Source: an uncultured Candidatus Saccharibacteria bacterium
Lineage (GTDB): Bacteria; Patescibacteriota; Minisyncoccia; Minisyncoccales; JAGMDC01
Direction: 5' to 3'
DNA: 64,000 bases
Assembly (NCBI GenBank): GCA_964615205.1
Contig: CAZTQA010000001.1
Span: 510 to 64,509, forward strand
Below the pieces are notes generated by a model. The model was not told the DNA's origin. It saw only the letters and a list, made by a program, of their open reading frames with translations, and did not search any database. The position numbers were made by a program, and so were the translations under genes. The number at the start of each line of letters is the position of its first letter. Within the stretch, counting starts at the first letter, position 1. Positions 1-64,000 of this stretch are shown in pieces.

Positions 1-1
1 G

Positions 2-895
2 GAGGAGATTTCTATTCCTTTGGAAACCCAGGATGACTATGGCAGAATTGCTGCTCAAACAGCCAAACAGGTTGTGCTTCAGAAGATCAGAGAAGCAGAA
101 AGAGAATCTATTTTAGAAGAATTTGAATCCAAAAAAGGAGGAATAATTTCCGGATTGGTTCAGAGGGTTGAGCCCAGAGTTATTTTTTTTGACATTGGTA
201 AGACAATAGGTGTTTTACCAAGAGAAGAACAGATTCCCGGAGAATTCTATAGACCTAACCAGAGATTTAGACTTTATGTTCTGGATGTAGAAATAACTCC
301 TAAAGGGCCACAAATTATTTTATCCCGGGCTTATCCCAAAATGATTTCAAAATTATTTGAGCTGGAAGTGCCGGAGATTTCTGCTGGCCAGGTTGTTATC
401 AATTCTATTGCCAGAGAAGCTGGCTCCCGTTCCAAAATCGCGGTCAGCTCTGACGTGGAAGGTATGGATCCTATTGGAGCCATGGTGGGACAGAGGGGAA
501 CGAGAGTAGCAGCTGTTATTAATGAATTAGGAGGAGAGAAGATTGATATTATAGAATATTCTGAAAATCCAGAGGAATACATTGCCAATTCTTTATCTCC
601 GGCGAAAATAGTGGAAGTAAAGATTATGCCTAAAAACAAGGCCCTGGCTTTATTACCCGAAGATCAGCTTTCCTTAGCTATTGGAAAAGATGGCCAGAAT
701 GTTCGCCTGGCAGCCAAGCTAACCGGCTGGAAAATAGATGTAAGGAGTTCTGAAGGAAAGGAAGAGCCAAAACAAGAAAAATCTGAAAAACCTAAGGCGG
801 AAAAGTCCCAAAAAGAAGAACCCAAAAAAGAAAATAAAAAAGAGGAAGAACCCAAAAAAGAAAAACCCAAAAAAGAAGAGAAGAAAAAACTATAA
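2..895 (+). CDS. nusA: Transcription termination/antitermination factor NusA, 5'-truncated by the window edge, with Lys/Glu-rich C-terminal tail
   Basis: The frame is open from nt 2 ([25 protein letters not shown]), so the TTG at 20 in the ORF track is probably not the true start. Has an S1-like segment ([21 protein letters not shown]) and two KH-like segments ([14 protein letters not shown]; [23 protein letters not shown]). Confidence 0.9.
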
Positions 896-911
896 ACTAA
901 CAGCTAATAAT

Positions 912-1499
912 ATGAACCTTATACCAACAGTTATTGAAAAAACTAAATATGGAGAGCGGGCATTTGATATTTACTCCCGCTTGTTAAAAGAAAGGATCGT
1001 CTTTTTGGCCGGGCCTATTAACGACATTATGGCTAATTCTGTTATTGCTCAGATGCTTTTTTTGGCATCCAAAGATCCTAAAAAAGACATTCAGCTTTAT
1101 ATCAATACCCCTGGCGGAGTAGTCACTTCTGGTTTGGCGATCTATGATACTATGCAGTATGTTAAGTCGCCTATCTCCACTGTCTGTATTGGCATGGCGG
1201 CTTCTATGGGTGCTACTTTACTGGCAGCTGGTGAAAAAGGAAAAAGATTTACTTTGCCCAATTCAGAAATTCTGCTTCATCAGGTGGCTGGTGGTAATAT
1301 TGGAGGAGCAGCTGTAGAAATTGAAATTACAGCCAAACAGATTGTAAAAATAAAAGAAAAGCTTAACAGAATTTTAGCTAAGCATACAGGTCAGCCTTTG
1401 AGCAAGGTTGAAAAAGATACAGACAGAGATTTTTATTTAACTGCTCAAGAGGCTAAAGAGTATGGAATTATTGATCAAGTAATTAATACCAAAAAATAA
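912..1499 (+). CDS. clpP: ATP-dependent Clp protease proteolytic subunit
   Basis: 195 aa. [25 protein letters not shown] (catalytic Ser context), LLHQ (His) and the YGIIDQV C-terminus are typical of ClpP. Confidence 0.95.
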
Positions 1500-1910
1500 C
1501 TATCTTACAGCTTCCAACTTTCTCTGGGTATTTTGACAGGTACCCATAGAATAGTAGCAGAAAAAATAAGCCGCACAGTCGTCGTCAATAAACTCTATCC
1601 CTAGAGGGCAGACTGGTTCATCTGGATATTCTGGGTCTCTTGGATAATCAGGGCTACAAAAAACATTCGTTTCGTAACTAGCTCCATCTAAAGAACCTGA
1701 ATAATTCTGGTCGGGGTTGCCTTCTTCGCCATAAAGAGCTCTCTCCATGCCTGTGTCAGCAGCAAATAAAGCTCTCATAGAGTTTTCCATTTGTTCAATG
1801 GTTTTGATTTGCCCTACTAAAATAGTGCTCAATCCTAAAACAACTGCCATACCAATGGTAAGAATTATTAAAGCTAAATAAAGAATAACTCCTTTTTCTT
1901 TTTTAAACAT
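1500..1910 (-). CDS. PilX-like minor pilin-associated protein (hypothetical)
   Basis: ORF track gives 1500..1937. A likelier start is the internal MFKKEKGVILYLALIILTIGMAVVLGL, a single N-terminal hydrophobic helix of the PilX_N type. Last gene of the pilin-like operon; Cys-rich C-terminus. Confidence 0.45.
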   Translation of the reverse strand: MFKKEKGVILYLALIILTIGMAVVLGLSTILVGQIKTIEQMENSMRALFAADTGMERALYGEEGNPDQNYSGSLDGASYETNVFCSPDYPRDPEYPDEPVCPLGIEFIDDDCAAYFFCYYSMGTCQNTQRKLEAVR

Positions 1911-1914
1911 AATT

Positions 1915-2496
1915 TCAATATAATTGATATGTATCAATATTTCTCTGGGAAATGGTTGTTTCTAAAGTAATTTTTGGTCCTTCTGGACTGGTTTGAACAA
2001 TTAAAAGCATAGTTACTCTAGATTGATAATTGTCATCCTGATTATGTCCTTGAAGCTTGAATTTGAAATTAGTAATCTCAAGTTTAGACGAAGTTAGGTT
2101 TACGGTTTCTTCATTAGTTGTACCAATGCCTTTTCTATATTTGAGCTGGTTGTTTTCCAAAAAGAATTCTTGGCAATCATCTTCCTCTAAATGGTTAATA
2201 AATTTTATTCCGGTTCCTAAACCTTCATCTCCTCCGATGCGAAAAGCAGACGGGATTTCATAATTTAATCCCAAAGAAGAAAGACATCCCTGGCCTGATT
2301 CTTTTTCTGCCATTCTCAAAGAACGGCTCATTAATTCCATAGAATAACCGCTTTGGTTAAGAAGTTCATAAGAAGATAGAATTCTTTTTTGGGATGTATG
2401 GGTAGTAATAAAAATACTTAATACAGCTCCTATAATAGAAACAGAGACACAAATAGATACCAATATCTCTACTAAAGTGAAACCTGGATTTTTCAT
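1915..2496 (-). CDS. Type IV pilus minor pilin, PilW-like (prepilin-type N-terminal cleavage/methylation domain)
   Basis: ORF track gives 1915..2550. The internal start MKNPG/FTLVEILVSI is the canonical prepilin peptidase motif G|FTLxE followed by a hydrophobic helix. Confidence 0.6.
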   Translation of the reverse strand: MKNPGFTLVEILVSICVSVSIIGAVLSIFITTHTSQKRILSSYELLNQSGYSMELMSRSLRMAEKESGQGCLSSLGLNYEIPSAFRIGGDEGLGTGIKFINHLEEDDCQEFFLENNQLKYRKGIGTTNEETVNLTSSKLEITNFKFKLQGHNQDDNYQSRVTMLLIVQTSPEGPKITLETTISQRNIDTYQLY

Positions 2497-2500
2497 AGAT

Positions 2501-3031
2501 TTATTGCCAATTATATAAATATTCATTAACCGTAGTAGTTTTGATAACATCTTCTCCTGGCCAATAAACTTCTACTTTGACTTCAAGGCTGTCGCCGTTG
2601 GGATCAGGATTTAATGGGTCTATTTCATTAATAATTATTTTTCTCTGGAAGACACTTTCAGGATAATCAGGGGAACTGGAGTAGAAATAAAAACCCTGGT
2701 TATCTGTTTTTAAATATCTGCCAGTGTAAGAGCTTAATTCTAAATCTTGGTATGTATATGTATAATCAGCCTCATATTCTCCAGTAACAGAAAAACCTCG
2801 ATTCCAAGGAATCTCTGGAGAGCCTCTTTGCTCTTCAATAAAATTACTGTCTCTTATGTTGCGTACTATTTCAACTCCTTCCTGCGCTAAAGCCAGGGCA
2901 GAAAGTTTTTTAGAATAATTAGAAGTTATGCGTAGAGTTTTATCTATGGCCGCCAAAGTTGCCAAAAGACCAATTGTGATAATAAAAATGGTGACTAATA
3001 TTTCTAATAAAGTAAAAGCCTTGTTATCCAT
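2501..3031 (-). CDS. Type IV pilus minor pilin, PilV-like
   Basis: MDNKA/FTLLEILVTIFIITIGLL is a prepilin-type N-terminus. Sits in the pilin operon. Confidence 0.6.
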   Translation of the reverse strand: MDNKAFTLLEILVTIFIITIGLLATLAAIDKTLRITSNYSKKLSALALAQEGVEIVRNIRDSNFIEEQRGSPEIPWNRGFSVTGEYEADYTYTYQDLELSSYTGRYLKTDNQGFYFYSSSPDYPESVFQRKIIINEIDPLNPDPNGDSLEVKVEVYWPGEDVIKTTTVNEYLYNWQ

Positions 3032-3059
3032 AAGAATACTTATGTTTTTATTGTTTTTG

Positions 3060-3569
3060 TCATTCTATTTCTACTAAGCCAGCTTTATTAATTCTTACAG
3101 TTTTAGTACCTATGTCTTCAATACCCAAAGTTATTTCTGCTTTATCTGCATCGTTAGTTATATAAATATTAGGATTGGGAGCCCTAAAAATGACAACTAT
3201 GTTTGCTTTGGGAGAAAGTTGAACTATTTTGACATTTGGTTCCAAAATTATATCTCTAATATGTTCAGTTCCTGCCTGATAATGACCACTATTATCAATA
3301 TCTGAAAAAATACTTATTATTCCTTCATTTTTATTACAATATATTCCATATCCTCCTTGAGGATAAAACTCTTCCCCCGGATCGCCTATTGTTTCTCCTG
3401 ATATGGCCATTTGTTCCACTCTCCTTATTTCCTGGGCTAAGTTATTAGCTGATCTTTCTAAAGCATAATTTTTTCCCATTGTTTTATAATTAGTCAAAGT
3501 TATGGCGGTAAGAATGGCAATAATAGCGATAACCACTAAAAGTTCTACTAATGTGAACCCTGTTTTCAT
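3060..3569 (-). CDS. Type IV pilin/pseudopilin, FimT/GspH-like
   Basis: MKTG/FTLVELLVVIAIIAILTAI is a canonical class III signal peptide. First gene of the minus-strand pilin operon. Confidence 0.65.
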   Translation of the reverse strand: MKTGFTLVELLVVIAIIAILTAITLTNYKTMGKNYALERSANNLAQEIRRVEQMAISGETIGDPGEEFYPQGGYGIYCNKNEGIISIFSDIDNSGHYQAGTEHIRDIILEPNVKIVQLSPKANIVVIFRAPNPNIYITNDADKAEITLGIEDIGTKTVRINKAGLVEIE

Positions 3570-3581
3570 TCTTGTATTATA

Positions 3582-3655
3582 GCTTATTTTTTATTTTTTT
3601 GCTAAAATATAAAAAGGGTATTGACTGGCTTATTTTTTATTTTTTTGCTAAAATA
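3582..3655. repeat. Perfect 28-nt direct repeat x2 in the divergent promoter region, each copy carrying an extended -10-like TGCTAAAAT
   Basis: GCTTATTTTTTATTTTTTTGCTAAAATA occurs at about 3582-3609 and 3628-3655 (46-nt period). TGCTAAAAT lies at about 3600-3608 and 3646-3654. The second copy ends 8 nt before the ATG at 3663. Confidence 0.7.
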
Positions 3656-3662
3656 AAAGAAT

Positions 3663-4277
3663 ATGGAGCTAAAAACTTTAAAGATAAAAAAAGGTAAAAT
3701 TGATTTCAAAAATAAATACTTAAAATTATCAATAATTATTGTTGTTTTATGTTCTTTAGTTTTGATCTGGGTTTTGAACAGTCAAGATTTTTTTATTCCA
3801 GAACAGCCTGAAAGCAAGAAATTTTTTGAAAATTGCCAGGCATTATCCTCTTCTTGTCTAAACAATGAATGTCCTTATTATTTTCTCTGCGATGTAATTG
3901 CTTTCACTGATTGTAAGGTTTATGATTGCGATGCTTATTATGGGGTTGTAATCAAAGACAATAATGGCGAAACAATTACTAGAGAACAGTCAAAACCGGA
4001 CGAGAAAAAAATTAAGGAAAAGCTCAATAAGTGCAGGGGAACCGTTGAGGTTTTGGAGAAAGAATTTAAAGATGGAAAATTGAATGTCAATGTTAAAGTG
4101 AACACTGTCGGCGATTGCAAAATAGTATCTTTTATAGCTCAAAGCCAAAATGGACTCAAAACCGCCTTTTTTGAAGAGAAGGATGATTATTATAATTTAA
4201 TTTTTAATTCTCCCCCTTCTGAACCATTTAAAACCATAGCTGTAGGTGAAGGAGGAATAAGCATAAGAGAGAAATGA
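3663..4277 (+). CDS. Membrane-anchored Cys-rich hypothetical protein
   Basis: N-terminal hydrophobic helix (LSIIIVVLCSLVLIWVL). Its stop overlaps the start of the giant gene (ATGA at 4274), so the two are probably co-translated. Confidence 0.5.
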   Translation: MELKTLKIKKGKIDFKNKYLKLSIIIVVLCSLVLIWVLNSQDFFIPEQPESKKFFENCQALSSSCLNNECPYYFLCDVIAFTDCKVYDCDAYYGVVIKDNNGETITREQSKPDEKKIKEKLNKCRGTVEVLEKEFKDGKLNVNVKVNTVGDCKIVSFIAQSQNGLKTAFFEEKDDYYNLIFNSPPSEPFKTIAVGEGGISIREK

Positions 4278-7200
4278 AGTTATCCTTATTTATATTCTTC
4301 TTTGTTTTGATAGGTCTGATTATGCCTCTGCAAGCCTTTGGCGTTGATCCGCCAAAGGTGACTTTAATTTCTCCCAATGATAATTGTGAGATTGAAGAAA
4401 ATGTTTTGGATTTAACATTTAAACAAACTAATTCTGGAGGAGTAGCTTGTTCCTGCAGTTTATATTTGGACGATGTAGTTGTTCAAACCAATTCATCTGT
4501 TCCTCATAACACGCCAACAACATTTTCAGTTTCAGAAATCAAGCCCGGTCAGCATTGGTGGACTGTAAAGTGTACTGACGCTTCCGGCAACACAGGCAGT
4601 CCTTATTATGTAGCTGCTTCATCTAGAGATGGTGGGATTTATCAGAGCAGTACTGGGAATGCGGGAGAGTGGAGCAAACTTGATTTAAGTCCTTATACCT
4701 ACAATAGTACTACAGGATATATAGAACCACAGATTTATTTTATGGATGCGGATCAAAGAGGCCAACTTTTTGCCCATTTGGATTATGAGAACGAATATTA
4801 TCAAGGAGAACCCCAATATTACGGAGGATATTATGGAGATGTAGATCATAGGTCACTTTTTAGAAGACCGGACGAAGGATCGGCTTGGCAGATTTTAGAT
4901 TTGAAAAAAGATGAATATAGCAACTGGAATATTGTATCAATGGCTGAAGACCCAGCCAGTGAAGATGTTTACATTTCTGTTAGCGGTGAAGGAATTTATA
5001 AAAGTGAAGATGGAGGGATTAATTTTGAACTGCTTCCCAACAGTCCTAGCTCTTCCATACTTTATTTAACAGTTGACCCAACCACAAGCGATATTTATGC
5101 TGGAAAGTTTAATTATAGTGGAAGCAGTATTTATAAAAGTGAAGATAGAGGAGATTCTTGGAATCTTTTAGAAGGAAGTCCTACCGTCTATAGCTATACT
5201 TATACTACTGGCAATGGAATGGATGTTGCTCCTAACGGTGATGTTTATTCAACCAATAATCGCGGGGGCGTATGCAAAAGCATAGACAAAGGAGCAACTT
5301 GGAGTTGTAAAAATTATCTTATTGGTGGTACTGATCCCTCTCGAACTGTTAAAGCAATTTCCAATGATATTATTTTTGTCGGAGGAGAACTAGACGGCTA
5401 TAAAATTCAAAGAAGCACAGACGCCGGAGAGAACTGGGAGACAGTTTTTGACTTATCATCTTTAGGCACTAGAAGATATGTAAATGCTATTGAAATGGCT
5501 CCTAATGGCGATATTTATATTGCCATAGATTATTATTCGGTTTCAGGTTACAAAACTGCTATTTATAGAAGTACTGGTAATGGTGATTTAGGCACCTGGA
5601 CCAAGGTTTTGGATTTAGCAAGCGGGTACGTTTTTAGCCAAGTAAGAGTGGTTGATAATGTTAAGAGATCATTTACAGTCTCTTCTTGGTCTCATATTGG
5701 GAGAACAGAAACCCACTCCGGTTTTACTCCAGCCATTGGTAATATTACGGCTGAAAAATGGTCTGCTTCGGTAGGAGGGGGTTTTAATTTTTATAATTCT
5801 CCGCTTACAGCAGATGTTAATGACGATGGAAAGGATGAGATTGTTTTAGTTAGAGATAGGACATTTGTTTTTGACGGAGAAGGAAACAAGCTTTTTGAGG
5901 GGGGGTGTTGTTTTCCCTCATGGCATTGTGCTTCTGAAACTTGTTTATCAGATAATTTAAGACCGTCTCATCCCGATATTGCTGATATTGATAATGATGG
6001 ATTGAAAGAATTAGTTACTAAGGGAGGGGGTGTTGCACTTTTGTTCTCTCGCGAGTTAGATTTGACAGGAAATTTGAGATGGTATTACGATAATCCTTCC
6101 TATTTGCCTGTAGTTAGTGGATCTTTTACTCCAGTTATTTTTGATCTTGGTATAGTTGGTGCAAAAAAGGAGATAATTTTTGCCACAAACGGAGGCCTGA
6201 TTGTTTTTGAAGAAGAGAACGGCTTGCCCTATCTTGGCAGAAACGATGGTCTGATGGGGGTTTGGCAGGATGGTATTGGCTTTAAAACAGATCCATATGG
6301 TTCAGTTCCTGCTGTGGGTGACATAAACAATGACGGCCAAATGGAAATAGTTGTTCAGGGCAGTCCAGACATTTATGCTTTTGATAGATGGGGAAATAAT
6401 CTTTGGCAAACATCTACTGGCTATGACAGAACAGGCTATACTATTTTAGCTGATGTTGTTTCTGGAAATTCAGGATTAGAGGTTATTACACAGTACACAG
6501 ATCATGTCCTCTGCCTTGACGGAGATAATGGCAGTATTTTATGGGATGTAAATATAGGAGCAGGTAGTCCTAACTTAACAGCTTTTCCTTCTCCAGCTGT
6601 GGCTGATATAGATAATGATGGAATAATAGAAGTGATTGCTCCAAAGGACGCCGGTGGATTCTATGTTTTAAACGGAGAAACTGGAGCTATAGAACAAACC
6701 ATAGAAAGCGGATTAATATATGGATCAATTGTTATTGCTGATATTAATGCGGATGGGAGTCTTGATATCATTGCGCCTACTTACGAAGATCTCTATGTTT
6801 TTGATAAAGACGGTAATAAATTGTGGAGCGGCCTTTCCCTCACTGGCAGCGCTATTCCTTCCCTTAATTCCCCGGCCATATCTGATGTAGATGGTGATGG
6901 CTGGGCAGAAGTTATTTTAATTGATACAAGCGGTGTTCTTCATGTTTTGGGCAAAGACAATGATCCGCCTATAGTAACTATTGAAGCCAAAGACAAAAAT
7001 AATGTTTTAATACCAGATGGAGGAATAGTTAAAAGCGAAGATACCGACTTAATAACTATTTCTTCTATTGCTTCTGATTTCTCTGGCATTCAAAACCACA
7101 AAATTAAGTATTGGGTAAACGGTATTCTTCAAGAACCAATAGATGAATGGTCTGAAGGAGGAACCCATTTTATTACTATTGGTCCACTTTTGATAGGAAC

Positions 7201-10200
7201 CAAAATTGAATATCAAGCTACAGCAACTGATTATAGTCTTAATTACAGCGAAACTACTAAAAAATCGTTTTTGGTTGAAGTAGATACTCATCCGCCAAAG
7301 GTGTTTTTGCTTTCTCCAGATGACAATATTGAAACTGAAGAACAAAGCATGCAGGTTTCTTTTAAGCAGATTGACGATGTTTCTTCTTCCTGTTCCTGCA
7401 GCTTATATTTAGACGATGAAGTTATCCAGACCAATTCATCGGTTCCCAATGATACTGTTACTTATTTTACTCTTAGTAATATGAAGCCAGGAACCAATTA
7501 TTGGACAGTTAAATGTACGGATGAAGCTGGAAATACGGGCAGTCCTTATTATATAAGCCTTGTAGCTAGCCATAATAATCTTTATCAAAGCGATGATGAT
7601 GGACAAACCTGGACAGGGTTGGATGTTTTGAAATATTTCAATTCTCCTATTACGGGAGAAGATTCCATAGGAGGTGTTTCTTTTCTAGATTCCACTTCAG
7701 ATGGAAAAATGTTTATGAGTTTAGGGTATGATAATCATTATGACTGTGACGGAACATATAAAAGCGTATGGCAGGTGCATCAAGCTACTTTTAGAAAAAA
7801 TAGTGACTCATCCATTTTAAAAATGATTAAGGGTGATTGTATAAATGGAAGTTCTAATTTGATCAGTTCTTTAGCTGAAGCTTCTAACGGAGATTTATAT
7901 GCGGTCAATGGTGGTATTTATAAAAGTACAGACAAGGGAGGTATTTGGGATCAAATATCTGGTCCATCTGGCTGTAAATCTGTAGCTGTGAGTGATAATG
8001 GATATATTTTTGCTACCGGCAGCAATGGCGTTTACAGAAGCATAGATAATGGTGAATCCTTTGAACTGCTTTCCGGAAGTCCTAAAATAACTATTACGCC
8101 CACAGCGCATCTTATTATTTCGGTTAATAATGATATTTACGTTGCCAGTGGGAAATATGTTTATAAAAGTATTAACAATGGAGATAACTGGACAATTGTT
8201 TTTACTTCTCCTTATGCAAGCCCTGGCAAAGAAGTTGCCTCTTTATTTGCTTTTAATCAAAACACTATTTTTGCTGGCATTAAACAAGACGATGAACTTT
8301 TAGGGGCAATTTATGTAAGCTATAATGCTGGAGTTGACTGGCAGATATCTTTACAACAACAGCAGATTTATAATGAAACAGATTCTATGGAAGGATGGAC
8401 GCAGTCTATTGATAAATCTCCACAAGGAGATATTTATGCAGCTATCTACGGTTATTGTTATTCTACTGAGCCAAAAGCATTAGTATATAGGAGTATGGAT
8501 TTGGGAGCAACTTGGCAATTATCTTTTTCAAGCCCAAAAAATACCAGTAATAATCCAAGCTTTTCAAGTGTAGTGGAGAATATTCGCCGTTCCATTATTA
8601 TTCCTAGTTGGCCTGAGGTCGGAAGAGAAAAAGATCATAATGCTTACACTTTTCTGGAAGGAGGAATAAGTTTTGTTGAAAAATACTGGAATCAATCCAT
8701 TAGTTCCCCTGTTGATTTAGATTGGGCTGGATTGGTAACGGCTGATATAGATGGCAATGGAAAAGATGAAATTTTTTCAATCAATGAAACAGCTCAAGCC
8801 TTTGATGGACAAGGAAACTTATTATGGAGCAGAACCTGCGGAGTAGGCTGGTCTTCTCCTCGTCCATGTTTTGAGCCAAGCGGATATGGGCAAATTTCAG
8901 CAGTGGGGGATGTTGATAATGACGGTGTTATGGAAATAGTTTTTAATGGCTATGACAATGAGATAATTTGCCGTAATGCAGCCACTGGTACTTTAAAATG
9001 GTTTACCTCTAGTCTCGATATCTATGAAGATGATGTAATAACACCGGTTATTGCTGATATTAATAACGATGGCTTAAATGAAATTATAATTCACGGAAAA
9101 AATCTTTATGTATTAGAAGGTTCCACAGGCGAAGTTTTATGGTCTAAAAGTATTTTGAACCGAGGCACAGTTCCTGCATTGGCTGATTTAAATCAGGACG
9201 GACAAATGGACATTGTGGTTGAAAATGCTAGTGATAATTATTTATATGCTTTTGATGGTCAGGAAAATCCATTATGGCAAGTTCAAGTTCAACCAAATTA
9301 CAATGATGTAACCGGCTATATTTCAATAGCTGATGTAGATAATGACAATAAGCCGGAAGTCATTGAAACTTGTTGGGGGGAAATTTTTGTCTTTAATGGA
9401 GAAGACGGTAGCAAACTATGGAGCAAACCATATGCTGAATTTCCTGGACAGCAAGCAGTTAACGATTATGGTTCCCCAGCTATAGGAGATGTAAGAACTG
9501 ATATTGCGGGAATGGAAATAGCCTTGGGATTAGCTGATCCTGGTGGTCATCCAGCCCAGGGATTATTCCTGTTAAATGGGAAGACAGGAGAGATTATTTG
9601 GAGTGATGCCTCTATTGGCAGTGTCTATGGCTCGCCAGCCATAGCTGATATTAACAGTGATGGAGAATTGGAAATTATTATTCAGACAGATATGGTTTAT
9701 TGTTTTAATTCCAGCGGAGAAATTATTTGGAGTTATCCGGCTGGCGGAAGGTCAAATGTAGCCATAGCAGATGTAATGGATACAGAAGGAGCTGAAGTGA
9801 TTGTTTTTTCTGGAGGAGAAATTTATGTTTTAGGAGAGGACAATGTCCCGCCCCAGCTTGTTATTGAAAGAGTGCCTGCGGGCGATGTTTACAATGATGA
9901 TACAGTAATTTTTACTTCTATAGCTTTAGATACATCAGGTATTTATTATCATGCTGTTCAATATCGTATAAACGAAGGAGAATGGGCAACTATTTTCGAA
10001 TGTTATGATTCAAACGGCGATAACAAATGCGACAGTGATTTCAGAGATGTTAATCCTTTAGTAGTATCAGTTGATCCCTATACTTATGCGGTTGATGATT
10101 ATATTGAATATCGTTCTACGGCTGTAGATAATAGTTTTCCTCCTAATACTGGCTATAGTGATATAGGTTCTTTTACTGTGCTTTTAGGTAATGCTCCGCC

Positions 10201-10921
10201 ATATATTCAATCCCAGGAAGTTAATTATCAAGAATACTGCGGATCAGGTCTTTGTGATGGAGCAGTAGGATTTAAGTGGATCTATAAAGATGAAGATGGG
10301 GACAATGAAATTAGATATGATTTCAAAATAAACGATGTTGATGATGTGGATGATCTCGATCCAGAAGTTGATAAGACTTTTAAGGGATTAAGTTATCCAG
10401 ATGGAACAGAAAATAATCAGCAAGTAACAGTAGCTAAGTCTGCAGGAGAGAACGAAATTACCTACAACACCACTTATTATTGGTGGGCAAAGGTATATGA
10501 TGAGTGGGGTGATTCCGGATGGATTAGCGGTAGTTCCTTTGCTACAGCTGCTCACGCTTATCCTGATCCTGATTTTACTTTGGAACCTGAAGCCCCGGCA
10601 GTAGATGTATTTGCTCAGTTATGCTCAGTGGAAGCACCGGGCCTTTGTGATTCAGATATTAGCAAATGCTATGACATTAATAATGAGGAAGTTTCTTGTT
10701 CCGGAGCCGAATTTACATGGGACATTAGTGGCTGCAATGGCATCTTTGTGGGAGGAACAGATGAGCATTCTGAAAATCCCAAAGTCAAACTTTATTCATC
10801 AGGTCAAATAAAGCTTTGGATTACAGACCAAGACGGTTTTGGCCCCTGTACTATTTCAAAAGATATTGAACCTAAACTTCCTTATCCCGGGTGGAAGGAA
10901 ATTCCTCCCCAGAAGGAATAA
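4274..10921 (+). CDS. Giant secreted surface protein (2215 aa) with duplicated Ig-like + BNR/Asp-box + FG-GAP/VCBS-like modules and a PKD/FN3-like C-terminus
   Basis: Signal peptide MKLSLFIFFFVLIGLIMPLQAFG. Many Asp-box-like SxDxGxxW motifs (SEDRGDSW, SIDKGATW, STDAGENW, SDDDGQTW, SMDLGATW). Many FG-GAP-like Ca-binding loops (DVNDDGKDEIV, DIDNDGLKELV, DINNDGQMEIV, DINADGSLDII, DVDNDGVMEIV). Confidence 0.85.
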   Translation: MKLSLFIFFFVLIGLIMPLQAFGVDPPKVTLISPNDNCEIEENVLDLTFKQTNSGGVACSCSLYLDDVVVQTNSSVPHNTPTTFSVSEIKPGQHWWTVKCTDASGNTGSPYYVAASSRDGGIYQSSTGNAGEWSKLDLSPYTYNSTTGYIEPQIYFMDADQRGQLFAHLDYENEYYQGEPQYYGGYYGDVDHRSLFRRPDEGSAWQILDLKKDEYSNWNIVSMAEDPASEDVYISVSGEGIYKSEDGGINFELLPNSPSSSILYLTVDPTTSDIYAGKFNYSGSSIYKSEDRGDSWNLLEGSPTVYSYTYTTGNGMDVAPNGDVYSTNNRGGVCKSIDKGATWSCKNYLIGGTDPSRTVKAISNDIIFVGGELDGYKIQRSTDAGENWETVFDLSSLGTRRYVNAIEMAPNGDIYIAIDYYSVSGYKTAIYRSTGNGDLGTWTKVLDLASGYVFSQVRVVDNVKRSFTVSSWSHIGRTETHSGFTPAIGNITAEKWSASVGGGFNFYNSPLTADVNDDGKDEIVLVRDRTFVFDGEGNKLFEGGCCFPSWHCASETCLSDNLRPSHPDIADIDNDGLKELVTKGGGVALLFSRELDLTGNLRWYYDNPSYLPVVSGSFTPVIFDLGIVGAKKEIIFATNGGLIVFEEENGLPYLGRNDGLMGVWQDGIGFKTDPYGSVPAVGDINNDGQMEIVVQGSPDIYAFDRWGNNLWQTSTGYDRTGYTILADVVSGNSGLEVITQYTDHVLCLDGDNGSILWDVNIGAGSPNLTAFPSPAVADIDNDGIIEVIAPKDAGGFYVLNGETGAIEQTIESGLIYGSIVIADINADGSLDIIAPTYEDLYVFDKDGNKLWSGLSLTGSAIPSLNSPAISDVDGDGWAEVILIDTSGVLHVLGKDNDPPIVTIEAKDKNNVLIPDGGIVKSEDTDLITISSIASDFSGIQNHKIKYWVNGILQEPIDEWSEGGTHFITIGPLLIGTKIEYQATATDYSLNYSETTKKSFLVEVDTHPPKVFLLSPDDNIETEEQSMQVSFKQIDDVSSSCSCSLYLDDEVIQTNSSVPNDTVTYFTLSNMKPGTNYWTVKCTDEAGNTGSPYYISLVASHNNLYQSDDDGQTWTGLDVLKYFNSPITGEDSIGGVSFLDSTSDGKMFMSLGYDNHYDCDGTYKSVWQVHQATFRKNSDSSILKMIKGDCINGSSNLISSLAEASNGDLYAVNGGIYKSTDKGGIWDQISGPSGCKSVAVSDNGYIFATGSNGVYRSIDNGESFELLSGSPKITITPTAHLIISVNNDIYVASGKYVYKSINNGDNWTIVFTSPYASPGKEVASLFAFNQNTIFAGIKQDDELLGAIYVSYNAGVDWQISLQQQQIYNETDSMEGWTQSIDKSPQGDIYAAIYGYCYSTEPKALVYRSMDLGATWQLSFSSPKNTSNNPSFSSVVENIRRSIIIPSWPEVGREKDHNAYTFLEGGISFVEKYWNQSISSPVDLDWAGLVTADIDGNGKDEIFSINETAQAFDGQGNLLWSRTCGVGWSSPRPCFEPSGYGQISAVGDVDNDGVMEIVFNGYDNEIICRNAATGTLKWFTSSLDIYEDDVITPVIADINNDGLNEIIIHGKNLYVLEGSTGEVLWSKSILNRGTVPALADLNQDGQMDIVVENASDNYLYAFDGQENPLWQVQVQPNYNDVTGYISIADVDNDNKPEVIETCWGEIFVFNGEDGSKLWSKPYAEFPGQQAVNDYGSPAIGDVRTDIAGMEIALGLADPGGHPAQGLFLLNGKTGEIIWSDASIGSVYGSPAIADINSDGELEIIIQTDMVYCFNSSGEIIWSYPAGGRSNVAIADVMDTEGAEVIVFSGGEIYVLGEDNVPPQLVIERVPAGDVYNDDTVIFTSIALDTSGIYYHAVQYRINEGEWATIFECYDSNGDNKCDSDFRDVNPLVVSVDPYTYAVDDYIEYRSTAVDNSFPPNTGYSDIGSFTVLLGNAPPYIQSQEVNYQEYCGSGLCDGAVGFKWIYKDEDGDNEIRYDFKINDVDDVDDLDPEVDKTFKGLSYPDGTENNQQVTVAKSAGENEITYNTTYYWWAKVYDEWGDSGWISGSSFATAAHAYPDPDFTLEPEAPAVDVFAQLCSVEAPGLCDSDISKCYDINNEEVSCSGAEFTWDISGCNGIFVGGTDEHSENPKVKLYSSGQIKLWITDQDGFGPCTISKDIEPKLPYPGWKEIPPQKE

Positions 10922-10924
10922 TTT

Positions 10925-10952
10925 TTGACAAGAAATATTTTTCTGCTATACT
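10925..10952 (+). promoter_or_regulatory. Sigma70-like promoter upstream of rny
   Basis: TTGACA (10925-10930), 16-nt spacer, TGcTATACT (-10 at 10947-10952). Confidence 0.5.
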
Positions 10953-11025
10953 AACTTTATAGATACTAAATAAAATAATATGGTTTTTGGTATGAAAAAA
11001 TATTGCCAATCTCTCATTTTAAACC

Positions 11026-12555
11026 ATGGAATCATTAAACCTACTTTTAGCGGGCTTAGTTTCCTTAGTGCTGGGTTCGGTTTTAGGTTACTATGCCCGT
11101 CAATCAATTGCCAAGAAAAGAGTTGGAACCATAGAGCAAAAGCTGCAGAAGAAAGTAGCTCAAGCCAAGGAAGAAGCGGAAAAAATTGTTTCTGAAGCGG
11201 AAAAGAAATCATCTAGTTTTTTAGAAAAAACCAAGAGAGAAGCAGATAAAAGGCAAAAAGACCTTTTGAAAACAGAACAAATTTTACTGCGTCGGGAAAG
11301 CATTCTAGAAAGAAAAATTTCTGATTTTGAAGACAAGGAAAAAGATTTTCACGAGAAAGTGGATAAATTAAGAAAAATAAAAGAAAGTCTGGAAGACTAC
11401 AGGCAGGAAGCTATCGAAAAATTGGAAAAAGTTGCCAAGCTTTCCCAAAAAGAAGCTAAAGAAGAGCTCTTAAAGAATATTGAAAAACAGAATGAGTTGG
11501 AAGTTTTAGGGAAGATGAGCAGACTGGAAAGAGAAGGATTGGAAAAATTTGATAAACGAGCTAAAGAAATCTTAGCTTCAGCTATTCAAAAATGCGCTGT
11601 TTCTCAAGCTCAAGAAATTACCACTACTAATGTCTCTCTTCCTAATGAAGAAATCAAAGGGAGAATTATTGGCAAAGAAGGAAGGAATATCAGGGCTTTG
11701 GAGAATTTAACAGGGGTGGAAGTTGTTGTAGACGAAACACCAGGCATGGTGGTTATTTCTGGTTTTGACCCCATTAGGAGACAAGTGGCTAAAAATGCTT
11801 TGGAAAAACTTATTCAAGACGGCAGAATTCAGCCAGCCAGAATTGAAGAAGTAGTCAACAAAGCAGAAGAAGAAATTATTACTCAAATAAAAGAAGCTGG
11901 AGAGCAGGCAGTTTATGAGACAGGAATAGTTGGATTGGATCCCAAGATTGTTCAGCTTTTGGGACGGCTTCGTTTTAGAACCAGTTATGGTCAGAATGTT
12001 TTGCTTCACTCTATTGAGGTTTCCCACTTGGCAGCTACCTTGGCTGAAGAAATAAGAGTCAATGTTCAGGTGGCCCGTAAGGCTGGTTTGCTTCATGATA
12101 TTGGCAAAGCTTTGGACTGGAAGGTAGAGGGTTCTCATGTGGATATAGGTATAAAAATTTTGGAAAGATTTAATGTGGAAAAGGAGGTTATTGATGCTAT
12201 GAAGTCCCATCACGGGGAATATCCAGAGGAAAGTATAGAAGCAGTTTTAGTGCAGACAGCCGATGCTATTTCTGGTTCTCGTCCCGGAGCCAGAAAAGAT
12301 ACTTTAGAAAATTATCTTAAACGTTTAGGTGATTTAGAAGATATTGCCAACGGGTTTTCCGGAGTAGAAAAGGCCTGGGCTTTGCAAGCGGGCAGGGAAT
12401 TAAGAGTTTTTGTAAGACCGGAAGAAATAGATGATTTAACAGCTAATAAATTAGCCCGGGAAATAGCTAAGAGGATTCAAGAAGAATTAAGATATCCGGG
12501 AGAAATTAAGGTTACGGTTATCAGAGAAAAAAGAGTAGTAGAATACGCCAAGTAA
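11026..12555 (+). CDS. rny: Ribonuclease Y
   Basis: N-terminal TM helix, long coiled-coil, KH domain (GRIIGKEGRNIRALENLTGVEVVVD) and HD domain (LLHDIGKA ... SHHGE). Confidence 0.9.
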   Translation: MESLNLLLAGLVSLVLGSVLGYYARQSIAKKRVGTIEQKLQKKVAQAKEEAEKIVSEAEKKSSSFLEKTKREADKRQKDLLKTEQILLRRESILERKISDFEDKEKDFHEKVDKLRKIKESLEDYRQEAIEKLEKVAKLSQKEAKEELLKNIEKQNELEVLGKMSRLEREGLEKFDKRAKEILASAIQKCAVSQAQEITTTNVSLPNEEIKGRIIGKEGRNIRALENLTGVEVVVDETPGMVVISGFDPIRRQVAKNALEKLIQDGRIQPARIEEVVNKAEEEIITQIKEAGEQAVYETGIVGLDPKIVQLLGRLRFRTSYGQNVLLHSIEVSHLAATLAEEIRVNVQVARKAGLLHDIGKALDWKVEGSHVDIGIKILERFNVEKEVIDAMKSHHGEYPEESIEAVLVQTADAISGSRPGARKDTLENYLKRLGDLEDIANGFSGVEKAWALQAGRELRVFVRPEEIDDLTANKLAREIAKRIQEELRYPGEIKVTVIREKRVVEYAK

Positions 12556-12578
12556 TGAATTTCTAATTTCTAAAATTT

Positions 12579-12851
12579 ATGGATAAAAAGAATTTAGTTG
12601 AAACAATTAGTAAAAAAATAGGAATTTCTAAAAGCGACAGCAACGAAATAGTGAATTTGATTTTAGATGAAATAACTAAATCTCTTTCTCAAGGAGAAGA
12701 GGTTGTTTTTACTGGCTTTGGTAAATTTTGTATTTCTCAAAGAAAAGAAAGAAATGGAATCAATCCCCAAACCAAAGAAAAAATTAAAATCCCAGCTTCT
12801 AAATCGCCCAAATTTAAACCAGGTAAGATTCTGAAAGAAGCTGTTAAATAA
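12579..12851 (+). CDS. hup: DNA-binding protein HU
   Basis: 90 aa. MDKKNLVETISKK...GFGKF...RKERNGINPQTKEKIKIPASKSPKFKPGK matches the HU/IHF signature. Confidence 0.9.
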   Translation: MDKKNLVETISKKIGISKSDSNEIVNLILDEITKSLSQGEEVVFTGFGKFCISQRKERNGINPQTKEKIKIPASKSPKFKPGKILKEAVK

Positions 12852-12863
12852 AAAATTCTACTA

Positions 12864-12895
12864 AAAAATCCCGCACCTCGGTGCGGGATTTTTTA
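12864..12895 (+). terminator. Rho-independent terminator after hup
   Basis: AAAAATCCCGCAC-CTCG-GTGCGGGATTTTT is a perfect GC-containing stem followed by a T-run. Confidence 0.8.
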
Positions 12896-12905
12896 GTTGG
12901 AATAT

Positions 12906-12958
12906 ACAGGACTGTGGATAAAGTATCTATGGACTTTCTATTTTCTTTCTATTATAAT
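12906..12958 (+). promoter_or_regulatory. Candidate promoter/operator region of the lexA-methyltransferase gene
   Basis: TGGACT (12930-12935), 17-nt spacer, TATAAT (12953-12958). CTTTCTATT direct repeat at 12934-12942 and 12945-12953 (11-nt period) overlaps the spacer and -10. Small palindromes ACAGGACTGT (12906-12915) and GATAAAGTATC lie upstream. Confidence 0.4.
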
Positions 12959-12990
12959 TAAGTATAGAGAATATAAAAATAAATCAAGTC

Positions 12991-14313
12991 ATGATTACTA
13001 AAAAGCAAAAACAAGTTTTAGATTTCATAACTTTATATCGCAAGAAACGAGGATATTCTCCGTCTCTTGAAGAAATACAAAAAAAATTCAGACTTGCTTC
13101 TGTTTCTACTGCTCATTTCCATGTTAAAAAATTACAAGAATTGGGACTTTTAGAAAAAAAACACAACAAACCAAGGTCAATTAATATCTACGAGAACGAA
13201 AAAATGGTTAATATTCCTCTCCTGGGCTTAATAGCTGCTGGGCAGCCGATTGAAGCAATACAAGATAAAGAAACAATTGCTTTTCCCCAAAACAAACTTC
13301 CTCGCTTTGGAGAATTTTATGCTTTACGAGTAGCAGGAAATAGTATGATAGAGGAGAACATCAAGGATGGTGATATTATTTTAGTAAAAGAACAACAAAC
13401 AGTTGAAAATGGACAAAAAGTTGTTGCGCTGATCGATAATTATAAAGCAACCTTAAAAACGTTTTATAAAGAAAGAGATAAAATTCGTTTACAACCAGCC
13501 AATAAAAATTATGAACCAATTATTATAAAGAGCGGTGAACGAGAGATTGTTATTCAAGGACTTGTTATTGATGTAATAAAAAACAATGAAGAATTGCAAG
13601 CAACAGAATTATTATCGCAAAAGGAAATAAAGAGATATAATAACCTACCACTAAATAAAGTTATCTGTGGAGATGCTATAGAAGAATTGAAAAAACTACC
13701 AAATAAATCTATTGATTTGATATTAACAGATCCTCCTTACGGATTAAATAAAAAGGGCATTAGTAATGATACTGATTTAAGCTTATTTTATTCGTCTTTG
13801 CCGGAAAGTTACCGAGTTTTAAAGGATAACTCTTTCTTTATAACCTTTTTTAGTACAAAATTTTTACCACAAATTTTCAGAAGTAATCCTTTTGAATATT
13901 TCTGGAATTTTGTTCTTTATTGTCCGAATGGAAGCGTCTCTTCCCCTATAGGATATACAAAATATATGTCTTGTATGGTCTTCAAAAAGGGTAATCCTAA
14001 GATGATAAAAAGAGGGAAAGATATTTTTGTTGATACTCCAGGTAGAATGGTGGAACCTGACGAAGGGTTTATTAATCATCCAACGCCAAAACCAAAAACC
14101 TTTATAAAAGATATTTTGTTAATGTTCTCTAGAAACGGAGATATCGTTTTAGATCCTTTTATAGGTAGCGGGAGTACAGCAATTGCTTGTAAGCAAATTG
14201 GAAGAAATTTCATTGGATTTGAGATTGATGTAAATTACTATAAATTGGCTAAAGAAAGATTAAAGAAAATTGAAGGAAAATCTAAGACCTATGACCTTAA
14301 ACTTAATTTTTAA
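12991..14313 (+). CDS. Fusion protein: full-length LexA-like repressor (wHTH + S24 autopeptidase) fused to a beta-class N6A/N4C DNA methyltransferase
   Basis: aa 1-200 are colinear with LexA: cleavage site LIAA83|G84QP, Ser118 in AGNSM, Lys156 in ATLKTF, end GLVIDVIKN. aa 225-440 are a methyltransferase: DPPY at aa 247-250, HPTPKP, LDPFIGSGST, FIGFEID. The motif order IV then I defines the beta class. Confidence 0.85.
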   Translation: MITKKQKQVLDFITLYRKKRGYSPSLEEIQKKFRLASVSTAHFHVKKLQELGLLEKKHNKPRSINIYENEKMVNIPLLGLIAAGQPIEAIQDKETIAFPQNKLPRFGEFYALRVAGNSMIEENIKDGDIILVKEQQTVENGQKVVALIDNYKATLKTFYKERDKIRLQPANKNYEPIIIKSGEREIVIQGLVIDVIKNNEELQATELLSQKEIKRYNNLPLNKVICGDAIEELKKLPNKSIDLILTDPPYGLNKKGISNDTDLSLFYSSLPESYRVLKDNSFFITFFSTKFLPQIFRSNPFEYFWNFVLYCPNGSVSSPIGYTKYMSCMVFKKGNPKMIKRGKDIFVDTPGRMVEPDEGFINHPTPKPKTFIKDILLMFSRNGDIVLDPFIGSGSTAIACKQIGRNFIGFEIDVNYYKLAKERLKKIEGKSKTYDLKLNF

Positions 14314-15190
14314 TAAGGTTCTTTAGAACTGTTTTCATATCCCAAGCATGCTCTTTTGAGGCAACGATAAAGCTTTCTGCAAGTCCTATCAGATCATCTT
14401 TACTAATTGGTAAAAAGATTACTTCATTACTTTTTGCTGTTCGTCCAATAATTGAACGGTTGTCTTTGTCAAAAAGATTGTTTGCTTTTGAACAGAAATA
14501 TATCATACTTTGATAACCAACTGCTTTTTGTTTGTGTTGTAAAATAATTTCAACAAGAGTATTGCTACTTATTCTATTCATAAATAAAGGATTTTTTTCT
14601 TCAAATAATTCAAACTTGCCCAAAATTTTTTTATGAGTCGTTGTTCTGATAATTTTATACTGTTTTTCAATATCTAATTCATTTTTATTATTAAAATCTA
14701 TCAATTGTTCAATTTCCTGTTTGTTTATTAATTTATCTTTTAATGCGATTTTGAACAAATCAGATAATTCATAACCGACATAAGTATTTCCATTTTTGTG
14801 CTCTTTTATAACTATTATTTCATTATTTCTTTTAAAAATTTCAAGTATTTCATTCTTAAAATCTTTTCTACTTTTGATGTTCGTTTCTAGAATAAATTTT
14901 TTAATATCGCTAAGGATGTTTATATTTTTATAATTTAAAGATAAATTTTCTAAAATGTTCTCGCGATCTTTTGGCGTTTTAGCTGTTCGATAGTTTTTCC
15001 AGATTGTATCAATCGGCAAGAAATAAGAAATTTGCCATTCAACATAATCATTTTCAGAAAATACATTTTTCTTTACAGAAATTGGTTCGCCAAAATTATC
15101 TTTCCTTCGTTTAACTCTAATTTTGCTAGTTGCACCAGTTATTGGGATAGAACAAATAATTTTACTATTTTTTATAAAAAGCATTGACAT
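14303..15190 (-). CDS. Hypothetical protein; candidate cognate restriction endonuclease
   Basis: 295-aa ORF convergent with the methyltransferase, 3' ends overlapping by 11 nt. Visibly very AT-rich. I could find no nuclease motif, so the call rests on context only. Confidence 0.35.
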   Translation of the reverse strand: MSMLFIKNSKIICSIPITGATSKIRVKRRKDNFGEPISVKKNVFSENDYVEWQISYFLPIDTIWKNYRTAKTPKDRENILENLSLNYKNINILSDIKKFILETNIKSRKDFKNEILEIFKRNNEIIVIKEHKNGNTYVGYELSDLFKIALKDKLINKQEIEQLIDFNNKNELDIEKQYKIIRTTTHKKILGKFELFEEKNPLFMNRISSNTLVEIILQHKQKAVGYQSMIYFCSKANNLFDKDNRSIIGRTAKSNEVIFLPISKDDLIGLAESFIVASKEHAWDMKTVLKNLIKN

Positions 15191-15226
15191 ATTATAATAA
15201 CAAATGACTTTTATTTTTTAAATTGA

Positions 15227-15297
15227 AGCGAGTGAAGGGAATCGAACCCTCATGACCAGGTTGGAAACCTGAGGCTCTGCCATTGAGCTACACTCGC
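15227..15297 (-). tRNA. tRNA-Gly (anticodon UCC)
   Basis: Reverse complement is GCGAGTGTAGCTCAATGGCAGAGCCTCAGGTTTCCAACCTGGTCATGAGGGTTCGATTCCCTTCACTCGCT. Acceptor GCGAGTG/CACTCGC, anticodon stem TCAGG/CCTGG with loop TTTCCAA, T-loop TTCGATT. CCA is not encoded. Confidence 0.85.
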
Positions 15298-15299
15298 CT

Positions 15300-15370
15300 T
15301 CGGGGTACCCAGATTTGAACTGGGACTAAATCCTCCCAAAGGACTCGTGCTGCCGTTACACTATACCCCG
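15300..15370 (-). tRNA. tRNA-Pro (anticodon UGG)
   Basis: Reverse complement is CGGGGTATAGTGTAACGGCAGCACGAGTCCTTTGGGAGGATTTAGTCCCAGTTCAAATCTGGGTACCCCGA. Acceptor CGGGGTA/TACCCCG, anticodon stem AGTCC/GGATT with loop TTTGGGA, T-arm CCCAG-TTCAAAT-CTGGG. Confidence 0.85.
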
Positions 15371-15450
15371 AACTCATTCATATTTTAATAAAACTTTTGC
15401 TTTTAGTCAATCAATGTTATCATAAATGTATGTATTAACAATTTAATTTA

Positions 15451-15459
15451 TGCTATAAT
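15451..15459 (+). promoter_or_regulatory. Extended -10 element upstream of the histidine kinase gene
   Basis: TGCTATAAT lies 7 nt upstream of the ATG at 15466, which suggests a leaderless or very short-leader mRNA. Confidence 0.4.
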
Positions 15460-15465
15460 CATAAA

Positions 15466-16416
15466 ATGAAAAAAGAATCTCCTTTGTCACAATTGAATAT
15501 TTTAAAACAATGCAAAAAATACGGACTGCCCTTATGGCAATGTCCCCAATTTTTATTTTTAATAATGGGTCTCGTAACTATTTTTACAGCTGTGACTACC
15601 TATACTATAGGAACACGGCTTTTCGGAGATCCGGAAACAGTGGCTTTGATTGTTCTTGGCTTATCCGCGGTTTTATTTATGCTTTCCTTTGTTATTAATC
15701 ACAGCTTGGAAAAACTGGCTGAAGCCAGTCGTATGAAATCAGAGTTTGTAAGAATAGTTTCTCATCAATTAAGAGCTCCTTTAACTAATTTAAAATGGGG
15801 GATTGAAATGATAATTTCCCGAGGCTTGGAACACGTGGAAGAAAAACAGCTTCTGAATTTTATTAAGATGTTAAGAGAGAACAGCAATAGAATGGAAGAA
15901 TTAATTAATGATTTATTGATAGTTTCCAGGATGGAGAAAGATGGTTTGCCGGAGAAAAAAGAGAAAGTTGATTTTGGAGAGATCGTTAAGAATTTTATTT
16001 CTGAATTTGAGGCTTTTGCTATTTCTTCCAATATTAAATTAAAATTCGATTATTCTAAAGATATACCTTCTATCACGGCTGATCCTGGTCAGGTAAAATT
16101 AGTTGTGGAAAACTTTATAGATAACGCTATTCGCTATACTAAAAAAGGAGGCGTTGTAAAAATTAGATTAAAAAAAACCAAAAAGAATATTCATTTTGAA
16201 GTTGAAGATGAAGGAGTAGGTATTCCTAAGGAAGATCAAAAATATATTTTTGATAAATTTTTCCGAGCAAGCAATGCCATGAAATATCAAACCCAAGGAA
16301 GCGGTTTAGGCCTTTTTATCGCTAAATCCGTAGCAGATAAAATGAAAGGAGAAATCGGATTTAAATCAAAAGAGAGCAAAGGTTCCACTTTCTGGGTTAA
16401 AATACCTATAAAATAA
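15466..16416 (+). CDS. Sensor histidine kinase (2 TM + HisKA + HATPase_c)
   Basis: H-box SEFVRIVSHQLRAPLT, N-box VVENFIDNAIRYT, G-boxes EDEGVGIP and GSGLGLFIAK. Confidence 0.85.
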   Translation: MKKESPLSQLNILKQCKKYGLPLWQCPQFLFLIMGLVTIFTAVTTYTIGTRLFGDPETVALIVLGLSAVLFMLSFVINHSLEKLAEASRMKSEFVRIVSHQLRAPLTNLKWGIEMIISRGLEHVEEKQLLNFIKMLRENSNRMEELINDLLIVSRMEKDGLPEKKEKVDFGEIVKNFISEFEAFAISSNIKLKFDYSKDIPSITADPGQVKLVVENFIDNAIRYTKKGGVVKIRLKKTKKNIHFEVEDEGVGIPKEDQKYIFDKFFRASNAMKYQTQGSGLGLFIAKSVADKMKGEIGFKSKESKGSTFWVKIPIK

Positions 16417-16424
16417 TATCTATG

Positions 16425-16479
16425 AATTACGAATTAATACGAATATGCGAATTTGTACATTCGTAAACTGTTCGTAATT
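16425..16479. promoter_or_regulatory. Array of TACGAAT motifs (3 direct, 2 inverted) forming a nested imperfect palindrome between the kinase and receiver genes
   Basis: TACGAAT at 16428 and 16438, TGCGAAT at 16446, ATTCGTA at 16459, GTTCGTA at 16470. Outer arms 16425-16434 / 16470-16479 and inner arms 16446-16452 / 16459-16465 can pair. Confidence 0.4.
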
Positions 16480-16490
16480 AGTAGAAAGCT

Positions 16491-16862
16491 ATGAAGACAA
16501 TTCTTTTTATCGAAGACGAATCTGCTCTTCAAAAAACCTTTGGTAAGGTTTTAGAACAAGAGGGTTTCCAGGTTATTTCTGCTCTGGATGGAGATGTAGG
16601 TTTAAAGTTGGCTAAACTAAGGAGGCCGGATTTAATTTTATTAGACTTGATTCTGCCTAAGCTTAACGGGTTTGAGGTATTGCAGGAGATTAAGCAAGAT
16701 TCAGAACTGCAAAGCATTCCAGTTATTGTTCTGACTAATTTGGAAACTATGGACAATGTTGATAGAGCTATTGAATTAGGAGCTAAAACCTATTTAGTCA
16801 AAGCCAATTATACTCTTAAGGAAGTAATTAATAAAGTAAAGGAAACCCTTGGCGAAGAATAA
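16491..16862 (+). CDS. Stand-alone response regulator receiver protein (CheY-like)
   Basis: 123 aa. Acidic pocket IEDE, phospho-acceptor in LILLDLILP, VIVLTN, KTYLVK. No output domain. Confidence 0.85.
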   Translation: MKTILFIEDESALQKTFGKVLEQEGFQVISALDGDVGLKLAKLRRPDLILLDLILPKLNGFEVLQEIKQDSELQSIPVIVLTNLETMDNVDRAIELGAKTYLVKANYTLKEVINKVKETLGEE

Positions 16863-16867
16863 TCTTT

Positions 16868-18643
16868 ATGAGGGTAGAACCCGGACAATTAAAAGCTTTT
16901 CTTATAGACGCCAATATAGTTACTGATGTCCAGTTTGAAAAGCTTTATATAAAAGCTAAAAAAGCCGGTAAAGAGATCGGCCAAGTTTTAATTTCCGAGG
17001 GATTAATCAGCGAAGAGGACTTAATTAAATTAAAAGCCTATATTTTAGGTGTTCCTTTTGTAGATCTAGAAAAGGAAACCATTACTCCGGAAATTTTAAA
17101 AATTATTCCTGAACCCATTGCCAGAACTCATAATATTGTAGCTTTCCGAAAAAAGGAAAATAATCTGGAAGTAGCTATGCTTGATCCCAATGATTTGCAG
17201 ACAATTGATTTCATCCGAAAAAAAGCAGGATTGAAAATTCTGCCCCGTCTTACTTCTCCTGCCAGCATTAAAAAAGTGCTTCAGCAGTACCAAAAAACTC
17301 TTAAAGCTGAATTCGGTGATATTATTTTAGACCAGGTAAAAGATCTTTCCAGACCGAAAATTGGGATAGAGATGAAATCGATCAAAGAGGAGAAAAAAGA
17401 AGAAAAGAAAGAGGATCTAAAGAAAACAGCTGAAGAGATGCCGGTAATCAGGATTGTAGACACTTTACTCAAACACGCTATTCTTCAGAGATCTTCTGAC
17501 ATTCATATCGAACCCACAGAAAAAGAAGTCATTGTCCGTTACCGCATTGATGGTATTTTGCGGGATGCTATGACTCTGCCCTTACAAGTCACTTCAGGAA
17601 TTGTGGCGCGAATTAAAGTTCTCTCTAATTTAAAATTAGACGAACATCGTCTTCCCCAAGACGGGCGTTTTAAGGTTGAAAGTGAGGATTACAAATATTC
17701 AGTCAGAGTGTCTATTCTTCCGGTTTTTAGCGGTGAGAAAATCGTTATGCGTTTGTTGGCAGAAACCTCTAAAAGTTTTAGTTTGGAGGAATTAGGTTTA
17801 CAGGGTGGGACTTTAGAAAATGTTCAAACAAATATTAGAAGGCCGGTGGGTATGATTTTAGTCACTGGTCCTACTGGTTCTGGAAAAACAACCACTCTCT
17901 ATTCAATTTTGGAAATTCTTAATACTCCTGAAGTGAATATATCCACCATTGAAGATCCCATTGAATATCAAATTCCCAGAATAAACCAAACTCAAGTTAT
18001 GCCAAAGATTGGTTTAACTTTTTCCAATGGGCTTCGTTCCCTGGTAAGACAGGATCCGGATATAATTATGGTGGGTGAAATTAGAGATAAGGAAACCGCT
18101 GGACTAGCAATTAATGCTGCTTTAACCGGGCACATGGTTTTGTCTACTCTGCATACCACTAATGCTGCCGGCGCCCTTCCTCGTTTAATAGATATGGAAG
18201 CAGAACCTTTTTTGATTGCTTCTACTCTTAATGTGATTATTGCCCAACGCTTGGTAAGATGTTTCTGCGACGACAAAAAACCTTATAAGCTAACTGATTT
18301 AGAGATGAAAAGCTTGTCAAGATACTGCGATTTGGATAGAATAACAGATATTTTAAGACAAGAAAAAGTAATTAAGAAAAATGAGAATATTAAAGATGTG
18401 CAGTTCTATAAACCAGTGCCTTCTAAAAACTGTCCGGACGGCTATCGAGGCAGAAAAGGAATTTATGAGGTTCTGCCAGTAAATGAAACAATTAAAGAAT
18501 TAATTATGAAAGGAGCTAATTCAAGCCAGATTCAGAATCAAGCCCAAAAAGAAGGTATGATAACTATGATTGAAGACGGCCTTATTAAAGCTGCCCAGGG
18601 AGTGACTAGTTTAGAAGAGGTTTTAAGAGTAATTAAAGAATAA
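16868..18643 (+). CDS. pilB: Type IV pilus assembly ATPase PilB (GspE family)
   Basis: T2SSE N-terminal domain, Walker A GPTGSGKTTTLYS, Asp box, Walker B IIMVGEIRD, His box TGHMVLSTLHT. Confidence 0.9.
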   Translation: MRVEPGQLKAFLIDANIVTDVQFEKLYIKAKKAGKEIGQVLISEGLISEEDLIKLKAYILGVPFVDLEKETITPEILKIIPEPIARTHNIVAFRKKENNLEVAMLDPNDLQTIDFIRKKAGLKILPRLTSPASIKKVLQQYQKTLKAEFGDIILDQVKDLSRPKIGIEMKSIKEEKKEEKKEDLKKTAEEMPVIRIVDTLLKHAILQRSSDIHIEPTEKEVIVRYRIDGILRDAMTLPLQVTSGIVARIKVLSNLKLDEHRLPQDGRFKVESEDYKYSVRVSILPVFSGEKIVMRLLAETSKSFSLEELGLQGGTLENVQTNIRRPVGMILVTGPTGSGKTTTLYSILEILNTPEVNISTIEDPIEYQIPRINQTQVMPKIGLTFSNGLRSLVRQDPDIIMVGEIRDKETAGLAINAALTGHMVLSTLHTTNAAGALPRLIDMEAEPFLIASTLNVIIAQRLVRCFCDDKKPYKLTDLEMKSLSRYCDLDRITDILRQEKVIKKNENIKDVQFYKPVPSKNCPDGYRGRKGIYEVLPVNETIKELIMKGANSSQIQNQAQKEGMITMIEDGLIKAAQGVTSLEEVLRVIKE

Positions 18644-18653
18644 AAAATAAATT

Positions 18654-19646
18654 ATGAAAAAAAGAATTTTAACAGGAGACAGACCTACAGGACCATTGCA
18701 TTTAGGGCATTATGTTGGTTCTTTGGAAAACCGGGTTAAACTTCAGGATGAATACGAATGCTTTTTTATTATCTCTGATTATGAATTTTTAACAGACCAC
18801 TTGAACCAAACTAAAGAATTAAGTAAAAATGTGGAAAATATAGTTTTAGATTATCTTTCAGTGGGAATTGATTCCCGAAAAGCAGTTATTTTTTTGGAAT
18901 CCAAGATTCCTCAGATTTCCGAGCTTAGTTTCCTTTTTTCTATGTTGGTAAGTTTGTCTCGGGTTCAGAGAAATCCTACTATTAAAGAAGAACTTAAAAG
19001 TCGAGGAATAAGTAAAGCCAGTTACGGTTTTATTGGCTGGCCTATTGCCCAAGCAGCTGATATCCTTTGCGTAAGAGCTAATTTGGTACCAGTGGGTGAA
19101 GATCAGCTTTCCCATATCGAGCAGACTCGGGAAATAGCCAGGGATTTTAACCGTATTTTTGGCAAGGTTTTTCCTATGCCTGAAGCTTTAGTAAGCCGGG
19201 TTCCTCGTTTACCGGGCTTAGATGGAAGAAAAATGTCTAAGAGCTTAGGCAATGCTATTTTTCTTTCTGATTCTTCTGAACAAGTAGAGGAGAAAGTAAA
19301 AAAGGCCATTACTGATCCTAAACGTATTCATAGCACAGACAAAGGTCATCCTGATGTCTGTAATATTTTTAAATATTATCAAGCATTTGCCAGAGATAGA
19401 GTTGACAAAATTGAAGAAAAATGTAAAAAGGGGGAAATTGGATGTACAGCTTGTAAAAAAGAGATAGCTCAAGTTATAAACGAGTTTTTAGAGCCCATTA
19501 GAAAAAAAAGAAGATTCTATCAGAAAAAGAAAACACTAGTTAAAGAAATTTTAGAAGCCGGTAATAGAAAGACTCAAAAAGAAGCTGCTGAAACCTTGAA
19601 AATAGTTAAACAAAAAATGCATCTTGATTATGAAAACCTTCTATAA
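18654..19646 (+). CDS. trpS: Tryptophanyl-tRNA synthetase
   Basis: 330 aa class I aaRS. HIGH-type TGPLHLGHYVG, KMSKS, GEDQ. Confidence 0.9.
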   Translation: MKKRILTGDRPTGPLHLGHYVGSLENRVKLQDEYECFFIISDYEFLTDHLNQTKELSKNVENIVLDYLSVGIDSRKAVIFLESKIPQISELSFLFSMLVSLSRVQRNPTIKEELKSRGISKASYGFIGWPIAQAADILCVRANLVPVGEDQLSHIEQTREIARDFNRIFGKVFPMPEALVSRVPRLPGLDGRKMSKSLGNAIFLSDSSEQVEEKVKKAITDPKRIHSTDKGHPDVCNIFKYYQAFARDRVDKIEEKCKKGEIGCTACKKEIAQVINEFLEPIRKKRRFYQKKKTLVKEILEAGNRKTQKEAAETLKIVKQKMHLDYENLL

Positions 19647-20709
19647 TTCAAAAAAAATTCTAAAGCTTTTTAATATTTTTGTTCCAGAAAAGCAAGAAGA
19701 TATTAATTCCTTTTCTGAAAAAGTAAATAAGCTTATTAATCCGGTTATCAAACAACTACTCACCTCTTATGTTGATAAAAAAAACAAAGAGGTTGTTTTT
19801 TACCAAATTGAAGTAGGAGGGAAAAGATTAAGGCCGGCCCTGGCTATGATTTGCTGCAAGATGCTGAGAGGCAAGATTAAAGATGTCATATATCCGGCTG
19901 CCGGCTTGGAAATCTTGCATAATTATTCTTTAATTATTGACGATATTATTGATAACAGCCAGAAAAGAAGAGGTGAGCCAACTTGTTGGGTGAAATTCGG
20001 TAGTTCTGTGAGCCAGTGTATCGGGGTTGACTATTCAGCAGCTATTTTTCAGTCAGCTAAAAATTCTAAAGACCCGACTAAAATTTCAGAAATTTTTTCT
20101 ACTACCTTAAAAGAAATAGTTGATGGTGAAATTATGGATATGCTTTTTGAGCAAAGAGGAAGAGAGAACGAGCCATATATTGTTAAAAATAGGTATAAAA
20201 AGATTAATGAAAAGGATTATCTGTATATGATAAACAAGAAAACCTCGGCTTTGTTTCGAAGTTGTTGCGAAATCGGGGGCATTTGCGCTGATGCTAATCA
20301 AAAACAGCTTGAAGCTTTAAGAGAATATGGCTTGAATATAGGTATTGCTTTTCAAGTTAAAGATGACATTTTGGATATTTTCGGCAAGGAAAGAAAATTC
20401 GGAAAGAAAATCGGAAAAGACATTATGGAGAGAAAAAGAGGGAATATAGTTGTTCTTTTGGCTTTGAAGCAGCTCAATTCCAGTGATAAAAACGAACTTT
20501 CCGAGATTTTGAAGAAAGATAGAATCAGTCGGAAAAATGTTAAAAAAGCAGTAGCCATAATTGAAAAAACTAATGCTAAAAACTTAGCTTTTCAATTCGG
20601 GGAAAAATATATTCAGAAAGCCAAAGATAACTTGGATTTGCTTCCCCATAATAAATGGAATCAAATTTTAAAACAGCTTACAGAATTCACCCTCACCCGC
20701 GAAAAATAA
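19624..20709 (+). CDS. Polyprenyl diphosphate synthase (GGPP/FPP synthase family)
   Basis: First Asp-rich motif LIIDDIIDNSQKRRG, second FQVKDDILD, GGKRLRP. Confidence 0.85.
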   Translation: MIMKTFYNSKKILKLFNIFVPEKQEDINSFSEKVNKLINPVIKQLLTSYVDKKNKEVVFYQIEVGGKRLRPALAMICCKMLRGKIKDVIYPAAGLEILHNYSLIIDDIIDNSQKRRGEPTCWVKFGSSVSQCIGVDYSAAIFQSAKNSKDPTKISEIFSTTLKEIVDGEIMDMLFEQRGRENEPYIVKNRYKKINEKDYLYMINKKTSALFRSCCEIGGICADANQKQLEALREYGLNIGIAFQVKDDILDIFGKERKFGKKIGKDIMERKRGNIVVLLALKQLNSSDKNELSEILKKDRISRKNVKKAVAIIEKTNAKNLAFQFGEKYIQKAKDNLDLLPHNKWNQILKQLTEFTLTREK

Positions 20710-20760
20710 AAGGAGCTAAGCTCCTTTTGGAATAACTCAAAATGATTTGAGTATTTTTTT
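20710..20760 (+). terminator. Two tandem hairpin terminators after the polyprenyl synthase gene
   Basis: AAGGAGC-TAA-GCTCCTT then TTGG (20710-20729). ACTCAAA-ATGA-TTTGAGT followed by ATTTTTTT (20735-20760). Confidence 0.6.
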
Positions 20761-20909
20761 CTAATGGGGTAGAATTAAACAATGGCGGAAAAAGACACCT
20801 CTTTGCTTTCTTATTATGGTTTTACCAAGGCAGACCAGAAAAAATACCCGGTCATCTCGGGTATAGTTTTAAAAAATAGACATTAATAAAGGAAGTTTGT
20901 AAAAAACAA

Positions 20910-22040
20910 ATGAATAGAATTTATCAAACTATTATTATCGGTGCAGGACCTGCAGGGTTGATAGCGGGTAGACATTTAAAAGATTCTTTAATTTTAGATC
21001 AAAAACAAGAAATTGGTAAACCGGTACAATGTGGAGAAGGAATTAGCAGAGATGCTCTTAAAATACATAATATAGAACCAGATTCTTCCTGGATTTCTTG
21101 TGACATTCATAGGGTTGAAAGAATAATGCCGAACGGTAAAAGAATAGGTAAATTTCATAAGGAAGCAATAGGATATATTCTAGATAGAACTGCTTTCGAA
21201 AAATTCTTAGCGAGTACTGTCAAGGCTGAGATTAAATTAAAAAGCAAAGTTGTTGATTTAAATAAAGAAAACAATATTTGGTGTGTTAAAACGCAAAATG
21301 GAGAAATATTTAAATCTAAATATATTATTGGAGCCGATGGACCAAATTCTATAGTACGAGAAAAGGTTTTTAAAGAGAGAATAAAGATCCTCCCAGCAGT
21401 TGAATATTTATTAGAATTAGAGAAAGAAATAAAAGTAGATACCTTGGAAATTTATTTAAATAATGAAAAATATCCTCAGGGATATGCTTGGATTTTTCCT
21501 AAATCAAGAAATACGGCTAATATAGGTATTGGTGGACAAGGGGATCTTTTAGAAAAATTTAGGGAATTTTTAGAAGAGGAGGTGAGAATTAAATATCAAA
21601 ATTATAAAATTCTAGAAAATAGAAGTGGAGTTGTTCCTTTTGCTAAACCCTCAACAATTATTAAAGATGGAGTATTATTAGTCGGTGATGCCGCTGGTTT
21701 TACAAATAGCGTTTTTAAGGCAGGAATAAGTAGAGCGATGTGGTCTGCAAGGATTTGCAGTCAACTTATTTTAGATAATGATATAAGTTCTCATAAGCAC
21801 AAAACAAGAGTAATTTTGTTTACCGGTTCTAAACTAGATAGAGCAGGAAGTATATTGTATGCTTTTAGCAATGAATCACTCAATGAATTAGGAGGTTTTT
21901 TAGAGAATAAGAATGCTTCTTATTATAAAAATATATTAGTAATAATGAAAATGTTATTTAGTCATTCTTTAAGAAAGGATATTTTGAAAATGTTTGAATT
22001 TATTTCAATCTGGAAAAAATACAAAAAATATAGTTGGTAA
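20910..22040 (+). CDS. Geranylgeranyl reductase family FAD-dependent oxidoreductase
   Basis: IIIGAGPAGLIAG dinucleotide fold, CGEGIS, IIGADGPNSIVR, GYAWIFPK...ANIGIGG. These are signatures of the archaeal/bacterial GGR family. Confidence 0.75.
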   Translation: MNRIYQTIIIGAGPAGLIAGRHLKDSLILDQKQEIGKPVQCGEGISRDALKIHNIEPDSSWISCDIHRVERIMPNGKRIGKFHKEAIGYILDRTAFEKFLASTVKAEIKLKSKVVDLNKENNIWCVKTQNGEIFKSKYIIGADGPNSIVREKVFKERIKILPAVEYLLELEKEIKVDTLEIYLNNEKYPQGYAWIFPKSRNTANIGIGGQGDLLEKFREFLEEEVRIKYQNYKILENRSGVVPFAKPSTIIKDGVLLVGDAAGFTNSVFKAGISRAMWSARICSQLILDNDISSHKHKTRVILFTGSKLDRAGSILYAFSNESLNELGGFLENKNASYYKNILVIMKMLFSHSLRKDILKMFEFISIWKKYKKYSW

Positions 22041-22912
22041 TAATTAAAATAATCATGAATTTTTCACAAGCCTTGAAATTAATCTTTAATGAATTTCTTT
22101 ACGGTGGACATTTAATCTCACTAGGAGCTGTTGGCATAGTTTTTTCGTCGGCTATTTTATTAGAAATAAAAATAGATTTGGATTTTTTGATAATTGTATA
22201 TTTATTTAGTTATAATTCTATTTTATATAATCGGTATAGAGAATTTAGAATTGATTATTTAACTAATCCAGAGAGGACTAAAAATTTAAGAAAATATTTT
22301 AAATATATTTCTTTAATTCTTTGTTTTTCCATACTGATTACTACAGGTATATTTATTTTTAATAATAAATTTTTGGCTTTATTCTTTTTGATTCTATTAT
22401 CTTTATTGACTTTCTTATATACAGAGTATTTTAAAAATATAACTAAAAATATATTTATTTTTAAGAATATTTATTTCTCTTTTGTCACGGGTTTATTATT
22501 AATATTATTGGTCCTTTATTATTCTTATCCAATTTTGAATTTCATTTTTTTTATAATTTTCATTTTTGTTTTTCTAAGAATGTTTATCAATACAGTGTTT
22601 CTTGATATCAAAGATGTTAAAGGTGATAATAAAATAAGGTTAAAGACAATTCCAATTTTATTTGGCGAAACCAAAACATTAAAAATTTTACAATTATTAA
22701 GTATGATATCAATATTACCAATACTTATTGGGGTTTATCTTGGTTTTTTACATCTTTTTTCTTTAGTTCTTATTTTCATAGTTCCTTATTCTTTTTACTA
22801 TTTTTTTGAGTCTAAAAAGAGAAAAAATTTTTATTTAGTAAATTATTTTTTAGCTGATTTAGAGTTTATTTTATGGCCAATTTTACTTTTATTGTCTAAA
22901 AATTTAATATGA
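22034..22912 (+). CDS. UbiA-superfamily membrane prenyltransferase
   Basis: About 8 hydrophobic helices. Second Asp-rich motif DIKDVKGD...LKTIPILFG. The first motif is the variant N-RYR-E-FRI-D (NxxxExxxD). Overlaps the GGR stop. Confidence 0.65.
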   Translation: MVIIKIIMNFSQALKLIFNEFLYGGHLISLGAVGIVFSSAILLEIKIDLDFLIIVYLFSYNSILYNRYREFRIDYLTNPERTKNLRKYFKYISLILCFSILITTGIFIFNNKFLALFFLILLSLLTFLYTEYFKNITKNIFIFKNIYFSFVTGLLLILLVLYYSYPILNFIFFIIFIFVFLRMFINTVFLDIKDVKGDNKIRLKTIPILFGETKTLKILQLLSMISILPILIGVYLGFLHLFSLVLIFIVPYSFYYFFESKKRKNFYLVNYFLADLEFILWPILLLLSKNLI

Positions 22913-24540
22913 TCGAATTAATTAATTTCTTATTCATAAATAAATTTATTATTATTTTAGTAAGTAGTTTTGGAATCTATCTGGCTTTTTGGGTTTATTA
23001 TGCTGATCGAAAAGCGAAAACGAATCAATTATTCACTTTGATGATGCTTTTTGCTCTTTCTTGGATTATTCTTTGTTATTTCAGTGGGATATTAATTAAT
23101 AATTTAGGTTTATCATTATTTTTGGCAAGACTAGCTTACGGGATAGCTATTCTTTTTTTCATACCCTTTTATTTTTTCTCTTTATGGTTTATCAAGAAAA
23201 AAGAAGAGGTTCGGCTTTTAAAGATTTTTATTCCGATAGGAAGTTTAACTATCTTTTTTCTATCTGTTTTTACTGATTTTATGGCAGAAAAAATGATTCC
23301 TATAAATATAATAGGAATTTCTATGGGTGTAGCTCCCGTTATAGGTGTTGGAAAATTTATTTATTTTGGTTTTGTATTCTTTGTCGCCGTATTAGTTGTT
23401 GTTCGTCTTATTAAGGCATATTTTAAAGTATCGAAAATTGAGAAGTTAAAATTACAATATTTCTTAATCGGCATTATAATTTTTGTAATTGCTAATCTTG
23501 TTTTTAATGTTATTTTTGCTTCGTGGGTGGGGGATGCGAGATATTATCAACTTGGGAATTATTCGGCCATATTTTTGTTGGCGTTTACGGCGTATGCGAT
23601 TGTGAAAAGGGAATTGTTCGGGATTAAGGTTATTGTAACCTCCATATTTGTAGTTTTGATTGCGATTCTGCTTGCCTTAGATATGCTGTTGTTTACAGAA
23701 GTTTTCTTAATTAAAGCACTGAAAACTGCGGCTTTATTGATATTCCTTGTCTTTGGCAGAATCTTGATAAACAGCGTTGCAAATGAAGTTAAAAGAAGAG
23801 AGGAGTTGGAGAAATTAAGCCGAGCTAAGTCAGAGTTTATTTCTATGGCTTCCCACCAATTGAGAACCCCTTTGACTGCTATTAAAGGATATAGCTCTTT
23901 GATGATGGAAGGCACTTACGATAAATCAAAAGCAAAACAAAAGAAAGTTTTAAAGAATATTTTTATTTCTACAGAAAGATTGATTAAAATCGTAAATGAC
24001 TTGTTGAATCTTTCCAGAATTGAATTAGGTAGATTAGAGATAGAAAAAGAGCCGGTAAGGATTGAAGAATTGGCAGAGAGCGTTTTTAAAGAAATGAAGT
24101 CGCGCGCCAAAGAAAAAGAAATAAAACTTTTATATGAGAAGCCGAAGCAAGAGTTACCGGAACTAAATCTTGATTCTTTGAAAATAAGGCAGGCCATATT
24201 TAATTTAGTTGACAATGCCATAAAGTATACAGAAGATGGAGAAATAAAGATTATTATTGAAAAAATAAAAGATAAGATTAGGATTACCATTAGCGACACA
24301 GGCAGGGGTTTTAGCAGCGAAGAGGCCAAAAGATTATTTGAGCTTTTTATTAGAGGAGAAGCGGGCATAGATACTTTTGTGGAAGGAACAGGGATTGGTC
24401 TCAATGTTGCCAGAAAATTTGTTGAGCTTCACGGGGGCAATATTAGAGCAGAATCAGAAGGAAAAAATAAGGGAGCTAAATTTTACATTGAACTTCCCAT
24501 TGTTTCCAAAGAAGCAGAAGAATTTATTAAAAGAATATAA
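22909..24540 (+). CDS. Sensor histidine kinase with polytopic N-terminal membrane domain
   Basis: About 7 TM helices, then H-box SEFISMASHQLRTPLT, N-box NLVDNAIKYT, DTGRGF, GTGIGLNVAR. Confidence 0.8.
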   Translation: MIELINFLFINKFIIILVSSFGIYLAFWVYYADRKAKTNQLFTLMMLFALSWIILCYFSGILINNLGLSLFLARLAYGIAILFFIPFYFFSLWFIKKKEEVRLLKIFIPIGSLTIFFLSVFTDFMAEKMIPINIIGISMGVAPVIGVGKFIYFGFVFFVAVLVVVRLIKAYFKVSKIEKLKLQYFLIGIIIFVIANLVFNVIFASWVGDARYYQLGNYSAIFLLAFTAYAIVKRELFGIKVIVTSIFVVLIAILLALDMLLFTEVFLIKALKTAALLIFLVFGRILINSVANEVKRREELEKLSRAKSEFISMASHQLRTPLTAIKGYSSLMMEGTYDKSKAKQKKVLKNIFISTERLIKIVNDLLNLSRIELGRLEIEKEPVRIEELAESVFKEMKSRAKEKEIKLLYEKPKQELPELNLDSLKIRQAIFNLVDNAIKYTEDGEIKIIIEKIKDKIRITISDTGRGFSSEEAKRLFELFIRGEAGIDTFVEGTGIGLNVARKFVELHGGNIRAESEGKNKGAKFYIELPIVSKEAEEFIKRI

Positions 24541-26678
24541 TGGATAAGCAGTATCAAGCGGAGAAAATTGAAGAAAAAATTTATGACCTTTGGGAAAAGG
24601 GCGGTTTTTTTAATCCAGACAAACATAAAGCAAAACTTAAGAAAAGTTTTTCCATTGTTTTACCGCCGCCCAACATTACCGGCTCTTTGCATATAGGCCA
24701 CGCCTTGAATGCCACTATTCAGGATATTATTATAAGGTGGAAAAGAATGTCTGGCTTTAAGACTCTCTGGGTGCCCGGCATTGATCATGCCGGAATTGCC
24801 ACCCAGAATGTAGTTGAAAAGAAACTTAAGAAAGAAGGCAAGACAAGATTTGATTTAGGAAGAGAAAATTTTGTTAAAGAAGTTTGGAAATGGAAAAAAG
24901 AGAAAGGGGATACTATTTTAAAACAGCTTAGAAAGATGGGCGTTTCCTGCGACTGGTCCAGAACTACATTCACCATGGATGACCATTATATTGAAGCAGT
25001 CAAACAGGCTTTTCTGCATTACTATAATAAGGGCATGATTTACAGAGGGGAAAGGCCGGTTAATTGGTGCCCGCGCTGCCAGACCAGTTTGTCTGATTTG
25101 GAAGTAGAATATAAAGAAGAGAAAAGCAAACTTTGGTATTTAAAATACCCTTTCAAAGAAGATAAAACAAAGTTTGTTGTAGTGGCGACTACTCGGCCGG
25201 AAACAATGCTGGGCGATACAGCTGTGGCTGTTAATCCAAGAGATAAAAGGTATAAGGATAAGATTGGCAAAACTTTAATCTTGCCCATAATTAAGAGAGA
25301 AATACCTATTATTACTGACCAAGCCATAGATCCTAAATTCGGCACAGGAGCTATTAAAGTAACGCCAGCTCATGACTTTGTGGATTACCAAATAAGTCAG
25401 AGAAACAATTTGGAAATGGTTAAAGTCATTGATGAAAAAGGAGAAATAGAAGGAGTGCCTGTTCAAGAAACCAGAAAAAACATTTTGGAAAAATTAGAAA
25501 AATTAGGATTAATTGAGAAAACTGAAGATTATATCCATAAAGTTCCCCAGTGTTATCGTTGCGGTACTGTTTTAGAAATAATTCCTTCCAAACAATGGTT
25601 CTTGAAAATGGACAAATTAGCCAAGTTAGCCATTAAACCAGTAAAGAAAGGGGAGATAAAATTTCATCCTAATAAATGGGAAAAGCCGTATTTTGAATGG
25701 CTGGAGAAAACCTTGGATTGGTGCATTTCCAGACAGCTTTGGTGGGGACATCGGCTTCCTGTCTGGCAGTGCCAGAATCAAAAAGAAAAATATTTTGCTT
25801 CTTTAGATAAACCAAAAAAATGTTCTATCTGCGGGAAATGCCAACCCAAGCAATCAGAAGATGTTTTAGATACTTGGTTTTCTTCTGCTCTCTGGCCTTT
25901 CGCTGTTTTTGGATGGCCTCAAAAAACTAAACATCTGAAAATATTTTATCCTACTGATGTTTTAAGTACGGCGAGAGACATTATTAATTCTTGGGTGGCT
26001 AGAATGGTTTTTTCTTCGCAGGAATTCAATAAAAAAAATCCTTTCCAAAATATTATTATTCATCCTACTGTTCTTACCAAAGACGGAAGAAGAATGTCCA
26101 AGTCATTAGGAACAGGCGTAGATCCTTTGGATTTAATAGATAAATATGGTGCGGATGCGGTTCGTTTCGGATTAGCTTGGGAAATAACCGGATTGCAGGA
26201 TATTAGATTTACTGAAGATAACATAATAGCGGGCAAGAAGTTTTGCAATAAATTATGGAATGCTTCCCGGTTTGTAACTTTTCAGCTTGGAAGAAAGAAA
26301 TTTGATGATAAAAAAAAGCCCAAATCAATTACCGCTCAAGACAAAAAAATACTTAAAGATTTTGAAAAATTAGTTCACTCTAATACAGATAATTTAAACC
26401 AATTTCGTTTTGCTAAAGCTATTCAAAATACCTACCATTTTTTCTGGCATAATTTCTGCGATATCTATATTGAAAAATCAAAGATTCAAATTAAAGAAGC
26501 TAATTCAGAAAAAGAAGCTGACAATACAAGACAGATCCTCGTTTATGTCTTAATTAATTCTTTAAAAATGCTCCATCCTTTCATTCCATTTGTCACAGAA
26601 GAAATATACCAGAACTTTCCTTTAAAGCAAAAAAAGACATTGATTATTGAGGATTGGCCGTGTTATAATAGAAGATAG
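24540..26678 (+). CDS. valS: Valyl-tRNA synthetase (short form, 712 aa)
   Basis: PPPNITGSLHIGHALN, TTRPETMLGDTAVAV, KMSKSLGTGVDP. No long C-terminal coiled-coil is apparent. Confidence 0.9.
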   Translation: MDKQYQAEKIEEKIYDLWEKGGFFNPDKHKAKLKKSFSIVLPPPNITGSLHIGHALNATIQDIIIRWKRMSGFKTLWVPGIDHAGIATQNVVEKKLKKEGKTRFDLGRENFVKEVWKWKKEKGDTILKQLRKMGVSCDWSRTTFTMDDHYIEAVKQAFLHYYNKGMIYRGERPVNWCPRCQTSLSDLEVEYKEEKSKLWYLKYPFKEDKTKFVVVATTRPETMLGDTAVAVNPRDKRYKDKIGKTLILPIIKREIPIITDQAIDPKFGTGAIKVTPAHDFVDYQISQRNNLEMVKVIDEKGEIEGVPVQETRKNILEKLEKLGLIEKTEDYIHKVPQCYRCGTVLEIIPSKQWFLKMDKLAKLAIKPVKKGEIKFHPNKWEKPYFEWLEKTLDWCISRQLWWGHRLPVWQCQNQKEKYFASLDKPKKCSICGKCQPKQSEDVLDTWFSSALWPFAVFGWPQKTKHLKIFYPTDVLSTARDIINSWVARMVFSSQEFNKKNPFQNIIIHPTVLTKDGRRMSKSLGTGVDPLDLIDKYGADAVRFGLAWEITGLQDIRFTEDNIIAGKKFCNKLWNASRFVTFQLGRKKFDDKKKPKSITAQDKKILKDFEKLVHSNTDNLNQFRFAKAIQNTYHFFWHNFCDIYIEKSKIQIKEANSEKEADNTRQILVYVLINSLKMLHPFIPFVTEEIYQNFPLKQKKTLIIEDWPCYNRR

Positions 26679-26682
26679 AGTT

Positions 26683-27054
26683 ATGGCTAAAAAGATACTT
26701 TTAATAGAAGACGAGGATCTTTTGTCAGACATGTATATAGACAAGCTGAAAAAGGCTAAGTTTAAGGTCTTTTCTGCTTTTGACGCTGAAGATGGTTTAA
26801 GATTAGCTGTAGAAGAAAAGCCGGATTTGATTATTTTAGATATTATTCTTCCTAAAAAAACAGGACTTGAATTCTTGGAAGAAATGCGCTGCAATAAAGA
26901 AACATCTTCCCTTTCAGTGGTTGTTTTATCCAATTATGACAATCCCAAAGCTCGCAAAAAAGCTCGCCAGTTAGGAGCTTTAGATTATTTAATTAAAACT
27001 GATTTTACCCCTTCAGCTTTAATAAAAAGAATTAAGCAATACATAGCTGTTTAA
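26683..27054 (+). CDS. Stand-alone response regulator receiver protein
   Basis: ORF track starts at 26647. The likelier start is MAKKILLIEDED at 26683, just after the valS stop. LIILDIILP, VVVLSN and DYLIK are receiver motifs. Confidence 0.8.
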   Translation: MAKKILLIEDEDLLSDMYIDKLKKAKFKVFSAFDAEDGLRLAVEEKPDLIILDIILPKKTGLEFLEEMRCNKETSSLSVVVLSNYDNPKARKKARQLGALDYLIKTDFTPSALIKRIKQYIAV

Positions 27055-27070
27055 AATCTGGTTCTGAATT

Positions 27071-28279
27071 ATGATTAAAGAAACAATAAAAAAATTTATT
27101 CCTGATTTTGTGCTCTCTTGGTATCACCTTTCCTTGGCTGGCTTAGGTGCTTTTTTATATCTTTTTCCAAGCAAGAAGATAAAAGTAATAGGAGTGACAG
27201 GCACTAATGGAAAATCAACTGTAATCTATTTTATTTCTGCCATTTTAGAAGAAGCCGGATTTAAAACAGCTTCCATTTCTTCCATTAAATTTAAAATCAA
27301 AGACAAGGAATGGAGAAATAATTTAAAGATGACTATGCCTGGCCGTTTTAAGCTTCAGAAATTCTTAAGGCAGGCAGTTAAATCCGGATGCGAGTATGTT
27401 CTAATAGAAGTTACTTCTGAAGGCATAAAACAGCACCGCCATCGCTTTATTGGTTTTGATACAGCTGTTTTTACCAATCTTACGCCAGAGCATATTGAAA
27501 GCCATAAAGGATTTGAAAACTACAAAAAAGCCAAAGGCCAGCTTTTTAAGGCAGCCAAAAATATTCATATTATTAACATTGAAGACAAAAACGCAAATTA
27601 TTTTTTACATTTTCCGGCCAAGAAAAAGATAACTTATGGATTATTTAAAGGCGACATTAATCTTTCCAATACTCCGGTTAAACTGGGTTTAACAGGAGAG
27701 TTCAATAAATATAATGCTTTGGCAGCTGCAGCTGTGGGCTTATCGCAGAAAATTAATTTGGAAACCTGCCAAAAAGCCATAGAAAAAATTAATTACATCC
27801 CTGGCAGAATGGAAACAGTTATTTCTTCTCCTTTTAGGGTAATAGTTGATTATGCTTTCACCCCTGCTGCTTTGGAAAAGGTTTATCAAACTTTTAAACC
27901 TGAAAACAAAAGAATGATTTGTGTTTTGGGTGCTTGCGGAGGCGGCAGAGACAAGTGGAAAAGGCCAGTTTTGGGAGAGTTGGCTGGAAAATACTGCGAT
28001 AAGGTTATTGTTACCAACGAAGATCCTTATGATGAAAATCCAATGGAAATTATAGAACAAGTAGCAAAAGGAGCAGGAGATAAAGCTGAAAAAATAGAGG
28101 ACAGGCGGGAAGCTATCAGAAAAGCGCTTCAATTAGCAGAGCCAGAAGATACGGTTATTGTTACTGGCAAGGGATGCGAACCCTGGATTTGCGTTGCCAA
28201 CGGCAAGAAGATTCCCTGGGATGATAGGGCAGTAGTGAAAGAAGAATTTGGAAAATACTGGACAGAAGGTAATAAATAG
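27071..28279 (+). CDS. Mur ligase family protein (MurE-like, lacking the usual N-terminal domain)
   Basis: P-loop VTGTNGKST, FTNLTPEHIESH, central and C-terminal Mur ligase domains (NEDPYDENP). N-terminal hydrophobic segment; only 402 aa. Confidence 0.7.
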   Translation: MIKETIKKFIPDFVLSWYHLSLAGLGAFLYLFPSKKIKVIGVTGTNGKSTVIYFISAILEEAGFKTASISSIKFKIKDKEWRNNLKMTMPGRFKLQKFLRQAVKSGCEYVLIEVTSEGIKQHRHRFIGFDTAVFTNLTPEHIESHKGFENYKKAKGQLFKAAKNIHIINIEDKNANYFLHFPAKKKITYGLFKGDINLSNTPVKLGLTGEFNKYNALAAAAVGLSQKINLETCQKAIEKINYIPGRMETVISSPFRVIVDYAFTPAALEKVYQTFKPENKRMICVLGACGGGRDKWKRPVLGELAGKYCDKVIVTNEDPYDENPMEIIEQVAKGAGDKAEKIEDRREAIRKALQLAEPEDTVIVTGKGCEPWICVANGKKIPWDDRAVVKEEFGKYWTEGNK

Positions 28280-28318
28280 TTTAGAATCAAAGAGTGTTTT
28301 GCAGAAAGAATAAATAAA

Positions 28319-28459
28319 ATGAAAAATAAAGACAAAAAGAAAATGCCTTATTCATTGAGAAAACATATACGTAGAGAAAAAGCCCGCATCCGCCGGGAAG
28401 TTTTAGATCCTAAAAAGCAAAAAGAAAAAATAGATAAACTTTACCAAAAATTTCAATGA
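28319..28459 (+). CDS. Small highly basic protein (46 aa), below the ORF-track length cutoff
   Basis: ATG at 28319 gives MKNKDKKKMPYSLRKHIRREKARIRREVLDPKKQKEKIDKLYQKFQ*. Followed by a weak hairpin plus T-run at about 28477-28498. Confidence 0.35.
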   Translation: MKNKDKKKMPYSLRKHIRREKARIRREVLDPKKQKEKIDKLYQKFQ

Positions 28460-28545
28460 ATGTATTATTCATTAATCCTGCTCTTAGCGGGGTTTTTTGT
28501 TATGAAATGTTTGAAATAATTATTTTTTCGTGTTAAATTTAAAAC

Positions 28546-29148
28546 ATGGAAGAAGAAAAGTATAAAAAGATTGTTAATTTTTTCTTTGAACTCTTACACT
28601 TAAAAAGAGTTCCTAGAAGTGGTTTGACTACCATCGGCATCAAAGACATTGATTCAGTTGCCGAGCATATTTGCGTTGCAGCCCAAATTGCCTTTATACT
28701 TGGGAAAATAGAAAAAGTCAATGCCGAAAGAGCTGCCTTAATGACGCTTTTTCACGATAATGGCGAAGCCAGGACTTTTGATATTTGTCTGTTGCAGAAA
28801 ATTTATTTAAATAACCACAATGATGCTGAGAGCGAGGCTTTTTTAGATCAAATTAATGATTTACCGGCCAAAGAGGATATTGAAGAACTGTTTCAAGAAT
28901 TTGTAGATAAGAAAACTCCAGAAGCCCAGATTGCCAGAGAAGCTGATAAATTAGAATTAGCTCTCCAAGCAAAACTTTATATCAATCAAGGGCATAAAGA
29001 TGCTCAACTTTGGATTGATAATTTAAGGCCGGTGATAAAAAGTGATTCAGGAAAAAAACTTTTAGAGATAATTGAAAAATGCAATTCCAATGATTGGTGG
29101 AGGACAATCCCGGAAATAGAAGAAAGAATAAATAAATTAGAAAAATAA
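28546..29148 (+). CDS. HD-domain phosphohydrolase (YfbR-like 5'-nucleotidase family)
   Basis: SVAEH...LFHDNGEA...EADKLE is the metal-binding pattern H..HD..D. Confidence 0.7.
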   Translation: MEEEKYKKIVNFFFELLHLKRVPRSGLTTIGIKDIDSVAEHICVAAQIAFILGKIEKVNAERAALMTLFHDNGEARTFDICLLQKIYLNNHNDAESEAFLDQINDLPAKEDIEELFQEFVDKKTPEAQIAREADKLELALQAKLYINQGHKDAQLWIDNLRPVIKSDSGKKLLEIIEKCNSNDWWRTIPEIEERINKLEK

Positions 29149-29149
29149 T

Positions 29150-29923
29150 ATGTTAAGTAAAAAGCAAAAATATTTGCAGATTGCCCTGAACAGTGATTTA
29201 AGTGAGGCTAAGAGCATTATTAGCCAGATTCCGCTTGACCAAAGAATTATCATTGAAGCCGGCACTCCTTTAATAAAAGCTTCTGGCGTCAGGGGGATAC
29301 GAAGCATAAGACAATGGTGGGAGCAGAGAATTTTTGGGATGCAATATTTTAATCCGCAATATAGAGGATTAGTCAATCCTTTATTCGTAAAAGCAATAGA
29401 GAAAAAAAATCTTGAAACAGTTAGAGAAAAAAAAGAAAACTTTTTCTCGCCTTACATCGTAGCTGATTTAAAATGTATGGACAGGGGATTAAGAGAAGTA
29501 GAAATCGCCAAGGAAGGAGGAGCAAATGCAGCTACTGCCTTAGGCCATGCTCCTATTGAGACATTAGATTCTTTTATTGAAAAATGTGGAGAATATGAGC
29601 TTGACTCTATGATTGATATGATGAATGTTGATTTTCCCTTGAATATTCTGCGACAACTAAAAGAACTACCTAAGGTAGTAGTTCTTCATCGTGGAGTAGA
29701 CCAAGAAGCTTTTAATCCGGAAAGTGAAATTCCTTTTCATGAAATAACTAGGATTAAAAACGAATACGATATTTTAATTGCTGTGGCTGGTGGAGATGAT
29801 TTTCAGGAAGTTCAAAGAGCGATTTTCAATGATGCAGATATTGTAGTGGTTTGGAAATCATTTTATGAAAGCACAAAAGAGACCGCCAAATTGGCCGAGC
29901 AATTTTTAAAAGAGATTAGATAA
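29150..29923 (+). CDS. OMP decarboxylase / 3-hexulose-6-phosphate synthase-family (KGPDC-like) protein
   Basis: YLQIALN, IIEAGTPLIK, VADLKCMD and IAVAGG are colinear with HPS/KGPDC motifs. Carries an extra segment of about 35 aa after the first beta-alpha unit. Confidence 0.5.
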   Translation: MLSKKQKYLQIALNSDLSEAKSIISQIPLDQRIIIEAGTPLIKASGVRGIRSIRQWWEQRIFGMQYFNPQYRGLVNPLFVKAIEKKNLETVREKKENFFSPYIVADLKCMDRGLREVEIAKEGGANAATALGHAPIETLDSFIEKCGEYELDSMIDMMNVDFPLNILRQLKELPKVVVLHRGVDQEAFNPESEIPFHEITRIKNEYDILIAVAGGDDFQEVQRAIFNDADIVVVWKSFYESTKETAKLAEQFLKEIR

Positions 29924-29925
29924 TA

Positions 29926-30693
29926 TTATTCGCTTTGTTTTTTACGGGAAGACATTAACGACTTCAGTCCTTCCATCACCTCTACTGGCAAAGCAAAAAT
30001 AATTGTTTTAGAAGGATCAGGCTGAAGCTTGTCTATTGTTTCCAGAGTCCTTAAAGACATTCCTCCAGGCGTAACCCCCAGTATTTGGGCGGCTTTTTGA
30101 AGATTTTCAGCTGCTTTAACTTCTCCCTCGGCCTTAATAATAATAGCCCTCTTTTCTCTTTCGGTTTCAGCCTGGGCGGCCATTGCTCTTTTCATGCCAG
30201 CTGGAAGTTCAATATCCTGCATTTTTATAGCTGTGACATCAATTCCCCAAGGATCAGTTTCGGCATCAACCACTTTTTTAATCTCTGTAGCGATGCTTTC
30301 CCTTTCCGTTAACAGAATATCAAGCTCAACTCCTCCAACAATATCTCTCATTGCTGCTAAGGCGTATTGAGAAACAGCATAGCGGTAATTTTCAACTTTT
30401 AAAACAGCATCTTCTGCTTTTTCTACTTTGAAATAAACGACAGCATTAATGCCTACTGGAACATTGTCTTTGGTGATGGCTTCCTGTCTGGGAATATCAA
30501 CTGTAGTGATTCTCATATCAACTTTTATCATTCTCTGAATGCCTATGAAAATCCAGCGCAGGCCTGGCATATAAGTTCCGGTATATTTTCCCAAAGTAAG
30601 AATAACTCCTCTTTCATATTGATTGATAACTCTTAATCCGCCTAATCCGAAAACAACTAAAATGATTATTATAACTATAGTTATCGGCTCCAT
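29926..30693 (-). CDS. SPFH/band 7 (stomatin/prohibitin-like) membrane protein
   Basis: N-terminal TM, then RVINQYERGVILTLGKY, TKDNVPV, Ala/Glu-rich coiled segment RAMAAQAETEREKRA. Confidence 0.9.
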   Translation of the reverse strand: MEPITIVIIIILVVFGLGGLRVINQYERGVILTLGKYTGTYMPGLRWIFIGIQRMIKVDMRITTVDIPRQEAITKDNVPVGINAVVYFKVEKAEDAVLKVENYRYAVSQYALAAMRDIVGGVELDILLTERESIATEIKKVVDAETDPWGIDVTAIKMQDIELPAGMKRAMAAQAETEREKRAIIIKAEGEVKAAENLQKAAQILGVTPGGMSLRTLETIDKLQPDPSKTIIFALPVEVMEGLKSLMSSRKKQSE

Positions 30694-30709
30694 ATTTTTA
30701 AATTAGTTT

Positions 30710-32290
30710 TTAGCGACCTTGTTCTAAATATTTTATCATATATGTGTTTTTGAGTCCATATCCTAATTTGCGGTAGTATCCGCGAACTCCCACTCCGGAA
30801 ATAACAGCGATTTTTTTTACTTTGAATTCTTTTTGAGTAATTCTTTCAGCTTCTTTCATCAATTTTTTGCCCAATCCCTTGTGCTGGGGGGAAAGTGATT
30901 TTTGAGCTACAGCTGCCATTTGTCCAAAGGTATGCAATTCCCGAATCATGGCCGGGTAAAGGCCTTTTTCTTTCTGTATTCTTAGACGAAGCATGCTGTA
31001 AAGCTTAGTTCTTTGTTTATTCTCATAGCTTAGAAATATTTCTCTGCCTTGGGAGGCATTGTAATCTTGGCGGAAAAGATGAACTTTTTCTTGAGGATCA
31101 TATCTTTCTCTTATTTCTCGGCATCTTATGCAATGACAGGTTTTACCTCTTTGAGCCATTTTTTTCTGGATAACCTGTCTTATATTGGAAATCTTGCTTC
31201 CGGCTTCAATTTTTTCTGCTGGGATATCGCGAAAAAGTCTGGCCATACGCACCCAATAGGGAAGAATTTCTTTTATTTTTATCAAAAGTTCAATTAACTC
31301 TTTGTCAGTATGGGGCTGATATTCGCCTTGTTTCCAGAGTTGATAAAGTTTGGTGTTTTTACAAACCAAGCAAGGGTAAATTTTAAGCCAGTCTGGTTTA
31401 AAGTCCGGGTTAGCAAATATTTCTTTTGCCATTAGGAAATCTTTTTTCAAGTCAGAACCGGGCAGATTAGGCATAATTTGATACATTATTTTAAAACCAG
31501 CATTTTTTAAGAATTCAGTGGCTTGAATAGTTTTTTCAAGCGTATGTCCCCTTTGGCAAAACTTTAATATTTCGTCGTAAATAGTTTGTACCCCAAGCTC
31601 CACTAAAGTTACGCCTAATTTTCTTAAATAGAGAATTTCTTTTTTATCAATTAAATCCGGCCTGGTTTCAACAGAAATTCCTACTATCCTGTGTTTGGCT
31701 TTTTCGTTTTTCTTTTGTTCTTTTTCTAAATTAAGTTTGATTTTTGTTTTTTTGGAAAAATCATTTGCCGCTCGAAAGCATTCTTTTACAAACCATTCCT
31801 GGTATTTTTTAGGATAATTACTAAAGCTGGCTCCAATAATTCTTAATTCAATCTTATCAGTAGGATGGCCCTGGATTTCCAAACTTTTAATTCTATCTTT
31901 TACCTGAAGATAAGGGTTAAATTTGTTTCTCTTGGCTCTTTCTACTGCTGGTTCACCGGAAAGATAACTTTTTGGCAGACCTTTTTCCTCTGGACAGTAA
32001 ATACATTTTTCTGGGCAGGGATATGGCTTGGTTAAAACAGAAACAACTACTACGCCGGACAAGCTTCTTATTTTTCTTTTTCTTAGAATTTGTTCTAAAA
32101 GAGGATTCTTCTGGATAGTTTTGTTTTTAACTAATTTATGGTAAACTTGTATTAATTCAACATTGGAAGGAGAACTAATCTTATGCTTTTTAGCTGTTTC
32201 TCTTTTAATCTTAGCCAAACTTTCCAGAGTTTTTTCTCTGTTTGTCATAAACTTTTCGATTATCTCTTCATAAATATCCATCACTATCAT
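30710..32290 (-). CDS. elp3: Elp3-like radical SAM + GNAT acetyltransferase (tRNA U34 modification family)
   Basis: Radical SAM cluster motif CPEKCIYC, central Elp3 domain, C-terminal GNAT motif QHKGLGKKLMKEAE. Confidence 0.8.
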   Translation of the reverse strand: MIVMDIYEEIIEKFMTNREKTLESLAKIKRETAKKHKISSPSNVELIQVYHKLVKNKTIQKNPLLEQILRKRKIRSLSGVVVVSVLTKPYPCPEKCIYCPEEKGLPKSYLSGEPAVERAKRNKFNPYLQVKDRIKSLEIQGHPTDKIELRIIGASFSNYPKKYQEWFVKECFRAANDFSKKTKIKLNLEKEQKKNEKAKHRIVGISVETRPDLIDKKEILYLRKLGVTLVELGVQTIYDEILKFCQRGHTLEKTIQATEFLKNAGFKIMYQIMPNLPGSDLKKDFLMAKEIFANPDFKPDWLKIYPCLVCKNTKLYQLWKQGEYQPHTDKELIELLIKIKEILPYWVRMARLFRDIPAEKIEAGSKISNIRQVIQKKMAQRGKTCHCIRCREIRERYDPQEKVHLFRQDYNASQGREIFLSYENKQRTKLYSMLRLRIQKEKGLYPAMIRELHTFGQMAAVAQKSLSPQHKGLGKKLMKEAERITQKEFKVKKIAVISGVGVRGYYRKLGYGLKNTYMIKYLEQGR

Positions 32291-32302
32291 ATTAGCTTAT
32301 TT

Positions 32303-32374
32303 GTCCTTGTGGTTCAACGGATAGGGCGCAACCCTCCGGAGGTTGAGATGCAGGTTCGATTCCTGCCAAGGACA
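32303..32374 (+). tRNA. tRNA-Arg (anticodon CCG)
   Basis: GTCCTTGTGGTTCAACGGATAGGGCGCAACCCTCCGGAGGTTGAGATGCAGGTTCGATTCCTGCCAAGGACA. Acceptor GTCCTTG/CAAGGAC, anticodon stem CAACC/GGTTG with loop CTCCGGA, T-arm GCAGG-TTCGATT-CCTGC. Confidence 0.85.
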
Positions 32375-32428
32375 CATTCGGTTCAAAAGACCTTATTCTT
32401 ATGTTTATAATGTGATATTATTAGAGTA

Positions 32429-32968
32429 ATGGTATTAGGAATAAAGGAATTATTAAAATTAGTAAAGGAGAAAAAATTAGTAGAGAATCTTTCAAAAAGG
32501 GAATTAACTAATCCAGAAGGAGCAGGTTTTGATTTTCGAATAGGTGAAATTTATGAAATTTCTGGAAAAGGTTTTCTGGGTATAGAAGAGAGAAAAACGC
32601 CAAAAACAAAATTGCTAGCCAAGTACAATTCTAGAAAGGAGAAAAGTTTTATTTTTAAAACAGGTGAATATTACTTAATGAAGACAATTGAGAGGGTTAA
32701 CTTGCCAGAGAATATTCTGCTTTTACTGAAACAAAGATCAACACTTCATAGGTCAGGAATGATGATTTTTAGCGCTAATGTCTCGCCTGGTTATAAAGGA
32801 GAATTAACTTTTGGTATTATAAATTTAGGACCTGCTGAAGTAGAAATTGAACTTGGGGCAAGAGTTGTTTACGCAATGTTTTTTGAAGTAAAGGGAAAAA
32901 CTAATTTATATCGCGGCCAATGGCAAGGTGGTCGAGTTTCAACCCAAAAAAGAGAAAAACAAGTTTAA
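32429..32968 (+). CDS. dCTP deaminase/dUTPase superfamily protein
   Basis: RSTLHRSGMMIF and VSPGYKGELTFGIINLG resemble the dUTPase/Dcd beta-barrel motifs. The usual Asp before PG/SG appears to be replaced by Ser. Confidence 0.6.
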   Translation: MVLGIKELLKLVKEKKLVENLSKRELTNPEGAGFDFRIGEIYEISGKGFLGIEERKTPKTKLLAKYNSRKEKSFIFKTGEYYLMKTIERVNLPENILLLLKQRSTLHRSGMMIFSANVSPGYKGELTFGIINLGPAEVEIELGARVVYAMFFEVKGKTNLYRGQWQGGRVSTQKREKQV

Positions 32969-33058
32969 AAATGTCAGTAAATTTAGCTTAAAAATAAAAA
33001 TTATTGACAAATTTGTTAAAAGTTATAAGAATAGAAAGAGAACAAGAGGTGTCAGAGT

Positions 33059-33286
33059 ATGATAAAGATAGATGAAGATATAACCTGGATGATGTCTTTG
33101 ATAGCTTCTTTCTTCCTAGTATTAGTAATAGCAAACCCTGTTTATTTTTGTGCCGAGCGAATCCCTGGGACAGTCTTAGGTGGTTTCATGGCAACTATAA
33201 CATTAAATCGTTTTCTTTCTAGTAATAAACAGGGTGCTTTTAAAGATATTCAACATCAAGGGGTAGCGCCCTCTTTTTTTTATTGA
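33059..33286 (+). CDS. Small hydrophobic hypothetical protein
   Basis: 75-aa ORF with a TM helix (LIASFFLVLVIANPVYF), preceded by TTGACA near 33006 and AGAGGTG as a possible SD. No family recognised. Confidence 0.3.
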   Translation: MIKIDEDITWMMSLIASFFLVLVIANPVYFCAERIPGTVLGGFMATITLNRFLSSNKQGAFKDIQHQGVAPSFFY

Positions 33287-33318
33287 AAAAATAGGGGATT
33301 TGTGATGTAATAGGAAAT

Positions 33319-33906
33319 ATGAAAGCAAGCGTTTTGTTTAGCGGAGGAAAAGATTCAGCTTTAGCGGCTGTGATGCTTCTAAGGTTTTTTGAAGTGGAAT
33401 TGGTTACTTGTACTTTTGGAGCAATGGACAACTGGAAAAAGGCTCAAGAAGCAGCTCAAAAAATGAATATGCCTTTCAGATTGATGAAATTAGACAGAGA
33501 AATTTTAGGTCAGGCAGTAGAAATGACTCTTAAAGATAATTTTCCTTCCAATGCTATAAAATATATTCATCAGAAAGCTTTGGAGAAATTAGCCCAAGAA
33601 TCAAAAATAATTGCTGATGGAGTAAGGAGGGATGACAGAACCCCGGTTCTGTCATTGGGAGAAATAAAAAGCTTGGAGGATAAGTTTAATATCCATTATA
33701 TCCAGCCCTTGTCCGGATACAGCCGGAAAACAATAAACATTTTAGTAGAAAAATTATTTAAGATCAAAGAATACAAAAGCACTGATGAGATTGGAGCAGA
33801 ATATGAGTTTGAACTGCGCAATCAGATTAAAAAGAAGAACATTTTTCCTCTAGAGCATACTCAAACAATAATATTGGAAATAAAAGAAAAATCTGCTAAG
33901 ATATAG
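33319..33906 (+). CDS. PP-loop (adenine nucleotide alpha-hydrolase superfamily) ATPase, MJ0570/Dph6-like
   Basis: N-terminal SGGKDS PP-loop motif (MKASVLFSGGKDSALAA); 195 aa. Confidence 0.55.
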   Translation: MKASVLFSGGKDSALAAVMLLRFFEVELVTCTFGAMDNWKKAQEAAQKMNMPFRLMKLDREILGQAVEMTLKDNFPSNAIKYIHQKALEKLAQESKIIADGVRRDDRTPVLSLGEIKSLEDKFNIHYIQPLSGYSRKTINILVEKLFKIKEYKSTDEIGAEYEFELRNQIKKKNIFPLEHTQTIILEIKEKSAKI

Positions 33907-33908
33907 AT

Positions 33909-34469
33909 ATGGCTAAAAAGAAATATAGAATTGCTGTTTCCGGTGCAGCTGAAATAAAACACTGCTGTCCAGAAATAGAAAAATTAGCTAAAAAAATAGG
34001 CAAGGAAATTGCCAGGCAAGGTTGCATTTTAGTTACCGGCGCGACAACCGGCGTACCTTATTTAGTGGCTAAAGCAGCTGATCCAGATTGTACTAGTATC
34101 GGCTTTTCGCCAGCTGCTTCAGAATTAGCTCATAAAAAATCTTACAGGCTGCCGACTGATGCTTTTGATGTTATGGTTTATACTGGTTTTGATTATGCTG
34201 GCAGAAATCTTTTGATGACCAGGGCAGCTGATGGTGTTATTATAATCTGTGGTCGTATGGGAACCTTGAACGAGTTTACTATTGCCTTTGAAGATCAAAA
34301 ACCCATTGGTGTTTTAGAGGGAAGCGGAGGAACAGCTGATATTATCAGAGATTTAACAAAATTTCCTCATCGTCGAGGAAAATTCCCGCTTATTTTTGAT
34401 AAAGATCCAGAGAGGTTAGTTCGAAAATTGATTAAATTAATAGATAATTCAAAAAGGTCGAAAAAATAG
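33909..34469 (+). CDS. LOG/TIGR00725-like Rossmann-fold nucleotide-binding protein
   Basis: IAVSGAA...LVTGATTGVP...GVIIICGRMGTLNEFT...GSGGTAD, typical of the LOG/DprA-like SLOG family. Confidence 0.55.
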   Translation: MAKKKYRIAVSGAAEIKHCCPEIEKLAKKIGKEIARQGCILVTGATTGVPYLVAKAADPDCTSIGFSPAASELAHKKSYRLPTDAFDVMVYTGFDYAGRNLLMTRAADGVIIICGRMGTLNEFTIAFEDQKPIGVLEGSGGTADIIRDLTKFPHRRGKFPLIFDKDPERLVRKLIKLIDNSKRSKK

Positions 34470-34488
34470 TATTAAATAATTTTAAAAT

Positions 34489-34761
34489 ATGCCTCAAAAA
34501 AACTCTGCAGAACAAGGAAAATTAGTAGGCGAAGTTACCCATTTTTTCGGAAACATAGGAGTAGCTGTAATTAAACTCTCTGCTCCTCTTAAAGTTGGAG
34601 ACGAAATAAGAATTGTTGGCGGCGAGGAAACTGATTTTAATCAAACCGTGGACTCAATGGAGGTTGAGCATAAAAAGATTAAGTCAGCTAAAAAAGGAGA
34701 TGAAGTTGGAATGAAGGCTAAGGAGAAAGTCAGGGAAGGTTACAAAGTATATAAAATTTAA
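34489..34761 (+). CDS. Small EF-Tu-domain-2-like beta-barrel protein (hypothetical)
   Basis: GEVTHFFGNIGVAVIKLSAPLKVGDEIRIVG resembles the so-called translation elongation factor-like small proteins. Weak call. Confidence 0.35.
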   Translation: MPQKNSAEQGKLVGEVTHFFGNIGVAVIKLSAPLKVGDEIRIVGGEETDFNQTVDSMEVEHKKIKSAKKGDEVGMKAKEKVREGYKVYKI

Positions 34762-34776
34762 ATAGACAGTTTTAAA

Positions 34777-35061
34777 ATGAATAAAATGGTCAGACTCCAC
34801 TTATTTGTTAGTGGCAGGGTTCAGGGTGTTTTTTTTAGGCAAAGCACCAAGGAAAAAGCCCGGAAATTAAACCTTAATGGCTGGGTAAAAAATTTAAAAG
34901 ATGGAAAAGTAGAAATTGTTTCCGAAGGAGAGAAAGAAAAAAATAAAAAATTACTTGATTGGGTTAGAAAGAGCGGTCCTCTTCTGGCCCGGGTAGATAA
35001 TGTAGAAATAAAAGAAGAGGATTCTAAGAACGAGTTTAAATCTTTTGATATTCTTTATTAA
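34777..35061 (+). CDS. acyP: Acylphosphatase
   Basis: VSGRVQGVFFRQSTKEKARKLNLNGWVKNLKDGKVEIVSEG matches the acylphosphatase signature VxGxVQGVxFR...GWVxN. Confidence 0.85.
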   Translation: MNKMVRLHLFVSGRVQGVFFRQSTKEKARKLNLNGWVKNLKDGKVEIVSEGEKEKNKKLLDWVRKSGPLLARVDNVEIKEEDSKNEFKSFDILY

Positions 35062-35062
35062 T

Positions 35063-35338
35063 ATGTCAGTTTTTCAAATCATTTTCATATACGGGTTAAT
35101 TTTTTTAGGTTCCTTCTTATTTGCTTTAAGATATAAAGACCGTTTAGCCAAGCATGACGGAAATTTTCCTGAAACCCTAGTTAAAAGCTTTGTTATTTTT
35201 GTTTATATAGGAGGTATTTTTAGTATTTCATTTCTTTCACCTTTTTTAATATCTCAAGCAGGTGAGATTCAAACCATCGCTCAATCAATAGATTATTCTG
35301 CCTTGATTGCTTCAATAGCAGGTAATCTGGGTATTTAA
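35063..35338 (+). CDS. Small membrane protein (hypothetical)
   Basis: ORF track gives 35045..35338. The likelier start is MSVFQIIFIYG. Two to three hydrophobic helices. Confidence 0.4.
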   Translation: MSVFQIIFIYGLIFLGSFLFALRYKDRLAKHDGNFPETLVKSFVIFVYIGGIFSISFLSPFLISQAGEIQTIAQSIDYSALIASIAGNLGI

Positions 35339-35339
35339 T

Positions 35340-35678
35340 ATGAATTTTAAAAAGATTTTTGGCTGGCTGCTTCTTATTATAGGAATTGGAATTATTGTTT
35401 TTGTTCTCTACCTCTCTTATAATATTTTTACAGCCAAAGCTGAAATGCCCCAAGTTTTTAAAGCCCCAGAAGAAAATAAAAGCTTAGCTTTGGACAATAA
35501 GGATTTGAGTGTTGAAGAAGAAATGAAAAAGACGATCCAAGAAGAAATTAAGAATATAATGCCAAGCGAAATAATATTTACTCTTTTTAATTTGATTGCT
35601 TGGTCTATATTTGCTGGCATTAGTATTTTTGGCGGCGCTCAGATATCCGGATTAGGCATCAGATTAATTAAGGAATAA
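35340..35678 (+). CDS. Small membrane protein (hypothetical)
   Basis: N- and C-terminal hydrophobic helices flank an acidic loop. Confidence 0.4.
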   Translation: MNFKKIFGWLLLIIGIGIIVFVLYLSYNIFTAKAEMPQVFKAPEENKSLALDNKDLSVEEEMKKTIQEEIKNIMPSEIIFTLFNLIAWSIFAGISIFGGAQISGLGIRLIKE

Positions 35679-35681
35679 AAA

Positions 35682-36791
35682 ATGAGAGATTTTCTCAAAG
35701 CCCTGGCTCTTTTTATGGGCACTATAATTGGAGTAGGAGTTTTTGGCTTGCCCTATGTTGCATCCAAGGCAGGTTTTTTTATAGTTGTTTTCTATTTTAT
35801 TCTTATTTCTTTTTTTGTGATTATTACGGATTTGATTTTTGGTGAGGTTTGTTTAAACACTAAGGGTTTTCATCGTCTTCCTGGCTACGTGGAAAAATAT
35901 TTAGGAAAGAACTGGAAAAAATTTTCTTTTTTCACTTCTTTTTTCCTTGTTACAGGCGCTTGTTTAGCTTATATGATTGTGGGAGGAAAATTCCTTTTTT
36001 ATATATTGGGACCTGTATTAGGAGGAGAATCTTCAGTTTACAGTCTATTGTTTTTTGCCCTTGGAAGTTATCTTGTTTTCAGAGGAGTAAAAACTATTTC
36101 TCAAATAGAACTCTCTCTTTTAATAGTCCTTTTTGCAATTTTAATTACTTTCTTTTTAGAAGGTTTTTCTTTCGTTAATATTGATTATTTGAAAAACATT
36201 GATTTAACTTTTCTTGCTTTGCCCTACGGAGTAGTCCTTTTTTCTTTAACCGGTTTATGCGTCATTCCGGAACTAAAAGAAATGCTCAATAACAGAATTA
36301 AATTAAGAAAAGTTATTGTTTCAGGCGTTCTAATTTCAATGCTTACTTATTTACTTTTTACTTTTATCATTTTCAGCGTAAGCGGTTCAGTCACTTCTAA
36401 AGATGCTCTTTCTGGATTTGTTTCTGTGGTTGGAGACGGAACAGTTAAAATAGGTTTTGTTTTTGGCATTATTGCTTGTTTTACTTCTTTCATCTCTTTA
36501 GGCCTTACTTTAAAGAAGACTCTTTGGTATGACATAGGTTTACCTAAAAACATTTCTTGGTTAATATTCTCTTTGCTGCCTTTATCTTTTTTCCTCTTAG
36601 GCTTCTCTCAATTTATTGAGATTATTGCCTTAACTGGAGCTGTAGCCATTGGTAGTGAAGCCATCATTGTTATTTTTCTCTATAAAGCCTTTTTAGAGGA
36701 AAAGAAAAAGAAATTTAATTCTTGCTTTTATTTAATACCTTTGTTTTTCTGTTTAGGCATTATCTGTCAAATTTTTTATTTATTAAATTAA
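35682..36791 (+). CDS. Polytopic membrane transporter, amino-acid permease-like
   Basis: 369 aa with about 10-11 hydrophobic helices. The N-terminus (GTIIGVGVFGLPYVASKAG) resembles aromatic amino-acid/APC-type permeases. Confidence 0.55.
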   Translation: MRDFLKALALFMGTIIGVGVFGLPYVASKAGFFIVVFYFILISFFVIITDLIFGEVCLNTKGFHRLPGYVEKYLGKNWKKFSFFTSFFLVTGACLAYMIVGGKFLFYILGPVLGGESSVYSLLFFALGSYLVFRGVKTISQIELSLLIVLFAILITFFLEGFSFVNIDYLKNIDLTFLALPYGVVLFSLTGLCVIPELKEMLNNRIKLRKVIVSGVLISMLTYLLFTFIIFSVSGSVTSKDALSGFVSVVGDGTVKIGFVFGIIACFTSFISLGLTLKKTLWYDIGLPKNISWLIFSLLPLSFFLLGFSQFIEIIALTGAVAIGSEAIIVIFLYKAFLEEKKKKFNSCFYLIPLFFCLGIICQIFYLLN

Positions 36792-36845
36792 TTTACATCT
36801 CTTTTTAATAAGTTATAATAAAATAATTTAAATGAATTTAACAAG

Positions 36846-39041
36846 ATGAAGTTGTTTAATTTTTTAATTCTTATATTTTTATTATTTTTCTTTGGTTTTT
36901 TTTTAATTCCCGACCAGGTTGAAGCAGATACTAACGAACTTAAAGTATTTTTCTTTAAAAATACACCAATTTGTATAGTTGGTGATGCTTGTATCGTTGA
37001 TTATGGCTGTATAAATAGTACGAACAAATGTTGTACTATTGAGAACGGTATCAATATAACAGAAGCAAATATGAGGGCGGAAAACAGTGACTGGGATCAG
37101 CTTCCATTATTAGAGAAGCAAAAAAAGATACAATATAAATGCTGCATTTCTGTTAGGGATAAAGATGATAATGTTATAAAAGCATTTCAGAAAAATGATA
37201 ACGTGAAGGGACTTAAGCCAAGCGATAATAATGATTGCAGCAATATTAGTGGTGATAATAAGATTTTCCTAAATCCAGGTTTAACATATTCAGAGATATA
37301 TGGTAATTATCCAGAGGATGATACAGATGATATTGGGCTTAGAGACGAAGTTAAAAAATTTGTAACGCAAGTTAAAGACTGGACCAACGAAACTCTGAAT
37401 CTTGAGCCAGATTTTGTAGAGATAGAAATTTTAGAAACTTCAGAAAAAGTAGAATTATCTAGGCTTTGGGACGGTCTCTGGATGTCTCCAGACAATGCAG
37501 GATCTTTAATAAATCCTTACATAACAAAAGATACGGATTTTGTTATTGTTACTCAAAATATTTATGATAGTTCGCGTAATTTATTCTTTCCCCTTCCTGC
37601 CTGTGGTCTTAATTTTGGTGCTGATAATGGTGTTGGAGGAGCAAGTTATAGTTGGATACCTAAGAGTTTTGTTCATGGTCATAGTGTTTGGTTTGAATGT
37701 GCCAATAGCGGTACTTATATGCATGAGTGGTTGAATGCTATGGATTATGCTGTAGATCAGGTAACAGGTGTGCCTGATCAATATAAAAATAATTATCCAG
37801 ATTATTGTTATAATCCTAACTCTACTAATTGTAGTGCTTCCCAGACTCGTTTATGGTTTCCGTGCGCTTCCGCTCATTCTACTAAAGACCCGTGTTTTGA
37901 GGCTTGCGGACAGAACTGGAATAATTATTGTGCTTCTGTTGATGACTGTAATTCAGTATGGCATAGATTTATCTTAGAAAAACATTATGTTCCGACATAT
38001 GAGTATTCTTTAGACCCAAATTCTAGTTCTTATTTAGGACATTCTTTAATTGGCAACCATTGCAGAAATGGAATAAAAGATTGTGGCGAAACTGATATAG
38101 ATTGCGGAGGAAGTCATTGTTCTGTCTGTTCATCAGTCAAGTCAATTACCGTCACTTCTCCCAATGGCGGAGAAATCTGGATACATGGTCACACATATGA
38201 CATTACTTGGACAGCTACTGGAGTAGCTAATGTTACAATTAGTCTTCAAGGTATAAACACGAAGACAATTGCTACAAGCGTTTCAGCTTCTCTTGGAGAA
38301 TATTCTTGGACCGTACCAATAGATATTTCTTTATCAAGTGGCTATAAAATTCTAATTAAAGATACTAATAGTTTAATGAATGATCAAAGTGATAATTTCT
38401 TTACTATTATACCACCTATCTGTCTTGATAGTGACAGTGGCAAGAATTATTACTTAAAAGGAACCGTTACCGACTCTACAGGTAAAAGTTATCCTGATAT
38501 TTGTTCATCGGATACGTTAATCGAATATTATTGTGGAACTGATAATATTTACAGAAATGAGTTTTTTACCTGTCCTTACGGTTGCAATAATGGTGCTTGT
38601 AAGGAGGGCATTACCATCAATCTCTCCTTGGAAGCTAAACCAGTTGGAGGTAATCATCTAATCAATAAAGTATCCATCTTTAAATCGGGACAAACTACAG
38701 TTATCTGGAGTAAGACAAACAGTACTACAGATAATAATGATTTAATTTTAGATTTATCTAACTTTACTTACAATAGAAGTGATCTCTATAATATTAAGAC
38801 AGAAATAGACAATTATTTAGATAAAAAGGTAACCCACAACTTAGTTGATAACATTACTACTGCTGTCCAGATGAAGATAGGTGATTTAGACAATAATAAC
38901 ATTATCAGTTCAAGCGATTGGACTGCTATGGCAGATAATTGGCAGACTGGTGATTCAGATGCCGACTTCAACGAGGATGGCATTGTTAACACCATTGACT
39001 TCTCTTTTATGAATCGCAATTGGGGAGCTAGTGGTGACTAA
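36846..39041 (+). CDS. Secreted Cys-rich surface protein with C-terminal dockerin-like repeats
   Basis: Signal/anchor [21 protein letters not shown]. Cys-rich modules (CGETDIDCGGSHCSVC; CLDSDSGKNYY...CPYGCNNGAC). Kre9/KNH-like ITVTSPNGGEIW...YDITW. Dockerin-like GDLDNNNIISSSDW and ADFNEDGIVNTIDF. Confidence 0.7.
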   Translation: MKLFNFLILIFLLFFFGFFLIPDQVEADTNELKVFFFKNTPICIVGDACIVDYGCINSTNKCCTIENGINITEANMRAENSDWDQLPLLEKQKKIQYKCCISVRDKDDNVIKAFQKNDNVKGLKPSDNNDCSNISGDNKIFLNPGLTYSEIYGNYPEDDTDDIGLRDEVKKFVTQVKDWTNETLNLEPDFVEIEILETSEKVELSRLWDGLWMSPDNAGSLINPYITKDTDFVIVTQNIYDSSRNLFFPLPACGLNFGADNGVGGASYSWIPKSFVHGHSVWFECANSGTYMHEWLNAMDYAVDQVTGVPDQYKNNYPDYCYNPNSTNCSASQTRLWFPCASAHSTKDPCFEACGQNWNNYCASVDDCNSVWHRFILEKHYVPTYEYSLDPNSSSYLGHSLIGNHCRNGIKDCGETDIDCGGSHCSVCSSVKSITVTSPNGGEIWIHGHTYDITWTATGVANVTISLQGINTKTIATSVSASLGEYSWTVPIDISLSSGYKILIKDTNSLMNDQSDNFFTIIPPICLDSDSGKNYYLKGTVTDSTGKSYPDICSSDTLIEYYCGTDNIYRNEFFTCPYGCNNGACKEGITINLSLEAKPVGGNHLINKVSIFKSGQTTVIWSKTNSTTDNNDLILDLSNFTYNRSDLYNIKTEIDNYLDKKVTHNLVDNITTAVQMKIGDLDNNNIISSSDWTAMADNWQTGDSDADFNEDGIVNTIDFSFMNRNWGASGD

Positions 39042-39052
39042 TCATTTTAAAA

Positions 39053-40324
39053 ATGCAATTTATTGCTGACTTTCATTTGCATTCAAAATATTCTCGGGCT
39101 ACTTCCAGCCAAATGAACCTGGAAGGCATGGGCTATTGGGCAAAAATAAAGGGAATAAATATTTTAGGAACAGGAGACTTTACTCATCCAGAATGGTTTC
39201 AAGGCTTGAAACAAAATTTGGAACCAGCGGAGAACGGCCTATACAAACTGAAATCTAATAATAAAGCCAAGTTTATTTTAACTTCAGAAATAAGCTGTAT
39301 TTATTCTAAAAATGGAAAGGTGCGCAAGGTGCATATAGTAGTTTTAGCTCCCTCTCTTGAAGTAGTGGAGAAAATTAATACTCAGCTTGGCTGGATAGGA
39401 AATATAAAGTCAGACGGCAGGCCCATTTTGGGTTTGGATGCCAAAGAACTGGCAAAAATAGTTCTTAATATTTCCCAGGATTGCTTGATTATTCCAGCTC
39501 ATGTAATGACACCCTGGTTTGGTCTTTTCGGTTCCAAGTCCGGCTTTGATTCTTTGGAAGAATGTTTTGAAGAATATTCAAAACATATTTATGCTTTGGA
39601 AACAGGGCTTTCAGCTGATCCGGCCATGCTCTGGCGAATTCCTGATGCCAGGAAACTGACTTTAGTTTCTAACAGTGACGCCCACAGCCCAGCCAAATTA
39701 GGTAGGGAGGCCAATGTTTTTGAGGGAAACGGATTAAACTACAATTCTATTGTTGGTGCCATAAAAAATAGAGGTCTGTCCTCCAAGGGAGGACAGACCT
39801 CGGTTAAACTCGTTTACACTATTGAGTTTTTTCCTGAGGAAGGCAAATACCATTATGACGGCCACCGCAACTGCGATATCAGTTTATCTCCCTCAGAATC
39901 AAAAAAATATAATAATATTTGTCCGGTTTGCGGAAAACCCTTGACTATCGGCGTGTTGAATAGAGTAGAAAAATTAGCAGACAAAGCGCATGGGTTTAAA
40001 CCAGATAGTTTTATCCCTTATAAGAGCTTGGTTCCTTTAGAAGAAATAATTGCTGAAAGCTTAGGCCAGTCAACCGGGACCAAGCAAGTAGAAGCAGAGT
40101 ATCAAAAGCTTATTGATAAATTTGAGAATGAATTTAATATTTTAATTAATATTTCCCAACAAGACCTGGAATCCGCTAGTTTATCGGAGATTGCAGAGGG
40201 AATTATAAAGGTAAGAGAGGGCGATGTTGATGTTGAGCCGGGATATGACGGAGTTTTTGGCAAAGTAAGGATTTTTTCAAAGGCCGAAAAAAAAGAAATT
40301 ATTAAACAAAAAACATTATTTTAA
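39053..40324 (+). CDS. Endonuclease Q-like PHP-domain nuclease
   Basis: DFHLHSKYSRA, GTGDFTHP, DGRP, PAHVMTPW, ETGLSADP, SNSDAHSPAKLGREANVF and the Zn-finger CPVCGKPLTIGVLNRV are colinear with archaeal EndoQ. Confidence 0.75.
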   Translation: MQFIADFHLHSKYSRATSSQMNLEGMGYWAKIKGINILGTGDFTHPEWFQGLKQNLEPAENGLYKLKSNNKAKFILTSEISCIYSKNGKVRKVHIVVLAPSLEVVEKINTQLGWIGNIKSDGRPILGLDAKELAKIVLNISQDCLIIPAHVMTPWFGLFGSKSGFDSLEECFEEYSKHIYALETGLSADPAMLWRIPDARKLTLVSNSDAHSPAKLGREANVFEGNGLNYNSIVGAIKNRGLSSKGGQTSVKLVYTIEFFPEEGKYHYDGHRNCDISLSPSESKKYNNICPVCGKPLTIGVLNRVEKLADKAHGFKPDSFIPYKSLVPLEEIIAESLGQSTGTKQVEAEYQKLIDKFENEFNILINISQQDLESASLSEIAEGIIKVREGDVDVEPGYDGVFGKVRIFSKAEKKEIIKQKTLF

Positions 40325-40325
40325 A

Positions 40326-40598
40326 ATGACTGATATTTTTGGTGATAAGAAGACAATTAGTTTCAGAGATCTTAAAAACGCCATAGTTGATAATTCTTCA
40401 GACTTAGCTTTAAAGATAGGAAGAGAAGGAAGGGAGGAACTTTGCGACAGATTGTATTCCATGTTAGGAGAGTATGTTTCTAAGGAAGAAATTAGAAATG
40501 CTTTAAACAAATTAGGAGAAGAAAGAAGCCGGGTTTCAGGCGAAGAAAAAGAAAAATTGGATAGATGGATAAGGTTGCTGGAGCAGGTGACAGAATAA
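40326..40598 (+). CDS. Hypothetical protein
   Basis: 90-aa helical-looking ORF tightly coupled to the upstream gene (TAAAATG). No family recognised. Confidence 0.4.
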   Translation: MTDIFGDKKTISFRDLKNAIVDNSSDLALKIGREGREELCDRLYSMLGEYVSKEEIRNALNKLGEERSRVSGEEKEKLDRWIRLLEQVTE

Positions 40599-40695
40599 TA
40601 AATTTTCAAATTAGGCGCTCAATCCAACTACTTGACAAGTATTCTTTTTTTGGTTAAGGTTTATATTACAAAAGCATAGGAGGGATAAAGAAAGA

Positions 40696-41355
40696 ATGGA
40701 AAGCAAGTTATTGACTGGACTAGGTATTTTGTGTTTTCTGGCAGGGATAGTTTTGGTATCAGCAAACATAGACACAGGGGAAAATGCAGTCGTAGTTGAT
40801 AGCAATACAGTTACAGCAGCCAGATTGACCTTGACAGAGATAGCACCTTTAAACATCAATATAACGCCGGGTACTAACAATACCTGGACAGTGAACGTCA
40901 CGAACACTGGAACGATGAAAGGTAATGTTACGATAGAGACAATTAAATTCCTTGGCTTAGAGAACGGCGTGCTGGATATAGAAAATAAGACAATGGGAGA
41001 CGAAGAAGGAAAGGATCTCGGCTGCGACCAGATTGAAGGGGACGGAGAATTGGACAACTTGGTAGAAGTTTTACTCAAGAACGGCGATACTATTGTTCTG
41101 CATTTGAAGGACGGAGAACTTTTCACCAACTCTTCTAATTGTACGCTGACGCCCGGAGAAACAAGGCAGTTGAATCTAACAGTGCTGTGGTCACCTTCCA
41201 AACCACCGCGGATAAGTGATCTGACTGCCCAAACAGACAGTTTTGAATTCGCTTTAGAAATAGAAATTGGGCAGATAGGAATTGCCAGAGGATTCTCTGA
41301 CTCAAAAATAGTGCCAGTAGAGATAATAGCTGAAACCTGGGAGGAAGAGACATGA
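40696..41355 (+). CDS. Secreted/anchored beta-rich protein, TasA/camelysin-like (tentative), rich in N-x-S/T sequons
   Basis: SD AGGAGGG. N-terminal hydrophobic segment LLTGLGILCFLAGIVLV. NTVTAARLTL...ITPGTNNTWTVNVTNTGTMKGNVTIE resembles TasA-family motifs. 8 N-x-S/T sequons. Confidence 0.45.
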   Translation: MESKLLTGLGILCFLAGIVLVSANIDTGENAVVVDSNTVTAARLTLTEIAPLNINITPGTNNTWTVNVTNTGTMKGNVTIETIKFLGLENGVLDIENKTMGDEEGKDLGCDQIEGDGELDNLVEVLLKNGDTIVLHLKDGELFTNSSNCTLTPGETRQLNLTVLWSPSKPPRISDLTAQTDSFEFALEIEIGQIGIARGFSDSKIVPVEIIAETWEEET

Positions 41356-42092
41356 ATCTGACTAGACGAGCCTTATTCGTTGTCCTGATGATTATACTCG
41401 TATGGGTTTTTGTGGGTTCGCTAATGTGGTATGTTTCTAAATCCATAGAGCGACCTGAACCCTCACCAATGCCGACGCCGTATCAAACACTCTATCCGAC
41501 TTTTAGACCACCAGTTCCAACTTTCGTCCCAACTCCAAATCCGAGCCCTACTTCGACTCCAAGTTCAATTCCAACGCCTACCCCAATAGTTAGACGCAGC
41601 GGAGGAGGTGGAGGAGGAGGCGGTGGTGGCGGAACACCGTCAACGCCAACACCATCACCAACACCAGCGCCAATAGCGATAGGATTATGGTTGTGTGGGG
41701 CAGATGGCAGTAATTGCACCCAGAGAACAGAAGGTCTTATAAAGGCAGTCAATATAGCGCCGGGAGACAGCGGAGAAATTACTAGGACACTGAAAAACAA
41801 TGGCAATGCTACTGCAGTATACTTCGAGGTGTTTAATTTAACTTCAGAAGGCTCAGGACGGCTAGAGAATCATTTTTATCTGGAGATTGATTTTGATAAT
41901 CGGACAACCGTAGCTAATATTTCAGCATTCCAGAACAATTCAACCGAAATTGGAGAAATCCAGAATAACCAAACACTGCCTATAACCATGACTTGGGAGT
42001 TCAACGCAACGCAAATTGTCAGCCAAGAAGAGATAAATAAACTGCAAGGCACCGGCATAAACTTCGCATTCAGATACTTACCAAAACAATAA
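41352..42092 (+). CDS. Membrane-anchored protein with Pro/Thr linker, Gly11 run and TasA-like C-terminal domain, rich in N-x-S/T sequons
   Basis: TM helix ALFVVLMIILVWVFVGSLMWYV, PT-rich linker, RRSGGGGGGGGGGGTPSTPTPSPTP, then VNIAPGDSGEITRTLKNNGNATAVYFEV. Confidence 0.45.
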   Translation: MNLTRRALFVVLMIILVWVFVGSLMWYVSKSIERPEPSPMPTPYQTLYPTFRPPVPTFVPTPNPSPTSTPSSIPTPTPIVRRSGGGGGGGGGGGTPSTPTPSPTPAPIAIGLWLCGADGSNCTQRTEGLIKAVNIAPGDSGEITRTLKNNGNATAVYFEVFNLTSEGSGRLENHFYLEIDFDNRTTVANISAFQNNSTEIGEIQNNQTLPITMTWEFNATQIVSQEEINKLQGTGINFAFRYLPKQ

Positions 42093-42102
42093 TAAAAATT
42101 AA

Positions 42103-42136
42103 AAGAGGATTTATTTTTTACTCCTCTTATTTTTTA
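42103..42136 (+). terminator. Hairpin terminator after the island
   Basis: AAGAGGA-12 nt loop-TCCTCTT followed by ATTTTTTATTT. Confidence 0.55.
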
Positions 42137-42182
42137 TTTATTTTTCAAATTAATTGAGATATAATAAGATATAATTATCTAT

Positions 42183-43934
42183 ATGAATAATCAGGAGATA
42201 GCCCAAGTTTTTTATGAAATTGCTGATTACTTGGAAATGGAAGAAGCAGCTTTTAGGCCAGCGGCTTATCGCAAAGCAGCTCTTTCTATTGAGAATTTAG
42301 ACAAAGATGTTAGATTAGTTTATAGAGAAGAGGGAATTAAGGGTTTGGAAAATATTCCTGGAGTAGGGAAAAGCATTGCCGAGAAAATAGAAGAATATTT
42401 GAAAACAGGAAAAATAAAATACTATCAAAAATTGAAAAAGAAAGTTCCCGTAGACATAAAAGAGCTTTCAGCTGTAGAAGGAATTGGCCCTAAGAAAATC
42501 AAGGTTCTGTATCAGAAATTGGGAATTAAAAATCTAAAAGATTTAGAGAAAGCGGCTCGCAGTCATAAAATTGCAAGCCTTTTTAATTTTGGAGAGAAAA
42601 CAGAGAAAAATATCTTAGAAGGCATTGCTTTTCTTAAGAAAAGCAAAGGCAGATTTTTATTGGGCGATATTCTGCCCCAAATTAAAGAAATTATTTCTAA
42701 ATTAGAAAAATTAAAGAAAGTTAAAAAAATCAGTATTGCCGGCTCTATAAGAAGAAAAAAAGAGACTATTGGAGATGCAGATATTTTAGTTGTGTCTGAA
42801 AATCCGTCCCAGGTTATGGATTTCTTTGTTTCTATGCCAGAAGTGCTAAAAATTTGGGGAAAGGGTCCTACTCGTTCTTCAGTCAGATTAAAGCAAGGCT
42901 TTGACTACGATTTAAGAATTGTACCAGAAAAATCTTATGGTGCAGCCTTGCAGTACTTTACGGGTTCAAAAGAGCACAATGTAGCTCTTAGGAAAATTGC
43001 TATCCAGAATAATTTAAAATTAAATGAATACGGGCTTTTCAAAGGAAAGAAAACTATTGCTGGCAAAGAGGAAAAAGAAGTTTATAAAGCTCTTGGTATG
43101 GACTGGATGGAACCGGAATTAAGGGAGAATAATGGAGAAATTGAGGCTTCCCTTCGGCGAGCTCAGGGTAAACTCCCTGGTTTGCCTAAACTTATTGATT
43201 ATAGCGATGTCAAAGGAGATCTGCATATTCATTCTAACTGGAATGGTGGTGATGATTCTATACAAGAGTTAGCAAATCAGGCTATAGGAATGGGATATGA
43301 ATATTTAGGTATCAGCGACCATACTAAGTTTTTGAAAATAGAAAATGGATTGGACGAAAAAAAGTTATCTCAGCAGAGAAAAGAAATTAATAAACTCAAT
43401 AAAAGATTCAAGATTCAAAATTTAAAATTCAAGATTTTACAAGGAGCAGAAACAAATATTTTGAATGATGGTTCAATTGATATAGAAGACGAGGCCTTAA
43501 AAAAACTAGATTATACTATTGCTGGAATTCATTCCAGCTTCAAAATGTCTAGAGAAAAAATGACTAATAGGATTATTACTGCCATGAAAAACCCTTATGT
43601 TAAAATTATTTCTCATCCCACAGGCAGGATTCTTAAAAAAAGAGACGAATATGAATGTGATTTTAATCAGATTTTGAAAGCAGCCAAAGAATATAATGTT
43701 ATTCTGGAAATAAATTCTTTTCCCCAGCGTTTGGATTTAAATGATATAAACATTAGGAAGGCTAAGGAAGCAGGAGTGAAAATGGTAATTAATACTGACA
43801 GTCACCAGAAGAGTCATTTAAGGTTCATGGAATTTGGTATTGCCCAGGCCCGGAGGGGCTGGGCTGAAAAAGAAGATATTATTAATACTTGGAGTTTGAA
43901 TAAAATTTCAGAAATCTTGTTGGCAAAAAAATAA
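42183..43934 (+). CDS. polX: Family X DNA polymerase with C-terminal PHP domain
   Basis: HhH motifs (IPGVGKSIAEKI, VEGIGPKKIK), catalytic GSIRRKKETIGDADILV, PHP motifs GDLHIHSNW and ISDHT. Confidence 0.9.
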   Translation: MNNQEIAQVFYEIADYLEMEEAAFRPAAYRKAALSIENLDKDVRLVYREEGIKGLENIPGVGKSIAEKIEEYLKTGKIKYYQKLKKKVPVDIKELSAVEGIGPKKIKVLYQKLGIKNLKDLEKAARSHKIASLFNFGEKTEKNILEGIAFLKKSKGRFLLGDILPQIKEIISKLEKLKKVKKISIAGSIRRKKETIGDADILVVSENPSQVMDFFVSMPEVLKIWGKGPTRSSVRLKQGFDYDLRIVPEKSYGAALQYFTGSKEHNVALRKIAIQNNLKLNEYGLFKGKKTIAGKEEKEVYKALGMDWMEPELRENNGEIEASLRRAQGKLPGLPKLIDYSDVKGDLHIHSNWNGGDDSIQELANQAIGMGYEYLGISDHTKFLKIENGLDEKKLSQQRKEINKLNKRFKIQNLKFKILQGAETNILNDGSIDIEDEALKKLDYTIAGIHSSFKMSREKMTNRIITAMKNPYVKIISHPTGRILKKRDEYECDFNQILKAAKEYNVILEINSFPQRLDLNDINIRKAKEAGVKMVINTDSHQKSHLRFMEFGIAQARRGWAEKEDIINTWSLNKISEILLAKK

Positions 43935-43936
43935 AA

Positions 43937-43945
43937 TGCTATAAT
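43937..43945 (+). promoter_or_regulatory. Extended -10 promoter element (TGCTATAAT) directly after the polX stop
   Basis: A perfect TGnTATAAT about 40 nt upstream of the TTG at 43984. Confidence 0.5.
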
Positions 43946-43983
43946 AATATAGCACCCTAATAAATGGGTATGGGAGGACAAAA

Positions 43984-44280
43984 TTGGAACTAGATAAGCT
44001 ATCAAAGTTAGAAGATGGGACAGAGTTAAGAAATGTAAGAGTCGTTCTGCGAAGGAAAGTGGGAGAGGAAACTGTCGGGACAAACCATATAAGAGATATC
44101 TTTGGTAGAGAAAGCTTTTTATATCTGCCAAGAGCTATATGGCGAGCGAATAACGGGAACAGGCGACTTGAGGACGAGAAAGGAAATAATATGCTCCTCT
44201 TGTCGGATCCTGACTGTAAGATAACAAATCTTGAGTTTTCAGCAACAATCCAAATATTCTCCCAAACCAAGACAACGTAA
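43984..44280 (+). CDS. Hypothetical 98-aa protein with atypical codon usage (alternative: structured RNA)
   Basis: GGAGG SD (43973-43977), 6 nt, then TTG start. The ORF fills the promoter-to-terminator interval. Third codon positions are visibly G/C-rich, unlike neighbouring genes. Confidence 0.4.
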   Translation: MELDKLSKLEDGTELRNVRVVLRRKVGEETVGTNHIRDIFGRESFLYLPRAIWRANNGNRRLEDEKGNNMLLLSDPDCKITNLEFSATIQIFSQTKTT

Positions 44281-44283
44281 AGA

Positions 44284-44321
44284 ATCAAAAAGGCCAGATT
44301 TTCATCTGACCTTCCCTTTTT
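44284..44321. terminator. Bidirectional hairpin terminator (rplT on the minus strand, 43984 unit on the plus strand)
   Basis: GGCCAGAT-TTTC-ATCTGACC, flanked by an A-run on the left and a T-run on the right. The minus-strand RNA pairs fully (one G-U); the plus-strand RNA has one C-A mismatch. Confidence 0.7.
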
Positions 44322-44667
44322 ATTCCTTGGATTTCTCCACTATTTTTTTGAAAACTTCAGGTTTGGTTTGGGCTAATTGAGCTAATATTTTTCTATCCAG
44401 CTCAATCTTGTTTTTCTTCAAACCAGCTATAAATCTGCTATAAGTTATGCCTTGTTCTCGACAAGCAGCATTGATTTTGATTTGCCAGAGCTGTCTAAAG
44501 TTTCTTTTCTTTGTTCTGCGGTCTCGATAAGCATAAGACCAAGCATGAGCTAAGGCATCTTTAGCTGCTTTGTATTTTGTTTTTCTTCCCCACCTAAAAC
44601 CTTTGGCGTGTTTCAAAATATTTTTTCTGCGTTTATGAGCAGTTGTCCCTCTTTTTACCCTAACCAT
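44320..44667 (-). CDS. rplT: 50S ribosomal protein L20
   Basis: MVRVKRGTTAHKRRKNILKHAKGFRG-like N-terminus, 115 aa, in the infC-rpmI-rplT order. Confidence 0.95.
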   Translation of the reverse strand: MVRVKRGTTAHKRRKNILKHAKGFRWGRKTKYKAAKDALAHAWSYAYRDRRTKKRNFRQLWQIKINAACREQGITYSRFIAGLKKNKIELDRKILAQLAQTKPEVFKKIVEKSKE

Positions 44668-44837
44668 TTTTTTATCTTTTTAGTTTCCCATTTAGAAAGA
44701 TTAACCCATTTTCTGGATTCTCTTTTCTGTTTGCCGGATTTTTTTGCTCTTTGGTGATCCTGGCCGCAGGGCCGACGCAAAATCTTTCCGGTTTTGGTAA
44801 TTTTGAATCTTTTAGTTAAAGCTTTTCTTGTTTTCAT
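44655..44837 (-). CDS. rpmI: 50S ribosomal protein L35
   Basis: MKTRKALTKRFKITKTGKILRR, 60 aa. Confidence 0.9.
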   Translation of the reverse strand: MKTRKALTKRFKITKTGKILRRPCGQDHQRAKKSGKQKRESRKWVNLSKWETKKIKKWLG

Positions 44838-44838
44838 A

Positions 44839-45351
44839 TTATTTTTTTGAGATAATCATTGTCAATCCTCGGGCTTCTTTTTTTAAACCTCTTTCTACCT
44901 TAAATTCTACAAGTGCACTCAGCATTTCTTTGAATTTATTTGTTTTCTCTCTGGCAAAATCCTGTAGGGCTTTCTCTCTTCCTCTTAGGCGCATCTCAAT
45001 TCTTACTTTATTGCCTTCTTTCAAAAATTTTTCAGCTTGCTTAACCCGTGTTTCCATATCATGAGGAGAAATGTTAAAGCTTAGCTTTATGCCTTTCATT
45101 TCTCCGCCCTTTTGTTTCTTGGCGGATTTTCTTTCCTGTTTTTTTTCTAGATACTGGTATTTCCCATAATCCATTATTTTACAAACCGGAACATCCAATT
45201 TTTCCGTTACCTGAATTAAATCTAAATTGCGCTCCCGAGCTATGTGGAGCGCTTCCTCCAAATTTAAAACACCCAAGTTTTTGCCGCTTTCATCAATTAC
45301 TCTAACTTGTTTAGCCCTTATTCCATTGTTGACAAATGTTCTTTTAAACAA
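44839..45351 (-). CDS. infC: Translation initiation factor IF-3 (TTG start; the ORF-track N-terminus is spurious)
   Basis: VNNGIRAKQVRVIDESGKNLGVL...VCKIMDYGKYQY are IF3 motifs. ORF-track residues 1-21 are encoded by the tmRNA 3' end. The in-frame TTG at 45351 gives 170 aa, the normal IF3 size. Confidence 0.85.
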   Translation of the reverse strand: MFKRTFVNNGIRAKQVRVIDESGKNLGVLNLEEALHIARERNLDLIQVTEKLDVPVCKIMDYGKYQYLEKKQERKSAKKQKGGEMKGIKLSFNISPHDMETRVKQAEKFLKEGNKVRIEMRLRGREKALQDFAREKTNKFKEMLSALVEFKVERGLKKEARGLTMIISKK

Positions 45352-45358
45352 TTTTCTG

Positions 45359-45705
45359 TGGAGATGAGGAGAATTGAACTCCTGTCCAGAAACTTCCCTA
45401 AGATATTTCGACAAGCTTAAAAAGTTTTGCCTCTTTTTCTTAACAGCTATTCGAGGCGGGATAGCTGTCTATCTCGATAATATGACACCTTCCTTATTTA
45501 TCGAGAGTCAATAAAGAAGATGGCATTACGATTAAACGTAAGCAGGAACTAATCCAGCTACGCCGCCGCCAAAGGCATTGGCAAAAGCTGCTTTAGTTTT
45601 AGAAATTAAGTTGGCGCTTATTTCTTTTTCCCAAAGTTTAACGAGGTTTGAGAAAACTCGGCTTGCATACCTTAGTTCAGATTCCTGTCTATGCCTTTCA
45701 TCCCC
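45359..45705 (-). ncRNA. ssrA: tmRNA (SsrA)
   Basis: 5' GGGGATG pairs with 3' CATCTCC, including the G3-U70 Ala identity pair, followed by discriminator A. T-arm GGAC-AGGAG-TTCAATT-CTCCT matches E. coli GGAC-GCGGG-TTCAACT-CCCGC. Internal tag frame ends ...GGGVAGLVPAYV-TAA. Located directly downstream of smpB. Confidence 0.88.
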
Positions 45706-46141
45706 GTAAAATTCTTTGTTTTTCTCTTTCAAATTCGCGTTTCTTTATTTTTTCCCTTTTATCAATTTCTCTTTTTCCTTTGCCTAATCCAAATAAAAGC
45801 TTTACTTTCGTATTCTTAGTATACACCTTTAAAGGCATCAAAGTCAAGCCCTTTTGTTTGATTTTCCCAATCAATGATTTAATTTCTGATTTAGTTAGAA
45901 GCAGTTTGCGAGAGCGTTCAGGATTATAATCTTTGGGAGCGTTTTTAGGCTGGTAGGGAGGAATATTGGCGCCGATTAAGAATAATTCTTCATTTTTAAA
46001 AACTACATAAGCTCCTTTTAGGCTAATATGGCCGGTTTTAATAGATTTTACTTCTTGACCATTCAAAACCATACCTGCTTCGTAGGTATCTAAAATTTCA
46101 TAATCATAGTAAGCCTTTTTATTTTCAGCCAACACTTTCAT
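45698..46141 (-). CDS. smpB: SsrA-binding protein SmpB
   Basis: NKKAYYDYEILDTYEAGMVLNGQEVKS...LLLTKSEI... is typical SmpB. The stop TGA lies inside the tmRNA 5' end GGGGATGA. Confidence 0.95.
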   Translation of the reverse strand: MKVLAENKKAYYDYEILDTYEAGMVLNGQEVKSIKTGHISLKGAYVVFKNEELFLIGANIPPYQPKNAPKDYNPERSRKLLLTKSEIKSLIGKIKQKGLTLMPLKVYTKNTKVKLLFGLGKGKREIDKREKIKKREFEREKQRILRG

Positions 46142-46299
46142 TAATTTAGTTTAGCAACTTTGAAATTATTTGACAAACTTTTTGATTGGTTTATGATTAT
46201 TATGATCTTTTAAAATTGAAAATGATTAATGAAAAAGGGGAAATAAAAGAAAAAGCTTAGAGGTCTTTATAACAAAAGGATAACAAGTTTCTGTGAATG

Positions 46300-46451
46300 T
46301 GTTATACTCTTTCAAATAAAGGAGGGAATTATCTCTGAATGCAGAAATCCACCCCTGATAGATGATCCAGTGATAAAAGTGGAGAACGTGGAATTATCAT
46401 TTCAAACAGAATTAACGAAATAAATAGGCGAACCAGTTCGCCTTCTTTTTT
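46300..46451 (+). other. Stand-alone short transcription unit A (candidate sRNA or micropeptide)
   Basis: TGtTATACT extended -10 (46300-46308), AAGGAGGG, no good AUG ORF (only MQKSTPDR*), then a strong terminator AGGCGAA-CCAG-TTCGCCT followed by TCTTTTTT (46426-46451). Confidence 0.3.
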
Positions 46452-46462
46452 GCGCGTTACTA

Positions 46463-46491
46463 TTGACAAATAATAAAAAAAGTTATATTAT
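46463..46491 (+). promoter_or_regulatory. Sigma70-like promoter of cassette B
   Basis: TTGACA (46463-46468), 17-nt spacer, TATTAT. Contains the shared AAGTTATA block. Confidence 0.5.
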
Positions 46492-46510
46492 ATTATTGGA
46501 GGTGAGAGAC

Positions 46511-46702
46511 ATGAAAAGATATATACTTTTGGCTGTTCTGCTTGGTTTGGGTTCTTTGATAGCAAGTATTGCGTGGAACAACGTTTATCTAACGAGCTCA
46601 GGTTTTCTATTCCTCTGTTTGCCCATACCGATGTATATGGCAAAGAGAAAAAGTATGCCAGATTGCTTAAGAAGATATTGTCCAAGCGGAAATAATTTTT
46701 AA
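46511..46702 (+). CDS. Small two-helix membrane protein (63 aa), cassette B
   Basis: SD GGAGGTGAG, start MKRYILLAVLLGLGSLIASIAW (ORF track starts upstream at 46463). Followed by GCGG...CCGC hairpin plus T-run. Confidence 0.5.
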   Translation: MKRYILLAVLLGLGSLIASIAWNNVYLTSSGFLFLCLPIPMYMAKRKSMPDCLRRYCPSGNNF

Positions 46703-46739
46703 AGCGGTAGACTAATGCCGCCTTATTTTTTTAAATTTG

Positions 46740-46768
46740 TTGACATGTAAACAAGAGAAAGTTATACT
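46740..46768 (+). promoter_or_regulatory. Sigma70-like promoter of cassette C
   Basis: TTGACA (46740-46745), 17-nt spacer, TATACT (46763-46768). Confidence 0.55.
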
Positions 46769-46787
46769 CTTTAAGAGGAGGAAAAAG

Positions 46788-46967
46788 ATGAAAAAGTACC
46801 CGATCGATATGCTGATAATTATAGTAGCAGCGATTGCTTGTTATATACTAGTGATAATCGGACTAGAGACAAATATTTATCTCTGTCCAATCGGTCTAGG
46901 GATATTGGCTTTCGGTGTTTTTATAGCTGCTTTGTTTGATGTGATAACCCAGCCCTCGAGTTATTAA
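46788..46967 (+). CDS. Small two-helix membrane protein (59 aa), cassette C
   Basis: SD GAGGAGG, start MKKYPIDMLIIIVAAIACYILVIIG (ORF track starts at 46737). Terminator AAGCGG-TTTTTGTG-CCGCTT plus T-run at 46966-46991. Confidence 0.5.
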   Translation: MKKYPIDMLIIIVAAIACYILVIIGLETNIYLCPIGLGILAFGVFIAALFDVITQPSSY

Positions 46968-47022
46968 GCGGTTTTTGTGCCGCTTTTTTTATTGCTGAAC
47001 CAGGTTTAACTATTTAAATAGT

Positions 47023-47050
47023 TGACTTTTTTATTTTAAAAGTTATCCTG
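47023..47050 (+). promoter_or_regulatory. Sigma70-like promoter of cassette D
   Basis: TTGACT, 16-nt spacer, TATCCT, with the shared AAGTTAT block. Confidence 0.45.
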
Positions 47051-47067
47051 AAATTAGGAGATTAAAG

Positions 47068-47433
47068 ATGAATAAAGAATTAGCGCTTTCGCTGAGGGTT
47101 ATGTCTAGTTTATTGCTTTGGCCAGGGGCTCTCTGGATAATGATTTCTGTGGGATTACTGCTATTTCTGTGTTACGATTTCAGCGGAACAATGCTTGAAG
47201 ACATGTATCTTTCCTACGGAATGAATCTGCACCTATTTATAGTAGCAATAGCAATGGTGATTATTGCAACTATAGGAGATTTTTACAGTCATATCAAGAC
47301 ATATCTAATGTACCGTAGAGATAGTGAAGCTGCTTATTTAACGGGAAATGCACGTTTGTGCTTGAGAAGTAACGGTAGAATATGCTATAAGGTTGGAAGG
47401 AGAGCCAAGTCAAGCAAAATGGTACTAAAGTAA
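47068..47433 (+). CDS. Membrane protein (121 aa) with basic C-terminal tail, cassette D
   Basis: SD AGGAG. Three hydrophobic segments, then an RRDSEAAYLTGNARLCLRSNGRICYKVGRRAKSSK tail. Hairpin GGTACTAA...TTAGTACC plus T-run overlaps the stop (about 47421-47457). Confidence 0.5.
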   Translation: MNKELALSLRVMSSLLLWPGALWIMISVGLLLFLCYDFSGTMLEDMYLSYGMNLHLFIVAIAMVIIATIGDFYSHIKTYLMYRRDSEAAYLTGNARLCLRSNGRICYKVGRRAKSSKMVLK

Positions 47434-47497
47434 AAATAAACTTAGTACCTTTTTTTTAGCTATTTATTTTTAAGGGAAAATAAGTTAAAGTTTAATA

Positions 47498-49087
47498 ATG
47501 GATACCATTAGAGGAGAAATAAGAAGAGTAGTTCAGGAAGCAGTAAAAAAAGAATGGCCCAAAATAAGATTGGATGAAGTTTTAGTTGAAGTTCCGGAAA
47601 ATAATAAATATGGGGACTATTCAAGCAATATTGCTATGCAATTGGCAAGACAAGTCAAAGAAGAGCCACTAAAAATAGCAGAAATTTTACAGAAAGAAAT
47701 GCTAAATACTAAATATAAGATACAAGATACATTCGAGAAAATTGAATTATCAGAGCCGGGATTTATAAACTTTTTTGTATCCAAAGAATATTTACAAAAT
47801 CAGGTTAAAGAGATTTTAAGACAAAAAGAGAAATTCGGGCACTTAAAGATTGGCAAGAATAAAAAAATAAATATAGAATTTATTTCTGCCAATCCCACTG
47901 GTCCTTTAACCATCGGCAATGCTCGAGGCGGAGTTTTTGGAGATGTCTTAGGAAATGTTTTTAGGGTAGCTGGTTATAAAGCGGAGAAAGAATACTATAT
48001 TAATGATTTCGGGAATCAGATTATAGCATTAGGTCATTCTGTTCTAAAAGACAAGGAAACTGTTTATAAAGGAGACTATATTAATAAACTTCATAAAAAA
48101 GTAAAAGAAAAAGATGTTTTTAAGGCTGGACAGAAAACAGCCAAAATAATTTTAGAGGAAATGATAAAAAAGACAGTTAAGAGAATGGGTATTCAGTATG
48201 ATAATTGGTTTTGGGAAAGCCAGCTACATAAGAAAAAAGAAGTAGATAAAACAATAGATTTATTGAAAAAGAAAAACTTAGTTTATGAAAAAGATGATGC
48301 TTTCTGGTTTAAATCAAGAAAGTTCCAGGATAACAGAGACAGAGTTTTAATAAAAAAAGACGGGTCTAAGACTTATTTAGCCGGAGATATCGCTTATCAT
48401 AGAGACAAAATTGAAAAGAGAAGATTTGATAAAGTTATAAATGTTTGGGGTGCAGATCATGCTGGTGATGTAGCTGGTTTGAAGGCAGGAGTAGAAGCTT
48501 TGGGATATAAAAATAAAGTTGAGATAGTTTTGCATCAATTTATAACTATTCTGAAAAAAGGAGAAAGACAAAGAATGTCAAAAAGAAAAGGAATCTATTT
48601 TACTATGGATGAATTAATTGAAGAAGTGGGTAAGAATGTTATAAGATTCTTTTTTCTTCAGAAAACGATTAACACTCATTTGAACTTTGATCTGGATTTA
48701 GCCAAGGAAGAGTCAGAAAAGAACCCGGTTTATTATGTTCAATATGCCTATGCTCGAATTTGTTCAATAATTCGCAAATCCGAGAAATCCCAAATCCCAA
48801 ATCCCAAATTTAATTTATTAGAACATCCGAGCGAATTAAAGTTAATTAAACAATTAGTTAGATTTCCGGAAGTAGTTGCAGACGTTTCTAAGGATTATCA
48901 GGTTCAGAAATTGCCGCAATATGCTTTGGATTTAGCCGCAATTTTCCATCAGTTTTATCAAGACTGTCGAGTAATCTCTGATAATAAAAACCTTAGTCAA
49001 TCGCGTCTGGCCCTTATCACGGCCACGAAAATTATTTTTAAAAACAGTTTTGATTTGATGGGTATTTCTGCTCTCCGAAAGATGTAA
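47498..49087 (+). CDS. argS: Arginyl-tRNA synthetase
   Basis: SANPTGPLTIGNARG (HIGH-region equivalent), GADH, MSKRKG, anticodon-binding C-terminal domain. Confidence 0.9.
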   Translation: MDTIRGEIRRVVQEAVKKEWPKIRLDEVLVEVPENNKYGDYSSNIAMQLARQVKEEPLKIAEILQKEMLNTKYKIQDTFEKIELSEPGFINFFVSKEYLQNQVKEILRQKEKFGHLKIGKNKKINIEFISANPTGPLTIGNARGGVFGDVLGNVFRVAGYKAEKEYYINDFGNQIIALGHSVLKDKETVYKGDYINKLHKKVKEKDVFKAGQKTAKIILEEMIKKTVKRMGIQYDNWFWESQLHKKKEVDKTIDLLKKKNLVYEKDDAFWFKSRKFQDNRDRVLIKKDGSKTYLAGDIAYHRDKIEKRRFDKVINVWGADHAGDVAGLKAGVEALGYKNKVEIVLHQFITILKKGERQRMSKRKGIYFTMDELIEEVGKNVIRFFFLQKTINTHLNFDLDLAKEESEKNPVYYVQYAYARICSIIRKSEKSQIPNPKFNLLEHPSELKLIKQLVRFPEVVADVSKDYQVQKLPQYALDLAAIFHQFYQDCRVISDNKNLSQSRLALITATKIIFKNSFDLMGISALRKM

Positions 49088-49119
49088 AATTTAAAAAAAT
49101 CTGTTAGTATTTATAATAT

Positions 49120-52100
49120 ATGAACATTAATTTTCCTCAATTAGAAGATAGAATAATAACGTTTTGGAAAAGAAATAAAATTTTTGATAAATCAATCGAA
49201 AGGCGTAAAAAATCGCCCTATTTTGTTTTTTATGAAGGTCCGCCCACTGCCAACGGAAAACCAGGCATTCATCATCTTGAAGCGCGCGCCTTCAAAGATA
49301 TTATCTGCCGCTACAAAACAATGCAAGGATTTAAAGTTTTAAGAAAAGCAGGCTGGGATACCCATGGCTTGCCAGTGGAGCTGGAAGTAGAAAAGGAATT
49401 AGGTTTAAAAAGCAAAAAAGACATTGAGAAATTCGGTGTGGCTGAATTCAACCAGAAATGCAAAGAATCAGTTTGGAAGTATAAGAAAAATTGGGAAGAT
49501 TTAACTCAAAGAATCGGCTATTGGCTGGATACAGACAATCCCTATATCACTTATGAGAATGATTATATAGAAACAGTTTGGTGGATTTTAAGGCAGATTT
49601 GGAATAAAAAAATGTTATACCAAGATTATAAGGTAGTGCCTTATTGCCCGCGCTGCGGTACTTCGCTTTCTTCTCATGAAGTTGCCCAGGGATACAAGAA
49701 AGTTAAAGAACCGTCAATCTATATCAAATTCAAGATTAAGGATTCAAGATTTAAAAATACTTATTTATTGGTCTGGACGACTACGCCCTGGACTTTACCC
49801 GGCAATACGGCTGTGGCAATTAATCCTGATATTACTTATATTAAAGTTAAATTTAATAAAGAATATCTAATTTTAGCCAAGCAAAGAATAAAGGAATGCG
49901 GAATTGAGGGTGAAATTAAGGAGGAATTTAAAGGGAAAAAGTTAATTGGATTAAAGTACAAACCATTATATGAGGATAAAGCTCCTTATAAAATAATTAA
50001 AGGGGATTTTGTTACTACTGAAGAAGGAACCGGGTTAGTTCATATTGCGCCAGCTTTTGGCGAAGACGATATGAAAGTGGCTAAAGAAAATAATATTTCT
50101 GTTTTAATTACTGTAGATGAACAGGGAAAAATGAAAACATCTGGCTATAAATGGAACAAGCTCTTTATTAAGGAGGCGGATAGTTTAATTATTAATGAGT
50201 TAGCCAACAGAAATTTACTTCTTAAACAAGAACTTTACGAGCATGATTATCCCTTTTGCTGGAGATGTAAAACTCCCTTAATCTATTACGCTAAAAAATC
50301 TTGGTTCATCAAAACAACTAAGATTAAAAAAGAACTAATTAAAAACAATCAGGAAATAAATTGGATTCCGAATAATTTAAAACAAGGCAGGTTTGGTGAA
50401 TGGCTCAAAGAATTAAAAGACTGGGCAGTTTCCAGGGAAAGGTATTGGGGAACGCCTCTACCTGTTTGGCAGTGCCAGAAATGCGGTTATGAGGAATGCA
50501 TCGGCTCTAAAAAGGATTTATTAGAACAAGAATTCACCACTAATCATTATTTTGTTTTGCGGCATGGAGAAACTGAATGCTATAAAAAAGGGGTTCTTAA
50601 TTATAAAGATAGGGGGGCTAATTGTCCCTTAACTCAATATGGACAAGAACAGATTGAAAAAGTTGCTAAGAAAATAAAAAATAAAAAAATAGATTTAATT
50701 TTTTCATCTGATTTTTTTCGTACTAGGCAAACAGCTGAAATTATTTCTCAGAAATTAAGGATTAAGTCTCAATACGATTCTCGCTTGAGAGAAGTTAATC
50801 TGGGTATTTTTCACGGTGAGAATATTAAAAAATACTGGCAGAATTGGCAATCTAGAGTAGAGAAATTTAAAGAGAGAGCGCCAAAAGGGGAAAGTTATCT
50901 TGAGGTTAAAAAAAGAATGGCTGATTTTATTAAAGAAACAGATAGGAAATATAAGAATAAAAATATATTAATTATTAGTCACGGCGGCCCTATTTGGATG
51001 TTAGAAGTTTTAATGAAAGGTTTATCAAATGAGCAAAGTTTAGGGTACTGGACCAAAAGAGCAATTGAAGTCGGCGAATTAAGAGAAATAGAATTTAAAA
51101 AATTGTCTTATAATAATGATTTGAATTTAGATTTTCACCGGCCTTATCTTGATCAGGTAGAATTTCTTTGTCCTGAGTGCCATAATCTGATGAAAAGAGT
51201 TCCAGAAGTAATCGACTGCTGGTTTGATTCCGGGGCAATGCCTTTTGCCCAGTATCATTATCCTTTTGAGAAAGAAAAATTCAAGAGCCAGTTTCCCGCC
51301 GATTATATTTCTGAAGCTATTGACCAAACCAGAGGCTGGTTTTACACGCTTTTAGCTATTTCAACCTCGCTTAACCTTAAAAGCCCTTATAAAAATGTAA
51401 TTTCTTTAGGCCATGTTTTAGATGAAAAAGGAGAAAAGATGTCAAAATCAAAAGGCAATGTAGTTGATCCCTGGGATGTTGTTGAAAAAGACAGCGCTGA
51501 TGCAGCTCGTTGGTATTTCTACACCATTAATCAGCCCGGAGACGCCAAGCTTTTTGCAGAAAAAGATGTTAATACGGCTTTAAAGAAATTTATTTTGACG
51601 TATTACAATATATATGTCTTTTTTACTACTTATGCCGACAAAAAGGAAAAAACTAAAAGTAAGCATGTTTTGGATAAGTGGATTTTATCGCGCTTGAATA
51701 ATTTGATTTTAGAAACCACTAGTAAATTAGACAAATATGATGTTGTTTCAGCAGCCAGAACCATAGAAGATTTCGTTATTAATGATTTATCTTTATGGTA
51801 TGTCAGGCGATCAAGGAAAAGATTTCAAGAAGCTGCATCAACTTTAGAATTTGTTTTATTAACTTTGAGCAGATTAACGGCGCCCTTTGTTCCCTTTATA
51901 TCAGAAGAAATCTATAAAGACATTTCCAATAAAGAATCTGTACACTTGGAAGATTGGCCCAAAGCCAATAAAAAATTGATTAATAAAAAATTAGAAGAAG
52001 AAATGAAACAAGTTAGAGAAATAGTAACTGAAGGATTAAGCCAAAGAGCCAAGGCTGGAATTAAAGTTCGCCAACCCTTAGGCAAACTGGAAATAACTAA

Positions 52101-52449
52101 GAAATTAGAAAAAGATTTTTCAGATTTAATTAAAGAAGAAGTCAATATAAAGAAAGTTGTTTTTGGCAGGGAGATAAAATTAGACACTAAAATTACTCTT
52201 ATTTTGAAAGAAGAAGGTATAGCCAGGGAGATTATGCGTCATATTCAGGAAATGAGGAAAAGAGCTGGTTACAAGCCACAAGACAAAATCATAATTAGAT
52301 TTAGCGGAGATGATTATTTAAAAAAGATTTTAAAAAGAAATAAAGAACTTAATTTAGTAGAAGGCGATAGGCCAAAACAAGTTTTTGATATTGAAAGAAC
52401 TTTTGATATTGATGGAAAAAAACTCTGGCTGGGTATCAGAAAAATATAA
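49120..52449 (+). CDS. ileS: Isoleucyl-tRNA synthetase (type 2) carrying an inserted histidine-phosphatase (PGAM-like) domain
   Basis: PPTANGKPGIHHLEAR, WTTTPWTLPGN, KMSKSKGN, Zn motifs CPRCGT / CWRCKT / CQKCG / CPEC. The insert at aa 476-659 has RHGET, SSDFFRTRQTA, REVNLG and IISHGG. Confidence 0.9.
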   Translation: MNINFPQLEDRIITFWKRNKIFDKSIERRKKSPYFVFYEGPPTANGKPGIHHLEARAFKDIICRYKTMQGFKVLRKAGWDTHGLPVELEVEKELGLKSKKDIEKFGVAEFNQKCKESVWKYKKNWEDLTQRIGYWLDTDNPYITYENDYIETVWWILRQIWNKKMLYQDYKVVPYCPRCGTSLSSHEVAQGYKKVKEPSIYIKFKIKDSRFKNTYLLVWTTTPWTLPGNTAVAINPDITYIKVKFNKEYLILAKQRIKECGIEGEIKEEFKGKKLIGLKYKPLYEDKAPYKIIKGDFVTTEEGTGLVHIAPAFGEDDMKVAKENNISVLITVDEQGKMKTSGYKWNKLFIKEADSLIINELANRNLLLKQELYEHDYPFCWRCKTPLIYYAKKSWFIKTTKIKKELIKNNQEINWIPNNLKQGRFGEWLKELKDWAVSRERYWGTPLPVWQCQKCGYEECIGSKKDLLEQEFTTNHYFVLRHGETECYKKGVLNYKDRGANCPLTQYGQEQIEKVAKKIKNKKIDLIFSSDFFRTRQTAEIISQKLRIKSQYDSRLREVNLGIFHGENIKKYWQNWQSRVEKFKERAPKGESYLEVKKRMADFIKETDRKYKNKNILIISHGGPIWMLEVLMKGLSNEQSLGYWTKRAIEVGELREIEFKKLSYNNDLNLDFHRPYLDQVEFLCPECHNLMKRVPEVIDCWFDSGAMPFAQYHYPFEKEKFKSQFPADYISEAIDQTRGWFYTLLAISTSLNLKSPYKNVISLGHVLDEKGEKMSKSKGNVVDPWDVVEKDSADAARWYFYTINQPGDAKLFAEKDVNTALKKFILTYYNIYVFFTTYADKKEKTKSKHVLDKWILSRLNNLILETTSKLDKYDVVSAARTIEDFVINDLSLWYVRRSRKRFQEAASTLEFVLLTLSRLTAPFVPFISEEIYKDISNKESVHLEDWPKANKKLINKKLEEEMKQVREIVTEGLSQRAKAGIKVRQPLGKLEITKKLEKDFSDLIKEEVNIKKVVFGREIKLDTKITLILKEEGIAREIMRHIQEMRKRAGYKPQDKIIIRFSGDDYLKKILKRNKELNLVEGDRPKQVFDIERTFDIDGKKLWLGIRKI

Positions 52450-52454
52450 TTAAA

Positions 52455-53147
52455 ATGTTTATTCATTATCGGACAAAAGGGATTTTCATTAAAAGACAAG
52501 AAAGGGAAGAAGCAGATATTCTTTTTACAGTTTACACTCAAAATTTCGGAAAGATAGATATTTTAGGCAAAAGCATAAGAAAGATAAATTCCAAACTACG
52601 CGCTGGCTCCAGAGAATTGTGTTTGTCAGAAATTGAATTTATTCAAGGCAAGACCCATAAAACATTAACAGATTCTCTTCTGATTGACAACTTTCCAGAA
52701 ATAAGGGAAGATTTAGATAAAACAGAGATTGCTTTTCAGATTTGTAATATTTTAGATCAGTTAGTGGCTGAAGAACAGAAAGATGATCAGATCTGGGAGT
52801 TATTGTTAGAGAGTTTTGAAAGATTAAATACTGAACACAAGCTTTGTTATTTTTTCTTTCTCTGGAATCTTTTAGCTATTCTTGGTTATCAGCCCGAACT
52901 TTATAAATGCGCTTTATGCGAGAAGAAATTAGATCCAAATGATCTTCATTTTAGTTCAGAGCAGGGAGGATTGGTCTGTTCTGTCTGTGCTGGAAAAGAT
53001 TCTATTTCTGTAAAAGCAGAAGTAATAAAAATCCTGCGTTTGATTTTAAACAAAAATTGGGATATTTTAACGAAATTAAAAACAGAAGAAAAAAATTGGC
53101 AGGAATTAGAAAAAGTTTCTCAAAAATATGTTTTTGAGTTAAAATAG
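52455..53147 (+). CDS. recO: DNA repair protein RecO
   Basis: N-terminal OB-fold-like region (GIFIKRQEREEADILFTVYT), Zn-finger CALCEKK...CSVC. Confidence 0.8.
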   Translation: MFIHYRTKGIFIKRQEREEADILFTVYTQNFGKIDILGKSIRKINSKLRAGSRELCLSEIEFIQGKTHKTLTDSLLIDNFPEIREDLDKTEIAFQICNILDQLVAEEQKDDQIWELLLESFERLNTEHKLCYFFFLWNLLAILGYQPELYKCALCEKKLDPNDLHFSSEQGGLVCSVCAGKDSISVKAEVIKILRLILNKNWDILTKLKTEEKNWQELEKVSQKYVFELK

Positions 53148-53151
53148 ATAT

Positions 53152-54834
53152 ATGAATAATAAATCAATTTTTATAATAATTTTATTATTTTTGGCTGTAG
53201 GGGCAGTAGGTTTTGGCTATTATCAATATTATGAAAAAAATATCTATTCTAAGGAGATTATAAAATTGGAGATATCGGGCCCGGACCAAGTGGAAGCCGG
53301 CCAGGAAGTAGAATATATTGTTAAATATAAAAATAATGGAGATATCAGAGTGGAAAAGCCAAAGTTGGTATTTGAATACCCAGAGCACTCTATTACTGAT
53401 GATGGTTATTTAAGAAATGAAATAGGTTCTCAGGAATTAGGAGAAGCCATTTATCCAGGTCAGGAAAAAATCTTATATTTCAAGACCCGCATCTTAGGGA
53501 AAGAAGGGGAGAGTAAAGAAGCTAAAGCTACTTTGACTTATCGGCCCAAGAATATAGAGTCTGATTATAAGTCGGAAACGTCATTCAATTCAGTTATCAG
53601 CCGGGTGCCTCTGACTTTTGATTTTGATTTTCCTTCCAGGATTCAGTCTGGAAAAGAAATAGAATTCAGCTTGAACTATTTTTCTTATATTGACTATCCC
53701 CTTTCTGATTTAGGAATTAAAATTGTTTATCCTTCTGGTTTTGAATTTAAAAAGGCCTCGCCCGCAGCTTTAGAAAGCACAGAATGGTCTATTAATCTTT
53801 TGGAAAAATCAGAAGGAGGAAGGATTGAAATCACAGGTAAATTGTCCGGTAATGTGGGGCAACAAAAAATTTTTGAAGCCCAGTTAGGAATATGGAAAGA
53901 AGGGGAATACATTGTTTTAAAAGAAATTTCCAAAGGAGTGGAAATAATTGAACCCTCTTTATATATCACCCAGCAGATAAACGGCAATCCTCAATATGTG
54001 GCTAATGCAGGAGATGTTCTCCATTATGAGATTTTCTTCAGGAATATTGGAGAAAAGGCCCTAACCAATCTTTCTTTAGTAACCAAACTGGAAGGCAAGC
54101 CCTTTGATTTGGAAACCATTAAAACTTTTGACGGTGATTTTGGACCTGGAGATAATTCCATTATTTTTGACTGGAAAAAAGTGAATAAACTGCAATTTTT
54201 AGATTCTCAAGAAGAAGGCAAGGTTGAGTTCTGGGTTAATTTAAAAGAGGATTGGAAAATAGATAATTTGGGAGATTCAAATTTGACTCTTAAGAACACC
54301 ATTTATTTAGGACAGCAGGCGAGAGAAGAATTCACTTACAAAGTTAACTCTAAATTAACTATAGACCAGAGAGCTTATTTCAACGAGACTTTTTTCGGCA
54401 ATTCCGGACCTCTGCCTCCGGAAGCAGGAAAGACAACTACTTATACTATTCTTTGGCAGGTTCAGAATTATTATAATCATATTGAAAATGTAAAAGTTAA
54501 AGCTGTTTTGCCCAAAGAAGTAAATTTAACCGGTAAGATTTTTCCTGAAGAGCAGAGTGAAAAGTTTTCTTTTGACTCCAATTCCAGAGAGATTGTTTGG
54601 AATATTGGCGAATTAGATCCTAATATTGATAACCAGAATTCAATCCTAGTTTTTCAAGTATCTTTTATGCCTACTAGCAGCCAAAAAGGAACTACGCCGG
54701 AAATTATCAGACAGGTTTCTATTTTTGCAGAAGATACCTGGACAGAAGAAATACTAAAATCAGAAGATGAAGCCATAAATACGGGCTTGCCTGACGATGA
54801 AGGTGTAAATGAACAACAAGGAATTGTTCAATAA
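53152..54834 (+). CDS. Membrane-anchored protein with repeated DUF11/CARDB-like beta-sandwich domains (hypothetical)
   Basis: N-terminal TM FIIILLFLAVGAVGFGY. Repeated pattern xGDxxxYxIxxxNxG (EAGQEVEYIVKYKNNGD, NAGDVLHYEIFFRNIGE). Confidence 0.5.
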   Translation: MNNKSIFIIILLFLAVGAVGFGYYQYYEKNIYSKEIIKLEISGPDQVEAGQEVEYIVKYKNNGDIRVEKPKLVFEYPEHSITDDGYLRNEIGSQELGEAIYPGQEKILYFKTRILGKEGESKEAKATLTYRPKNIESDYKSETSFNSVISRVPLTFDFDFPSRIQSGKEIEFSLNYFSYIDYPLSDLGIKIVYPSGFEFKKASPAALESTEWSINLLEKSEGGRIEITGKLSGNVGQQKIFEAQLGIWKEGEYIVLKEISKGVEIIEPSLYITQQINGNPQYVANAGDVLHYEIFFRNIGEKALTNLSLVTKLEGKPFDLETIKTFDGDFGPGDNSIIFDWKKVNKLQFLDSQEEGKVEFWVNLKEDWKIDNLGDSNLTLKNTIYLGQQAREEFTYKVNSKLTIDQRAYFNETFFGNSGPLPPEAGKTTTYTILWQVQNYYNHIENVKVKAVLPKEVNLTGKIFPEEQSEKFSFDSNSREIVWNIGELDPNIDNQNSILVFQVSFMPTSSQKGTTPEIIRQVSIFAEDTWTEEILKSEDEAINTGLPDDEGVNEQQGIVQ

Positions 54835-54837
54835 AAA

Positions 54838-56163
54838 ATGCAAAATTTGATGCAAAAAATTATATCTTTGTCTAAACGCAGGGGATTTATTTTCCCTTCT
54901 TCAGATATTTATGGCGGTTTTGGAAGCTGTTATGATTTTGGTCCCTTAGGCGTGGAGATGAAAAGAAATATTAAAAATCTCTGGTGGGACGCAATGCTTA
55001 AAAAACATGATGGTATTGTAGGTTTAGATGCCAGCATTTTAATGTCTCCCAAGGTTTGGCAGGCCTCTGGTCATTTAACAGCCGGCTTTGCTGATGAATT
55101 AGTTGAGTGCAAAAAATGCCATAAAAGATTTAAATTAGATGAGATTTCCGGTTCAAAAAAATGTCCTGAATGCGGAGGAGAATTGACCAAACCCAGGAGA
55201 TTCAATTTAATGATGAAAACTTTTGTAGGTTCAGTGGAAAATGAAGCAGCTACTACTTATTTAAGAGCTGAAACTTGCCAGGGAATATATGTTAATTTTT
55301 TGAACGTTCTCAATTCTATGAGAATGAAACTTCCTCTTGGTATTGCACAGATAGGCAAGGCCTTTAGAAACGAAATAACTCCAGGCAATTACGTTTTTAG
55401 AGTGCGTGAATTTGAACAAATGGAAATGCAGTGGTTCTGTAAACCTTCTGAAGATAATAAATGGTTTAATTTTTGGAAAAAAGAAAGATTAAATTGGTAT
55501 TTAAATTTAGGAATAAAGAAAAAAGATTTAAAATTAGTAGAAGTTCCGGAAAAAGACAGGGCCCATTATGCTAAAAGACAGGTTGATATTGAATATCAGT
55601 TTCCCTTTGGTTGGAAAGAAATTGAGGGAGTACATAATCGAGGCGATTGGGATTTATCTAATCATTCTAAACACAGTGGTCAGGATTTATCTTATTTTGA
55701 CGATCAATCCAACAAGAAATACATCCCCCATATTATTGAGACATCAGTGGGAGTGGAAAGAATTTTATTAATGTTTCTTTGTAACAGCTATAAAGAAATC
55801 AAGGGAGGAAGAACCATAACTACTCAATCAGCTAAAGAAATAGAATCAGTTTTGGAATTAGATAAGAGATTGGCTCCAATTAAAGTAATTGTTCTTCCCT
55901 TAGTCAGAAATAAGCCGGAATTAATTAAAAAAGCAGACAAAGTCTATAACCTACTAAAGACAGAGTTTGTTACTCAATATGACGAAGTAGGTTCCATTGG
56001 CAGGCGTTATCGCCGGGCTGACGAAATTGGAATACCCTTTGCTGTTACTATTGATTTTGACACCTTGAAAGATGATACTGTCACGATCCGTGACCGCGAC
56101 ACTATGAAGCAAAAAAGGGTCAAGACAAATCAGCTTGTGGATATTTTAAATAAAAATATTTGA
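54838..56163 (+). CDS. glyQS: Glycyl-tRNA synthetase (alpha2 class II type)
   Basis: RRGFIFPSSDIYGGFGSCYDFGPLG, FRNEITPGN..FRVREFEQMEMQ (motif 2), ETSVGVERI (motif 3). Confidence 0.9.
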   Translation: MQNLMQKIISLSKRRGFIFPSSDIYGGFGSCYDFGPLGVEMKRNIKNLWWDAMLKKHDGIVGLDASILMSPKVWQASGHLTAGFADELVECKKCHKRFKLDEISGSKKCPECGGELTKPRRFNLMMKTFVGSVENEAATTYLRAETCQGIYVNFLNVLNSMRMKLPLGIAQIGKAFRNEITPGNYVFRVREFEQMEMQWFCKPSEDNKWFNFWKKERLNWYLNLGIKKKDLKLVEVPEKDRAHYAKRQVDIEYQFPFGWKEIEGVHNRGDWDLSNHSKHSGQDLSYFDDQSNKKYIPHIIETSVGVERILLMFLCNSYKEIKGGRTITTQSAKEIESVLELDKRLAPIKVIVLPLVRNKPELIKKADKVYNLLKTEFVTQYDEVGSIGRRYRRADEIGIPFAVTIDFDTLKDDTVTIRDRDTMKQKRVKTNQLVDILNKNI

Positions 56164-56167
56164 TTTT

Positions 56168-57658
56168 ATGCAAGCATTATTACCTCAATACTCTTCTTTA
56201 TTAGTAACCCTTCAGCAAATCGCTTTAAGAAGCGATTGTTATTTAATTGCTCGTATCCAGGACAAAAAATCAAAATTTGTAAATGTTGTAGGTGATAAAA
56301 TTGAACAAGCCAGAAAAGATCATATCAAAGGGATAGGCATGAGAATTTTTACTAAAAATGGAAATAATGCTTTTGGTTCAATAGATGATATTAATAATGA
56401 AAAAGAAGTTATTGAATGTTTAAAACAGATTATTTATTCCGCGAAGCAGGCAGAAAAATTTAACTTTGATAAAAATAAAGAGATTTTTAAATTAAAGCCG
56501 AATAAAGACATTGTTATTCCCCAAACAAAATATTCTTTTGATGGCATTGAATTAAATGAAATTAAAAATAGATTAGTATATCTAAATAAAAAGGTTAAGG
56601 AAATAATCCCGGCAGTAGTTAACAGTTTCTTTAATATTGAAGAAGAAGTCTGGAGAATAACACGTTCTGATAAAACCGATGTCAGCTTTAAAATTCCTCG
56701 TAGTTTTTTTTATGCTAATCTAACTTATAAAAAGGACAGTCAAACAATTCAAAGATTGCTTCGTCTTTCAGGAAAAAGTTATGAAATATTATTGGAGGGA
56801 AAAAATATTGATCAGCTGATAGAAAAAGCAAAGGATTTAGCTTCTATTTTTCCCAAATTGATTGAAGCTCCCAAGTATAAATCCGGACATTATGATTTGC
56901 TGATAGACGCTGATTTAGCTGGCGTTCTGATTCATGAAGCTTTTGGTCATGCTGCTGAATCTGACTCTTCTCTTTACGGTTCGGTTTTAAGTAAAAAGGG
57001 GAAATTTTTAAAAGGAAAGAAAGTGGCTAGTTCAGTTGTTTCCATTTATGATTATGCCAAGGAAGATGAAAGAGGTTTTTACCCTTATGATTCTCAAGGA
57101 GTGAAAAGGAAGAAAATAAAGATAGTGGATAAGGGAATTTTAAAAGAAAGCATTTCTGATGTTTATACAGCTAAAATAACAGGGCAATCCTTAACCGGCG
57201 GTTCCAAGGCAGAATTTTATACTTCAATTCCAGTGCCTCGGATGAGCAATATTGTTTTAAAAATAGAAAAAATTATTGATGGTGCTTTCTTAAGAAAAGA
57301 TACTTCAGTGGAAAAATTTCATAAGCTTTTGATTGATAAAAAAATCCTTAAAGGCAGTAGAAAAATCATATATCTTCAAGGGAGCAGTGGCGGACAAGTG
57401 GATCCTACCAAAGGGGTCTTTATGCTGGGTACAAATGTTCTTTTTGAACTAACAAAGGATTCTATAAAATTGTGCAAACCAGCTTCTTTCAGCGGTTCAA
57501 TTTTAGAAGCTCTAAAGTCAATTAAATTCGGCATAGGTAAATATTCTAATTTTCCTGGCAGTTGCGGTAAAGCCAATCAGTGGGTTCCGGTTTCGAATAC
57601 AGCTAACCAATTTGTTTTTATTTCTAAAAATAAGGGAATTAAAATCGGGGGTAATTAA
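56168..57658 (+). CDS. tldD: TldD-family metalloprotease
   Basis: HEAFGHAAESD is the HExxxH motif typical of TldD. Paired with a PmbA-like gene. Confidence 0.8.
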   Translation: MQALLPQYSSLLVTLQQIALRSDCYLIARIQDKKSKFVNVVGDKIEQARKDHIKGIGMRIFTKNGNNAFGSIDDINNEKEVIECLKQIIYSAKQAEKFNFDKNKEIFKLKPNKDIVIPQTKYSFDGIELNEIKNRLVYLNKKVKEIIPAVVNSFFNIEEEVWRITRSDKTDVSFKIPRSFFYANLTYKKDSQTIQRLLRLSGKSYEILLEGKNIDQLIEKAKDLASIFPKLIEAPKYKSGHYDLLIDADLAGVLIHEAFGHAAESDSSLYGSVLSKKGKFLKGKKVASSVVSIYDYAKEDERGFYPYDSQGVKRKKIKIVDKGILKESISDVYTAKITGQSLTGGSKAEFYTSIPVPRMSNIVLKIEKIIDGAFLRKDTSVEKFHKLLIDKKILKGSRKIIYLQGSSGGQVDPTKGVFMLGTNVLFELTKDSIKLCKPASFSGSILEALKSIKFGIGKYSNFPGSCGKANQWVPVSNTANQFVFISKNKGIKIGGN

Positions 57659-57661
57659 TCT

Positions 57662-58978
57662 ATGATTTTTTTCAAAGAAATACACAATACATTTCAAATA
57701 GCTAGCCAGAAAAAAAGAATAATTAATTTTCGCGTTTTTTTGGTTCATAATAAAAATGTTAGTTTAGGGGTTACTAATAAATCTATCGCCGGTGTTTATA
57801 ATCCAATCAATATTTCCTCTGGGATTTCAGGAGATTGCTTAATTGAATGGCCGGATAATTTGATCAGTTCTGTTTCTTTAAGCAGGGAAGATATGAATAA
57901 TTTTAATAAGTTTTTGAATGATGCTAAAAAGATGCGCTATAAAGATGTGGATGAAGCTAATTTTCTTTCCAAACAGAAATATAAGGAAGTTAAACTCTAT
58001 GACGAAGAAGTGGCTGATATTGTTGATGGCAAAAATGATTATTTATTTAAATTAGTTCTTAAGTTAAACCAGTGGCAAGACAAGATTAAGACAAAGCAAA
58101 AAGAAATCAATGCTTATGCTTCTAAAACAGAAAGCGCGATTTTTACTTCGCAAGGATTGTTTGAATCCCAAAAATCAACTTCTTTGGGTTATTATTCTAT
58201 TTATGACAATCGTTTTGCTTTAGAAGATACTCTGATAAAAATTCCTGAAGAGAAAACACTTAATTTAAAAAAAGATACTATTGAGAAATTTTATCTCTAT
58301 TTTGAAAAAGTTCCCAAAATCAAACCTAAACCTGGAAAGTTGCCTATTTTGTTAATGCCTTGGATTTCCAGTGAAATGTTCTTTCAATTTATTATTAGTA
58401 ACTTAGCCGGTTCTTCTGTGTATAATAAAATAAGTCGCTTTAACTTAGATGATTTTGAGAAGCATAAGAAGATTCTAAGGGAAGATTTAAACCTTAGCTG
58501 TGATCCCACGATTGATTTTGATATTTCTTCGTATAAATTTACTCTTGAAGGCGTAGATAGCAAGAAAACTGATTTTATTAAAAACGGAAGATTAAATTCT
58601 CAAGTTCTTGATTTAAAATATGCTAAGAAACAAAACCAGGAGCCAACAGCTTTTTTCAGTGACTATAAGTCAGCTATATTGAGATCAAGCAAGGAATTTT
58701 CTTTTGATAAAGTTTTGAAATCACTAAAAGAGGGAATCCTTGTTTTTAATATCTTGGGTCTTCATACTCAAAGTTCAGTAACCGGGGATTATTCTCTGCC
58801 AGTGCCAGACGCTCTATACATAAAAAAGGGAAAGATTGTAGGCAAAGCAAGGGCTATCATCATAGGTAATATTTTTGAAGATATGAATAAAAACGATTTT
58901 AGATTAATTAGGTTTAAGACCGAAAAGTTTCCTGGTTTTTTGATTGAAACCAATACTGTTTTCGAAACTGTCAAATAA
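57662..58978 (+). CDS. pmbA: PmbA/TldE-like partner protein
   Basis: Same fold-family size. Lacks HExxxH. Lies immediately downstream of tldD. Confidence 0.55.
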   Translation: MIFFKEIHNTFQIASQKKRIINFRVFLVHNKNVSLGVTNKSIAGVYNPINISSGISGDCLIEWPDNLISSVSLSREDMNNFNKFLNDAKKMRYKDVDEANFLSKQKYKEVKLYDEEVADIVDGKNDYLFKLVLKLNQWQDKIKTKQKEINAYASKTESAIFTSQGLFESQKSTSLGYYSIYDNRFALEDTLIKIPEEKTLNLKKDTIEKFYLYFEKVPKIKPKPGKLPILLMPWISSEMFFQFIISNLAGSSVYNKISRFNLDDFEKHKKILREDLNLSCDPTIDFDISSYKFTLEGVDSKKTDFIKNGRLNSQVLDLKYAKKQNQEPTAFFSDYKSAILRSSKEFSFDKVLKSLKEGILVFNILGLHTQSSVTGDYSLPVPDALYIKKGKIVGKARAIIIGNIFEDMNKNDFRLIRFKTEKFPGFLIETNTVFETVK

Positions 58979-59028
58979 AAGTTGATTATATCTTTTTAAA
59001 ATGATATTCTAAAAATAGATAAACTTTT

Positions 59029-60075
59029 ATGACTAATGAGAAATTATTAGATATAACTTGGGGAACCATTCTCAAAATCGCAGTAGCAGGATTGATTCTT
59101 TATTTTCTTTTTTCTATCAGCCAATTTTTGGTTTGGTTTGCTTTTGCTTTTGTTATTTCTATTCTTTTTGAACCAGCCATTGAATGGCTTGGCCGACACA
59201 GAGTTCCCCGGCTTTTAGCAGTCACTTTTCTTTATCTGGTAGTTTTTGGAGCTATAAGTATTTCTATTTATTTAGCTCTCCCTTATTTCATTTCTGAAAT
59301 AAAATATTTTTCTGAATATTTCCCTCAAGCTTTTCCAGAATTTTTTACTAAAATTTCTCCATTTTTTGAAAAGATAGGTTTTGAATCCTTTACAGATTTA
59401 GAAACTTTTTTGGGGTATATGCAGGAAAAATTAGAAGCATTGGGCAGTAATGCGCTTAGTGCTATATTTGCTTTCTTTGGAGGAATTTTCAGTGCTATTT
59501 TCACCATTACTATTGCTGTCTTTCTTTCTCTGGAAAGAAAGAATGTGGAAGAAGGTTTAAGGCTTTTTTTCCCAAAAAAATACGAAAATTATCTTTTAAA
59601 TGCTTGGGAAAAGTCACAGAAAAGAATTACGGGCTGGTTTTTTATGAGAATCATCGGGGTTATCTTTGTGGGAGTCAGTTCCTACGTAGCTTTCTACTTT
59701 CTTAATGTAGAATACCCTATCTTTCTGGCTTTAATTGCAGGCATTTTTGATTTTGTTCCTTTTATTGGTCCCTTTTTCGGAGCCATTATTATTTTTGCTG
59801 TGATTTTTGTAACCAATCCTTATCAAGCCATCTTTGTTTTAGTGGCTTTTGGCTTTATTGAGTTTATTGAAAACAGTATTCTTTTACCTGCTCTTTCCAG
59901 AAAAGTAATCAAGGTTTCTCCCATTGTAGTTTTAACTGCTTTGTTTATCGGAGGAAAATTCTGGGGACCTATGGGAGCTATTTTGGGAGTTCCTTTAGGC
60001 GCTATAATGCTGGACTTCTTTAGAGATTTTCTACAAAAAAGAAAAGAGGAGGAAGAAATTGTTGAAGAAGAATAA
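59029..60075 (+). CDS. AI-2E family transporter (PerM-like permease)
   Basis: About 8 TM helices. DFVPFIGPFFGA and GILGVPLGA are motifs typical of the family. Confidence 0.8.
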   Translation: MTNEKLLDITWGTILKIAVAGLILYFLFSISQFLVWFAFAFVISILFEPAIEWLGRHRVPRLLAVTFLYLVVFGAISISIYLALPYFISEIKYFSEYFPQAFPEFFTKISPFFEKIGFESFTDLETFLGYMQEKLEALGSNALSAIFAFFGGIFSAIFTITIAVFLSLERKNVEEGLRLFFPKKYENYLLNAWEKSQKRITGWFFMRIIGVIFVGVSSYVAFYFLNVEYPIFLALIAGIFDFVPFIGPFFGAIIIFAVIFVTNPYQAIFVLVAFGFIEFIENSILLPALSRKVIKVSPIVVLTALFIGGKFWGPMGAILGVPLGAIMLDFFRDFLQKRKEEEEIVEEE

Positions 60076-60080
60076 TATTT

Positions 60081-61511
60081 ATGTTAAATGAGAAATTTTT
60101 CATTTCTACAGCTATTGATTATGTTAATGCCAAGCCGCATTTAGGCCATGCTTTAGAAAAAGTTCAGGCCGACGTTATTGCAAGACACAGCCGCCTTTTA
60201 AACAAGGAGGTTTTCTTTTTGAGCGGTAGCGATGAAAACAGCTTAAAAAATGTTCAGGCCGCCAAAAAAGAAAATATTCCTGTTCAAGAATTGGTTAATA
60301 AGAATTCTCAAAAATTCTATAAATTAAAAGAAGTTTTGAATCTTTCTTATGATGATTTCATAAGAACCACGGAAGAGCGGCATATTCAAGGGGTTCAAAA
60401 ATTTTGGCAGGTTTGTCAAAAAGATATTTATAAGAAAAAGTACAAGGGGCTTTACTGTGTCGGATGCGAGCAGTTCTATACTGTAAAGGAACTTGAAAAT
60501 GGGCTTTGTCCAGAACACAAGACCAAGCCGGAATTAATAGAAGAAGAAAATTATTTTTTTCGTCTTTCTAAATACGAAAATCAGATTAAAGAATTAATAC
60601 AAAAAGATAAATTAAAAATAATTCCTCAAGCCAGGAAAAACGAAGTTTTAAGTTTTGTTAATCAGGGCTTAGAAGATATTTGCGTTTCCCGTTCCAGCCA
60701 GAGAGCTGGAGGCTGGGGGATTGAAGTGCCAGGAGATCCTACCCAAATCATATGGGTTTGGATGGATGCTCTTTCTAATTACATTAATGCCTTAGGTTAT
60801 ACTAATGAATCAAAAAAGTATAAAGATTTTTGGTCTCAAAAAAATCAAATTCTTCATGTGATTGGAAAAGGAATTTTAAGATTCCATGCTGTTTATTGGT
60901 CAGCTTTTCTTTTGAGCGCAGGTTTAACTTTGCCTAAAACTATTTTTGTTCATGGATATATTACTTCTGACAGCCAAAAAATGTCCAAATCATTAGGCAA
61001 TGTTATTGACCCTTTTGAATTAGTTGAAAAATATGGAGTTGATCCAGTGAGATATTTTCTTTTAAGAGAAATTTCTCCATACCAAGACGGTGATTTTAGT
61101 TATCAGAAATTTGAAGAGCGCTACAATGCTGATTTGGCCAGCGGCTTAGGGAATTTTACTGCCCGTGTTGTCACACTCGCAGATAAAAATTTCAAATCCC
61201 AGATTACGAATCCTGGATTACAAAGAATGATAAGCCAGACGCAAAAAGAATATCATAAGTTGTTAGATGAATTTAAATTTAATGAAGCCTTGGAAAAAAT
61301 TTGGAAGTTAATCAGTTTCTGTGATAAATACATTGAAGAGAAAAAACCTTGGGAAAAATCAAAAGAACGAGGATTAGTTATTAATGATTTACTCTTTGCT
61401 TTGGAAAATATTGCTCAGATGCTTGAACCATTCCTACCAGAAACATCAGAGAAGATATTAAAACAGATAGAAACTCAAAAAAGCAAACCACTCTTCCCGC
61501 GGATATGTTAA
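60081..61511 (+). CDS. metG: Methionyl-tRNA synthetase (short form)
   Basis: YVNAKPHLGHALE (HIGH), Zn knuckle CVGCEQF...CPEH, KMSKSLGNVIDP. Confidence 0.9.
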   Translation: MLNEKFFISTAIDYVNAKPHLGHALEKVQADVIARHSRLLNKEVFFLSGSDENSLKNVQAAKKENIPVQELVNKNSQKFYKLKEVLNLSYDDFIRTTEERHIQGVQKFWQVCQKDIYKKKYKGLYCVGCEQFYTVKELENGLCPEHKTKPELIEEENYFFRLSKYENQIKELIQKDKLKIIPQARKNEVLSFVNQGLEDICVSRSSQRAGGWGIEVPGDPTQIIWVWMDALSNYINALGYTNESKKYKDFWSQKNQILHVIGKGILRFHAVYWSAFLLSAGLTLPKTIFVHGYITSDSQKMSKSLGNVIDPFELVEKYGVDPVRYFLLREISPYQDGDFSYQKFEERYNADLASGLGNFTARVVTLADKNFKSQITNPGLQRMISQTQKEYHKLLDEFKFNEALEKIWKLISFCDKYIEEKKPWEKSKERGLVINDLLFALENIAQMLEPFLPETSEKILKQIETQKSKPLFPRIC

Positions 61512-62317
61512 TAGACACTCATACTCATTTGAATTTTTCTGCTTTTGATTCCGATAGAGATAAAGTTATAAAAAAATGCTTAGACGAAAATGTTTGGATG
61601 ATAAACGTAGGCACTAATTATGAAACTTCTCTCAAGGCAGTGGAGATAGCGGAAAAATACAATCAAGGCGTATATGCGGCTGTTGGACTGCATCCTATTA
61701 ATTTAGAAACAGATTTAATAAAACAAAAAGAAGATAAAGATGAGGAAGGCAGGTTTGAAAAAGGGTTTGATTACGGAAAGTATAAGCAGTTAGCGCTAAG
61801 CTCTAAGAAAGTTGTTGCCATTGGCGAAATCGGGTTGGATTTTTGGCGTAGGCCCAAAACTACTAAAAAAAAGGAAGAATTTAAGCAGCAACAGAAAAAT
61901 TTGCTTTTGCAAGAGATAAAATTAGCTCAAGAATTGAATTTGCCTATAATCTTCCATTGCCGCTTAGGCTTCGACGATTTATTAGAAATGAAGGAGGTTC
62001 AACCTCCTTCGGTAATTCACTCATTTACCGGTACTTGGCAGCAGGCCAAGAGGTTTTTAGATATGGGATTCCATCTAGGATTTAACGGTATCATCTATAA
62101 ACTGGATTTAAAAGAGGCCATTCAGAAAACACCGTTGGATAGAATTTTAATAGAAACCGATTGTCCTTATTTAACACCACCCGGATTTTCTGAAGAAAGG
62201 AATAATCCTCTGGGAGTCAAATTGATCGCTCAAGAGATTGCTAAAATTAAAAACCATTCCTTAGAAAAAATAGCTGAAATAACTTTTCAAAACGCCAGAA
62301 AAGTTTTCCACATTTGA
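61505..62317 (+). CDS. TatD-family metal-dependent hydrolase/DNase
   Basis: LIDTHTHLNF, GEIGLD, HCR, ETDCPYL. Confidence 0.85.
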   Translation: MLIDTHTHLNFSAFDSDRDKVIKKCLDENVWMINVGTNYETSLKAVEIAEKYNQGVYAAVGLHPINLETDLIKQKEDKDEEGRFEKGFDYGKYKQLALSSKKVVAIGEIGLDFWRRPKTTKKKEEFKQQQKNLLLQEIKLAQELNLPIIFHCRLGFDDLLEMKEVQPPSVIHSFTGTWQQAKRFLDMGFHLGFNGIIYKLDLKEAIQKTPLDRILIETDCPYLTPPGFSEERNNPLGVKLIAQEIAKIKNHSLEKIAEITFQNARKVFHI

Positions 62318-62362
62318 AAAATTTTTGATATATCATACAATATCTCAAAAGGGGGTTTTAAA

Positions 62363-62554
62363 ATGGGCTTTAGAGAGGTGATTAAGGAAGAACTAATGAA
62401 AAGAAAGAGACTGTTGAAAAGTGAGGTCATGGAAATAGCGGAAAAACTAGGCGTAAGCGATCCCCTTAGAGTTATCGCAGCTCTTTTGAACGATAGATTT
62501 ATTGATTCTTGCCTTAACTACCAACACGGTGAGGCAGAATATTATTTAATATAG
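62363..62554 (+). CDS. Small hypothetical protein (63 aa)
   Basis: SD AAGGGGG 7 nt upstream. Followed by a strong terminator. No family recognised. Confidence 0.35.
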   Translation: MGFREVIKEELMKRKRLLKSEVMEIAEKLGVSDPLRVIAALLNDRFIDSCLNYQHGEAEYYLI

Positions 62555-62578
62555 ATTCTAATGGGGCAGATTTTTCCG

Positions 62579-62615
62579 CCCTTCTTTTTTTAATCTTGAA
62601 AAGAAGGGTTTTTTT
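62579..62615 (+). terminator. Rho-independent terminator
   Basis: CCCTTCTTTT-10 nt loop-AAAAGAAGGG followed by TTTTTTT. Confidence 0.75.
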
Positions 62616-62635
62616 ATATATGATGAAAATATATT

Positions 62636-64000
62636 ATGGAAAATTACGAGCCGCAAAAAATAGAAAAAAAGTGGCAGAAATTTTGGGAAAAAGAAAAATT
62701 ATTTCAGGCAGAGGATTTTTCTAAAGAGCCAAAATACTATGTTTTAATTGAATTTCCTTATCCTTCTGGATCTGGATTGCATGTTGGTCATTGCCGGAGT
62801 TACACAGCTTTGGATACAGTAGCCAGAAAAAAGAGAATGGAAGGATATAATGTTTTGTTTCCTATTGGCTGGGATGCTTTTGGTTTACCAGCTGAGAATT
62901 TCGCCATTAAAACTGGAGTTCATCCCAGCAAAACTACTGCCCAAAATATTGCCAATTACACTCGGCAGATAAAAAGCCTGGGATTGTCTTTTGATTGGTC
63001 CAGGGAAATTAATACCACTGATCCAAACTATTATAAATGGACTCAATGGATTTTTCTACAACTTTTCAAAAAGGGATTGGCTTATCAAGCGGAGATACCT
63101 GTTAATTGGTGTCCTTCCTGTAAGATAGGCTTAGCTAATGAGGAAGTAGTGGCTGGCAAATGCGAGAGATGCGGAGCAGTTGTAAGTAAAAAAACTTTGA
63201 AGCAGTGGATGTTAAAAATTACTCAATATGCAGATAGGTTGATAGATGATTTAAAAAAAGTTGATTATTTGGATAAAATTAAAACCCAGCAGATAAATTG
63301 GATCGGAAGAAGCGAGGGAGCAGAAATAAAATTCCCAGTCCCTGATTCTAAATCTGAAATTAAAGTATTTACCACTAGGTTGGATACTATTTTTGGCGTG
63401 ACAGCTTTAGTTTTGGCGCCTGAACATAAATTAGCCCAAAAATTGGTTACTGAAAAGAACAAAGAAAAAGTCAACAAATATATTAAAGAATCCCAAAAGA
63501 AAAGTGAATTTGAGAGAACAGAATTAGAAAAAGAAAAAACGGGTGTTTTTACTGGTTCTTATTGTATCAATCCGGTTAACAATGAAAAAGTGCCTATTTG
63601 GACAGGTGATTATGTGGTAGCCAGTTATGGTGGAGGAGCAGTTATGGTGGTTCCAGCTCATGACAAACGAGATTATGAATTTGCTAAGAAATATGGATTG
63701 GAAATAAAAGAAGTTGTCTCTGGAGGAGATATCTCCAAAGAGGCTTTTGTGGATTATGGTGTTTTAGTTAATTCAGATAGGTTTAATGGATTAAAATCAG
63801 AAAAAGCAACAGAAAAAATCAGAGATTGGCTGGAGAAAAAAGATTTAGCTGAAAAAGCTATCCATTACAAGTTGAGGGACTGGATTTTTTCCAGACAGCA
63901 TTACTGGGGCGAGCCTATTCCAATTATCCATTGTCCTAAATGCGGAGCTGTGCCAGTGCCAGGAAAAGATTTGCCTGTAGAACTTCCTTATATTAAAAAA
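62636..64000 (+). CDS. leuS: Leucyl-tRNA synthetase, 3'-truncated by the window edge (absent from the ORF track because no stop is reached)
   Basis: ATG at 62636 gives MENYEPQKIEKKWQKFWEKEKLF...FPYPSGSGLHVGHCRSYTALD (HIGH), WDAFGLPAEN, NWCPSCKIGLANEEV..CERCG, TTRLDTIFGVTALVLAPEH. The frame stays open to nt 64000. Confidence 0.9.
   Translation, partial: MENYEPQKIEKKWQKFWEKEKLFQAEDFSKEPKYYVLIEFPYPSGSGLHVGHCRSYTALDTVARKKRMEGYNVLFPIGWDAFGLPAENFAIKTGVHPSKTTAQNIANYTRQIKSLGLSFDWSREINTTDPNYYKWTQWIFLQLFKKGLAYQAEIPVNWCPSCKIGLANEEVVAGKCERCGAVVSKKTLKQWMLKITQYADRLIDDLKKVDYLDKIKTQQINWIGRSEGAEIKFPVPDSKSEIKVFTTRLDTIFGVTALVLAPEHKLAQKLVTEKNKEKVNKYIKESQKKSEFERTELEKEKTGVFTGSYCINPVNNEKVPIWTGDYVVASYGGGAVMVVPAHDKRDYEFAKKYGLEIKEVVSGGDISKEAFVDYGVLVNSDRFNGLKSEKATEKIRDWLEKKDLAEKAIHYKLRDWIFSRQHYWGEPIPIIHCPKCGAVPVPGKDLPVELPYIKK

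Follow-up and report, generated by a model that had tools for sequence, protein, structure and literature searches.

A LexA-methyltransferase fusion in Patescibacteria may couple a Type II restriction-modification system to DNA damage

The window, by which we mean the whole 64-kb stretch of DNA that was analysed, encodes a full LexA repressor, a linker and a beta-class DNA methyltransferase as one protein, and the gene for this protein is the modification (M) gene in a Type II restriction-modification (R-M) system of the R.PabI family. The fusion is a variant of the known regulatory-methyltransferase design, with a self-cleaving LexA as the regulator. Its architecture, its conserved catalytic residues, its partnership with a restriction enzyme, its conserved promoter elements and the covariation of these with the recognition helix are established here. 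On this basis we propose, tentatively and with slightly less than even confidence, that the methyltransferase represses its own synthesis and that RecA-stimulated autocleavage removes the repressor domain, which would raise modification during DNA damage. The repetition of the fusion in hundreds of CPR bacteria suggests that self-protection from their own restriction enzyme may be tuned to damage.

Architecture of the fusion protein

The Pfam profiles LexA_DNA_bind (aa 2-62, 1e-13), Peptidase_S24 (aa 76-193, 6e-29) and N6_N4_Mtase (aa 241-422, 2e-29, with PF01555 profile positions 1-221 covered) are all found in the 440-aa protein, and the NCBIfam lexA equivalog TIGR00498 reaches 176.3 bits over aa 2-199, against a cut-off of 110.95. 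The fusion aligns colinearly with the LexA structure 3k2z of T. maritima (aa 2-195, E 3e-32) and with E. coli LexA (aa 2-200, E about 1e-26), and alignment to solved structures confirms the claim of the original prediction that residues 1-200 are colinear with E. coli LexA. The residues named in that prediction all lie where it had placed them, both in the LexA part (LIAA83-G84QP, AGNS118M, ATLK156TF and GLVIDVIKN at 190-198) and in the methyltransferase (DPPY at 247-250, HPTPKP at 363-368, LDPFIGSGST at 387-396 and FIGFEID at 407-413), in which motif IV (DPPY) stands N-terminal to motif I (LDPFIGSGST) and the target-recognition region lies between the two, the order of the beta class. The in-frame union of a complete LexA with a complete beta-class methyltransferase is real on the evidence of the ORF, Pfam and NCBIfam, and the initial observation of one protein with all three parts was correct.

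AlphaFold2 gave three confident domains, with pLDDT 80-95 in the methyltransferase core and low-confidence hinges at aa 66-69 and 201-210; at a pTM of 0.49 the placement of the domains relative to each other is unreliable, and contacts between LexA and methyltransferase are not claimed. Foldseek matched the methyltransferase domain to M1.HpyAVI, MboIIA, CcrM, M.BceJIV and M.RsrI, with TM scores (target) of 0.6-0.77. The sequence of the linker is conserved in the alignment of beta-class fusions. The coordinates of all features are given in Table 1.

Table 1. Features of the fusion gene, its regulatory region and the adjacent restriction gene (positions in the window).
Feature	Position	Strand	Basis or remarks
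Terminator hairpin belonging to the HU gene upstream; bounds the regulatory region on the left	12860..12897		Terminator scan
TGTGGATAA, perfect DnaA-box consensus (TTATCCACA on the other strand)	12913..12921	+	8 nt upstream of the -35
Three direct repeats with 11-bp period (TATCTAT, TTTCTAT, TTTCTAT), 29 bp	12924..12952	+	Putative LexA-domain operator
Fusion-gene promoter, sigma-70-like (TGGACT, 17 nt, TATAAT)	12930..12958	+	Promoter scan, 10/12 matches
lexA::M gene, LexA-methyltransferase fusion	12991..14313	+	Single uninterrupted 440-aa ORF
LexA winged-helix DNA-binding domain, aa 1-62	12991..13176	+	Pfam PF01726; pLDDT 85-89
Recognition helix SVSTAHFHVKKL of the LexA domain	13099-13134	+	Helix-operator covariation
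Peptidase S24 catalytic and dimerisation domain, aa 76-193	13216..13569	+	Pfam PF00717; fold matches LexA structures
Ala83-Gly84 codons, LexA self-cleavage bond	13237..13242	+	Alignment to the E. coli LexA cleavage site
Ser118 codon; Lys156 codon	13342-13344; 13456-13458	+	S24 dyad
Flexible linker, about aa 200-222 (about 20 aa)	13588..13656	+	pLDDT about 40 at aa 201-210; alignment
Beta-class N6/N4 DNA methyltransferase, aa 223-430	13657..14280	+	Pfam PF01555; PADLOC MTase_II; fold matches
Methyltransferase motif IV (DPPY); motif I (LDPFIGSGST)	13729-13740; 14149-14178	+	
R.PabI-family restriction enzyme gene, 295 aa	14303..15190	-	Pfam PF09522; PADLOC REase_II
tRNA-Gly; tRNA-Pro	15225-15298; 15299-15371	-	ARAGORN; directly upstream of R, same strand
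Strong promoter-like site	15410-15382	-	Promoter scan; upstream of the tRNAs and R

Distribution and conservation

The fusion is not the rarity for which it was first taken: it represents a large Patescibacteria family, and 305 loci in species-representative genomes match it. Of these GTDB species loci the best 80 all match the fusion at full length, over residues 1 to about 430; intact fusions are present in at least 80 and up to 305 species-level Patescibacteria genomes. Single full-length fusion ORFs number 79, counted from the window, L004-L006 and 78 GTDB species genomes; contig ends truncate three loci (L010, L014 and L072), and L083 consists of two ORFs. In public annotation pipelines the family members already appear as 'adenine methyltransferase' or 'transcriptional repressor LexA'. 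The literature searched yielded no account of a LexA-methyltransferase fusion, and LexA goes unmentioned throughout a 2025 review of R-M biology; a 2017 paper by Sanchez-Osuna, Barbe and Erill, which is said to deal with the SOS system of Patescibacteria, may report the fusion or the LexA motif.

The cleavage site and the Ser/Lys dyad seen in the window are 100% conserved: all 79 fusions compared, namely those of the window, of L004-L009 and of 72 other GTDB species loci, have A83, G84, S118 and K156. Fusions of this LexA clade to gamma, alpha and C5 methyltransferases exist as well and likewise keep these residues, while the LexA part as a whole has a mean identity of about 67% between methyltransferase types (about 33% divergence). 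Such invariance amid the divergence of LexA points to selection for cleavage. The S24 domain is absent from rare relatives (L154 with 403 aa and P0010 with 366 aa), and some members of the family can therefore dispense with cleavage. Some genomes have two fusions (L070; L030 together with L031), and on one contig (L042) a separate canonical LexA of 237 aa is present.

The window and L011 have a chromosomal frame in common, with RNase Y upstream and a kinase, a regulator and PilB downstream. A phage gene or a prophage CI-like repressor was ruled out, since the full fusion occurs in only 2 of 2.9 million viral contigs; the housekeeping flanks (RNase Y, HU, tRNAs, PilB, TrpRS) contradict a phage origin as well.

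The restriction-modification partner

That the fusion belongs to an R-M system, as the original prediction had it, is borne out by the gene of an R.PabI-family enzyme (E 4e-28 against the R.PabI structure 2dvy), which is convergent with the fusion gene and overlaps its 3' end by 11 nt. No terminator was found between M and R in a terminator scan of the window. Convergent M and R genes occur in 68 of 77 loci and their 3' ends physically overlap in 57. The pairing of M with a PabI-type R recurs in L004 and L224, and the two genes have co-diverged in L224, where M is 62% and R 60% identical to the window. In a set of 80 loci, made up of the window, L004-L009 and 73 other GTDB species loci, the variable region of the methyltransferase forms at least 8 clusters, which covary with the family of the downstream ORF (PabI, TaqI, Hpy99I-like His-Me, MamI, PvuII-like, HNH, MutH-like and several unknowns); M and R are thus inherited and exchanged as a cognate pair. 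This covariation, together with the overlapping R.PabI gene, rules out an orphan methyltransferase.

The target of the system is probably GTAC, as assumed from the R.PabI partner. In the window GTAC is weakly under-represented (observed/expected 0.78, z -2.1), which we rejected as evidence of specificity because many other 4-mer palindromes are more depleted there. R may be co-transcribed with tRNA-Pro and tRNA-Gly. A C-protein gene upstream of R is missing from the window, whereas 30 of 68 convergent relatives have a small HTH_3 gene of this kind immediately upstream of R, in a C-R operon. The idea that LexA simply replaces the C-protein does not hold across the family, and with almost half of the relatives retaining a C-protein LexA is not the sole controller.

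Promoter, operator and DnaA box

The promoter of the fusion gene is strikingly conserved, with one layout across loci. No second exact copy of its DnaA box exists in the 64-kb window, and with at most one mismatch such a box is found near the start of the fusion in 71 of 80 loci (54 of them exact), compared with about 6 expected from the local background. The similarity of DNA between loci typically starts exactly at this box, at which DnaA would be expected to bind.

In the window the direct repeats fill the spacer between -35 and -10 and overlap the -35 hexamer; in 74 of 80 loci they are present in either orientation, between -35 and -10 or just past -10. The only exact copy of TTTCKAT-N4-TTTCKAT in the window is at the fusion's own promoter, and looser operator matches there are at the level of chance (14 against 8.5 +/- 3.2 expected), giving no sign of an SOS regulon in the window. 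The repeats are also rare elsewhere in 909 kb of related flanks. In a metagenome scan about 28 of 80 sites had an assessable ORF plus a DnaA-like box or a LexA-fusion ORF, and all of these preceded LexA fusions.

The repeats are a candidate operator for the LexA domain, and their sequence changes with that of the recognition helix: operators of the TTTC(T/G)AT type pair with the helix SVSTAHFH, and TTTCGG(T/G) operators (10 loci) with ..(I/V)H(Q/E)H... In a C5 fusion (helix YQH) the second repeat is TTTCGGT and the first an imperfect TTCTGT, and a gamma fusion (helix AYHH) has repeats of the TAT type. This covariation is suggestive rather than proof, as just two or three events in evolution may account for it. 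OmpR/PhoB-type regulators, too, typically use direct repeats with an 11-bp period, which counts against reading those of the fusion promoter as a LexA operator.

Control by methylation of a cognate site in the operator was considered and rejected: there is no GTAC in 12900-12990, and operator variants that contain TCGA show no association with TaqI-type systems.

A proposed mechanism and its alternatives

In the mechanism that we favour, the intact fusion, dimerised through S24, would bind the 11-bp-spaced repeats in its own promoter and repress its own synthesis. RecA-coated ssDNA would build up after damage, after fork collapse, or from self-restriction breaks when methylation lags, and on this signal the S24 domain would cut the Ala83-Gly84 bond. 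Release of the DNA-binding domain would open the promoter for more synthesis of the methyltransferase, which, being on a flexible linker, should remain active after cleavage. Because M and R overlap tail to tail without a terminator, the extra transcription of M would also run antisense through R. The net result would be a damage-triggered move from restriction to modification that protects new unmethylated host DNA, that is, a Type II counterpart of restriction alleviation, to which the conserved DnaA box upstream of the promoter would add an input of replication status. We infer the RecA-dependent cleavage, the stability and activity of the cleaved product and the antisense effect. SOS is induced by unbalanced R-M activity (PMC3874152), and Type I restriction alleviation operates when unmodified sites arise (PMC4231737).

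Several points weigh against this explanation. RecA as the sensor partner is assumed, because no recA gene lies in the 64-kb window; neither recA nor a second lexA was detected in the window or the loci. The fragments of E. coli LexA are unstable after cleavage, and if the cleaved S24-methyltransferase fragment were unstable too, the predicted outcome would be reversed. More methyltransferase during phage infection would moreover favour the phage.

An unlikely alternative is plain self-repression, in which the fusion acts as an establishment timer, LexA is a ready-made dimeric DNA-binding module with the same job as the HTH of M.SsoII-type enzymes, and cleavage has no regular role. There are well-known regulatory methyltransferases that carry N-terminal DNA-binding domains, the operator is confined to the fusion's own promoter, and L154 keeps both the operator and the DnaA box without an S24 domain. 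However, dimerisation alone needs neither a cleavage site nor a catalytic dyad, yet all four residues are invariant in the 79 fusions despite the divergence of LexA by about a third, and are retained in the gamma, alpha and C5 fusions.

It is rather improbable that cleavage serves damage-triggered suicide or abortive infection. Here, cleavage would expose degrons and the fragment would be degraded, methylation would lapse, and the stable restriction enzyme would attack newly replicated host DNA, so that an infected or badly damaged cell dies. The strict conservation of the cleavage machinery would fit this as well; the N-terminal fragment left after cleavage would end in ...LIAA, similar to the ClpX tag that E. 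coli LexA exposes, and CPR bacteria rely heavily on R-M for defence. Loss of modification is known to kill cells that harbour R-M systems (PMC3874152). On the other hand, loss of the DNA-binding domain should derepress the gene via its dedicated operator and increase synthesis, any ordinary DNA damage would become lethal, and the precedent of restriction alleviation runs the opposite way; the methyltransferase forms a domain of its own behind a flexible linker and gives no sign of needing the winged helix. The original prediction had left derepression and suicide side by side, and the two are not rankable from sequence. The data added here point to derepression, because there is a dedicated operator that covaries with the helix and the convergent genes overlap without a terminator; the effect of damage would then be more methyltransferase. 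The further suggestion that LexA serves in targeting of the methyltransferase found no support.

Still less probable is a general SOS repressor, with the methyltransferase as a passenger or a CcrM-like cell-cycle enzyme and the neighbouring nuclease incidental. The fusion does pass the lexA equivalog cut-off of NCBIfam, there is no other lexA in the 64-kb window, the nearest stand-alone LexAs come from non-CPR bacteria, and the frame common to the window and L011 surrounds different R-M types. But the operator is found at no other gene in the window, the 909 kb of flanks or the metagenome sample, and in these no operator was found at a DNA-repair regulon (recA, uvr, translesion polymerases). 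In addition, the type of methyltransferase covaries with the adjacent nuclease, a separate canonical LexA occurs in L042 and two fusions occur in some genomes, and only about 300 of the scanned species genomes match, which fits an accessory gene.

That separate lexA and M genes were joined by a sequencing or assembly error or in a chimeric contig has a negligible probability: in one relative (L083) LexA (203 aa) and the methyltransferase (330 aa) are indeed separate, but such an artefact is ruled out by at least three independent assemblies (ENA, JGI and Logan, made from different samples) that contain the identical ORF together with the same neighbouring genes, by the 79 intact fusion ORFs from distinct loci with their conserved linker, and by the three domains in 120 of the 120 top protein homologues.

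Wider implications

Type II restriction enzymes endanger their host when methylation lags, as in repair synthesis, recombination or rapid replication, and beyond C-proteins and simple self-repression little is known of how Type II systems sense this. If the favoured mechanism is true, it would provide a direct molecular link from DNA damage to the balance between restriction and modification. It is also possible, though we regard it with some doubt, that the DnaA box, promoter/operator, LexA and linker form a portable damage-sensing R-M cassette, which has been joined to every methyltransferase class (beta, gamma, alpha and C5) and at least 10 different restriction enzymes, and which would integrate RecA-ssDNA and DnaA signals in setting the modification/restriction balance. 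The R-M part would have been swapped behind a conserved LexA front end, and this pairing of a conserved front with exchanged back ends would be a natural case of modular cassette exchange. Such Type II systems would possess a built-in brake on autoimmunity with no known counterpart in model organisms. CRISPR is mostly absent from CPR bacteria, which depend on R-M; since the family extends over many CPR lineages and includes every class of methyltransferase, control of this kind may be a main principle in the regulation of their phage defence. For engineering, it would offer a compact damage-inducible switch.

Comparison with known systems

The nuclease of the window shares with R.PabI of Pyrococcus abyssi the aligned YxEWQISY and H..D segments, but differs from it by an insertion of about 80 aa (aa 58-138). 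In contrast to M.PabI the cognate methyltransferase carries a LexA, and its specificity for GTAC is assumed here. Compared with C-protein-controlled R-M systems, to which the relatives with a C-R operon correspond, R in the window follows two tRNA genes without a C gene, and LexA would control the M side and not R.

Canonical LexA (TIGR00498) is matched by full colinear homology, the Ala-Gly site, the Ser-Lys dyad and a score above the cut-off, and its autoregulation is paralleled at the level of sequence by a putative operator in the fusion's own promoter. Unlike canonical LexA, the fusion bears a C-terminal enzyme of 240 aa, has no regulon detected beyond its own promoter (in the window, 909 kb of flanks and the metagenome sample), and is accessory, sometimes duplicated, and able to coexist with a separate LexA. 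The LexA of Alphaproteobacteria binds direct repeats of the same period, GTTC-N7-GTTC (PMC8565304). The geometry xTTC-N7-xTTC, a direct repeat with an 11-bp period, is shared, whereas the flanking bases and the lineage differ, and here two to three repeats occur in a single promoter.

Type I restriction alleviation lowers the risk of self-restriction at unmodified host sites after damage or repair (PMC4231737; PMC11109961). The fusion would share this purpose, as a functional analogy only: in EcoKI alleviation is brought about by ClpXP proteolysis of the nuclease subunit HsdR on DNA, whereas for the fusion we propose transcriptional derepression of the methyltransferase by self-cleavage, in a Type II system.

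Known regulatory methyltransferases are mostly C5 enzymes with a short HTH. Those of the SsoII type (M.SsoII, M.Ecl18kI, M.EcoRII, M.MspI and M.ScrFIA) have an N-terminal DNA-binding domain, as does the fusion. Such domains repress their own methyltransferase genes from an operator that overlaps the M promoter (PMC3874152; PMC12707154), and the putative operator of the fusion lies in the same position. In contrast to the SsoII type with its short HTH and C5 enzyme, the methyltransferase here is beta-class and the same regulator also occurs on enzymes of the gamma, alpha and C5 classes; the operator consists of direct repeats; and instead of divergent M and R promoters that share one control region, the genes are convergent and overlapping. 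The regulator is an entire 200-aa LexA, with winged helix, S24 protease and intact cleavage site, and because this LexA is of the self-cleaving kind, repression would be irreversibly removable by a DNA-damage signal.

Domain structure and distribution of the fusion

The original prediction of a complete LexA joined in frame to a complete beta-class methyltransferase is borne out by the single ORF, by Pfam and NCBIfam models and by alignment to solved structures, which all agree. The Pfam domains LexA_DNA_bind (aa 2-62), Peptidase_S24 (aa 76-193) and N6_N4_Mtase (aa 241-422) are each matched far above their cut-offs, the NCBIfam lexA equivalog model is matched at 176 bits (cut-off 111), and residues 2-195 and 2-200 are colinear with the LexA proteins of T. 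maritima and E. coli, respectively. The cleavage residues are likewise as claimed: LIAA83-G84QP aligns with the LexA cleavage site, AGNS118M with the catalytic Ser and ATLK156TF with the catalytic Lys. The methyltransferase belongs to the beta class because motif IV (DPPY, aa 247-250) precedes motif I (LDPFIGSGST, aa 387-396), and in an AlphaFold2 model its predicted fold resembles M1.HpyAVI, MboIIA, CcrM and M.RsrI; the model consists of three confident domains, with one floppy hinge at aa 66-69 and another at aa 201-210.

Features of the window discussed in the text
Feature	Position	Strand	Remarks
DnaA-box consensus TGTGGATAA	12913-12921	+	exact match
Putative operator, three repeat units	12924-12952	+	fills the promoter spacer (TGGACT-17-TATAAT)
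lexA::M fusion gene	12991..14313	+	one 440-aa ORF, no stop or frame change
R.PabI restriction glycosylase homologue (R)	14303..15190	-	PF09522; structure 2dvy, E 4e-28; PADLOC REase_II
tRNA-Pro and tRNA-Gly	15225-15371	-	directly upstream of R, same strand
Strong promoter-like site	15410-15382	-	promoter scan; ahead of tRNA-Pro/tRNA-Gly
Secreted giant protein	4274-10921	+	2215 aa
PolX-type polymerase and tmRNA gene	42183-43934 and 45358-45705		ordinary
IleRS-like class I tRNA synthetase	49120-52449	+	1109 aa

An assembly artefact can be rejected, as the identical ORF recurs with the same neighbours in ENA, JGI and Logan assemblies from different samples, and distinct loci yielded 79 intact fusion ORFs. 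The fusion had been thought unprecedented, which did not hold: it is common, with 305 matching loci in a scan of one GTDB genome per species, and public pipelines already label its members 'transcriptional repressor LexA' or 'adenine-specific methyltransferase'. All three domains are present in each of the best 120 protein homologues. The best 80 of the 305 loci all match residues 1 to about 430 and span many lineages of the Patescibacteria (CPR), among them Paceibacterota/Parcubacteria groups, Levy-, Roizman-, Dojka-, Doudna-, Falkow-, Uhr-, Jorgensen- and Buchananbacteria. From these and earlier loci 79 single full-length fusion ORFs were recovered; three loci (L010, L014, L072) end at contig edges and a fourth, L083, carries two ORFs (1843-3492), a 203-aa LexA whose S24 domain is truncated and, separately, a methyltransferase of 330 aa; this split may reflect a pseudogene, an error of sequencing or a naturally unfused form. 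An origin as a phage gene is rejected because only 2 of 2.9 million viral contigs carry a full-length copy.

Some genomes hold more than one such gene. A Falkowbacteria contig (L070) has tandem LexA-methyltransferase genes (4374-6266 and 7459-8985), the first encoding 630 aa with a permuted methyltransferase and having its own operator, and one MAG contains two fusions (L030 and L031). A Liptonbacteria contig (L042) encodes, at a distance of 7 kb from its fusion, a separate canonical LexA of 237 aa (85-798, minus strand) with 28% identity to the fused one, and also an additional unfused N6_N4 methyltransferase (10312-11145).

Elsewhere in the window, the IleRS-like synthetase is unusual in that its catalytic domain is interrupted by an inserted histidine-phosphatase domain (PF00300, E 1e-35; aa 478-639). 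The giant protein has FG-GAP/beta-propeller repeats and an N-terminal module that was evidently duplicated internally, and the PolX-type polymerase comprises pol-beta thumb, HHH and PHP domains.

Restriction-modification partners

The fusion gene is very probably the methyltransferase gene (M) of a restriction-modification (R-M) system, as predicted. In the window it is convergent with the R gene, the 3' ends overlapping by 11 nt. Among 80 loci (the window, L004-L009 and 73 further GTDB species loci), an ORF is called beside the fusion 3' end in 77; it is convergent in 68 of these, and the 3' ends overlap in 57. The methyltransferase region behind DPPY falls into at least eight clusters that track the family to which the downstream ORF belongs: R.PabI, RE_TaqI, Endonuclease_7 with His_Me_b4a2 (Hpy99I-like), RE_MamI, PvuII-like, HNH, MutH/Sau3AI-like and several without Pfam match. 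The pairing of the window's methyltransferase type with R.PabI recurs in L004 and in L224, the closest PabI-type relative, whose M shares 62% and whose R shares 60% identity with that of the window; in L224 a 375-aa ORF without Pfam match (4304-5431) lies between the fusion gene and a convergent pair of R and C-protein genes.

Of the 68 convergent loci, 30 have a C-protein gene (HTH_3, about 73 aa) directly upstream of R. The window has no such gene; there the two tRNA genes precede R, which may be co-transcribed with them. Many related loci have tRNA genes, of variable identity, on the R side.

A LexA module with exchangeable back ends

Judged by sequence comparison, the fusions combine a conserved LexA module at the front with exchangeable back ends. 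Mean identity across methyltransferase clusters is 67% for LexA plus linker, 43% for the first 54 aa of the methyltransferase and 23% for the remainder; between the window and a TaqI-type fusion (L006) it is 80% for the LexA part and 18% for the methyltransferase body. DNA similarity among loci typically begins at 12911-12913 and ends at 13676-13768, around the DPPY codons, and L004, the sole relative of the same methyltransferase type in that locus set, matches the window at the DNA level over 13635-14267 only. The window and L011 lie in the same chromosomal surroundings, with RNase Y on the upstream side and kinase, receiver and PilB genes on the downstream side; the flanking proteins are 50-63% identical and the LexA module DNA is 78% identical, yet the R-M types differ. 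In L007, a locus syntenic with the window, a large serine recombinase (7598-9277) lies between the R-M unit and a tRNA-Gly/tRNA-Pro pair, which hints at how the R-M cassettes exchange.

A search of 1.84 billion cluster representatives with the LexA part only returned, as the nearest roughly 45 clusters (at least 49% identity), mostly long proteins that begin with LexA, including fusions to gamma-class enzymes (N6_Mtase, Eco57I, TaqI_C), an alpha-class Dam-type enzyme, C5 cytosine methyltransferases and permuted N6_N4 enzymes. Ordinary LexAs, about 200 aa long, start at about 50% identity and dominate below about 47%; the named ones are from non-CPR bacteria. A83, G84, S118 and K156 are invariant in 79 of 79 aligned fusions and kept also in the gamma, alpha and C5 fusions, a conservation from which we infer that cleavage competence of the fused LexA is under selection.

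Control region

The DnaA box TGTGGATAA has a single exact copy in the 64-kb window. If one mismatch is allowed, 71 of the 80 loci have it close to the start of the fusion (54 exact; about six expected), and in most fusion promoters (window, L004-L087, L220) it starts 21-24 nt upstream of the operator start, which suggests that DnaA controls the methyltransferase gene via this box. In L042, L052 and L067 the box is inverted or duplicated beside the start codon.

The putative operator consists of direct repeats, TTTC(T/G)AT-N4-TTTC(T/G)AT, with a period of 11 bp. A repeat pair is found in 74 of the 80 loci, usually between -35 and -10 and sometimes, in inverted form, just downstream of -10. The window holds one exact match to the pattern, at the fusion promoter, and matches are rare in a further 909 kb of flanks from related loci. 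When metagenomes were scanned for the exact pattern, the operator was accompanied by a DnaA-like box or a LexA-fusion ORF in about 28 of the 80 loci listed. Of those, 22 are confirmed LexA fusions; three confirmed fusions lack a box in the same orientation, and in five further boxed loci the downstream ORF is cut off or unassessable, three of them opening with the N-terminal codons of the fusion. The other listed loci are boxless and mostly unrelated AT-rich DNA, many being one recurrent conserved stretch. Two loci (L127, L158) have a similar promoter layout and no LexA ORF. The rare derivatives without S24 domain (L154, on metagenome contig C687J35174_10011329, and the protein P0010), in which the wHTH is almost directly joined to the methyltransferase, keep wHTH, operator and DnaA box.

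The half-sites covary with the recognition helix: TAT/GAT with SVSTAHFH, and TTTCGG(T/G) (10 loci) with ..(I/V)H(Q/E)H..; the helix position that changes corresponds to a residue through which E. coli LexA contacts bases. TAT-type repeats accompany a LexA-gamma fusion (helix AYHH), and a LexA-C5 fusion (helix YQH) with the same DnaA box has TTTCGGT as second and an imperfect TTCTGT as first repeat. The operators of alphaproteobacterial LexA, GTTC-N7-GTTC, are direct repeats of the same geometry (PMC8565304).

Regulatory model and comparison with known systems

We propose that the dimeric fusion shuts down its own promoter by binding the direct repeats; that the LexA domain represses its own gene in this way is probable from the promoter and helix sequences. 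RecA-ssDNA, arising from damage, fork problems or breaks by the own nuclease under lagging methylation, would set off cleavage at Ala83-Gly84, the wHTH would depart and M transcription would rise. A physiological role of RecA-dependent cleavage is somewhat favoured. Because the 3' ends of M and R overlap and the terminator scan found no terminator between these tail-to-tail genes in the window, the added M transcription would also run against R, and the outcome would be a damage-induced tilt towards modification, with the DnaA box as a second input linked to replication. That the net effect is protective is a tentative reading, its direction being inferred.

It is possible, on the other hand, that the cleaved methyltransferase is degraded and the system acts in suicide or abortive infection; however, cleavage would derepress the fusion gene at the same time, and ordinary damage would turn lethal. 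If the fusion were a plain self-repressor for which cleavage is irrelevant, the invariance of the catalytic residues would be difficult to explain. The role of a global SOS repressor is disfavoured, since no further operators were found in the window, the 909 kb of related flanks or the metagenome sample, two fusions occur together in some genomes, a separate LexA is encoded on one contig, and the distribution looks accessory.

The breadth of the family, which extends over all methyltransferase classes, at least ten nuclease families and many CPR lineages, its cassette-like mosaic and the DnaA-box/operator promoter all go beyond the single gene originally noticed. We found no account of a LexA-methyltransferase fusion in the full-text literature searched (one Patescibacteria SOS paper, PMID 28618189, was beyond reach), and LexA is absent from a long 2025 review of R-M biology. 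The proposed tilt towards modification fits the finding that R-M imbalance induces SOS (PMC3874152), and its purpose would be analogous to Type I restriction alleviation (PMC4231737). Methyltransferases with a fused N-terminal DNA-binding domain are known to repress their own promoter (PMC3874152; PMC12707154). In contrast to these, the fused domain here is a complete, cleavable LexA, which we regard as a new use of LexA within the known design of regulatory methyltransferases.

Follow-up and report, generated by a model that had tools for sequence, protein, structure and literature searches.

The 64,000-nt stretch of DNA analysed here (the window), from an uncultured Candidatus Saccharibacteria bacterium, probably holds a compact PabI-type Type II restriction-modification (R-M) module between the terminator of hup and the 3' end of tRNA-Gly. 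The module is best read as a trimmed derivative of a larger system of the form C>R> <gammaM <betaM, with its probable protecting methyltransferase fused to LexA. It consists of two convergent genes, one for a putative restriction DNA glycosylase (R) and one for a LexA::methyltransferase fusion (LexA::M). Seven contigs from ENA, JGI and Logan samples carry the R protein, and the two-gene layout of R and LexA::M was seen on 4/4 contigs shown.

The R gene (14303..15190, minus strand) encodes 295 aa if read from its first ATG, and 293 aa (P0001) from the second, which is where public gene callers place the start. Judged by its sequence, R is clearly a full-length homologue of R.PabI and a member of the rare PabI family of restriction enzymes. 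It matched the Pfam family model PF09522 above the curated threshold (49.2 bits; cut-off 25), and phmmer aligned it with PDB 2dvy (E 4e-28) over residues 13-223 of the 226 of R.PabI. Matches were also obtained with the A1 profile (E 1e-55) and in PADLOC (REase_II, E 6e-31); searches of NCBIfam and PHROGs with R returned nothing useful. The predicted structure (AF2; pLDDT 92.7, pTM 0.89) retrieved only R.PabI and R.CcoLI chains in Foldseek at E <= 1e-8, with target-normalised TM-scores of 0.80-0.87. The catalytic residues Y56, H281 and D284 and the lysine K220 of R correspond to Y68, H211, D214 and the AP-lyase lysine K154 of R.PabI, and are invariant or nearly so in a 45-sequence alignment. 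All ten GTAC-reading residues, at the base-reading positions listed for R.CcoLI and R.PabI, are kept (K23, R25, E51, Q53, I54, Q221, Q227, M229, Y231, F274). The original prediction had taken this ORF for a candidate restriction enzyme, and family membership, predicted fold and active-site residues bear that out. The fold it expected, PD-(D/E)XK, HNH or GIY-YIG, gave way in the fold search to the HALFPIPE DNA-glycosylase fold. A confident non-nuclease fold had been named as grounds for giving up the restriction role, and HALFPIPE is formally such a fold; the restriction function still stands, because R.PabI is a bona fide restriction enzyme that is methyl-sensitive (PMC10273834, PMC7806768).

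Long-form members of the family are set apart by an additional domain. R aa 6-57 and 139-293 align to R.PabI 13-69 and 75-223; between them, directly after the catalytic Tyr56, lies a subfamily-specific insertion of ~80 aa (aa 58-138; 14777..15019, minus strand), predicted to form four helices and a beta-hairpin and absent from R.PabI and R.CcoLI in alignment A1. Modelled alone, the insertion reached a pLDDT of 79. A PDB search with this model gave no significant neighbour (best E 1.4), and its weak matches (E > 1), mostly to winged-helix domains, are at most a hint. Sequence comparison places R in a "long" subfamily, whose members come from Patescibacteria and DPANN archaea. We infer that R is specific for GTAC and that it has the activities of methyl-sensitive adenine excision and AP-lyase. 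Avoidance of GTAC was uninformative as a test of specificity: the window holds 54 sites against 69 expected under a Markov model (z -2.1), which is not distinctive, with CTAG, ACGT, CATG, TGCA and GATC each more depleted than GTAC.

The partner gene (LexA::M, 12991..14313, plus strand; 440 aa) converges on R, and the two ORFs share 14303-14313, in agreement with the convergent layout and 11-nt 3' overlap described originally. Its first 200 residues (12991..13590, plus strand) form a LexA head with a winged HTH and an S24 autopeptidase (PF01726, E 1e-13; PF00717, E 6e-29), which scored 176.3 bits over aa 2-199 against the lexA equivalog model TIGR00498 (cut-off 110.95). The cleavage site A83-G84 (13237-13242), Ser118 (13342-13344) and Lys156 (13456-13458; all plus strand) are present; across 24 fusions A83, G84 and S118 are invariant and K156 is nearly so. 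The head is complete and, as far as sequence can tell, apparently cleavage-competent, and we infer that it binds an operator and cleaves itself. It is followed by a linker and a beta-class N6-adenine-type DNA methyltransferase (aa 201-440; 13591..14313, plus strand; PF01555, E 2e-29, aa 241-422). Motif IV DPPY (aa 247; 13729-13740, plus strand) precedes motif I FIGSGS (aa 390; 14158-14175, plus strand), which is the beta-class order; neither the motif order nor the homology of the gamma-class (M.PabI-type) enzymes was found in the window methyltransferase. Its last 14 codons (14272-14313, plus strand) are a read-through extension, relatives stopping at ...KKF where the window goes on with KKIEGKSKTYDLKLNF before its stop codon. 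Of the loci with sufficient flank, essentially all that carry an R.PabI homologue also carry a methyltransferase of this beta-class tail family.

In Patescibacteria, fusion of LexA to a methyltransferase, with a restriction gene converging on it, is a widespread arrangement. We found LexA::M in about 40 loci, 34 of them with a convergent ORF, and several of these ORFs match known Type II restriction-enzyme models, including TaqI-type enzymes and several PADLOC REase_II families. No description of a LexA-methyltransferase fusion was found in the searchable literature, though an earlier one may exist.

The promoter of LexA::M (12930..12958, plus strand) comprises a -35 element TGGACT, a 17-nt spacer and a -10 element TATAAT (10/12 in a consensus scan), and the same architecture occurs in related loci. 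Its spacer is filled by a direct repeat, TTTC-N7-TTTC, which is a candidate LexA operator (CTTTCTATTTTCTTTCTAT; 12934..12952, plus strand). A position weight matrix (PWM) built from other loci scored this site at 29.4 of a maximum of 31.5, and the direct repeat is present in 33/41 LexA::M promoters versus 8.5% of controls. Position, conservation and analogy make it a candidate for binding by LexA, and direct-repeat LexA motifs have been reported for Patescibacteria (Sanchez-Osuna et al., 2017, as cited in PMC7739468). A search for a palindromic (inverted-repeat) operator upstream of M gave the hup terminator only, the conserved element being the direct repeat. Further upstream of the promoter lies a DnaA-box-like element (TGTGGATAAA; 12913..12922, plus strand); TGTGGATAA occurs once in the 64 kb, and a TGTGGATAAC-like element (<=1 mismatch) was found upstream of 37 of the 41 LexA::M genes versus 2.6% of control segments. 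The 64 kb yielded no further operator, the next-best PWM score (19.0) being at shuffle level, and a direct-repeat operator was never found upstream of the convergent R genes. Confinement of the operator to the M promoter suggests SOS-coupled methylation.

The LexA head could instead be a controller-like autorepressor of the methyltransferase gene only, with no link to RecA or the SOS response. N-terminal HTH autorepressors on Type II methyltransferases are an established design (SsoII, EcoRII), a separate 63-aa HTH_17 gene replaces the LexA head in its position in close relatives of the same system, and a lone operator in 64 kb would be in keeping with such a role. We regard this as somewhat unlikely, since the whole S24 autopeptidase, with its invariant Ala-Gly site and its Ser/Lys dyad, has been kept in at least 24 divergent fusions, which would be hard to explain were cleavage irrelevant; the score of the head as a LexA equivalog likewise argues for a true LexA function.

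Comparison with related loci suggests how the two-gene form arose. As reconstructed from long-form sequences, the canonical form of the system is C>R> <gammaM <betaM: both methyltransferases are present in 37/63 long-form loci, C lies upstream of R in every well-covered canonical locus, and gammaM lies between R and betaM in most. The window has neither C nor gammaM, and probably carries deletion scars for both, although these are found in short stretches of AT-rich sequence and are no more than suggestive. Window 15219-14299 matches L079 4972-5892 and window 14281-13679 matches L079 7000-7605 (blastn); in place of the 1.1-kb gammaM gene of L079 and L093 (L079 5878-7008) the window has 17 nt (14282..14298), probably a scar left by deletion of a gamma-class methyltransferase gene. 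In the best synthetic-deletion alignment, what remains is 16 nt beyond the stop codon of R and 12 nt from the start of gammaM. The 11-nt overlap of R and M was probably inherited from an overlap of R with the gamma methyltransferase and left after that gene was deleted. At the other end of R, blastn homology with L079 continues for 29 nt beyond the R start on its upstream side, reaching the 3' end of the C gene in L079. It appears that the window has lost the controller (C) gene that would precede R, and the 34-nt spacer now upstream of R may be a remnant of its last ~11 codons.

This spacer (15191..15224, minus strand) separates R from tRNA-Gly(UCC) (15225-15298), which is adjoined by tRNA-Pro(UGG) (15299-15371); both tRNA genes, located with ARAGORN, are on the minus strand in the orientation of R and form the right border of the island. 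The coordinates amend the original prediction in small ways, with 34 nt and not 36 from tRNA-Gly to the first ATG, tRNA genes that abut (15298/15299) where a 2-nt gap had been given, and a feature end at 15371 and not 15370. The minus-strand TATAAT that it had reported was found (15196-15191), inside the spacer and abutting the first ATG of R, with the second ATG 6 nt further; relatives show TCCTAAT in the same place. No terminator was found between the tRNA genes and R. A promoter-like site of the tRNA operon (15382..15410, minus strand; TTGACT, 17-nt spacer, TAAAAT; 10/12 in a consensus scan) could conceivably also drive R by read-through. From the sequence, it is plausible that R is translated from a leaderless mRNA or is co-transcribed with the tRNAs.

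With gammaM and the C activator missing, expression of R might be poor, or the cell might tolerate R only on account of weak activity. R would then be an orphaned, silenced or weakened remnant, and the module would act only as a LexA-linked methyltransferase. The loss of two genes so regular in canonical loci, with their apparent scars, is compatible with such decay, as are the non-specific GTAC avoidance in the window and a rate of nonsynonymous change in R that is about twice as high on the window branch (0.07) as on the L079 branch (0.03). The state of R itself makes it an unlikely account. The ORF is intact and has kept every invariant, catalytic and base-reading residue, and the overall dN/dS of R, 0.07, indicates purifying selection. 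The beta-class enzyme is the sole methyltransferase in several other loci, from independent lineages (L005, L135, L138, L144). A consensus TATAAT has arisen at the R start, and R has not been cut off from the tRNA operon by a terminator.

The block that carries the module (12852..15226; 2375 nt) is a true indel between hup and the 3' end of tRNA-Gly. Its left edge is marked by the intrinsic terminator of hup (12860..12897, plus strand), an 18-nt perfect inverted repeat followed by a T run. In the syntenic relative L145, blastn homology stops at 12851 and resumes at 15227 (window 11006-12851 = L145 8981-10808; window 15227-16993 = L145 10858-12649), and the hup terminator, 49 nt and tRNA-Gly stand where the window has the whole block. 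The site is likewise empty in L148, and in L013 it holds a TaqI-type R-M cassette behind a homologous LexA head; the tRNA-Gly/tRNA-Pro pair has the same orientation in all three as in the window. The hup-to-tRNA comparison supports the earlier view of an acquired, island-like block, as well as the observation that it lacks an integrase and a direct repeat of the tRNA end: the block holds two ORFs only, neither of them an integrase, and at the left border the tRNA end gave only 13-18-nt AT-rich matches, at chance level. With no integrase and no significant att repeat, the block is island-like in its distribution and not a classical integrative element. Phage records held no relatives of R; only distant homologues were seen, on Campylobacter conjugative plasmids, and no phage or plasmid vehicle was indicated. 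The AT-richness stressed in the original prediction is real but not unique. The R ORF has a GC content of 25.7%, in the lowest 2% of 888-nt segments, compared with 28.6% for the block and 34.5% for the window; a native membrane-protein gene at ~22-23 kb is more AT-rich still (20% GC), and low GC was rejected as a sufficient sign of foreign origin.

A block that was ancestral at this locus and deleted in relatives, and not an acquired island, is quite unlikely. It would agree with the missing integrase and tRNA-derived repeat, and the promoter and LexA head of the window are 74% identical (DNA) to those of L013, a value equal to that of the flanking core genes, which fits vertical descent of that part. 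The equally close L145 and the more distant L148 are both empty, however, which makes the empty state the parsimonious ancestral one, and the methyltransferase tail and R are completely different between the window and L013. The fusions are mosaic, LexA heads that are 80-83% identical being joined to methyltransferase tails that are 21-32% identical, with the reverse also seen; related modules occur in unrelated genomic contexts, two of them in tandem in L022; and the composition of the block is below that of its flanks. The empty sites and the tandem modules also rule out a LexA head that is a fixed core gene with the tail alone swapped, and indicate that the whole LexA::M-R unit is variable. 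Recruitment of the glycosylase as a DNA-repair enzyme to a LexA-controlled repair locus, which its place adjoining a lexA homologue might suggest, is highly improbable, as R converges on and co-varies with a DNA methyltransferase, classical Type II endonucleases (TaqI-type, several PADLOC REase_II families) take its position in other LexA::M loci, it has kept the residues with which a sequence-specific restriction enzyme reads GTAC, and no LexA-type operator was found before it.

In the restriction module that we propose, acquired or variably held between the hup terminator and the tRNA-Gly 3' end, R would most likely act as a homodimeric "half-pipe" on 5'-GTAC-3', flipping out an unmethylated adenine and hydrolysing the N-glycosidic bond that holds it. 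Both strands would thus be left with abasic sites, to be broken either by R itself, through its lysine-dependent AP-lyase, or by AP endonucleases of the host. Protection of host DNA probably falls to the convergent enzyme, the beta-class m6A methyltransferase fused to LexA. The LexA head would repress its own promoter via the TTTC-N7-TTTC operator and, upon DNA damage, cleave itself at A83-G84, leading to more methyltransferase. The R gene has no such operator, and the outcome would be a feedback from damage to methylation by which self-restriction is limited. The module would have arisen from the larger system by deletion of the controller gene and the gamma methyltransferase, and R is probably transcribed with the tRNA-Pro/tRNA-Gly operon or from the new -10 element at its start.

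A broader proposal is more tentative: it is possible, if doubtful, that LexA has been captured in Patescibacteria as the N-terminal module of many unrelated Type II methyltransferases, making them DNA-damage-responsive, with possible crosstalk to the SOS repressor. Self-restriction or other damage would activate RecA and trigger self-cleavage of LexA::M; with its promoter released from repression, methylation would increase at an unchanged level of R, a built-in form of anti-autoimmunity. Mobile LexA heads may double as, or interfere with, the SOS repressor of the cell in tiny genomes. The PabI module described here, whose lesions would be abasic sites, would be one instance of such capture.

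To our knowledge, restriction glycosylases are the only known restriction enzymes that spare the backbone and excise a base instead, and we know of none characterised so far outside Pyrococcus and Campylobacter/Helicobacter. The present analysis extends the range of the PabI family to Patescibacteria and DPANN archaea and defines a long form whose extra domain is sited where R.CcoLI gained its AP-lyase function. Long-form systems normally come with two methyltransferases and a controller, and the window module is a minimal derivative, apparently able to survive with a single methyltransferase. The locus shows exchange of R-M cassettes at a tRNA-flanked hot spot with no integrase. The LexA::methyltransferase architecture would couple epigenetic self-marking to the SOS response, which offers a concrete, testable answer to how R-M autoimmunity might be avoided in streamlined bacteria with few repair options.

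Among the closest known systems is the PabI system of Pyrococcus abyssi (R.PabI/M.PabI), with which the window module shares the HALFPIPE fold, the Tyr/His/Asp triad, a lysine corresponding to K154 and the residues that read GTAC; in the archaeal PabI lineage R and M are also arranged tail to tail. The window R differs from R.PabI in its ~80-aa insertion after the catalytic Tyr, and its host is a mesophilic, AT-rich Patescibacteria organism in contrast to the hyperthermophile P. abyssi. In characterised PabI systems the cognate methyltransferase is of the gamma class (PMC4615327), whereas that of the window is beta-class, with DPPY before FxGxG, and is fused to LexA. R.CcoLI and R.HpyAXII of Campylobacter and Helicobacter are mesophilic members of the family and likewise carry an insertion in this position beside the catalytic Tyr; that of R.CcoLI positions Lys71 for AP-lyase activity (PMC7806768). 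Theirs is a short beta-sheet of ~15 aa, whereas that of the window R is a helical domain of ~80 aa, and the identity to the window R is only about 29%. Their genes run M then R on one strand with a gamma-class methyltransferase, unlike the convergent, beta-class arrangement of the window. Also close are the canonical long-form PabI systems of Patescibacteria and DPANN metagenomes such as L079 and L093, with R 60-82% identical and carrying the same insertion, a beta-methyltransferase tail 76-81% identical and the same 11-nt overlap at the R 3' end. In these, R is preceded by a C gene (HTH_3) and separated from betaM by the gene for a 376-aa gamma methyltransferase, and most of them have a separate HTH_17 gene in place of a fused LexA; the window has none of the three. 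Their two methyltransferases recall DpnII, where two adenine methyltransferases of different classes serve one restriction enzyme, a likeness that applies to the canonical relatives and not to the window with its single methyltransferase.

In regulation, the module resembles Type II methyltransferases with an N-terminal autoregulatory HTH (SsoII, EcoRII, MspI type) and C-protein-controlled systems, in that the methyltransferase has, attached or adjacent to it, a DNA-binding domain that probably acts as a repressor of its own promoter, through an operator overlapping that promoter. The regulator in the window is, by contrast, an entire LexA with a self-cleaving S24 domain, and we know of no DNA-damage input in those systems. 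The LexA head shares with the SOS repressor its full domain architecture, its equivalog-level score, conservation of the cleavage residues and, in its own promoter, a putative operator of the direct-repeat type; it differs in having a DNA methyltransferase as a C-terminal extension and a restriction gene as partner, and in residing in a variable, sometimes duplicated module (L022) where LexA is otherwise a fixed core gene. Type I systems show damage-induced restriction alleviation, which acts through proteolysis of R. The rise in methylation after damage that we propose would serve the same purpose, here by making more M and not by proteolysis of R.

The minus-strand ORF at 14303-15190 (R, 295 aa) converges in the ORF list on a methyltransferase ORF (12991-14313, plus strand, 440 aa) with the 11-nt overlap of the original prediction. 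Its candidacy as a restriction enzyme was supported by sequence, fold and residues, which identify the kind as a base-excising, PabI-type restriction glycosylase. Pfam family RE_R_Pab1 (PF09522) matched the C-terminal 110 residues (49 bits, cut-off 25). In a phmmer search of PDB sequences, nearly the whole protein aligned with R.PabI (PDB 2dvy; E 4e-28), aa 6-57 with R.PabI 13-69 and aa 139-293 with R.PabI 75-223; the approximately 80 residues between these segments have no R.PabI counterpart. PADLOC assigned R as a Type II restriction enzyme (E 6e-31). An AlphaFold model built from 45 homologues reached a pLDDT of 92.7 and a pTM of 0.89, and a Foldseek search with it against the PDB returned R.PabI and R.CcoLI chains (target-normalised TM 0.80-0.87), with no other structure below E 0.1.

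The catalytic triad of R.PabI has counterparts in Y56, H281, and D284 of R, and K220 corresponds to the lysine mutated in the K154A structures. The ten base-reading residues of R.CcoLI and R.PabI correspond to K23, R25, E51, Q53, I54, Q221, Q227, M229, Y231, and F274. The family alignment shows little or no variation at any of these positions, and a dN/dS of 0.07 was calculated for R and a homologue of 81% identity. Based on this conservation and dN/dS, R is most likely active as an adenine glycosylase specific for GTAC, with specificity and activity both predicted. It has been shown that R.PabI-type activity is blocked by GTm6AC (PMC10273834, PMC7806768). No distinctive avoidance of GTAC sites was observed in the window.

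A protein search identified 81 relatives of R, most of them 287-308 aa long and with an insertion in common; the named relatives come from Patescibacteria and Nanoarchaeota MAGs. Shorter relatives (221-257 aa) are 26-36% identical to R. The insertion spans aa 58-138 of R, directly after the catalytic Tyr. A model of the insertion by itself (pLDDT 79) showed four helices and a hairpin, with no significant structural neighbours; the weak matches (E >1) were mostly winged-helix domains.

The more surprising element is the architecture of the partner and its conserved operator, which belong to the same module and lie just outside 14303-15370, the interval of the original prediction. Domain matches revealed that the 440-aa protein (LexA::M) is a complete LexA (PF01726 and PF00717; TIGR00498 176 bits, cut-off 111) followed by a beta-class DNA methyltransferase (PF01555), in which DPPY (aa 247) precedes FIGSGS (aa 390). 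Fusions of this kind are common, and all of the best 120 database matches combine the three Pfam domains. A LexA-head scan of species-representative genomes identified about 40 Patescibacteria loci encoding such fusions, 435-654 aa long and with methyltransferase subtypes DPPY, SPPY, DPPF, and NPPY. In 34 of these loci the fusion gene meets a convergent ORF, which overlaps or adjoins its 3' end. Where tested, these ORFs encode restriction enzymes of unrelated families: that of L013 (a Minisyncoccales contig) is TaqI-type, and those of L016, L020, L028, L030, and L043 match PADLOC REase_II models. Across 24 aligned fusions, the Ala-Gly cleavage site is invariant, as is the catalytic Ser, and the Lys is nearly so. 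The fusion is mosaic: LexA heads 80-83% identical to that of the window occur with tails only 21-32% identical, and, conversely, tails 76-81% identical occur with heads only 44-62% identical. At L026 (6834-8357) the fusion frame is split into ORFs of 132 and 333 aa, which makes it a probable pseudogene, although its convergent ORF of 229 aa is intact. At another locus, L008, a ThsB-TIR gene adjoins the module.

The promoter of the fusion gene (-35 TGGACT and -10 TATAAT, within 12930-12958) contains a candidate operator, a direct repeat at 12934-12952. Among 41 non-redundant upstream regions, a direct repeat with the consensus ACTTTCTATTTATTTTCTAT (TTTC-N7-TTTC) was found in the promoter spacer of 33, compared to 8.5% of controls. 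A second element, TGTGGATAAC, whose sequence is that of a DnaA box, precedes the -35 by 0-15 nt in 37 of the 41 (L005-L063; 2.6% of controls). The window carries a perfect DnaA-box-like TGTGGATAA(C) at 12913-12922, the sole copy in 64 kb, which may be bound by DnaA, LexA, or another factor. The window operator scored 29.4 of a maximum of 31.5 with a position weight matrix (PWM) built without the window, and the next match in the 64 kb was only at shuffle level. Across 30 loci, PWM sites were detected at M promoters only, with none upstream of R. LexA proteins reading direct repeats have been reported, including in Patescibacteria (Sanchez-Osuna et al., 2017, as cited in PMC7739468). Because the operator is conserved at M promoters only, is absent upstream of R, and has this precedent, we propose autoregulation of the M gene by the LexA head, RecA-stimulated cleavage of which would raise M, not R. 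In many loci (L019, L020, L021, L024, L039, and others) the -10 ends only 6-7 nt before the fusion ATG, implying that leaderless mRNAs are common for LexA::M genes, which fits the leaderless mRNA suggested for R.

The usual long-form layout in metagenome contigs is C(HTH_3)>R> <gammaM(376 aa) <betaM(212 aa) <HTH_17, where C is a controller gene, and gammaM and betaM are gamma- and beta-class methyltransferase genes; in contig L093, <LexA::betaM takes the place of betaM and HTH_17. Both methyltransferases are present in 37 of 63 long-form loci. Short-form loci are arranged as betaM>R>gammaM>. Long-form systems with two adenine methyltransferases, one of each class, occur at about 35 metagenome loci besides L079 (4739-7829) and L093 (4778-8308), with a C protein and HTH_17 or a fused LexA as regulators; gammaM of these systems matched no Pfam family. 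In DNA alignments, window 15219-14299 is 80% identical to L079 4972-5892, and window 14281-13679 is 74% identical to L079 7000-7605. Where L079 has the 1.1-kb gammaM gene the window has 17 nt, which align to the first 12 nt of gammaM and to the last codons overlapping R. The betaM stop is lost in the window, adding 14 codons, and upstream of R a stretch of about 29 nt is similar to the C gene 3' end, followed by tRNA-Gly. These remnants are suggestive of deletion scars of gammaM and C, a grading that reflects their shortness and AT-richness. Systems with the beta methyltransferase only were found elsewhere (L005, L135, L138, L144), so one methyltransferase can evidently be enough.

Without C, transcription from the tRNA promoter (15410-15382) would probably continue into R; no terminator was found between this promoter and R. 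Alternatively, R could be transcribed from the TATAAT that, as predicted, touches its first ATG (the second ATG is 6 nt further on); this TATAAT is absent from relatives. ARAGORN placed tRNA-Gly(tcc) at 15225-15298 and tRNA-Pro(tgg) at 15299-15371, both on the minus strand. The ORF thus starts close downstream of tRNA-Gly, as had been noted, with spacings corrected from 36 to 34 nt and, between the tRNAs, from 2 nt to abutting.

Relatives for a synteny comparison were found via RNase Y. The Parcubacteria genome GCA_030630045.1 (L145; RNase Y 79% identical) shares the gene order of the window (RNase Y, HU, tRNA-Gly, tRNA-Pro, HisKA, response regulator, T2SSE, TrpS), with just 49 nt from the hup end to tRNA-Gly and no counterpart of 12852-15226. 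The site is also empty in L148 (71% identical). In L013 (79% identical) it is filled with a different cassette: the promoter and LexA head share 74% DNA identity with those of the window, the methyltransferase tail is unrelated, and a TaqI-type R, a C gene, and three extra genes are present. The latter (266, 131, and 112 aa; minus strand, 6107-7636, between hup and LexA::M) may represent additional cargo of this hot spot. Window 4274-10921 encodes a giant FG-GAP/beta-propeller surface-type protein of 2215 aa, whose length differs strongly among syntenic relatives (absent in L013, 589 aa in L145, 1500 aa in L146).

LexA::M modules elsewhere lie in unrelated genomic contexts, and 5 of 25 loci have a tRNA no more than 500 nt past the start of R (5% expected; p 0.007). 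Given the empty and differently filled relatives, the varied contexts, and the tRNA association, 12852-15226 is a tRNA-bordered site at which R-M cassettes vary, which supports the acquired module originally proposed. Neither an integrase nor an att-like repeat was found at the block, in agreement with the original prediction; the block may have moved by homologous recombination via the flanks or the conserved LexA head. An Azambacteria contig (L022) carries two different LexA::methyltransferase modules with convergent ORFs (1763-4072 and 5751-8116), 1.7 kb apart, indicating that the LexA head travels with R-M modules and that more than one per genome is possible. The AT-richness ascribed to the R ORF was confirmed (25.7% GC, compared to 34.5% for the window; lowest 2% among equal-sized windows). 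GC is still lower in a native gene for a polytopic membrane protein near 22 kb (292 aa, 22034-22912), which forms the window minimum (about 20%, 21850-23100). Low GC by itself thus poorly distinguishes foreign from native DNA in this genome.

PabI-type restriction glycosylases are a known but rare kind of enzyme. R.CcoLI has a short beta-sheet insertion at the same spot as R, where it places Lys71 for AP-lyase activity (PMC7806768). The methyltransferases of characterised PabI systems are of the gamma class (PMC4615327), whereas the window partner belongs to a different one, the beta class. What appears new in the window system is the extra domain of R, the beta-class LexA-fused methyltransferase, and the loss of the controller and of the second methyltransferase.

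Follow-up and report, generated by a model that had tools for sequence, protein, structure and literature searches.

The best-matching solved relative of the prenyltransferase described here is the DGGGP synthase (DGGGPS) of M. jannaschii, in which mutation of N62/D66/D70, Y125/K130 and D180/D183/D187 abolishes activity (PMC9385802). In a published survey, a DGGGPS-type enzyme was present in all sampled archaea save three DPANN bins (PMC6431249). On the bacterial side, CPR bacteria have no fatty-acid synthesis and rely on scavenged lipids (PMC12281837), Paceibacteria parasitise methanogens (PMC9600506, PMC10936435, PMC12281837), and close homologues of both GGGPS and DGGGPS have been reported for one Parcubacteria genome (PMC7852524). 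For the linkage of a UbiA-family gene with a sensor histidine kinase, which is the subject of this analysis, no description was found in the literature searched.

Gene content of the locus

The locus lies in a 64-kb stretch of DNA (the window) from a low-GC, Parcubacteria/Paceibacteria-like bacterium, and the rest of the window carries CPR-style housekeeping genes. A sequence-only reading had placed three isoprenoid genes at 19624-22912 in a setting devoid of genes for respiration, photosynthesis or fatty-acid synthesis; all three ORFs were recovered, and none of the latter genes was found in the 64 kb. Judged by its sequence, the region specifies a short-chain isoprenyl diphosphate synthase (IDS) that looks active, a geranylgeranyl reductase (GGR)-family enzyme and a UbiA-fold prenyltransferase (UbiA). 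The features are as follows.

19624..20709, + strand: short-chain trans-isoprenyl diphosphate synthase, IDS (Pfam, motifs, PDB relatives)
20707..20864, no strand assigned: structured spacer with three hairpins (terminator-like scan, RNA fold)
20910..22040, + strand: geranylgeranyl reductase family FAD enzyme, GGR (TIGR02032, Pfam GGR_cat, PDB 3oz2)
22055..22912, + strand: UbiA-superfamily intramembrane prenyltransferase, 285 aa, core gene of the proposed module (Pfam, AF2, Foldseek)
22909..24540, + strand: polytopic sensor histidine kinase (Pfam HisKA_7TM, HisKA, HATPase_c)
24540-26678: ValRS, between the kinase and the receiver in this genome
26647..27054, + strand: stand-alone receiver (CheY-like) response regulator, 135 aa (Pfam Response_reg only)
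27071-28279: Mur ligase gene

The IDS matches Pfam polyprenyl_synt (E 9e-62) and probably starts at ATG 19630, the position called by JGI. Both motifs noted earlier are present in its translation, the FARM as DDIID with a Tyr at -5 (ILHNYSLII-DDIID) and the SARM as DDILD. Its chain length, which we take to be C15-C20, is called from this Tyr by the Ohnuma -5 rule, and the enzyme likely supplies a C15-C20 prenyl diphosphate donor. In NCBIfam, it scores best against the models for archaeal IdsA and GGPP synthase but stays under both cut-offs, and the closest solved relatives are the polyprenyl synthetase 4dhd (225 bits) followed by the P. horikoshii GGPPS 1wy0, i.e., enzymes of Pyrobaculum and Pyrococcus. 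The GGR clears the curated GGR family model TIGR02032 (174.4 bits versus a cut-off of 158.8), matches Pfam GGR_cat, and has the Thermoplasma digeranylgeranylglycerophospholipid reductase 3oz2 as its closest PDB entry (E 1.5e-28). GxGxxG, the catalytic Cys in QCGEG, GYxWxFPK (GYAWIFPK) and LVGDAAG are conserved, and the probable role of the enzyme is to reduce C=C bonds in the prenyl chain.

The two genes are 200 nt apart, and this spacer divides the IDS from the GGR-UbiA-kinase transcription unit. The gap and the two hairpins described earlier were found again (20707-20729 and 20844-20864), together with a third one at 20735-20752 followed by T7. The RNA fold of the spacer is stronger than that of shuffled sequence (z -3.2), a weak promoter-like site is located at 20747-20775, and an Rfam search of the window found no family. 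JGI calls a 34-aa ORF within the spacer (20782-20886), for which the gene calls of related loci hold no counterpart.

The UbiA protein passes the Pfam UbiA model (63.3 bits versus a cut-off of 34.2), and its AlphaFold2 model is a confident UbiA fold (pLDDT 95, pTM 0.92) with DGGGPS, ApUbiA and AfUbiA as the top Foldseek matches. In the profile search against the PDB, the best match was M. jannaschii DGGGPS 6m31 (E 6.6e-7), and no NCBIfam equivalog was reached (best 39 bits versus a cut-off of 288). Residues N59/E63/D67, Y122/K127 and D184/D187/D191 align to MjDGGGPS N62/D66/D70, Y125/K130 and D180/D183/D187, and the predicted catalytic machinery is intact. The first motif reads Y-N-R-Y-R-E-F-R-I-D. 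The NxxxExxxD pattern, singled out earlier as non-canonical, is thus present, but it is a trait of the family and not a peculiarity of this protein: of 45 homologues, 29 carry E at the middle position, 9 carry D and 7 another residue (acidic in 38/45), and the final motif D and the R seven residues on are invariant. The full set of invariant residues is D67, R74, K127, K137, D187, D191 and T198. The family comprises 127 clusters at E<1e-30 (507 at E<1e-10), and the protein falls into a subfamily that is uncharacterised and occurs in Paceibacteria-type CPR, Methanobacteriaceae and Methanocella.

The previously suggested overlap of GGR and UbiA hinges on an alternative TTG start at 22034. Because the likely start is ATG 22055, where the public gene calls and all homologues begin and which lies 14 nt past the GGR stop, these genes probably do not overlap; the real 4-nt overlap is the one between UbiA and the kinase (22909-22912). 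In this compact genome, 4-nt overlaps are frequent between unrelated genes, and translational coupling by itself is therefore weak evidence. The proposed AT-rich block holds for GGR (GC3 0.186) and UbiA (0.168), the window averaging 0.28 (sd 0.04), but does not extend to the kinase, which has 0.29-0.32.

The kinase has an N-terminal HisKA_7TM membrane domain (about 22909-23790; 35.3 bits, cut-off 28.6), followed by HisKA (71.3 bits) and HATPase_c (90.8 bits). The AF2 model of residues 1-294 (pLDDT 90.7) is a helical bundle that has nothing beyond a 20-residue beta-hairpin loop and lacks an extracytoplasmic domain; a search for solved relatives found none. The CheY-like receiver at 26647..27054 probably pairs with the kinase as its cognate regulator. 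A stand-alone receiver is found within the operon in seven loci: homologues with 35-51% identity lie directly 3' of the UbiA-linked kinase in five (L006, L011, L012, L028, L055), and related receivers immediately upstream in two (L052 and L017).

Linkage of UbiA and a sensor kinase in CPR and archaea

The conserved unit is UbiA with an adjoining sensor histidine kinase, and it is found in both domains. The kinase adjoins UbiA in 28 of 29 informative CPR loci, and the pair is present in 17 of the 23 archaeal-labelled ones. For 24 non-redundant CPR loci, the kinase ORF starts -10 to +14 nt from the UbiA stop; one methyltransferase gene intervenes in four further loci, and one locus has a GAF-type kinase with a 4-nt overlap with the UbiA gene. 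Flanking genes vary from locus to locus, and the pair is retained at UbiA identities down to about 30-40%. On the archaeal side, a multi-TM PAS kinase adjoins UbiA in 13 Methanobacteriaceae and 3 Methanocella loci (one with two pairs), lying either 5' of UbiA in the same orientation or divergently from it. The short contig L047, labelled TM6, groups inside Methanobacteriaceae and yielded no kinase. The sensor domains of CPR and Methanobacteriaceae are homologous (hhalign 96.7%, E 3e-10), and that of Methanocella has no detectable relation to either. The pairing therefore outlasts changes of gene order, strand, kinase core (HisKA versus HisKA_2) and sensor module.

UbiA distances correlate more closely with those of the kinase membrane domain (r 0.73) than with those of the catalytic domain (r 0.49), with partial correlations of 0.65 versus 0.28, although the common composition of membrane proteins may inflate the correlation. 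Some family members have no kinase neighbour (L049, L056, and the tandem UbiA pairs of L019/L040/L045), and 7TM proteins of the kinase type occur without a UbiA neighbour in L059 and L060. No UbiA-kinase fusion was found in the top 150 representatives of the family, none of which exceeds 384 aa. The inconstant sensor module suits a regulator beside its target equally with a sensor beside a ligand synthase. The sequence-only reading had treated the kinase as a bystander, and it is the single gene nearly always kept beside UbiA.

The accessory genes vary by clade (IDS, GGR, a PRK11445/GGR-like flavoprotein and a CMAS/UbiE-like SAM methyltransferase) and are all isoprenoid-chain-acting. Of about 30 CPR loci, 17 have an IDS, of one of two types, within or close to them. 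GGR is a clade-specific accessory gene, positioned immediately 5' of UbiA only in the small clade of the window (the window, L004, L008 and L009); in L010, it lies about 4 kb upstream. An IDS-GGR-UbiA trio is thus not a conserved unit, with GGR immediately 5' of UbiA only in that clade and IDS missing at many loci.

Possible roles of the pair

The UbiA-kinase pairing in CPR and methanogens points to lipid-linked signalling and not to an archaeal-style membrane-lipid pathway. Tentatively, and with somewhat less than even confidence, we propose that the locus may encode a self-contained lipid-making and lipid-sensing signalling module, with UbiA as a ligand-making or co-sensing accessory of the kinase, a reading based on gene context and homology throughout. 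The IDS would provide the C15-C20 prenyl diphosphate, UbiA would move the chain onto some membrane-embedded acceptor via its conserved Mg2+/diphosphate site, and GGR would then saturate it; the resulting tailored isoprenoid lipid would be a minor component of the membrane rather than one of its bulk lipids. The all-membrane sensor domain would read this lipid, or the prenyl-diphosphate pool feeding it, and the kinase would in turn phosphorylate the stand-alone receiver.

An unlikely, though still credible, explanation is a DesK-type circuit of membrane homeostasis, in which the kinase would sense a physical property of the membrane and set the lipid output of UbiA, IDS and GGR, so that its neighbour would be a regulatory target and not a ligand synthase. 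An all-membrane sensor without an extracytoplasmic domain fits this scheme, the adjoining enzymes all build or tailor lipid chains, and survival of the pairing through a sensor-module swap is expected if the regulatory link alone counts. Moreover, CPR are unable to synthesise fatty acids and live on scavenged lipids (PMC12281837), so that they could benefit from a small lipid additive of their own making. However, the associated response regulators are receivers alone, with no DNA-binding domain, and CPR receiver queries found no regulator beside the archaeal pairs. In addition, it would be unusual for a bulk-lipid enzyme and a kinase to be co-transcribed at fixed stoichiometry, and pure regulator-target adjacency does not predict that UbiA co-varies more with the sensor than with the catalytic domain.

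We consider it rather doubtful that UbiA serves an envelope carrier lipid, either by acting on polyprenyl phosphate (cf. decaprenyl-phosphate phosphoribosyltransferase) or by making, with GGR, a saturated dolichol-like carrier, with the kinase as an envelope-stress sensor of the carrier cycle. Peptidoglycan and division genes (those for MraZ, PBP, MraY, MurL and Mur ligase) do occur within 7 kb of the UbiA-kinase pair in about 10 of 30 CPR loci, with the order UbiA-kinase-IDS-MraZ...PBP in L007, L010, L014 and L022, and the window has its Mur ligase gene at 27071-28279; nevertheless, the nearby IDS may be a mere housekeeping FPP synthase beside the dcw cluster. R74, K127 and K137, all basic and invariant, are possible phosphate-binding residues, yet the mycobacterial membrane phosphoribosyltransferase (8j8j, 8j8k) gives weak Foldseek matches (E 0.6-0.8) compared with DGGGPS, ApUbiA and AfUbiA. 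Neither heme O nor decaprenyl-phosphate enzyme families, including the phosphoribosyltransferase, appear among the NCBIfam matches of UbiA at E <= 0.01, and the protein thus does not group with the bacterial functions that had been named as contrary to an archaeal-type role. Methanobacteriaceae build pseudomurein on polyprenyl carriers, which would suit a carrier function, whereas Methanocella is not known to possess it.

It is improbable that the three genes amount to a branch of archaeal-type ether-lipid synthesis (GGPP synthase, DGGGP synthase and lipid reductase), possibly using lipid precursors taken up from an archaeal host. IDS, GGR and UbiA all have archaeal lipid-pathway enzymes as their nearest solved relatives, UbiA keeps all three DGGGPS catalytic motifs, methanogens are the only other holders of the family, and both the parasitism of Paceibacteria on methanogens and the GGGPS and DGGGPS homologues of one Parcubacteria genome would agree with such a branch. 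However, UbiA falls far short of every curated DGGGPS-type model, reaching 32-39 bits where cut-offs of 269-353 apply. Its archaeal relatives are likewise far below these cut-offs and are therefore not DGGGPS-type enzymes; methanogens carry this family as a separate gene. GGGPS, G1PDH and CarS were not detected in the window, nor in any of the five related loci annotated with Pfam, and the absence of PcrB/GGGPS and G1PDH from the window, already noticed in the sequence-only reading, holds across the ORFs scanned or with recorded Pfam hits. Furthermore, most loci are without GGR and many without IDS, and the UbiA gene is co-transcribed with a sensor kinase. From the archaeal-lipid-like trio as first proposed, the enzyme classes and the archaeal flavour of the sequences stand, but the assignment to ether lipids, quinones or chlorophyll tails is not supported.

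Finally, it is very improbable that the adjacency of UbiA and kinase has no functional basis and is left over from genome compaction and shared ancestry: unrelated genes of the window also abut or overlap (TrpRS/IDS, kinase/ValRS and ValRS/RR) and related CPR lineages supply many of the loci, but the pair is kept at low UbiA identity amid different flanking genes, two archaeal families repeat it with another gene order, strand and kinase type, and additional kinase genes are rare (about 5 matches over about 30 loci of 14 kb).

The UbiA enzyme and its isoprenoid neighbours

Judged by comparative genomics and predicted structures, the main result of this analysis is that an uncharacterised prenyltransferase of predicted UbiA fold is paired with membrane sensor kinases, and that this pairing is conserved across domains. 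The sequence-only reading had placed an archaeal-lipid-like trio at 19624-22912, and the open reading frames of all three enzymes were found there, followed by the kinase gene:

19624-20709, trans-isoprenyl diphosphate synthase, IDS (Pfam polyprenyl_synt, E 9e-62; motifs DDIID and DDILD)
20910-22040, geranylgeranyl-reductase family flavoprotein, GGR (TIGR02032, 174.4 bits against a curated cut-off of 158.8, which is passed)
22034/22055-22912, UbiA-fold prenyltransferase, UbiA (Pfam UbiA, 63.3 against 34.2 bits)
22909-24540, seven-transmembrane (7TM) sensor histidine kinase (Pfam HisKA_7TM, HisKA and HATPase_c)

UbiA starts at ATG 22055 in the public gene calls and in all homologues, which gives a protein of 285 aa. 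Thus, GGR and UbiA do not overlap, as had been supposed, but are separated by 14 nt, and the true 4-nt overlap is that between UbiA and the kinase. The protein was placed by its scores against curated models together with profile and fold matches in the PDB. Its PF01040 match spans residues 32-263 and passes the gathering threshold, and AlphaFold2 predicted a polytopic, all-helical UbiA fold (pLDDT 95.1, pTM 0.92), with which Foldseek retrieved 7bpu, 6m31, 4od4 and 4tq4 at probability 1.00 (TM 0.56-0.71). Both by profile (E 6.6e-7) and by fold, the top solved match was DGGGPS of Methanocaldococcus jannaschii (MjDGGGPS, 6m31/7bpu), an enzyme of the archaeal ether-lipid pathway, followed by ApUbiA and AfUbiA. 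The two proteins have in common the helical fold and the motifs N..D/E...D, Y....K and D..D...D (PMC9385802), and a GGPP-type donor is likely for both. In UbiA, these motifs read N59-x3-E63-x3-D67...R74, Y122-x4-K127 and D184-x2-D187-x3-D191, matching residue for residue N62/D66/D70, Y125/K130 and D180/D183/D187 of MjDGGGPS, which are required for activity (PMC9385802). Given this fold and the alignment of all three motifs, UbiA is very probably an active prenyltransferase. The first motif, which had been regarded as peculiar to this protein, is shared across the family: position 63 is E in 29, D in 9 and another residue in 7 of 45 homologues (acidic in 38/45). In the same set, D67, R74, K127, K137, D187, D191 and T198 are invariant.

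Despite this likeness, UbiA differs from DGGGPS in several respects, namely an identity of only ~18%, a first acidic residue that is mostly E, R/H instead of D after the N, linkage to a kinase, and scores of 32-39 bits where the DGGGPS-type cut-offs lie at 269-353. Among the DGGGPS models, it reached 34.3 bits with PRK12883 (cut-off 353), 32.8 with PRK12882 (296) and 19.3 with PRK12872.1-1 (278), and the archaeal members of the family, those of methanogens included, also fall far below such cut-offs with only 27-35 bits. The protein falls within none of the curated families; its highest NCBIfam score is 39 bits, where the cut-off is 288. The models for MenA (21.1 against 277), the "ubiA_other" subfamily (23.8 against 180.8) and chlorophyll synthase (21.2 against 212.3) were not reached either, and neither heme O synthase nor decaprenyl-phosphate phosphoribosyltransferase (DPPR synthase), the known bacterial functions which the sequence-only reading had set against its own proposal, appeared among the NCBIfam matches at E <= 0.01. 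As for the pathway partners, GGGPS/PcrB, G1P dehydrogenase (G1PDH) and CarS were not found in the five related loci with Pfam annotation or in the 64-kb window, from which the first and second had already been reported missing. Since the curated-model test failed and the test for pathway partners gave no clear outcome, UbiA was not filed as DGGGPS. What stands of the archaeal-lipid-like trio is therefore the enzyme classes and their archaeal affinity; the pathway assignment does not, given DGGGPS scores far below the cut-offs and the absence of the partners where they were looked for.

The IDS gene product scores 208.9 bits against PF00348 and carries both the first (FARM, DDIID) and the second (SARM, DDILD) Asp-rich motif of short-chain trans-isoprenyl diphosphate synthases. 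Its best curated models are archaeal IdsA (234.8 against 468) and GGPP_syn (208.1 against 500), with both equivalog cut-offs missed, and the closest solved structures are 4dhd and the GGPP synthase of Pyrococcus horikoshii, 1wy0. By the established chain-length rule of Ohnuma and colleagues, the product is restricted to C15-C20 when a bulky aromatic side chain stands at -5 (or -4) relative to the FARM. As the stretch ILHNYSLII|DDIID has Tyr at -5, a C15-C20 product is predicted for IDS; in some relatives, Ser or Cys takes the place of this Tyr. IDS and GGR are separated by a 200-nt spacer, which holds the two hairpins seen earlier plus a third, and folds better than shuffled sequence (z -3.2), while an Rfam search of the spacer recovered no riboswitch or RNA family. 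The JGI annotation calls a 34-aa ORF at 20782-20886 in this spacer region (20705-20912). Lacking Trp and any counterpart in the gene calls of the related loci, it was rejected as a candidate precursor of the ComX type.

GGR matches Pfam GGR_cat (E 7.9e-15). Its alignment with 3oz2, a lipid reductase from Thermoplasma (E 1.5e-28), extends along the protein and includes the equivalents of IIGAGPAG (the FAD-binding GxGxxG), QCGEG with the catalytic Cys, GYAWIFPK and LVGDAAG. The equivalog models for digeranylgeranylglycerophospholipid reductase were all missed (108.6 against 780, 102.7 against 580 and 38.4 against 700). The AT-richness attributed to the whole GGR/UbiA/kinase block holds for GGR (GC3 0.186) and UbiA (0.168), but the kinase is ordinary (0.29-0.32) when compared with the reference of 0.28 +/- 0.04 from 30 window genes.

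Spread of the family and conservation of the kinase neighbour

An exhaustive HMMER search found 1226 clusters at E<1e-3, 507 at E<1e-10 and 127 at E<1e-30, which points to a sizeable subfamily that has no name in the current curated models. Using a 12-sequence alignment as query, a scan of one genome per species gave 49 loci, distributed among Paceibacteria-type CPR bacteria, Methanobacteriaceae, Methanocella and some contigs labelled Thermoplasmatales, the archaeal ones being unexpected. In a neighbour-joining tree of UbiA, the methanogen sequences form one clade and the CPR sequences the remainder, with the tandem UbiA pairs of the "Thermoplasmatales" nesting among the latter. These tandem paralogues (L019, L040 and L045) have no kinase, and L040 also contains an NAD-dependent DNA ligase. 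At L047, a locus labelled TM6, UbiA nests among the Methanobacteriaceae. The bin labels of all four loci are probably wrong.

Gene neighbourhoods were compared using public contigs with close homologues and tblastn of the window proteins against all loci. The trio is not conserved as a unit: a GGR of the window type lies directly upstream of UbiA only in the window and in L004, L008 and L009, which make up the window's own clade, and ~4 kb off in L010, while IDS genes, of two types, occur in or near 17 of ~30 CPR loci (in 9 of the 17 directly in the cluster). L013, L015 and L028 have another flavoprotein (PRK11445/GGR-like), and in one CPR subclade (L016, L018, L023 and L027) a CMAS/UbiE-like SAM methyltransferase is encoded between UbiA and the 7TM kinase. 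This methyltransferase is 284-297 aa long and located at about 7800-8700 in each locus; its best curated models, all far under their cut-offs, are sarcosine/dimethylglycine N-methyltransferase, GPP 2-C-methyltransferase and cyclopropane fatty acid synthase.

What persists is the kinase. In 24 non-redundant CPR loci, the kinase ORF starts -10 to +14 nt from the UbiA stop, mostly with an ATGA overlap, and in four further ones the methyltransferase is the sole gene in between. L010 encodes instead a cytoplasmic GAF-GAF kinase overlapping UbiA by 4 nt. In 13 Methanobacteriaceae loci, a 7TM-PAS-HisKA_2 kinase adjoins UbiA, either ~120 nt upstream on the same strand or divergent, and in three Methanocella loci a multi-TM PAS kinase lies 0-60 nt upstream. 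At one of the Methanocella loci (L053, Methanocella sp. MCL-LM, 2226-9019), two tandem kinase-UbiA pairs lie on either side of a membrane protein that resembles CruF and belongs to a "carotenoid biosynthesis" family (PF04240, 119.6 bits); this organism is not known to make carotenoids. UbiA has no kinase neighbour in L019/L040/L045, L049 and L056. The reciprocal check failed, as HisKA_7TM-type proteins without a UbiA neighbour occur in L059 and L060, so the dependence is one-way. The genes flanking the pair otherwise vary by locus. Downstream of the kinase, the order UbiA-kinase-IDS-MraZ-...-PBP recurs in L007, L010, L014 and L022; thus, in one CPR subclade, the pair heads a division/cell-wall cluster.

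The three domains of the window kinase all pass their gathering thresholds (PF16927, 35.3 against 28.6; PF00512, 71.3 against 26.9; PF02518, 90.8 against 26.4). Residues 1-294 were modelled by AlphaFold2 as a helical bundle (pLDDT 90.7) with 7-8 TM helices, in which the biggest loop is a 20-residue beta-hairpin. As the model has no large loops, sensing must, on this prediction, take place within the membrane. Beyond a generic seven-helix likeness, Foldseek found no solved structure resembling the membrane domain, and its weak matches to GPCRs (E >= 2e-3, TM 0.3-0.5) were not taken as homology. By hhalign (96.7%, E 3e-10, 209 columns), the membrane domain of the CPR kinases is homologous to that of the Methanobacteriaceae kinases. 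For the Methanocella kinases, a relation of the membrane domain to HisKA_7TM was not detectable, and a link of UbiA to a single specific sensor domain was dropped for this reason. Across 25 CPR pairs, pairwise UbiA distances follow those of the membrane domain of the kinase (r 0.73) more closely than those of its catalytic domain (r 0.49), and the two halves of the kinase correlate at 0.44 only; with the catalytic domain controlled for, UbiA and the membrane domain retain a partial correlation of 0.65. The composition common to membrane proteins may inflate these values.

The receivers associated with UbiA-kinase loci are receiver-only proteins of 123-135 aa and do not include a DNA-binding regulator of the DesR type. 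Homologues of the stand-alone, CheY-like receiver of the window (26647-27054) directly follow the kinase in five loci and lie directly upstream of the cluster in two. In the window, a ValRS gene (within 24540-27054) sits between the 7TM kinase and the receiver, touching or overlapping both; it has been inserted there, and the receiver is the probable cognate partner of the kinase. In L004, L015 and L038, too, ValRS is encoded no more than a few kb from the UbiA-kinase pair.

Related systems and possible roles of the pair

We found no description of a linkage between UbiA and histidine kinases in the searchable literature, and the signalling censuses of bacteria and archaea that include HisKA_7TM kinases give no stimulus for them (PMC5847659, PMC6944256). 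As a system, the pair resembles BceS/BceAB, LiaS/LiaF and DesK, and more loosely UBIAD1-HMG-CoA reductase and ComQXPA, and it differs from each in defining features. BceS and LiaS are kinases without an extracytoplasmic sensor domain, encoded in many genomes alongside their membrane partners BceAB and LiaF. As with these, the adjoining membrane protein would here supply or create the stimulus of a kinase without such a domain; BceS and LiaS, however, have two TM helices and transporters or inhibitor proteins as partners, while the present kinase has 7-8 and is paired with an enzyme whose active site is intact. DesK of Bacillus subtilis has five TM helices and a HisKA_3 core, and acts via the DNA-binding regulator DesR. 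Its gene in the DesK-DesR-Des system also places an all-membrane sensor kinase beside a gene altering lipid chains (PMC8301901), but here there is a HisKA_7TM bundle, a HisKA core (HisKA_2 in archaea), a receiver without output domain and a prenyltransferase in place of a desaturase. UBIAD1, which is among the sequence and fold matches of UbiA (complex with HMG-CoA reductase, 8djk), is a UbiA-fold protein that binds geranylgeranyl diphosphate and controls its partner protein through contacts of the membrane domains. That complex, though, belongs to eukaryotic sterol regulation and involves no kinase. In ComQXPA, the isoprenylated pheromone ComX is sensed by the polytopic kinase ComP, so that a single locus combines a gene of the polyprenyl_synt family, a signal carrying an isoprenoid and a histidine kinase with many TM helices. 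Unlike there, no conserved ComX-like precursor was found, and transfer would be carried out by a UbiA-fold enzyme and not by ComQ.

We favour a small module that would make or handle a tailored isoprenoid lipid and be functionally tied to the kinase, because the active site does not vary, UbiA often comes with a dedicated donor synthase, every accessory enzyme works on the C=C bonds of isoprenoids, and a kinase stays next to UbiA even where gene order, strand, kinase core or indeed the sensor module has changed. As to the nature of the tie, our tentative proposal, for which we would claim somewhat less than even chances, is that the kinase reads the product of the module or its precursor pool, given that the associated receivers lack DNA-binding domains and that, within the kinase, it is the sensor half with which UbiA co-varies. 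A homeostasis circuit like that of DesK, in which the kinase would simply lie beside its regulatory target, seems rather unlikely in view of the same receivers. It is more speculative still, and doubtful, that UbiA provides a seven-helix receptor kinase with an isoprenoid ligand or cofactor of its own, as a "private" lipid signal, and that its sharing by Paceibacteria-type CPR bacteria and the methanogen lineages which they parasitise reflects gene exchange between host and parasite or lipid-based recognition across domains; if true, HisKA_7TM kinases would thereby gain their first ligand class. Parasitism of methanogens is documented for Paceibacteria (PMC9600506, PMC10936435, PMC12281837) and may offer a route for the spread of the family across domains. 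A carrier-lipid or cell-envelope role, to which the dcw and peptidoglycan genes within 7 kb in ~1/3 of the CPR loci would point, is about as doubtful or slightly more so.

The ether-lipid pathway proposed from the sequence can appeal to archaeal lipid enzymes being the nearest solved relatives, but we consider it improbable, since UbiA scores far below the DGGGPS models, no GGGPS, G1PDH or CarS occurs in the window or the five Pfam-annotated loci, and the methanogen members are not of the DGGGPS type while DGGGPS itself is missing from just three DPANN bins among the archaea sampled (PMC6431249). The archaeal-type lipid genes reported for one Parcubacteria genome are close GGGPS and DGGGPS homologues (PMC7852524) and thus a different family. 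Finally, chance adjacency of UbiA and the kinase, which a compact genome with many overlapping genes would make easier, is very improbable.

The finding of a UbiA-fold enzyme almost always beside HisKA_7TM kinases in two very different groups of anaerobes gives rise to a testable hypothesis, namely that an isoprenoid lipid made by the cell itself either is the signal or is required for it. It also defines a sizeable unannotated UbiA subfamily (the 127 clusters of the strictest cut-off). Moreover, CPR genomes with "GGPP synthase + GGR + DGGGPS-like" genes should not be scored on that basis as having archaeal-type membrane lipids, a correction that matters for the debate on the lipid divide.

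Host and further features of the window

The window has a low GC content (34.5%) and contains a tmRNA, many aminoacyl-tRNA synthetases, NusA, ClpP, RNase Y, pilins, PilB and a Mur ligase, a gene set typical of CPR bacteria of the Parcubacteria/Paceibacteria type; no genes for respiration, photosynthesis or fatty-acid synthesis are among its content. The lineage assignment follows from the best matches of the studied proteins, whose nearest named relatives are Parcubacteria/Paceibacterota MAGs.

An island of high GC (41-55%, the window having 34%) at 40700-41800 gave no Rfam match and spans the ORFs 40696-41355 and 41352-42092, neither of which has a recorded Pfam family. At 12991-15190, a LexA/S24-fused N6/N4 DNA methyltransferase (+) forms a restriction-modification pair with an R.Pab1-like endonuclease (-). 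The strong AT-richness of the pair (GC 26-31%, GC3 0.20) makes horizontal acquisition probable; a comparable RE_R_Pab1/methylase pair is present in L059. An isoleucyl-type tRNA synthetase of 1109 aa (49120-52449) has an internal match to His_Phos_1, the histidine-phosphatase family, in precomputed Pfam data. Downstream of two divergent pilin-like genes (N_methyl motif, 2501-3569), a giant FG-GAP/beta-propeller repeat protein of 2215 aa is encoded at 4274-10921. Just upstream of the isoprenoid genes, at 15466-18643, a second small signalling cluster encodes a soluble-looking HisKA kinase, a stand-alone receiver and PilB (MshEN and T2SSE), so stand-alone receivers may feed into type IV pilus control in this host.
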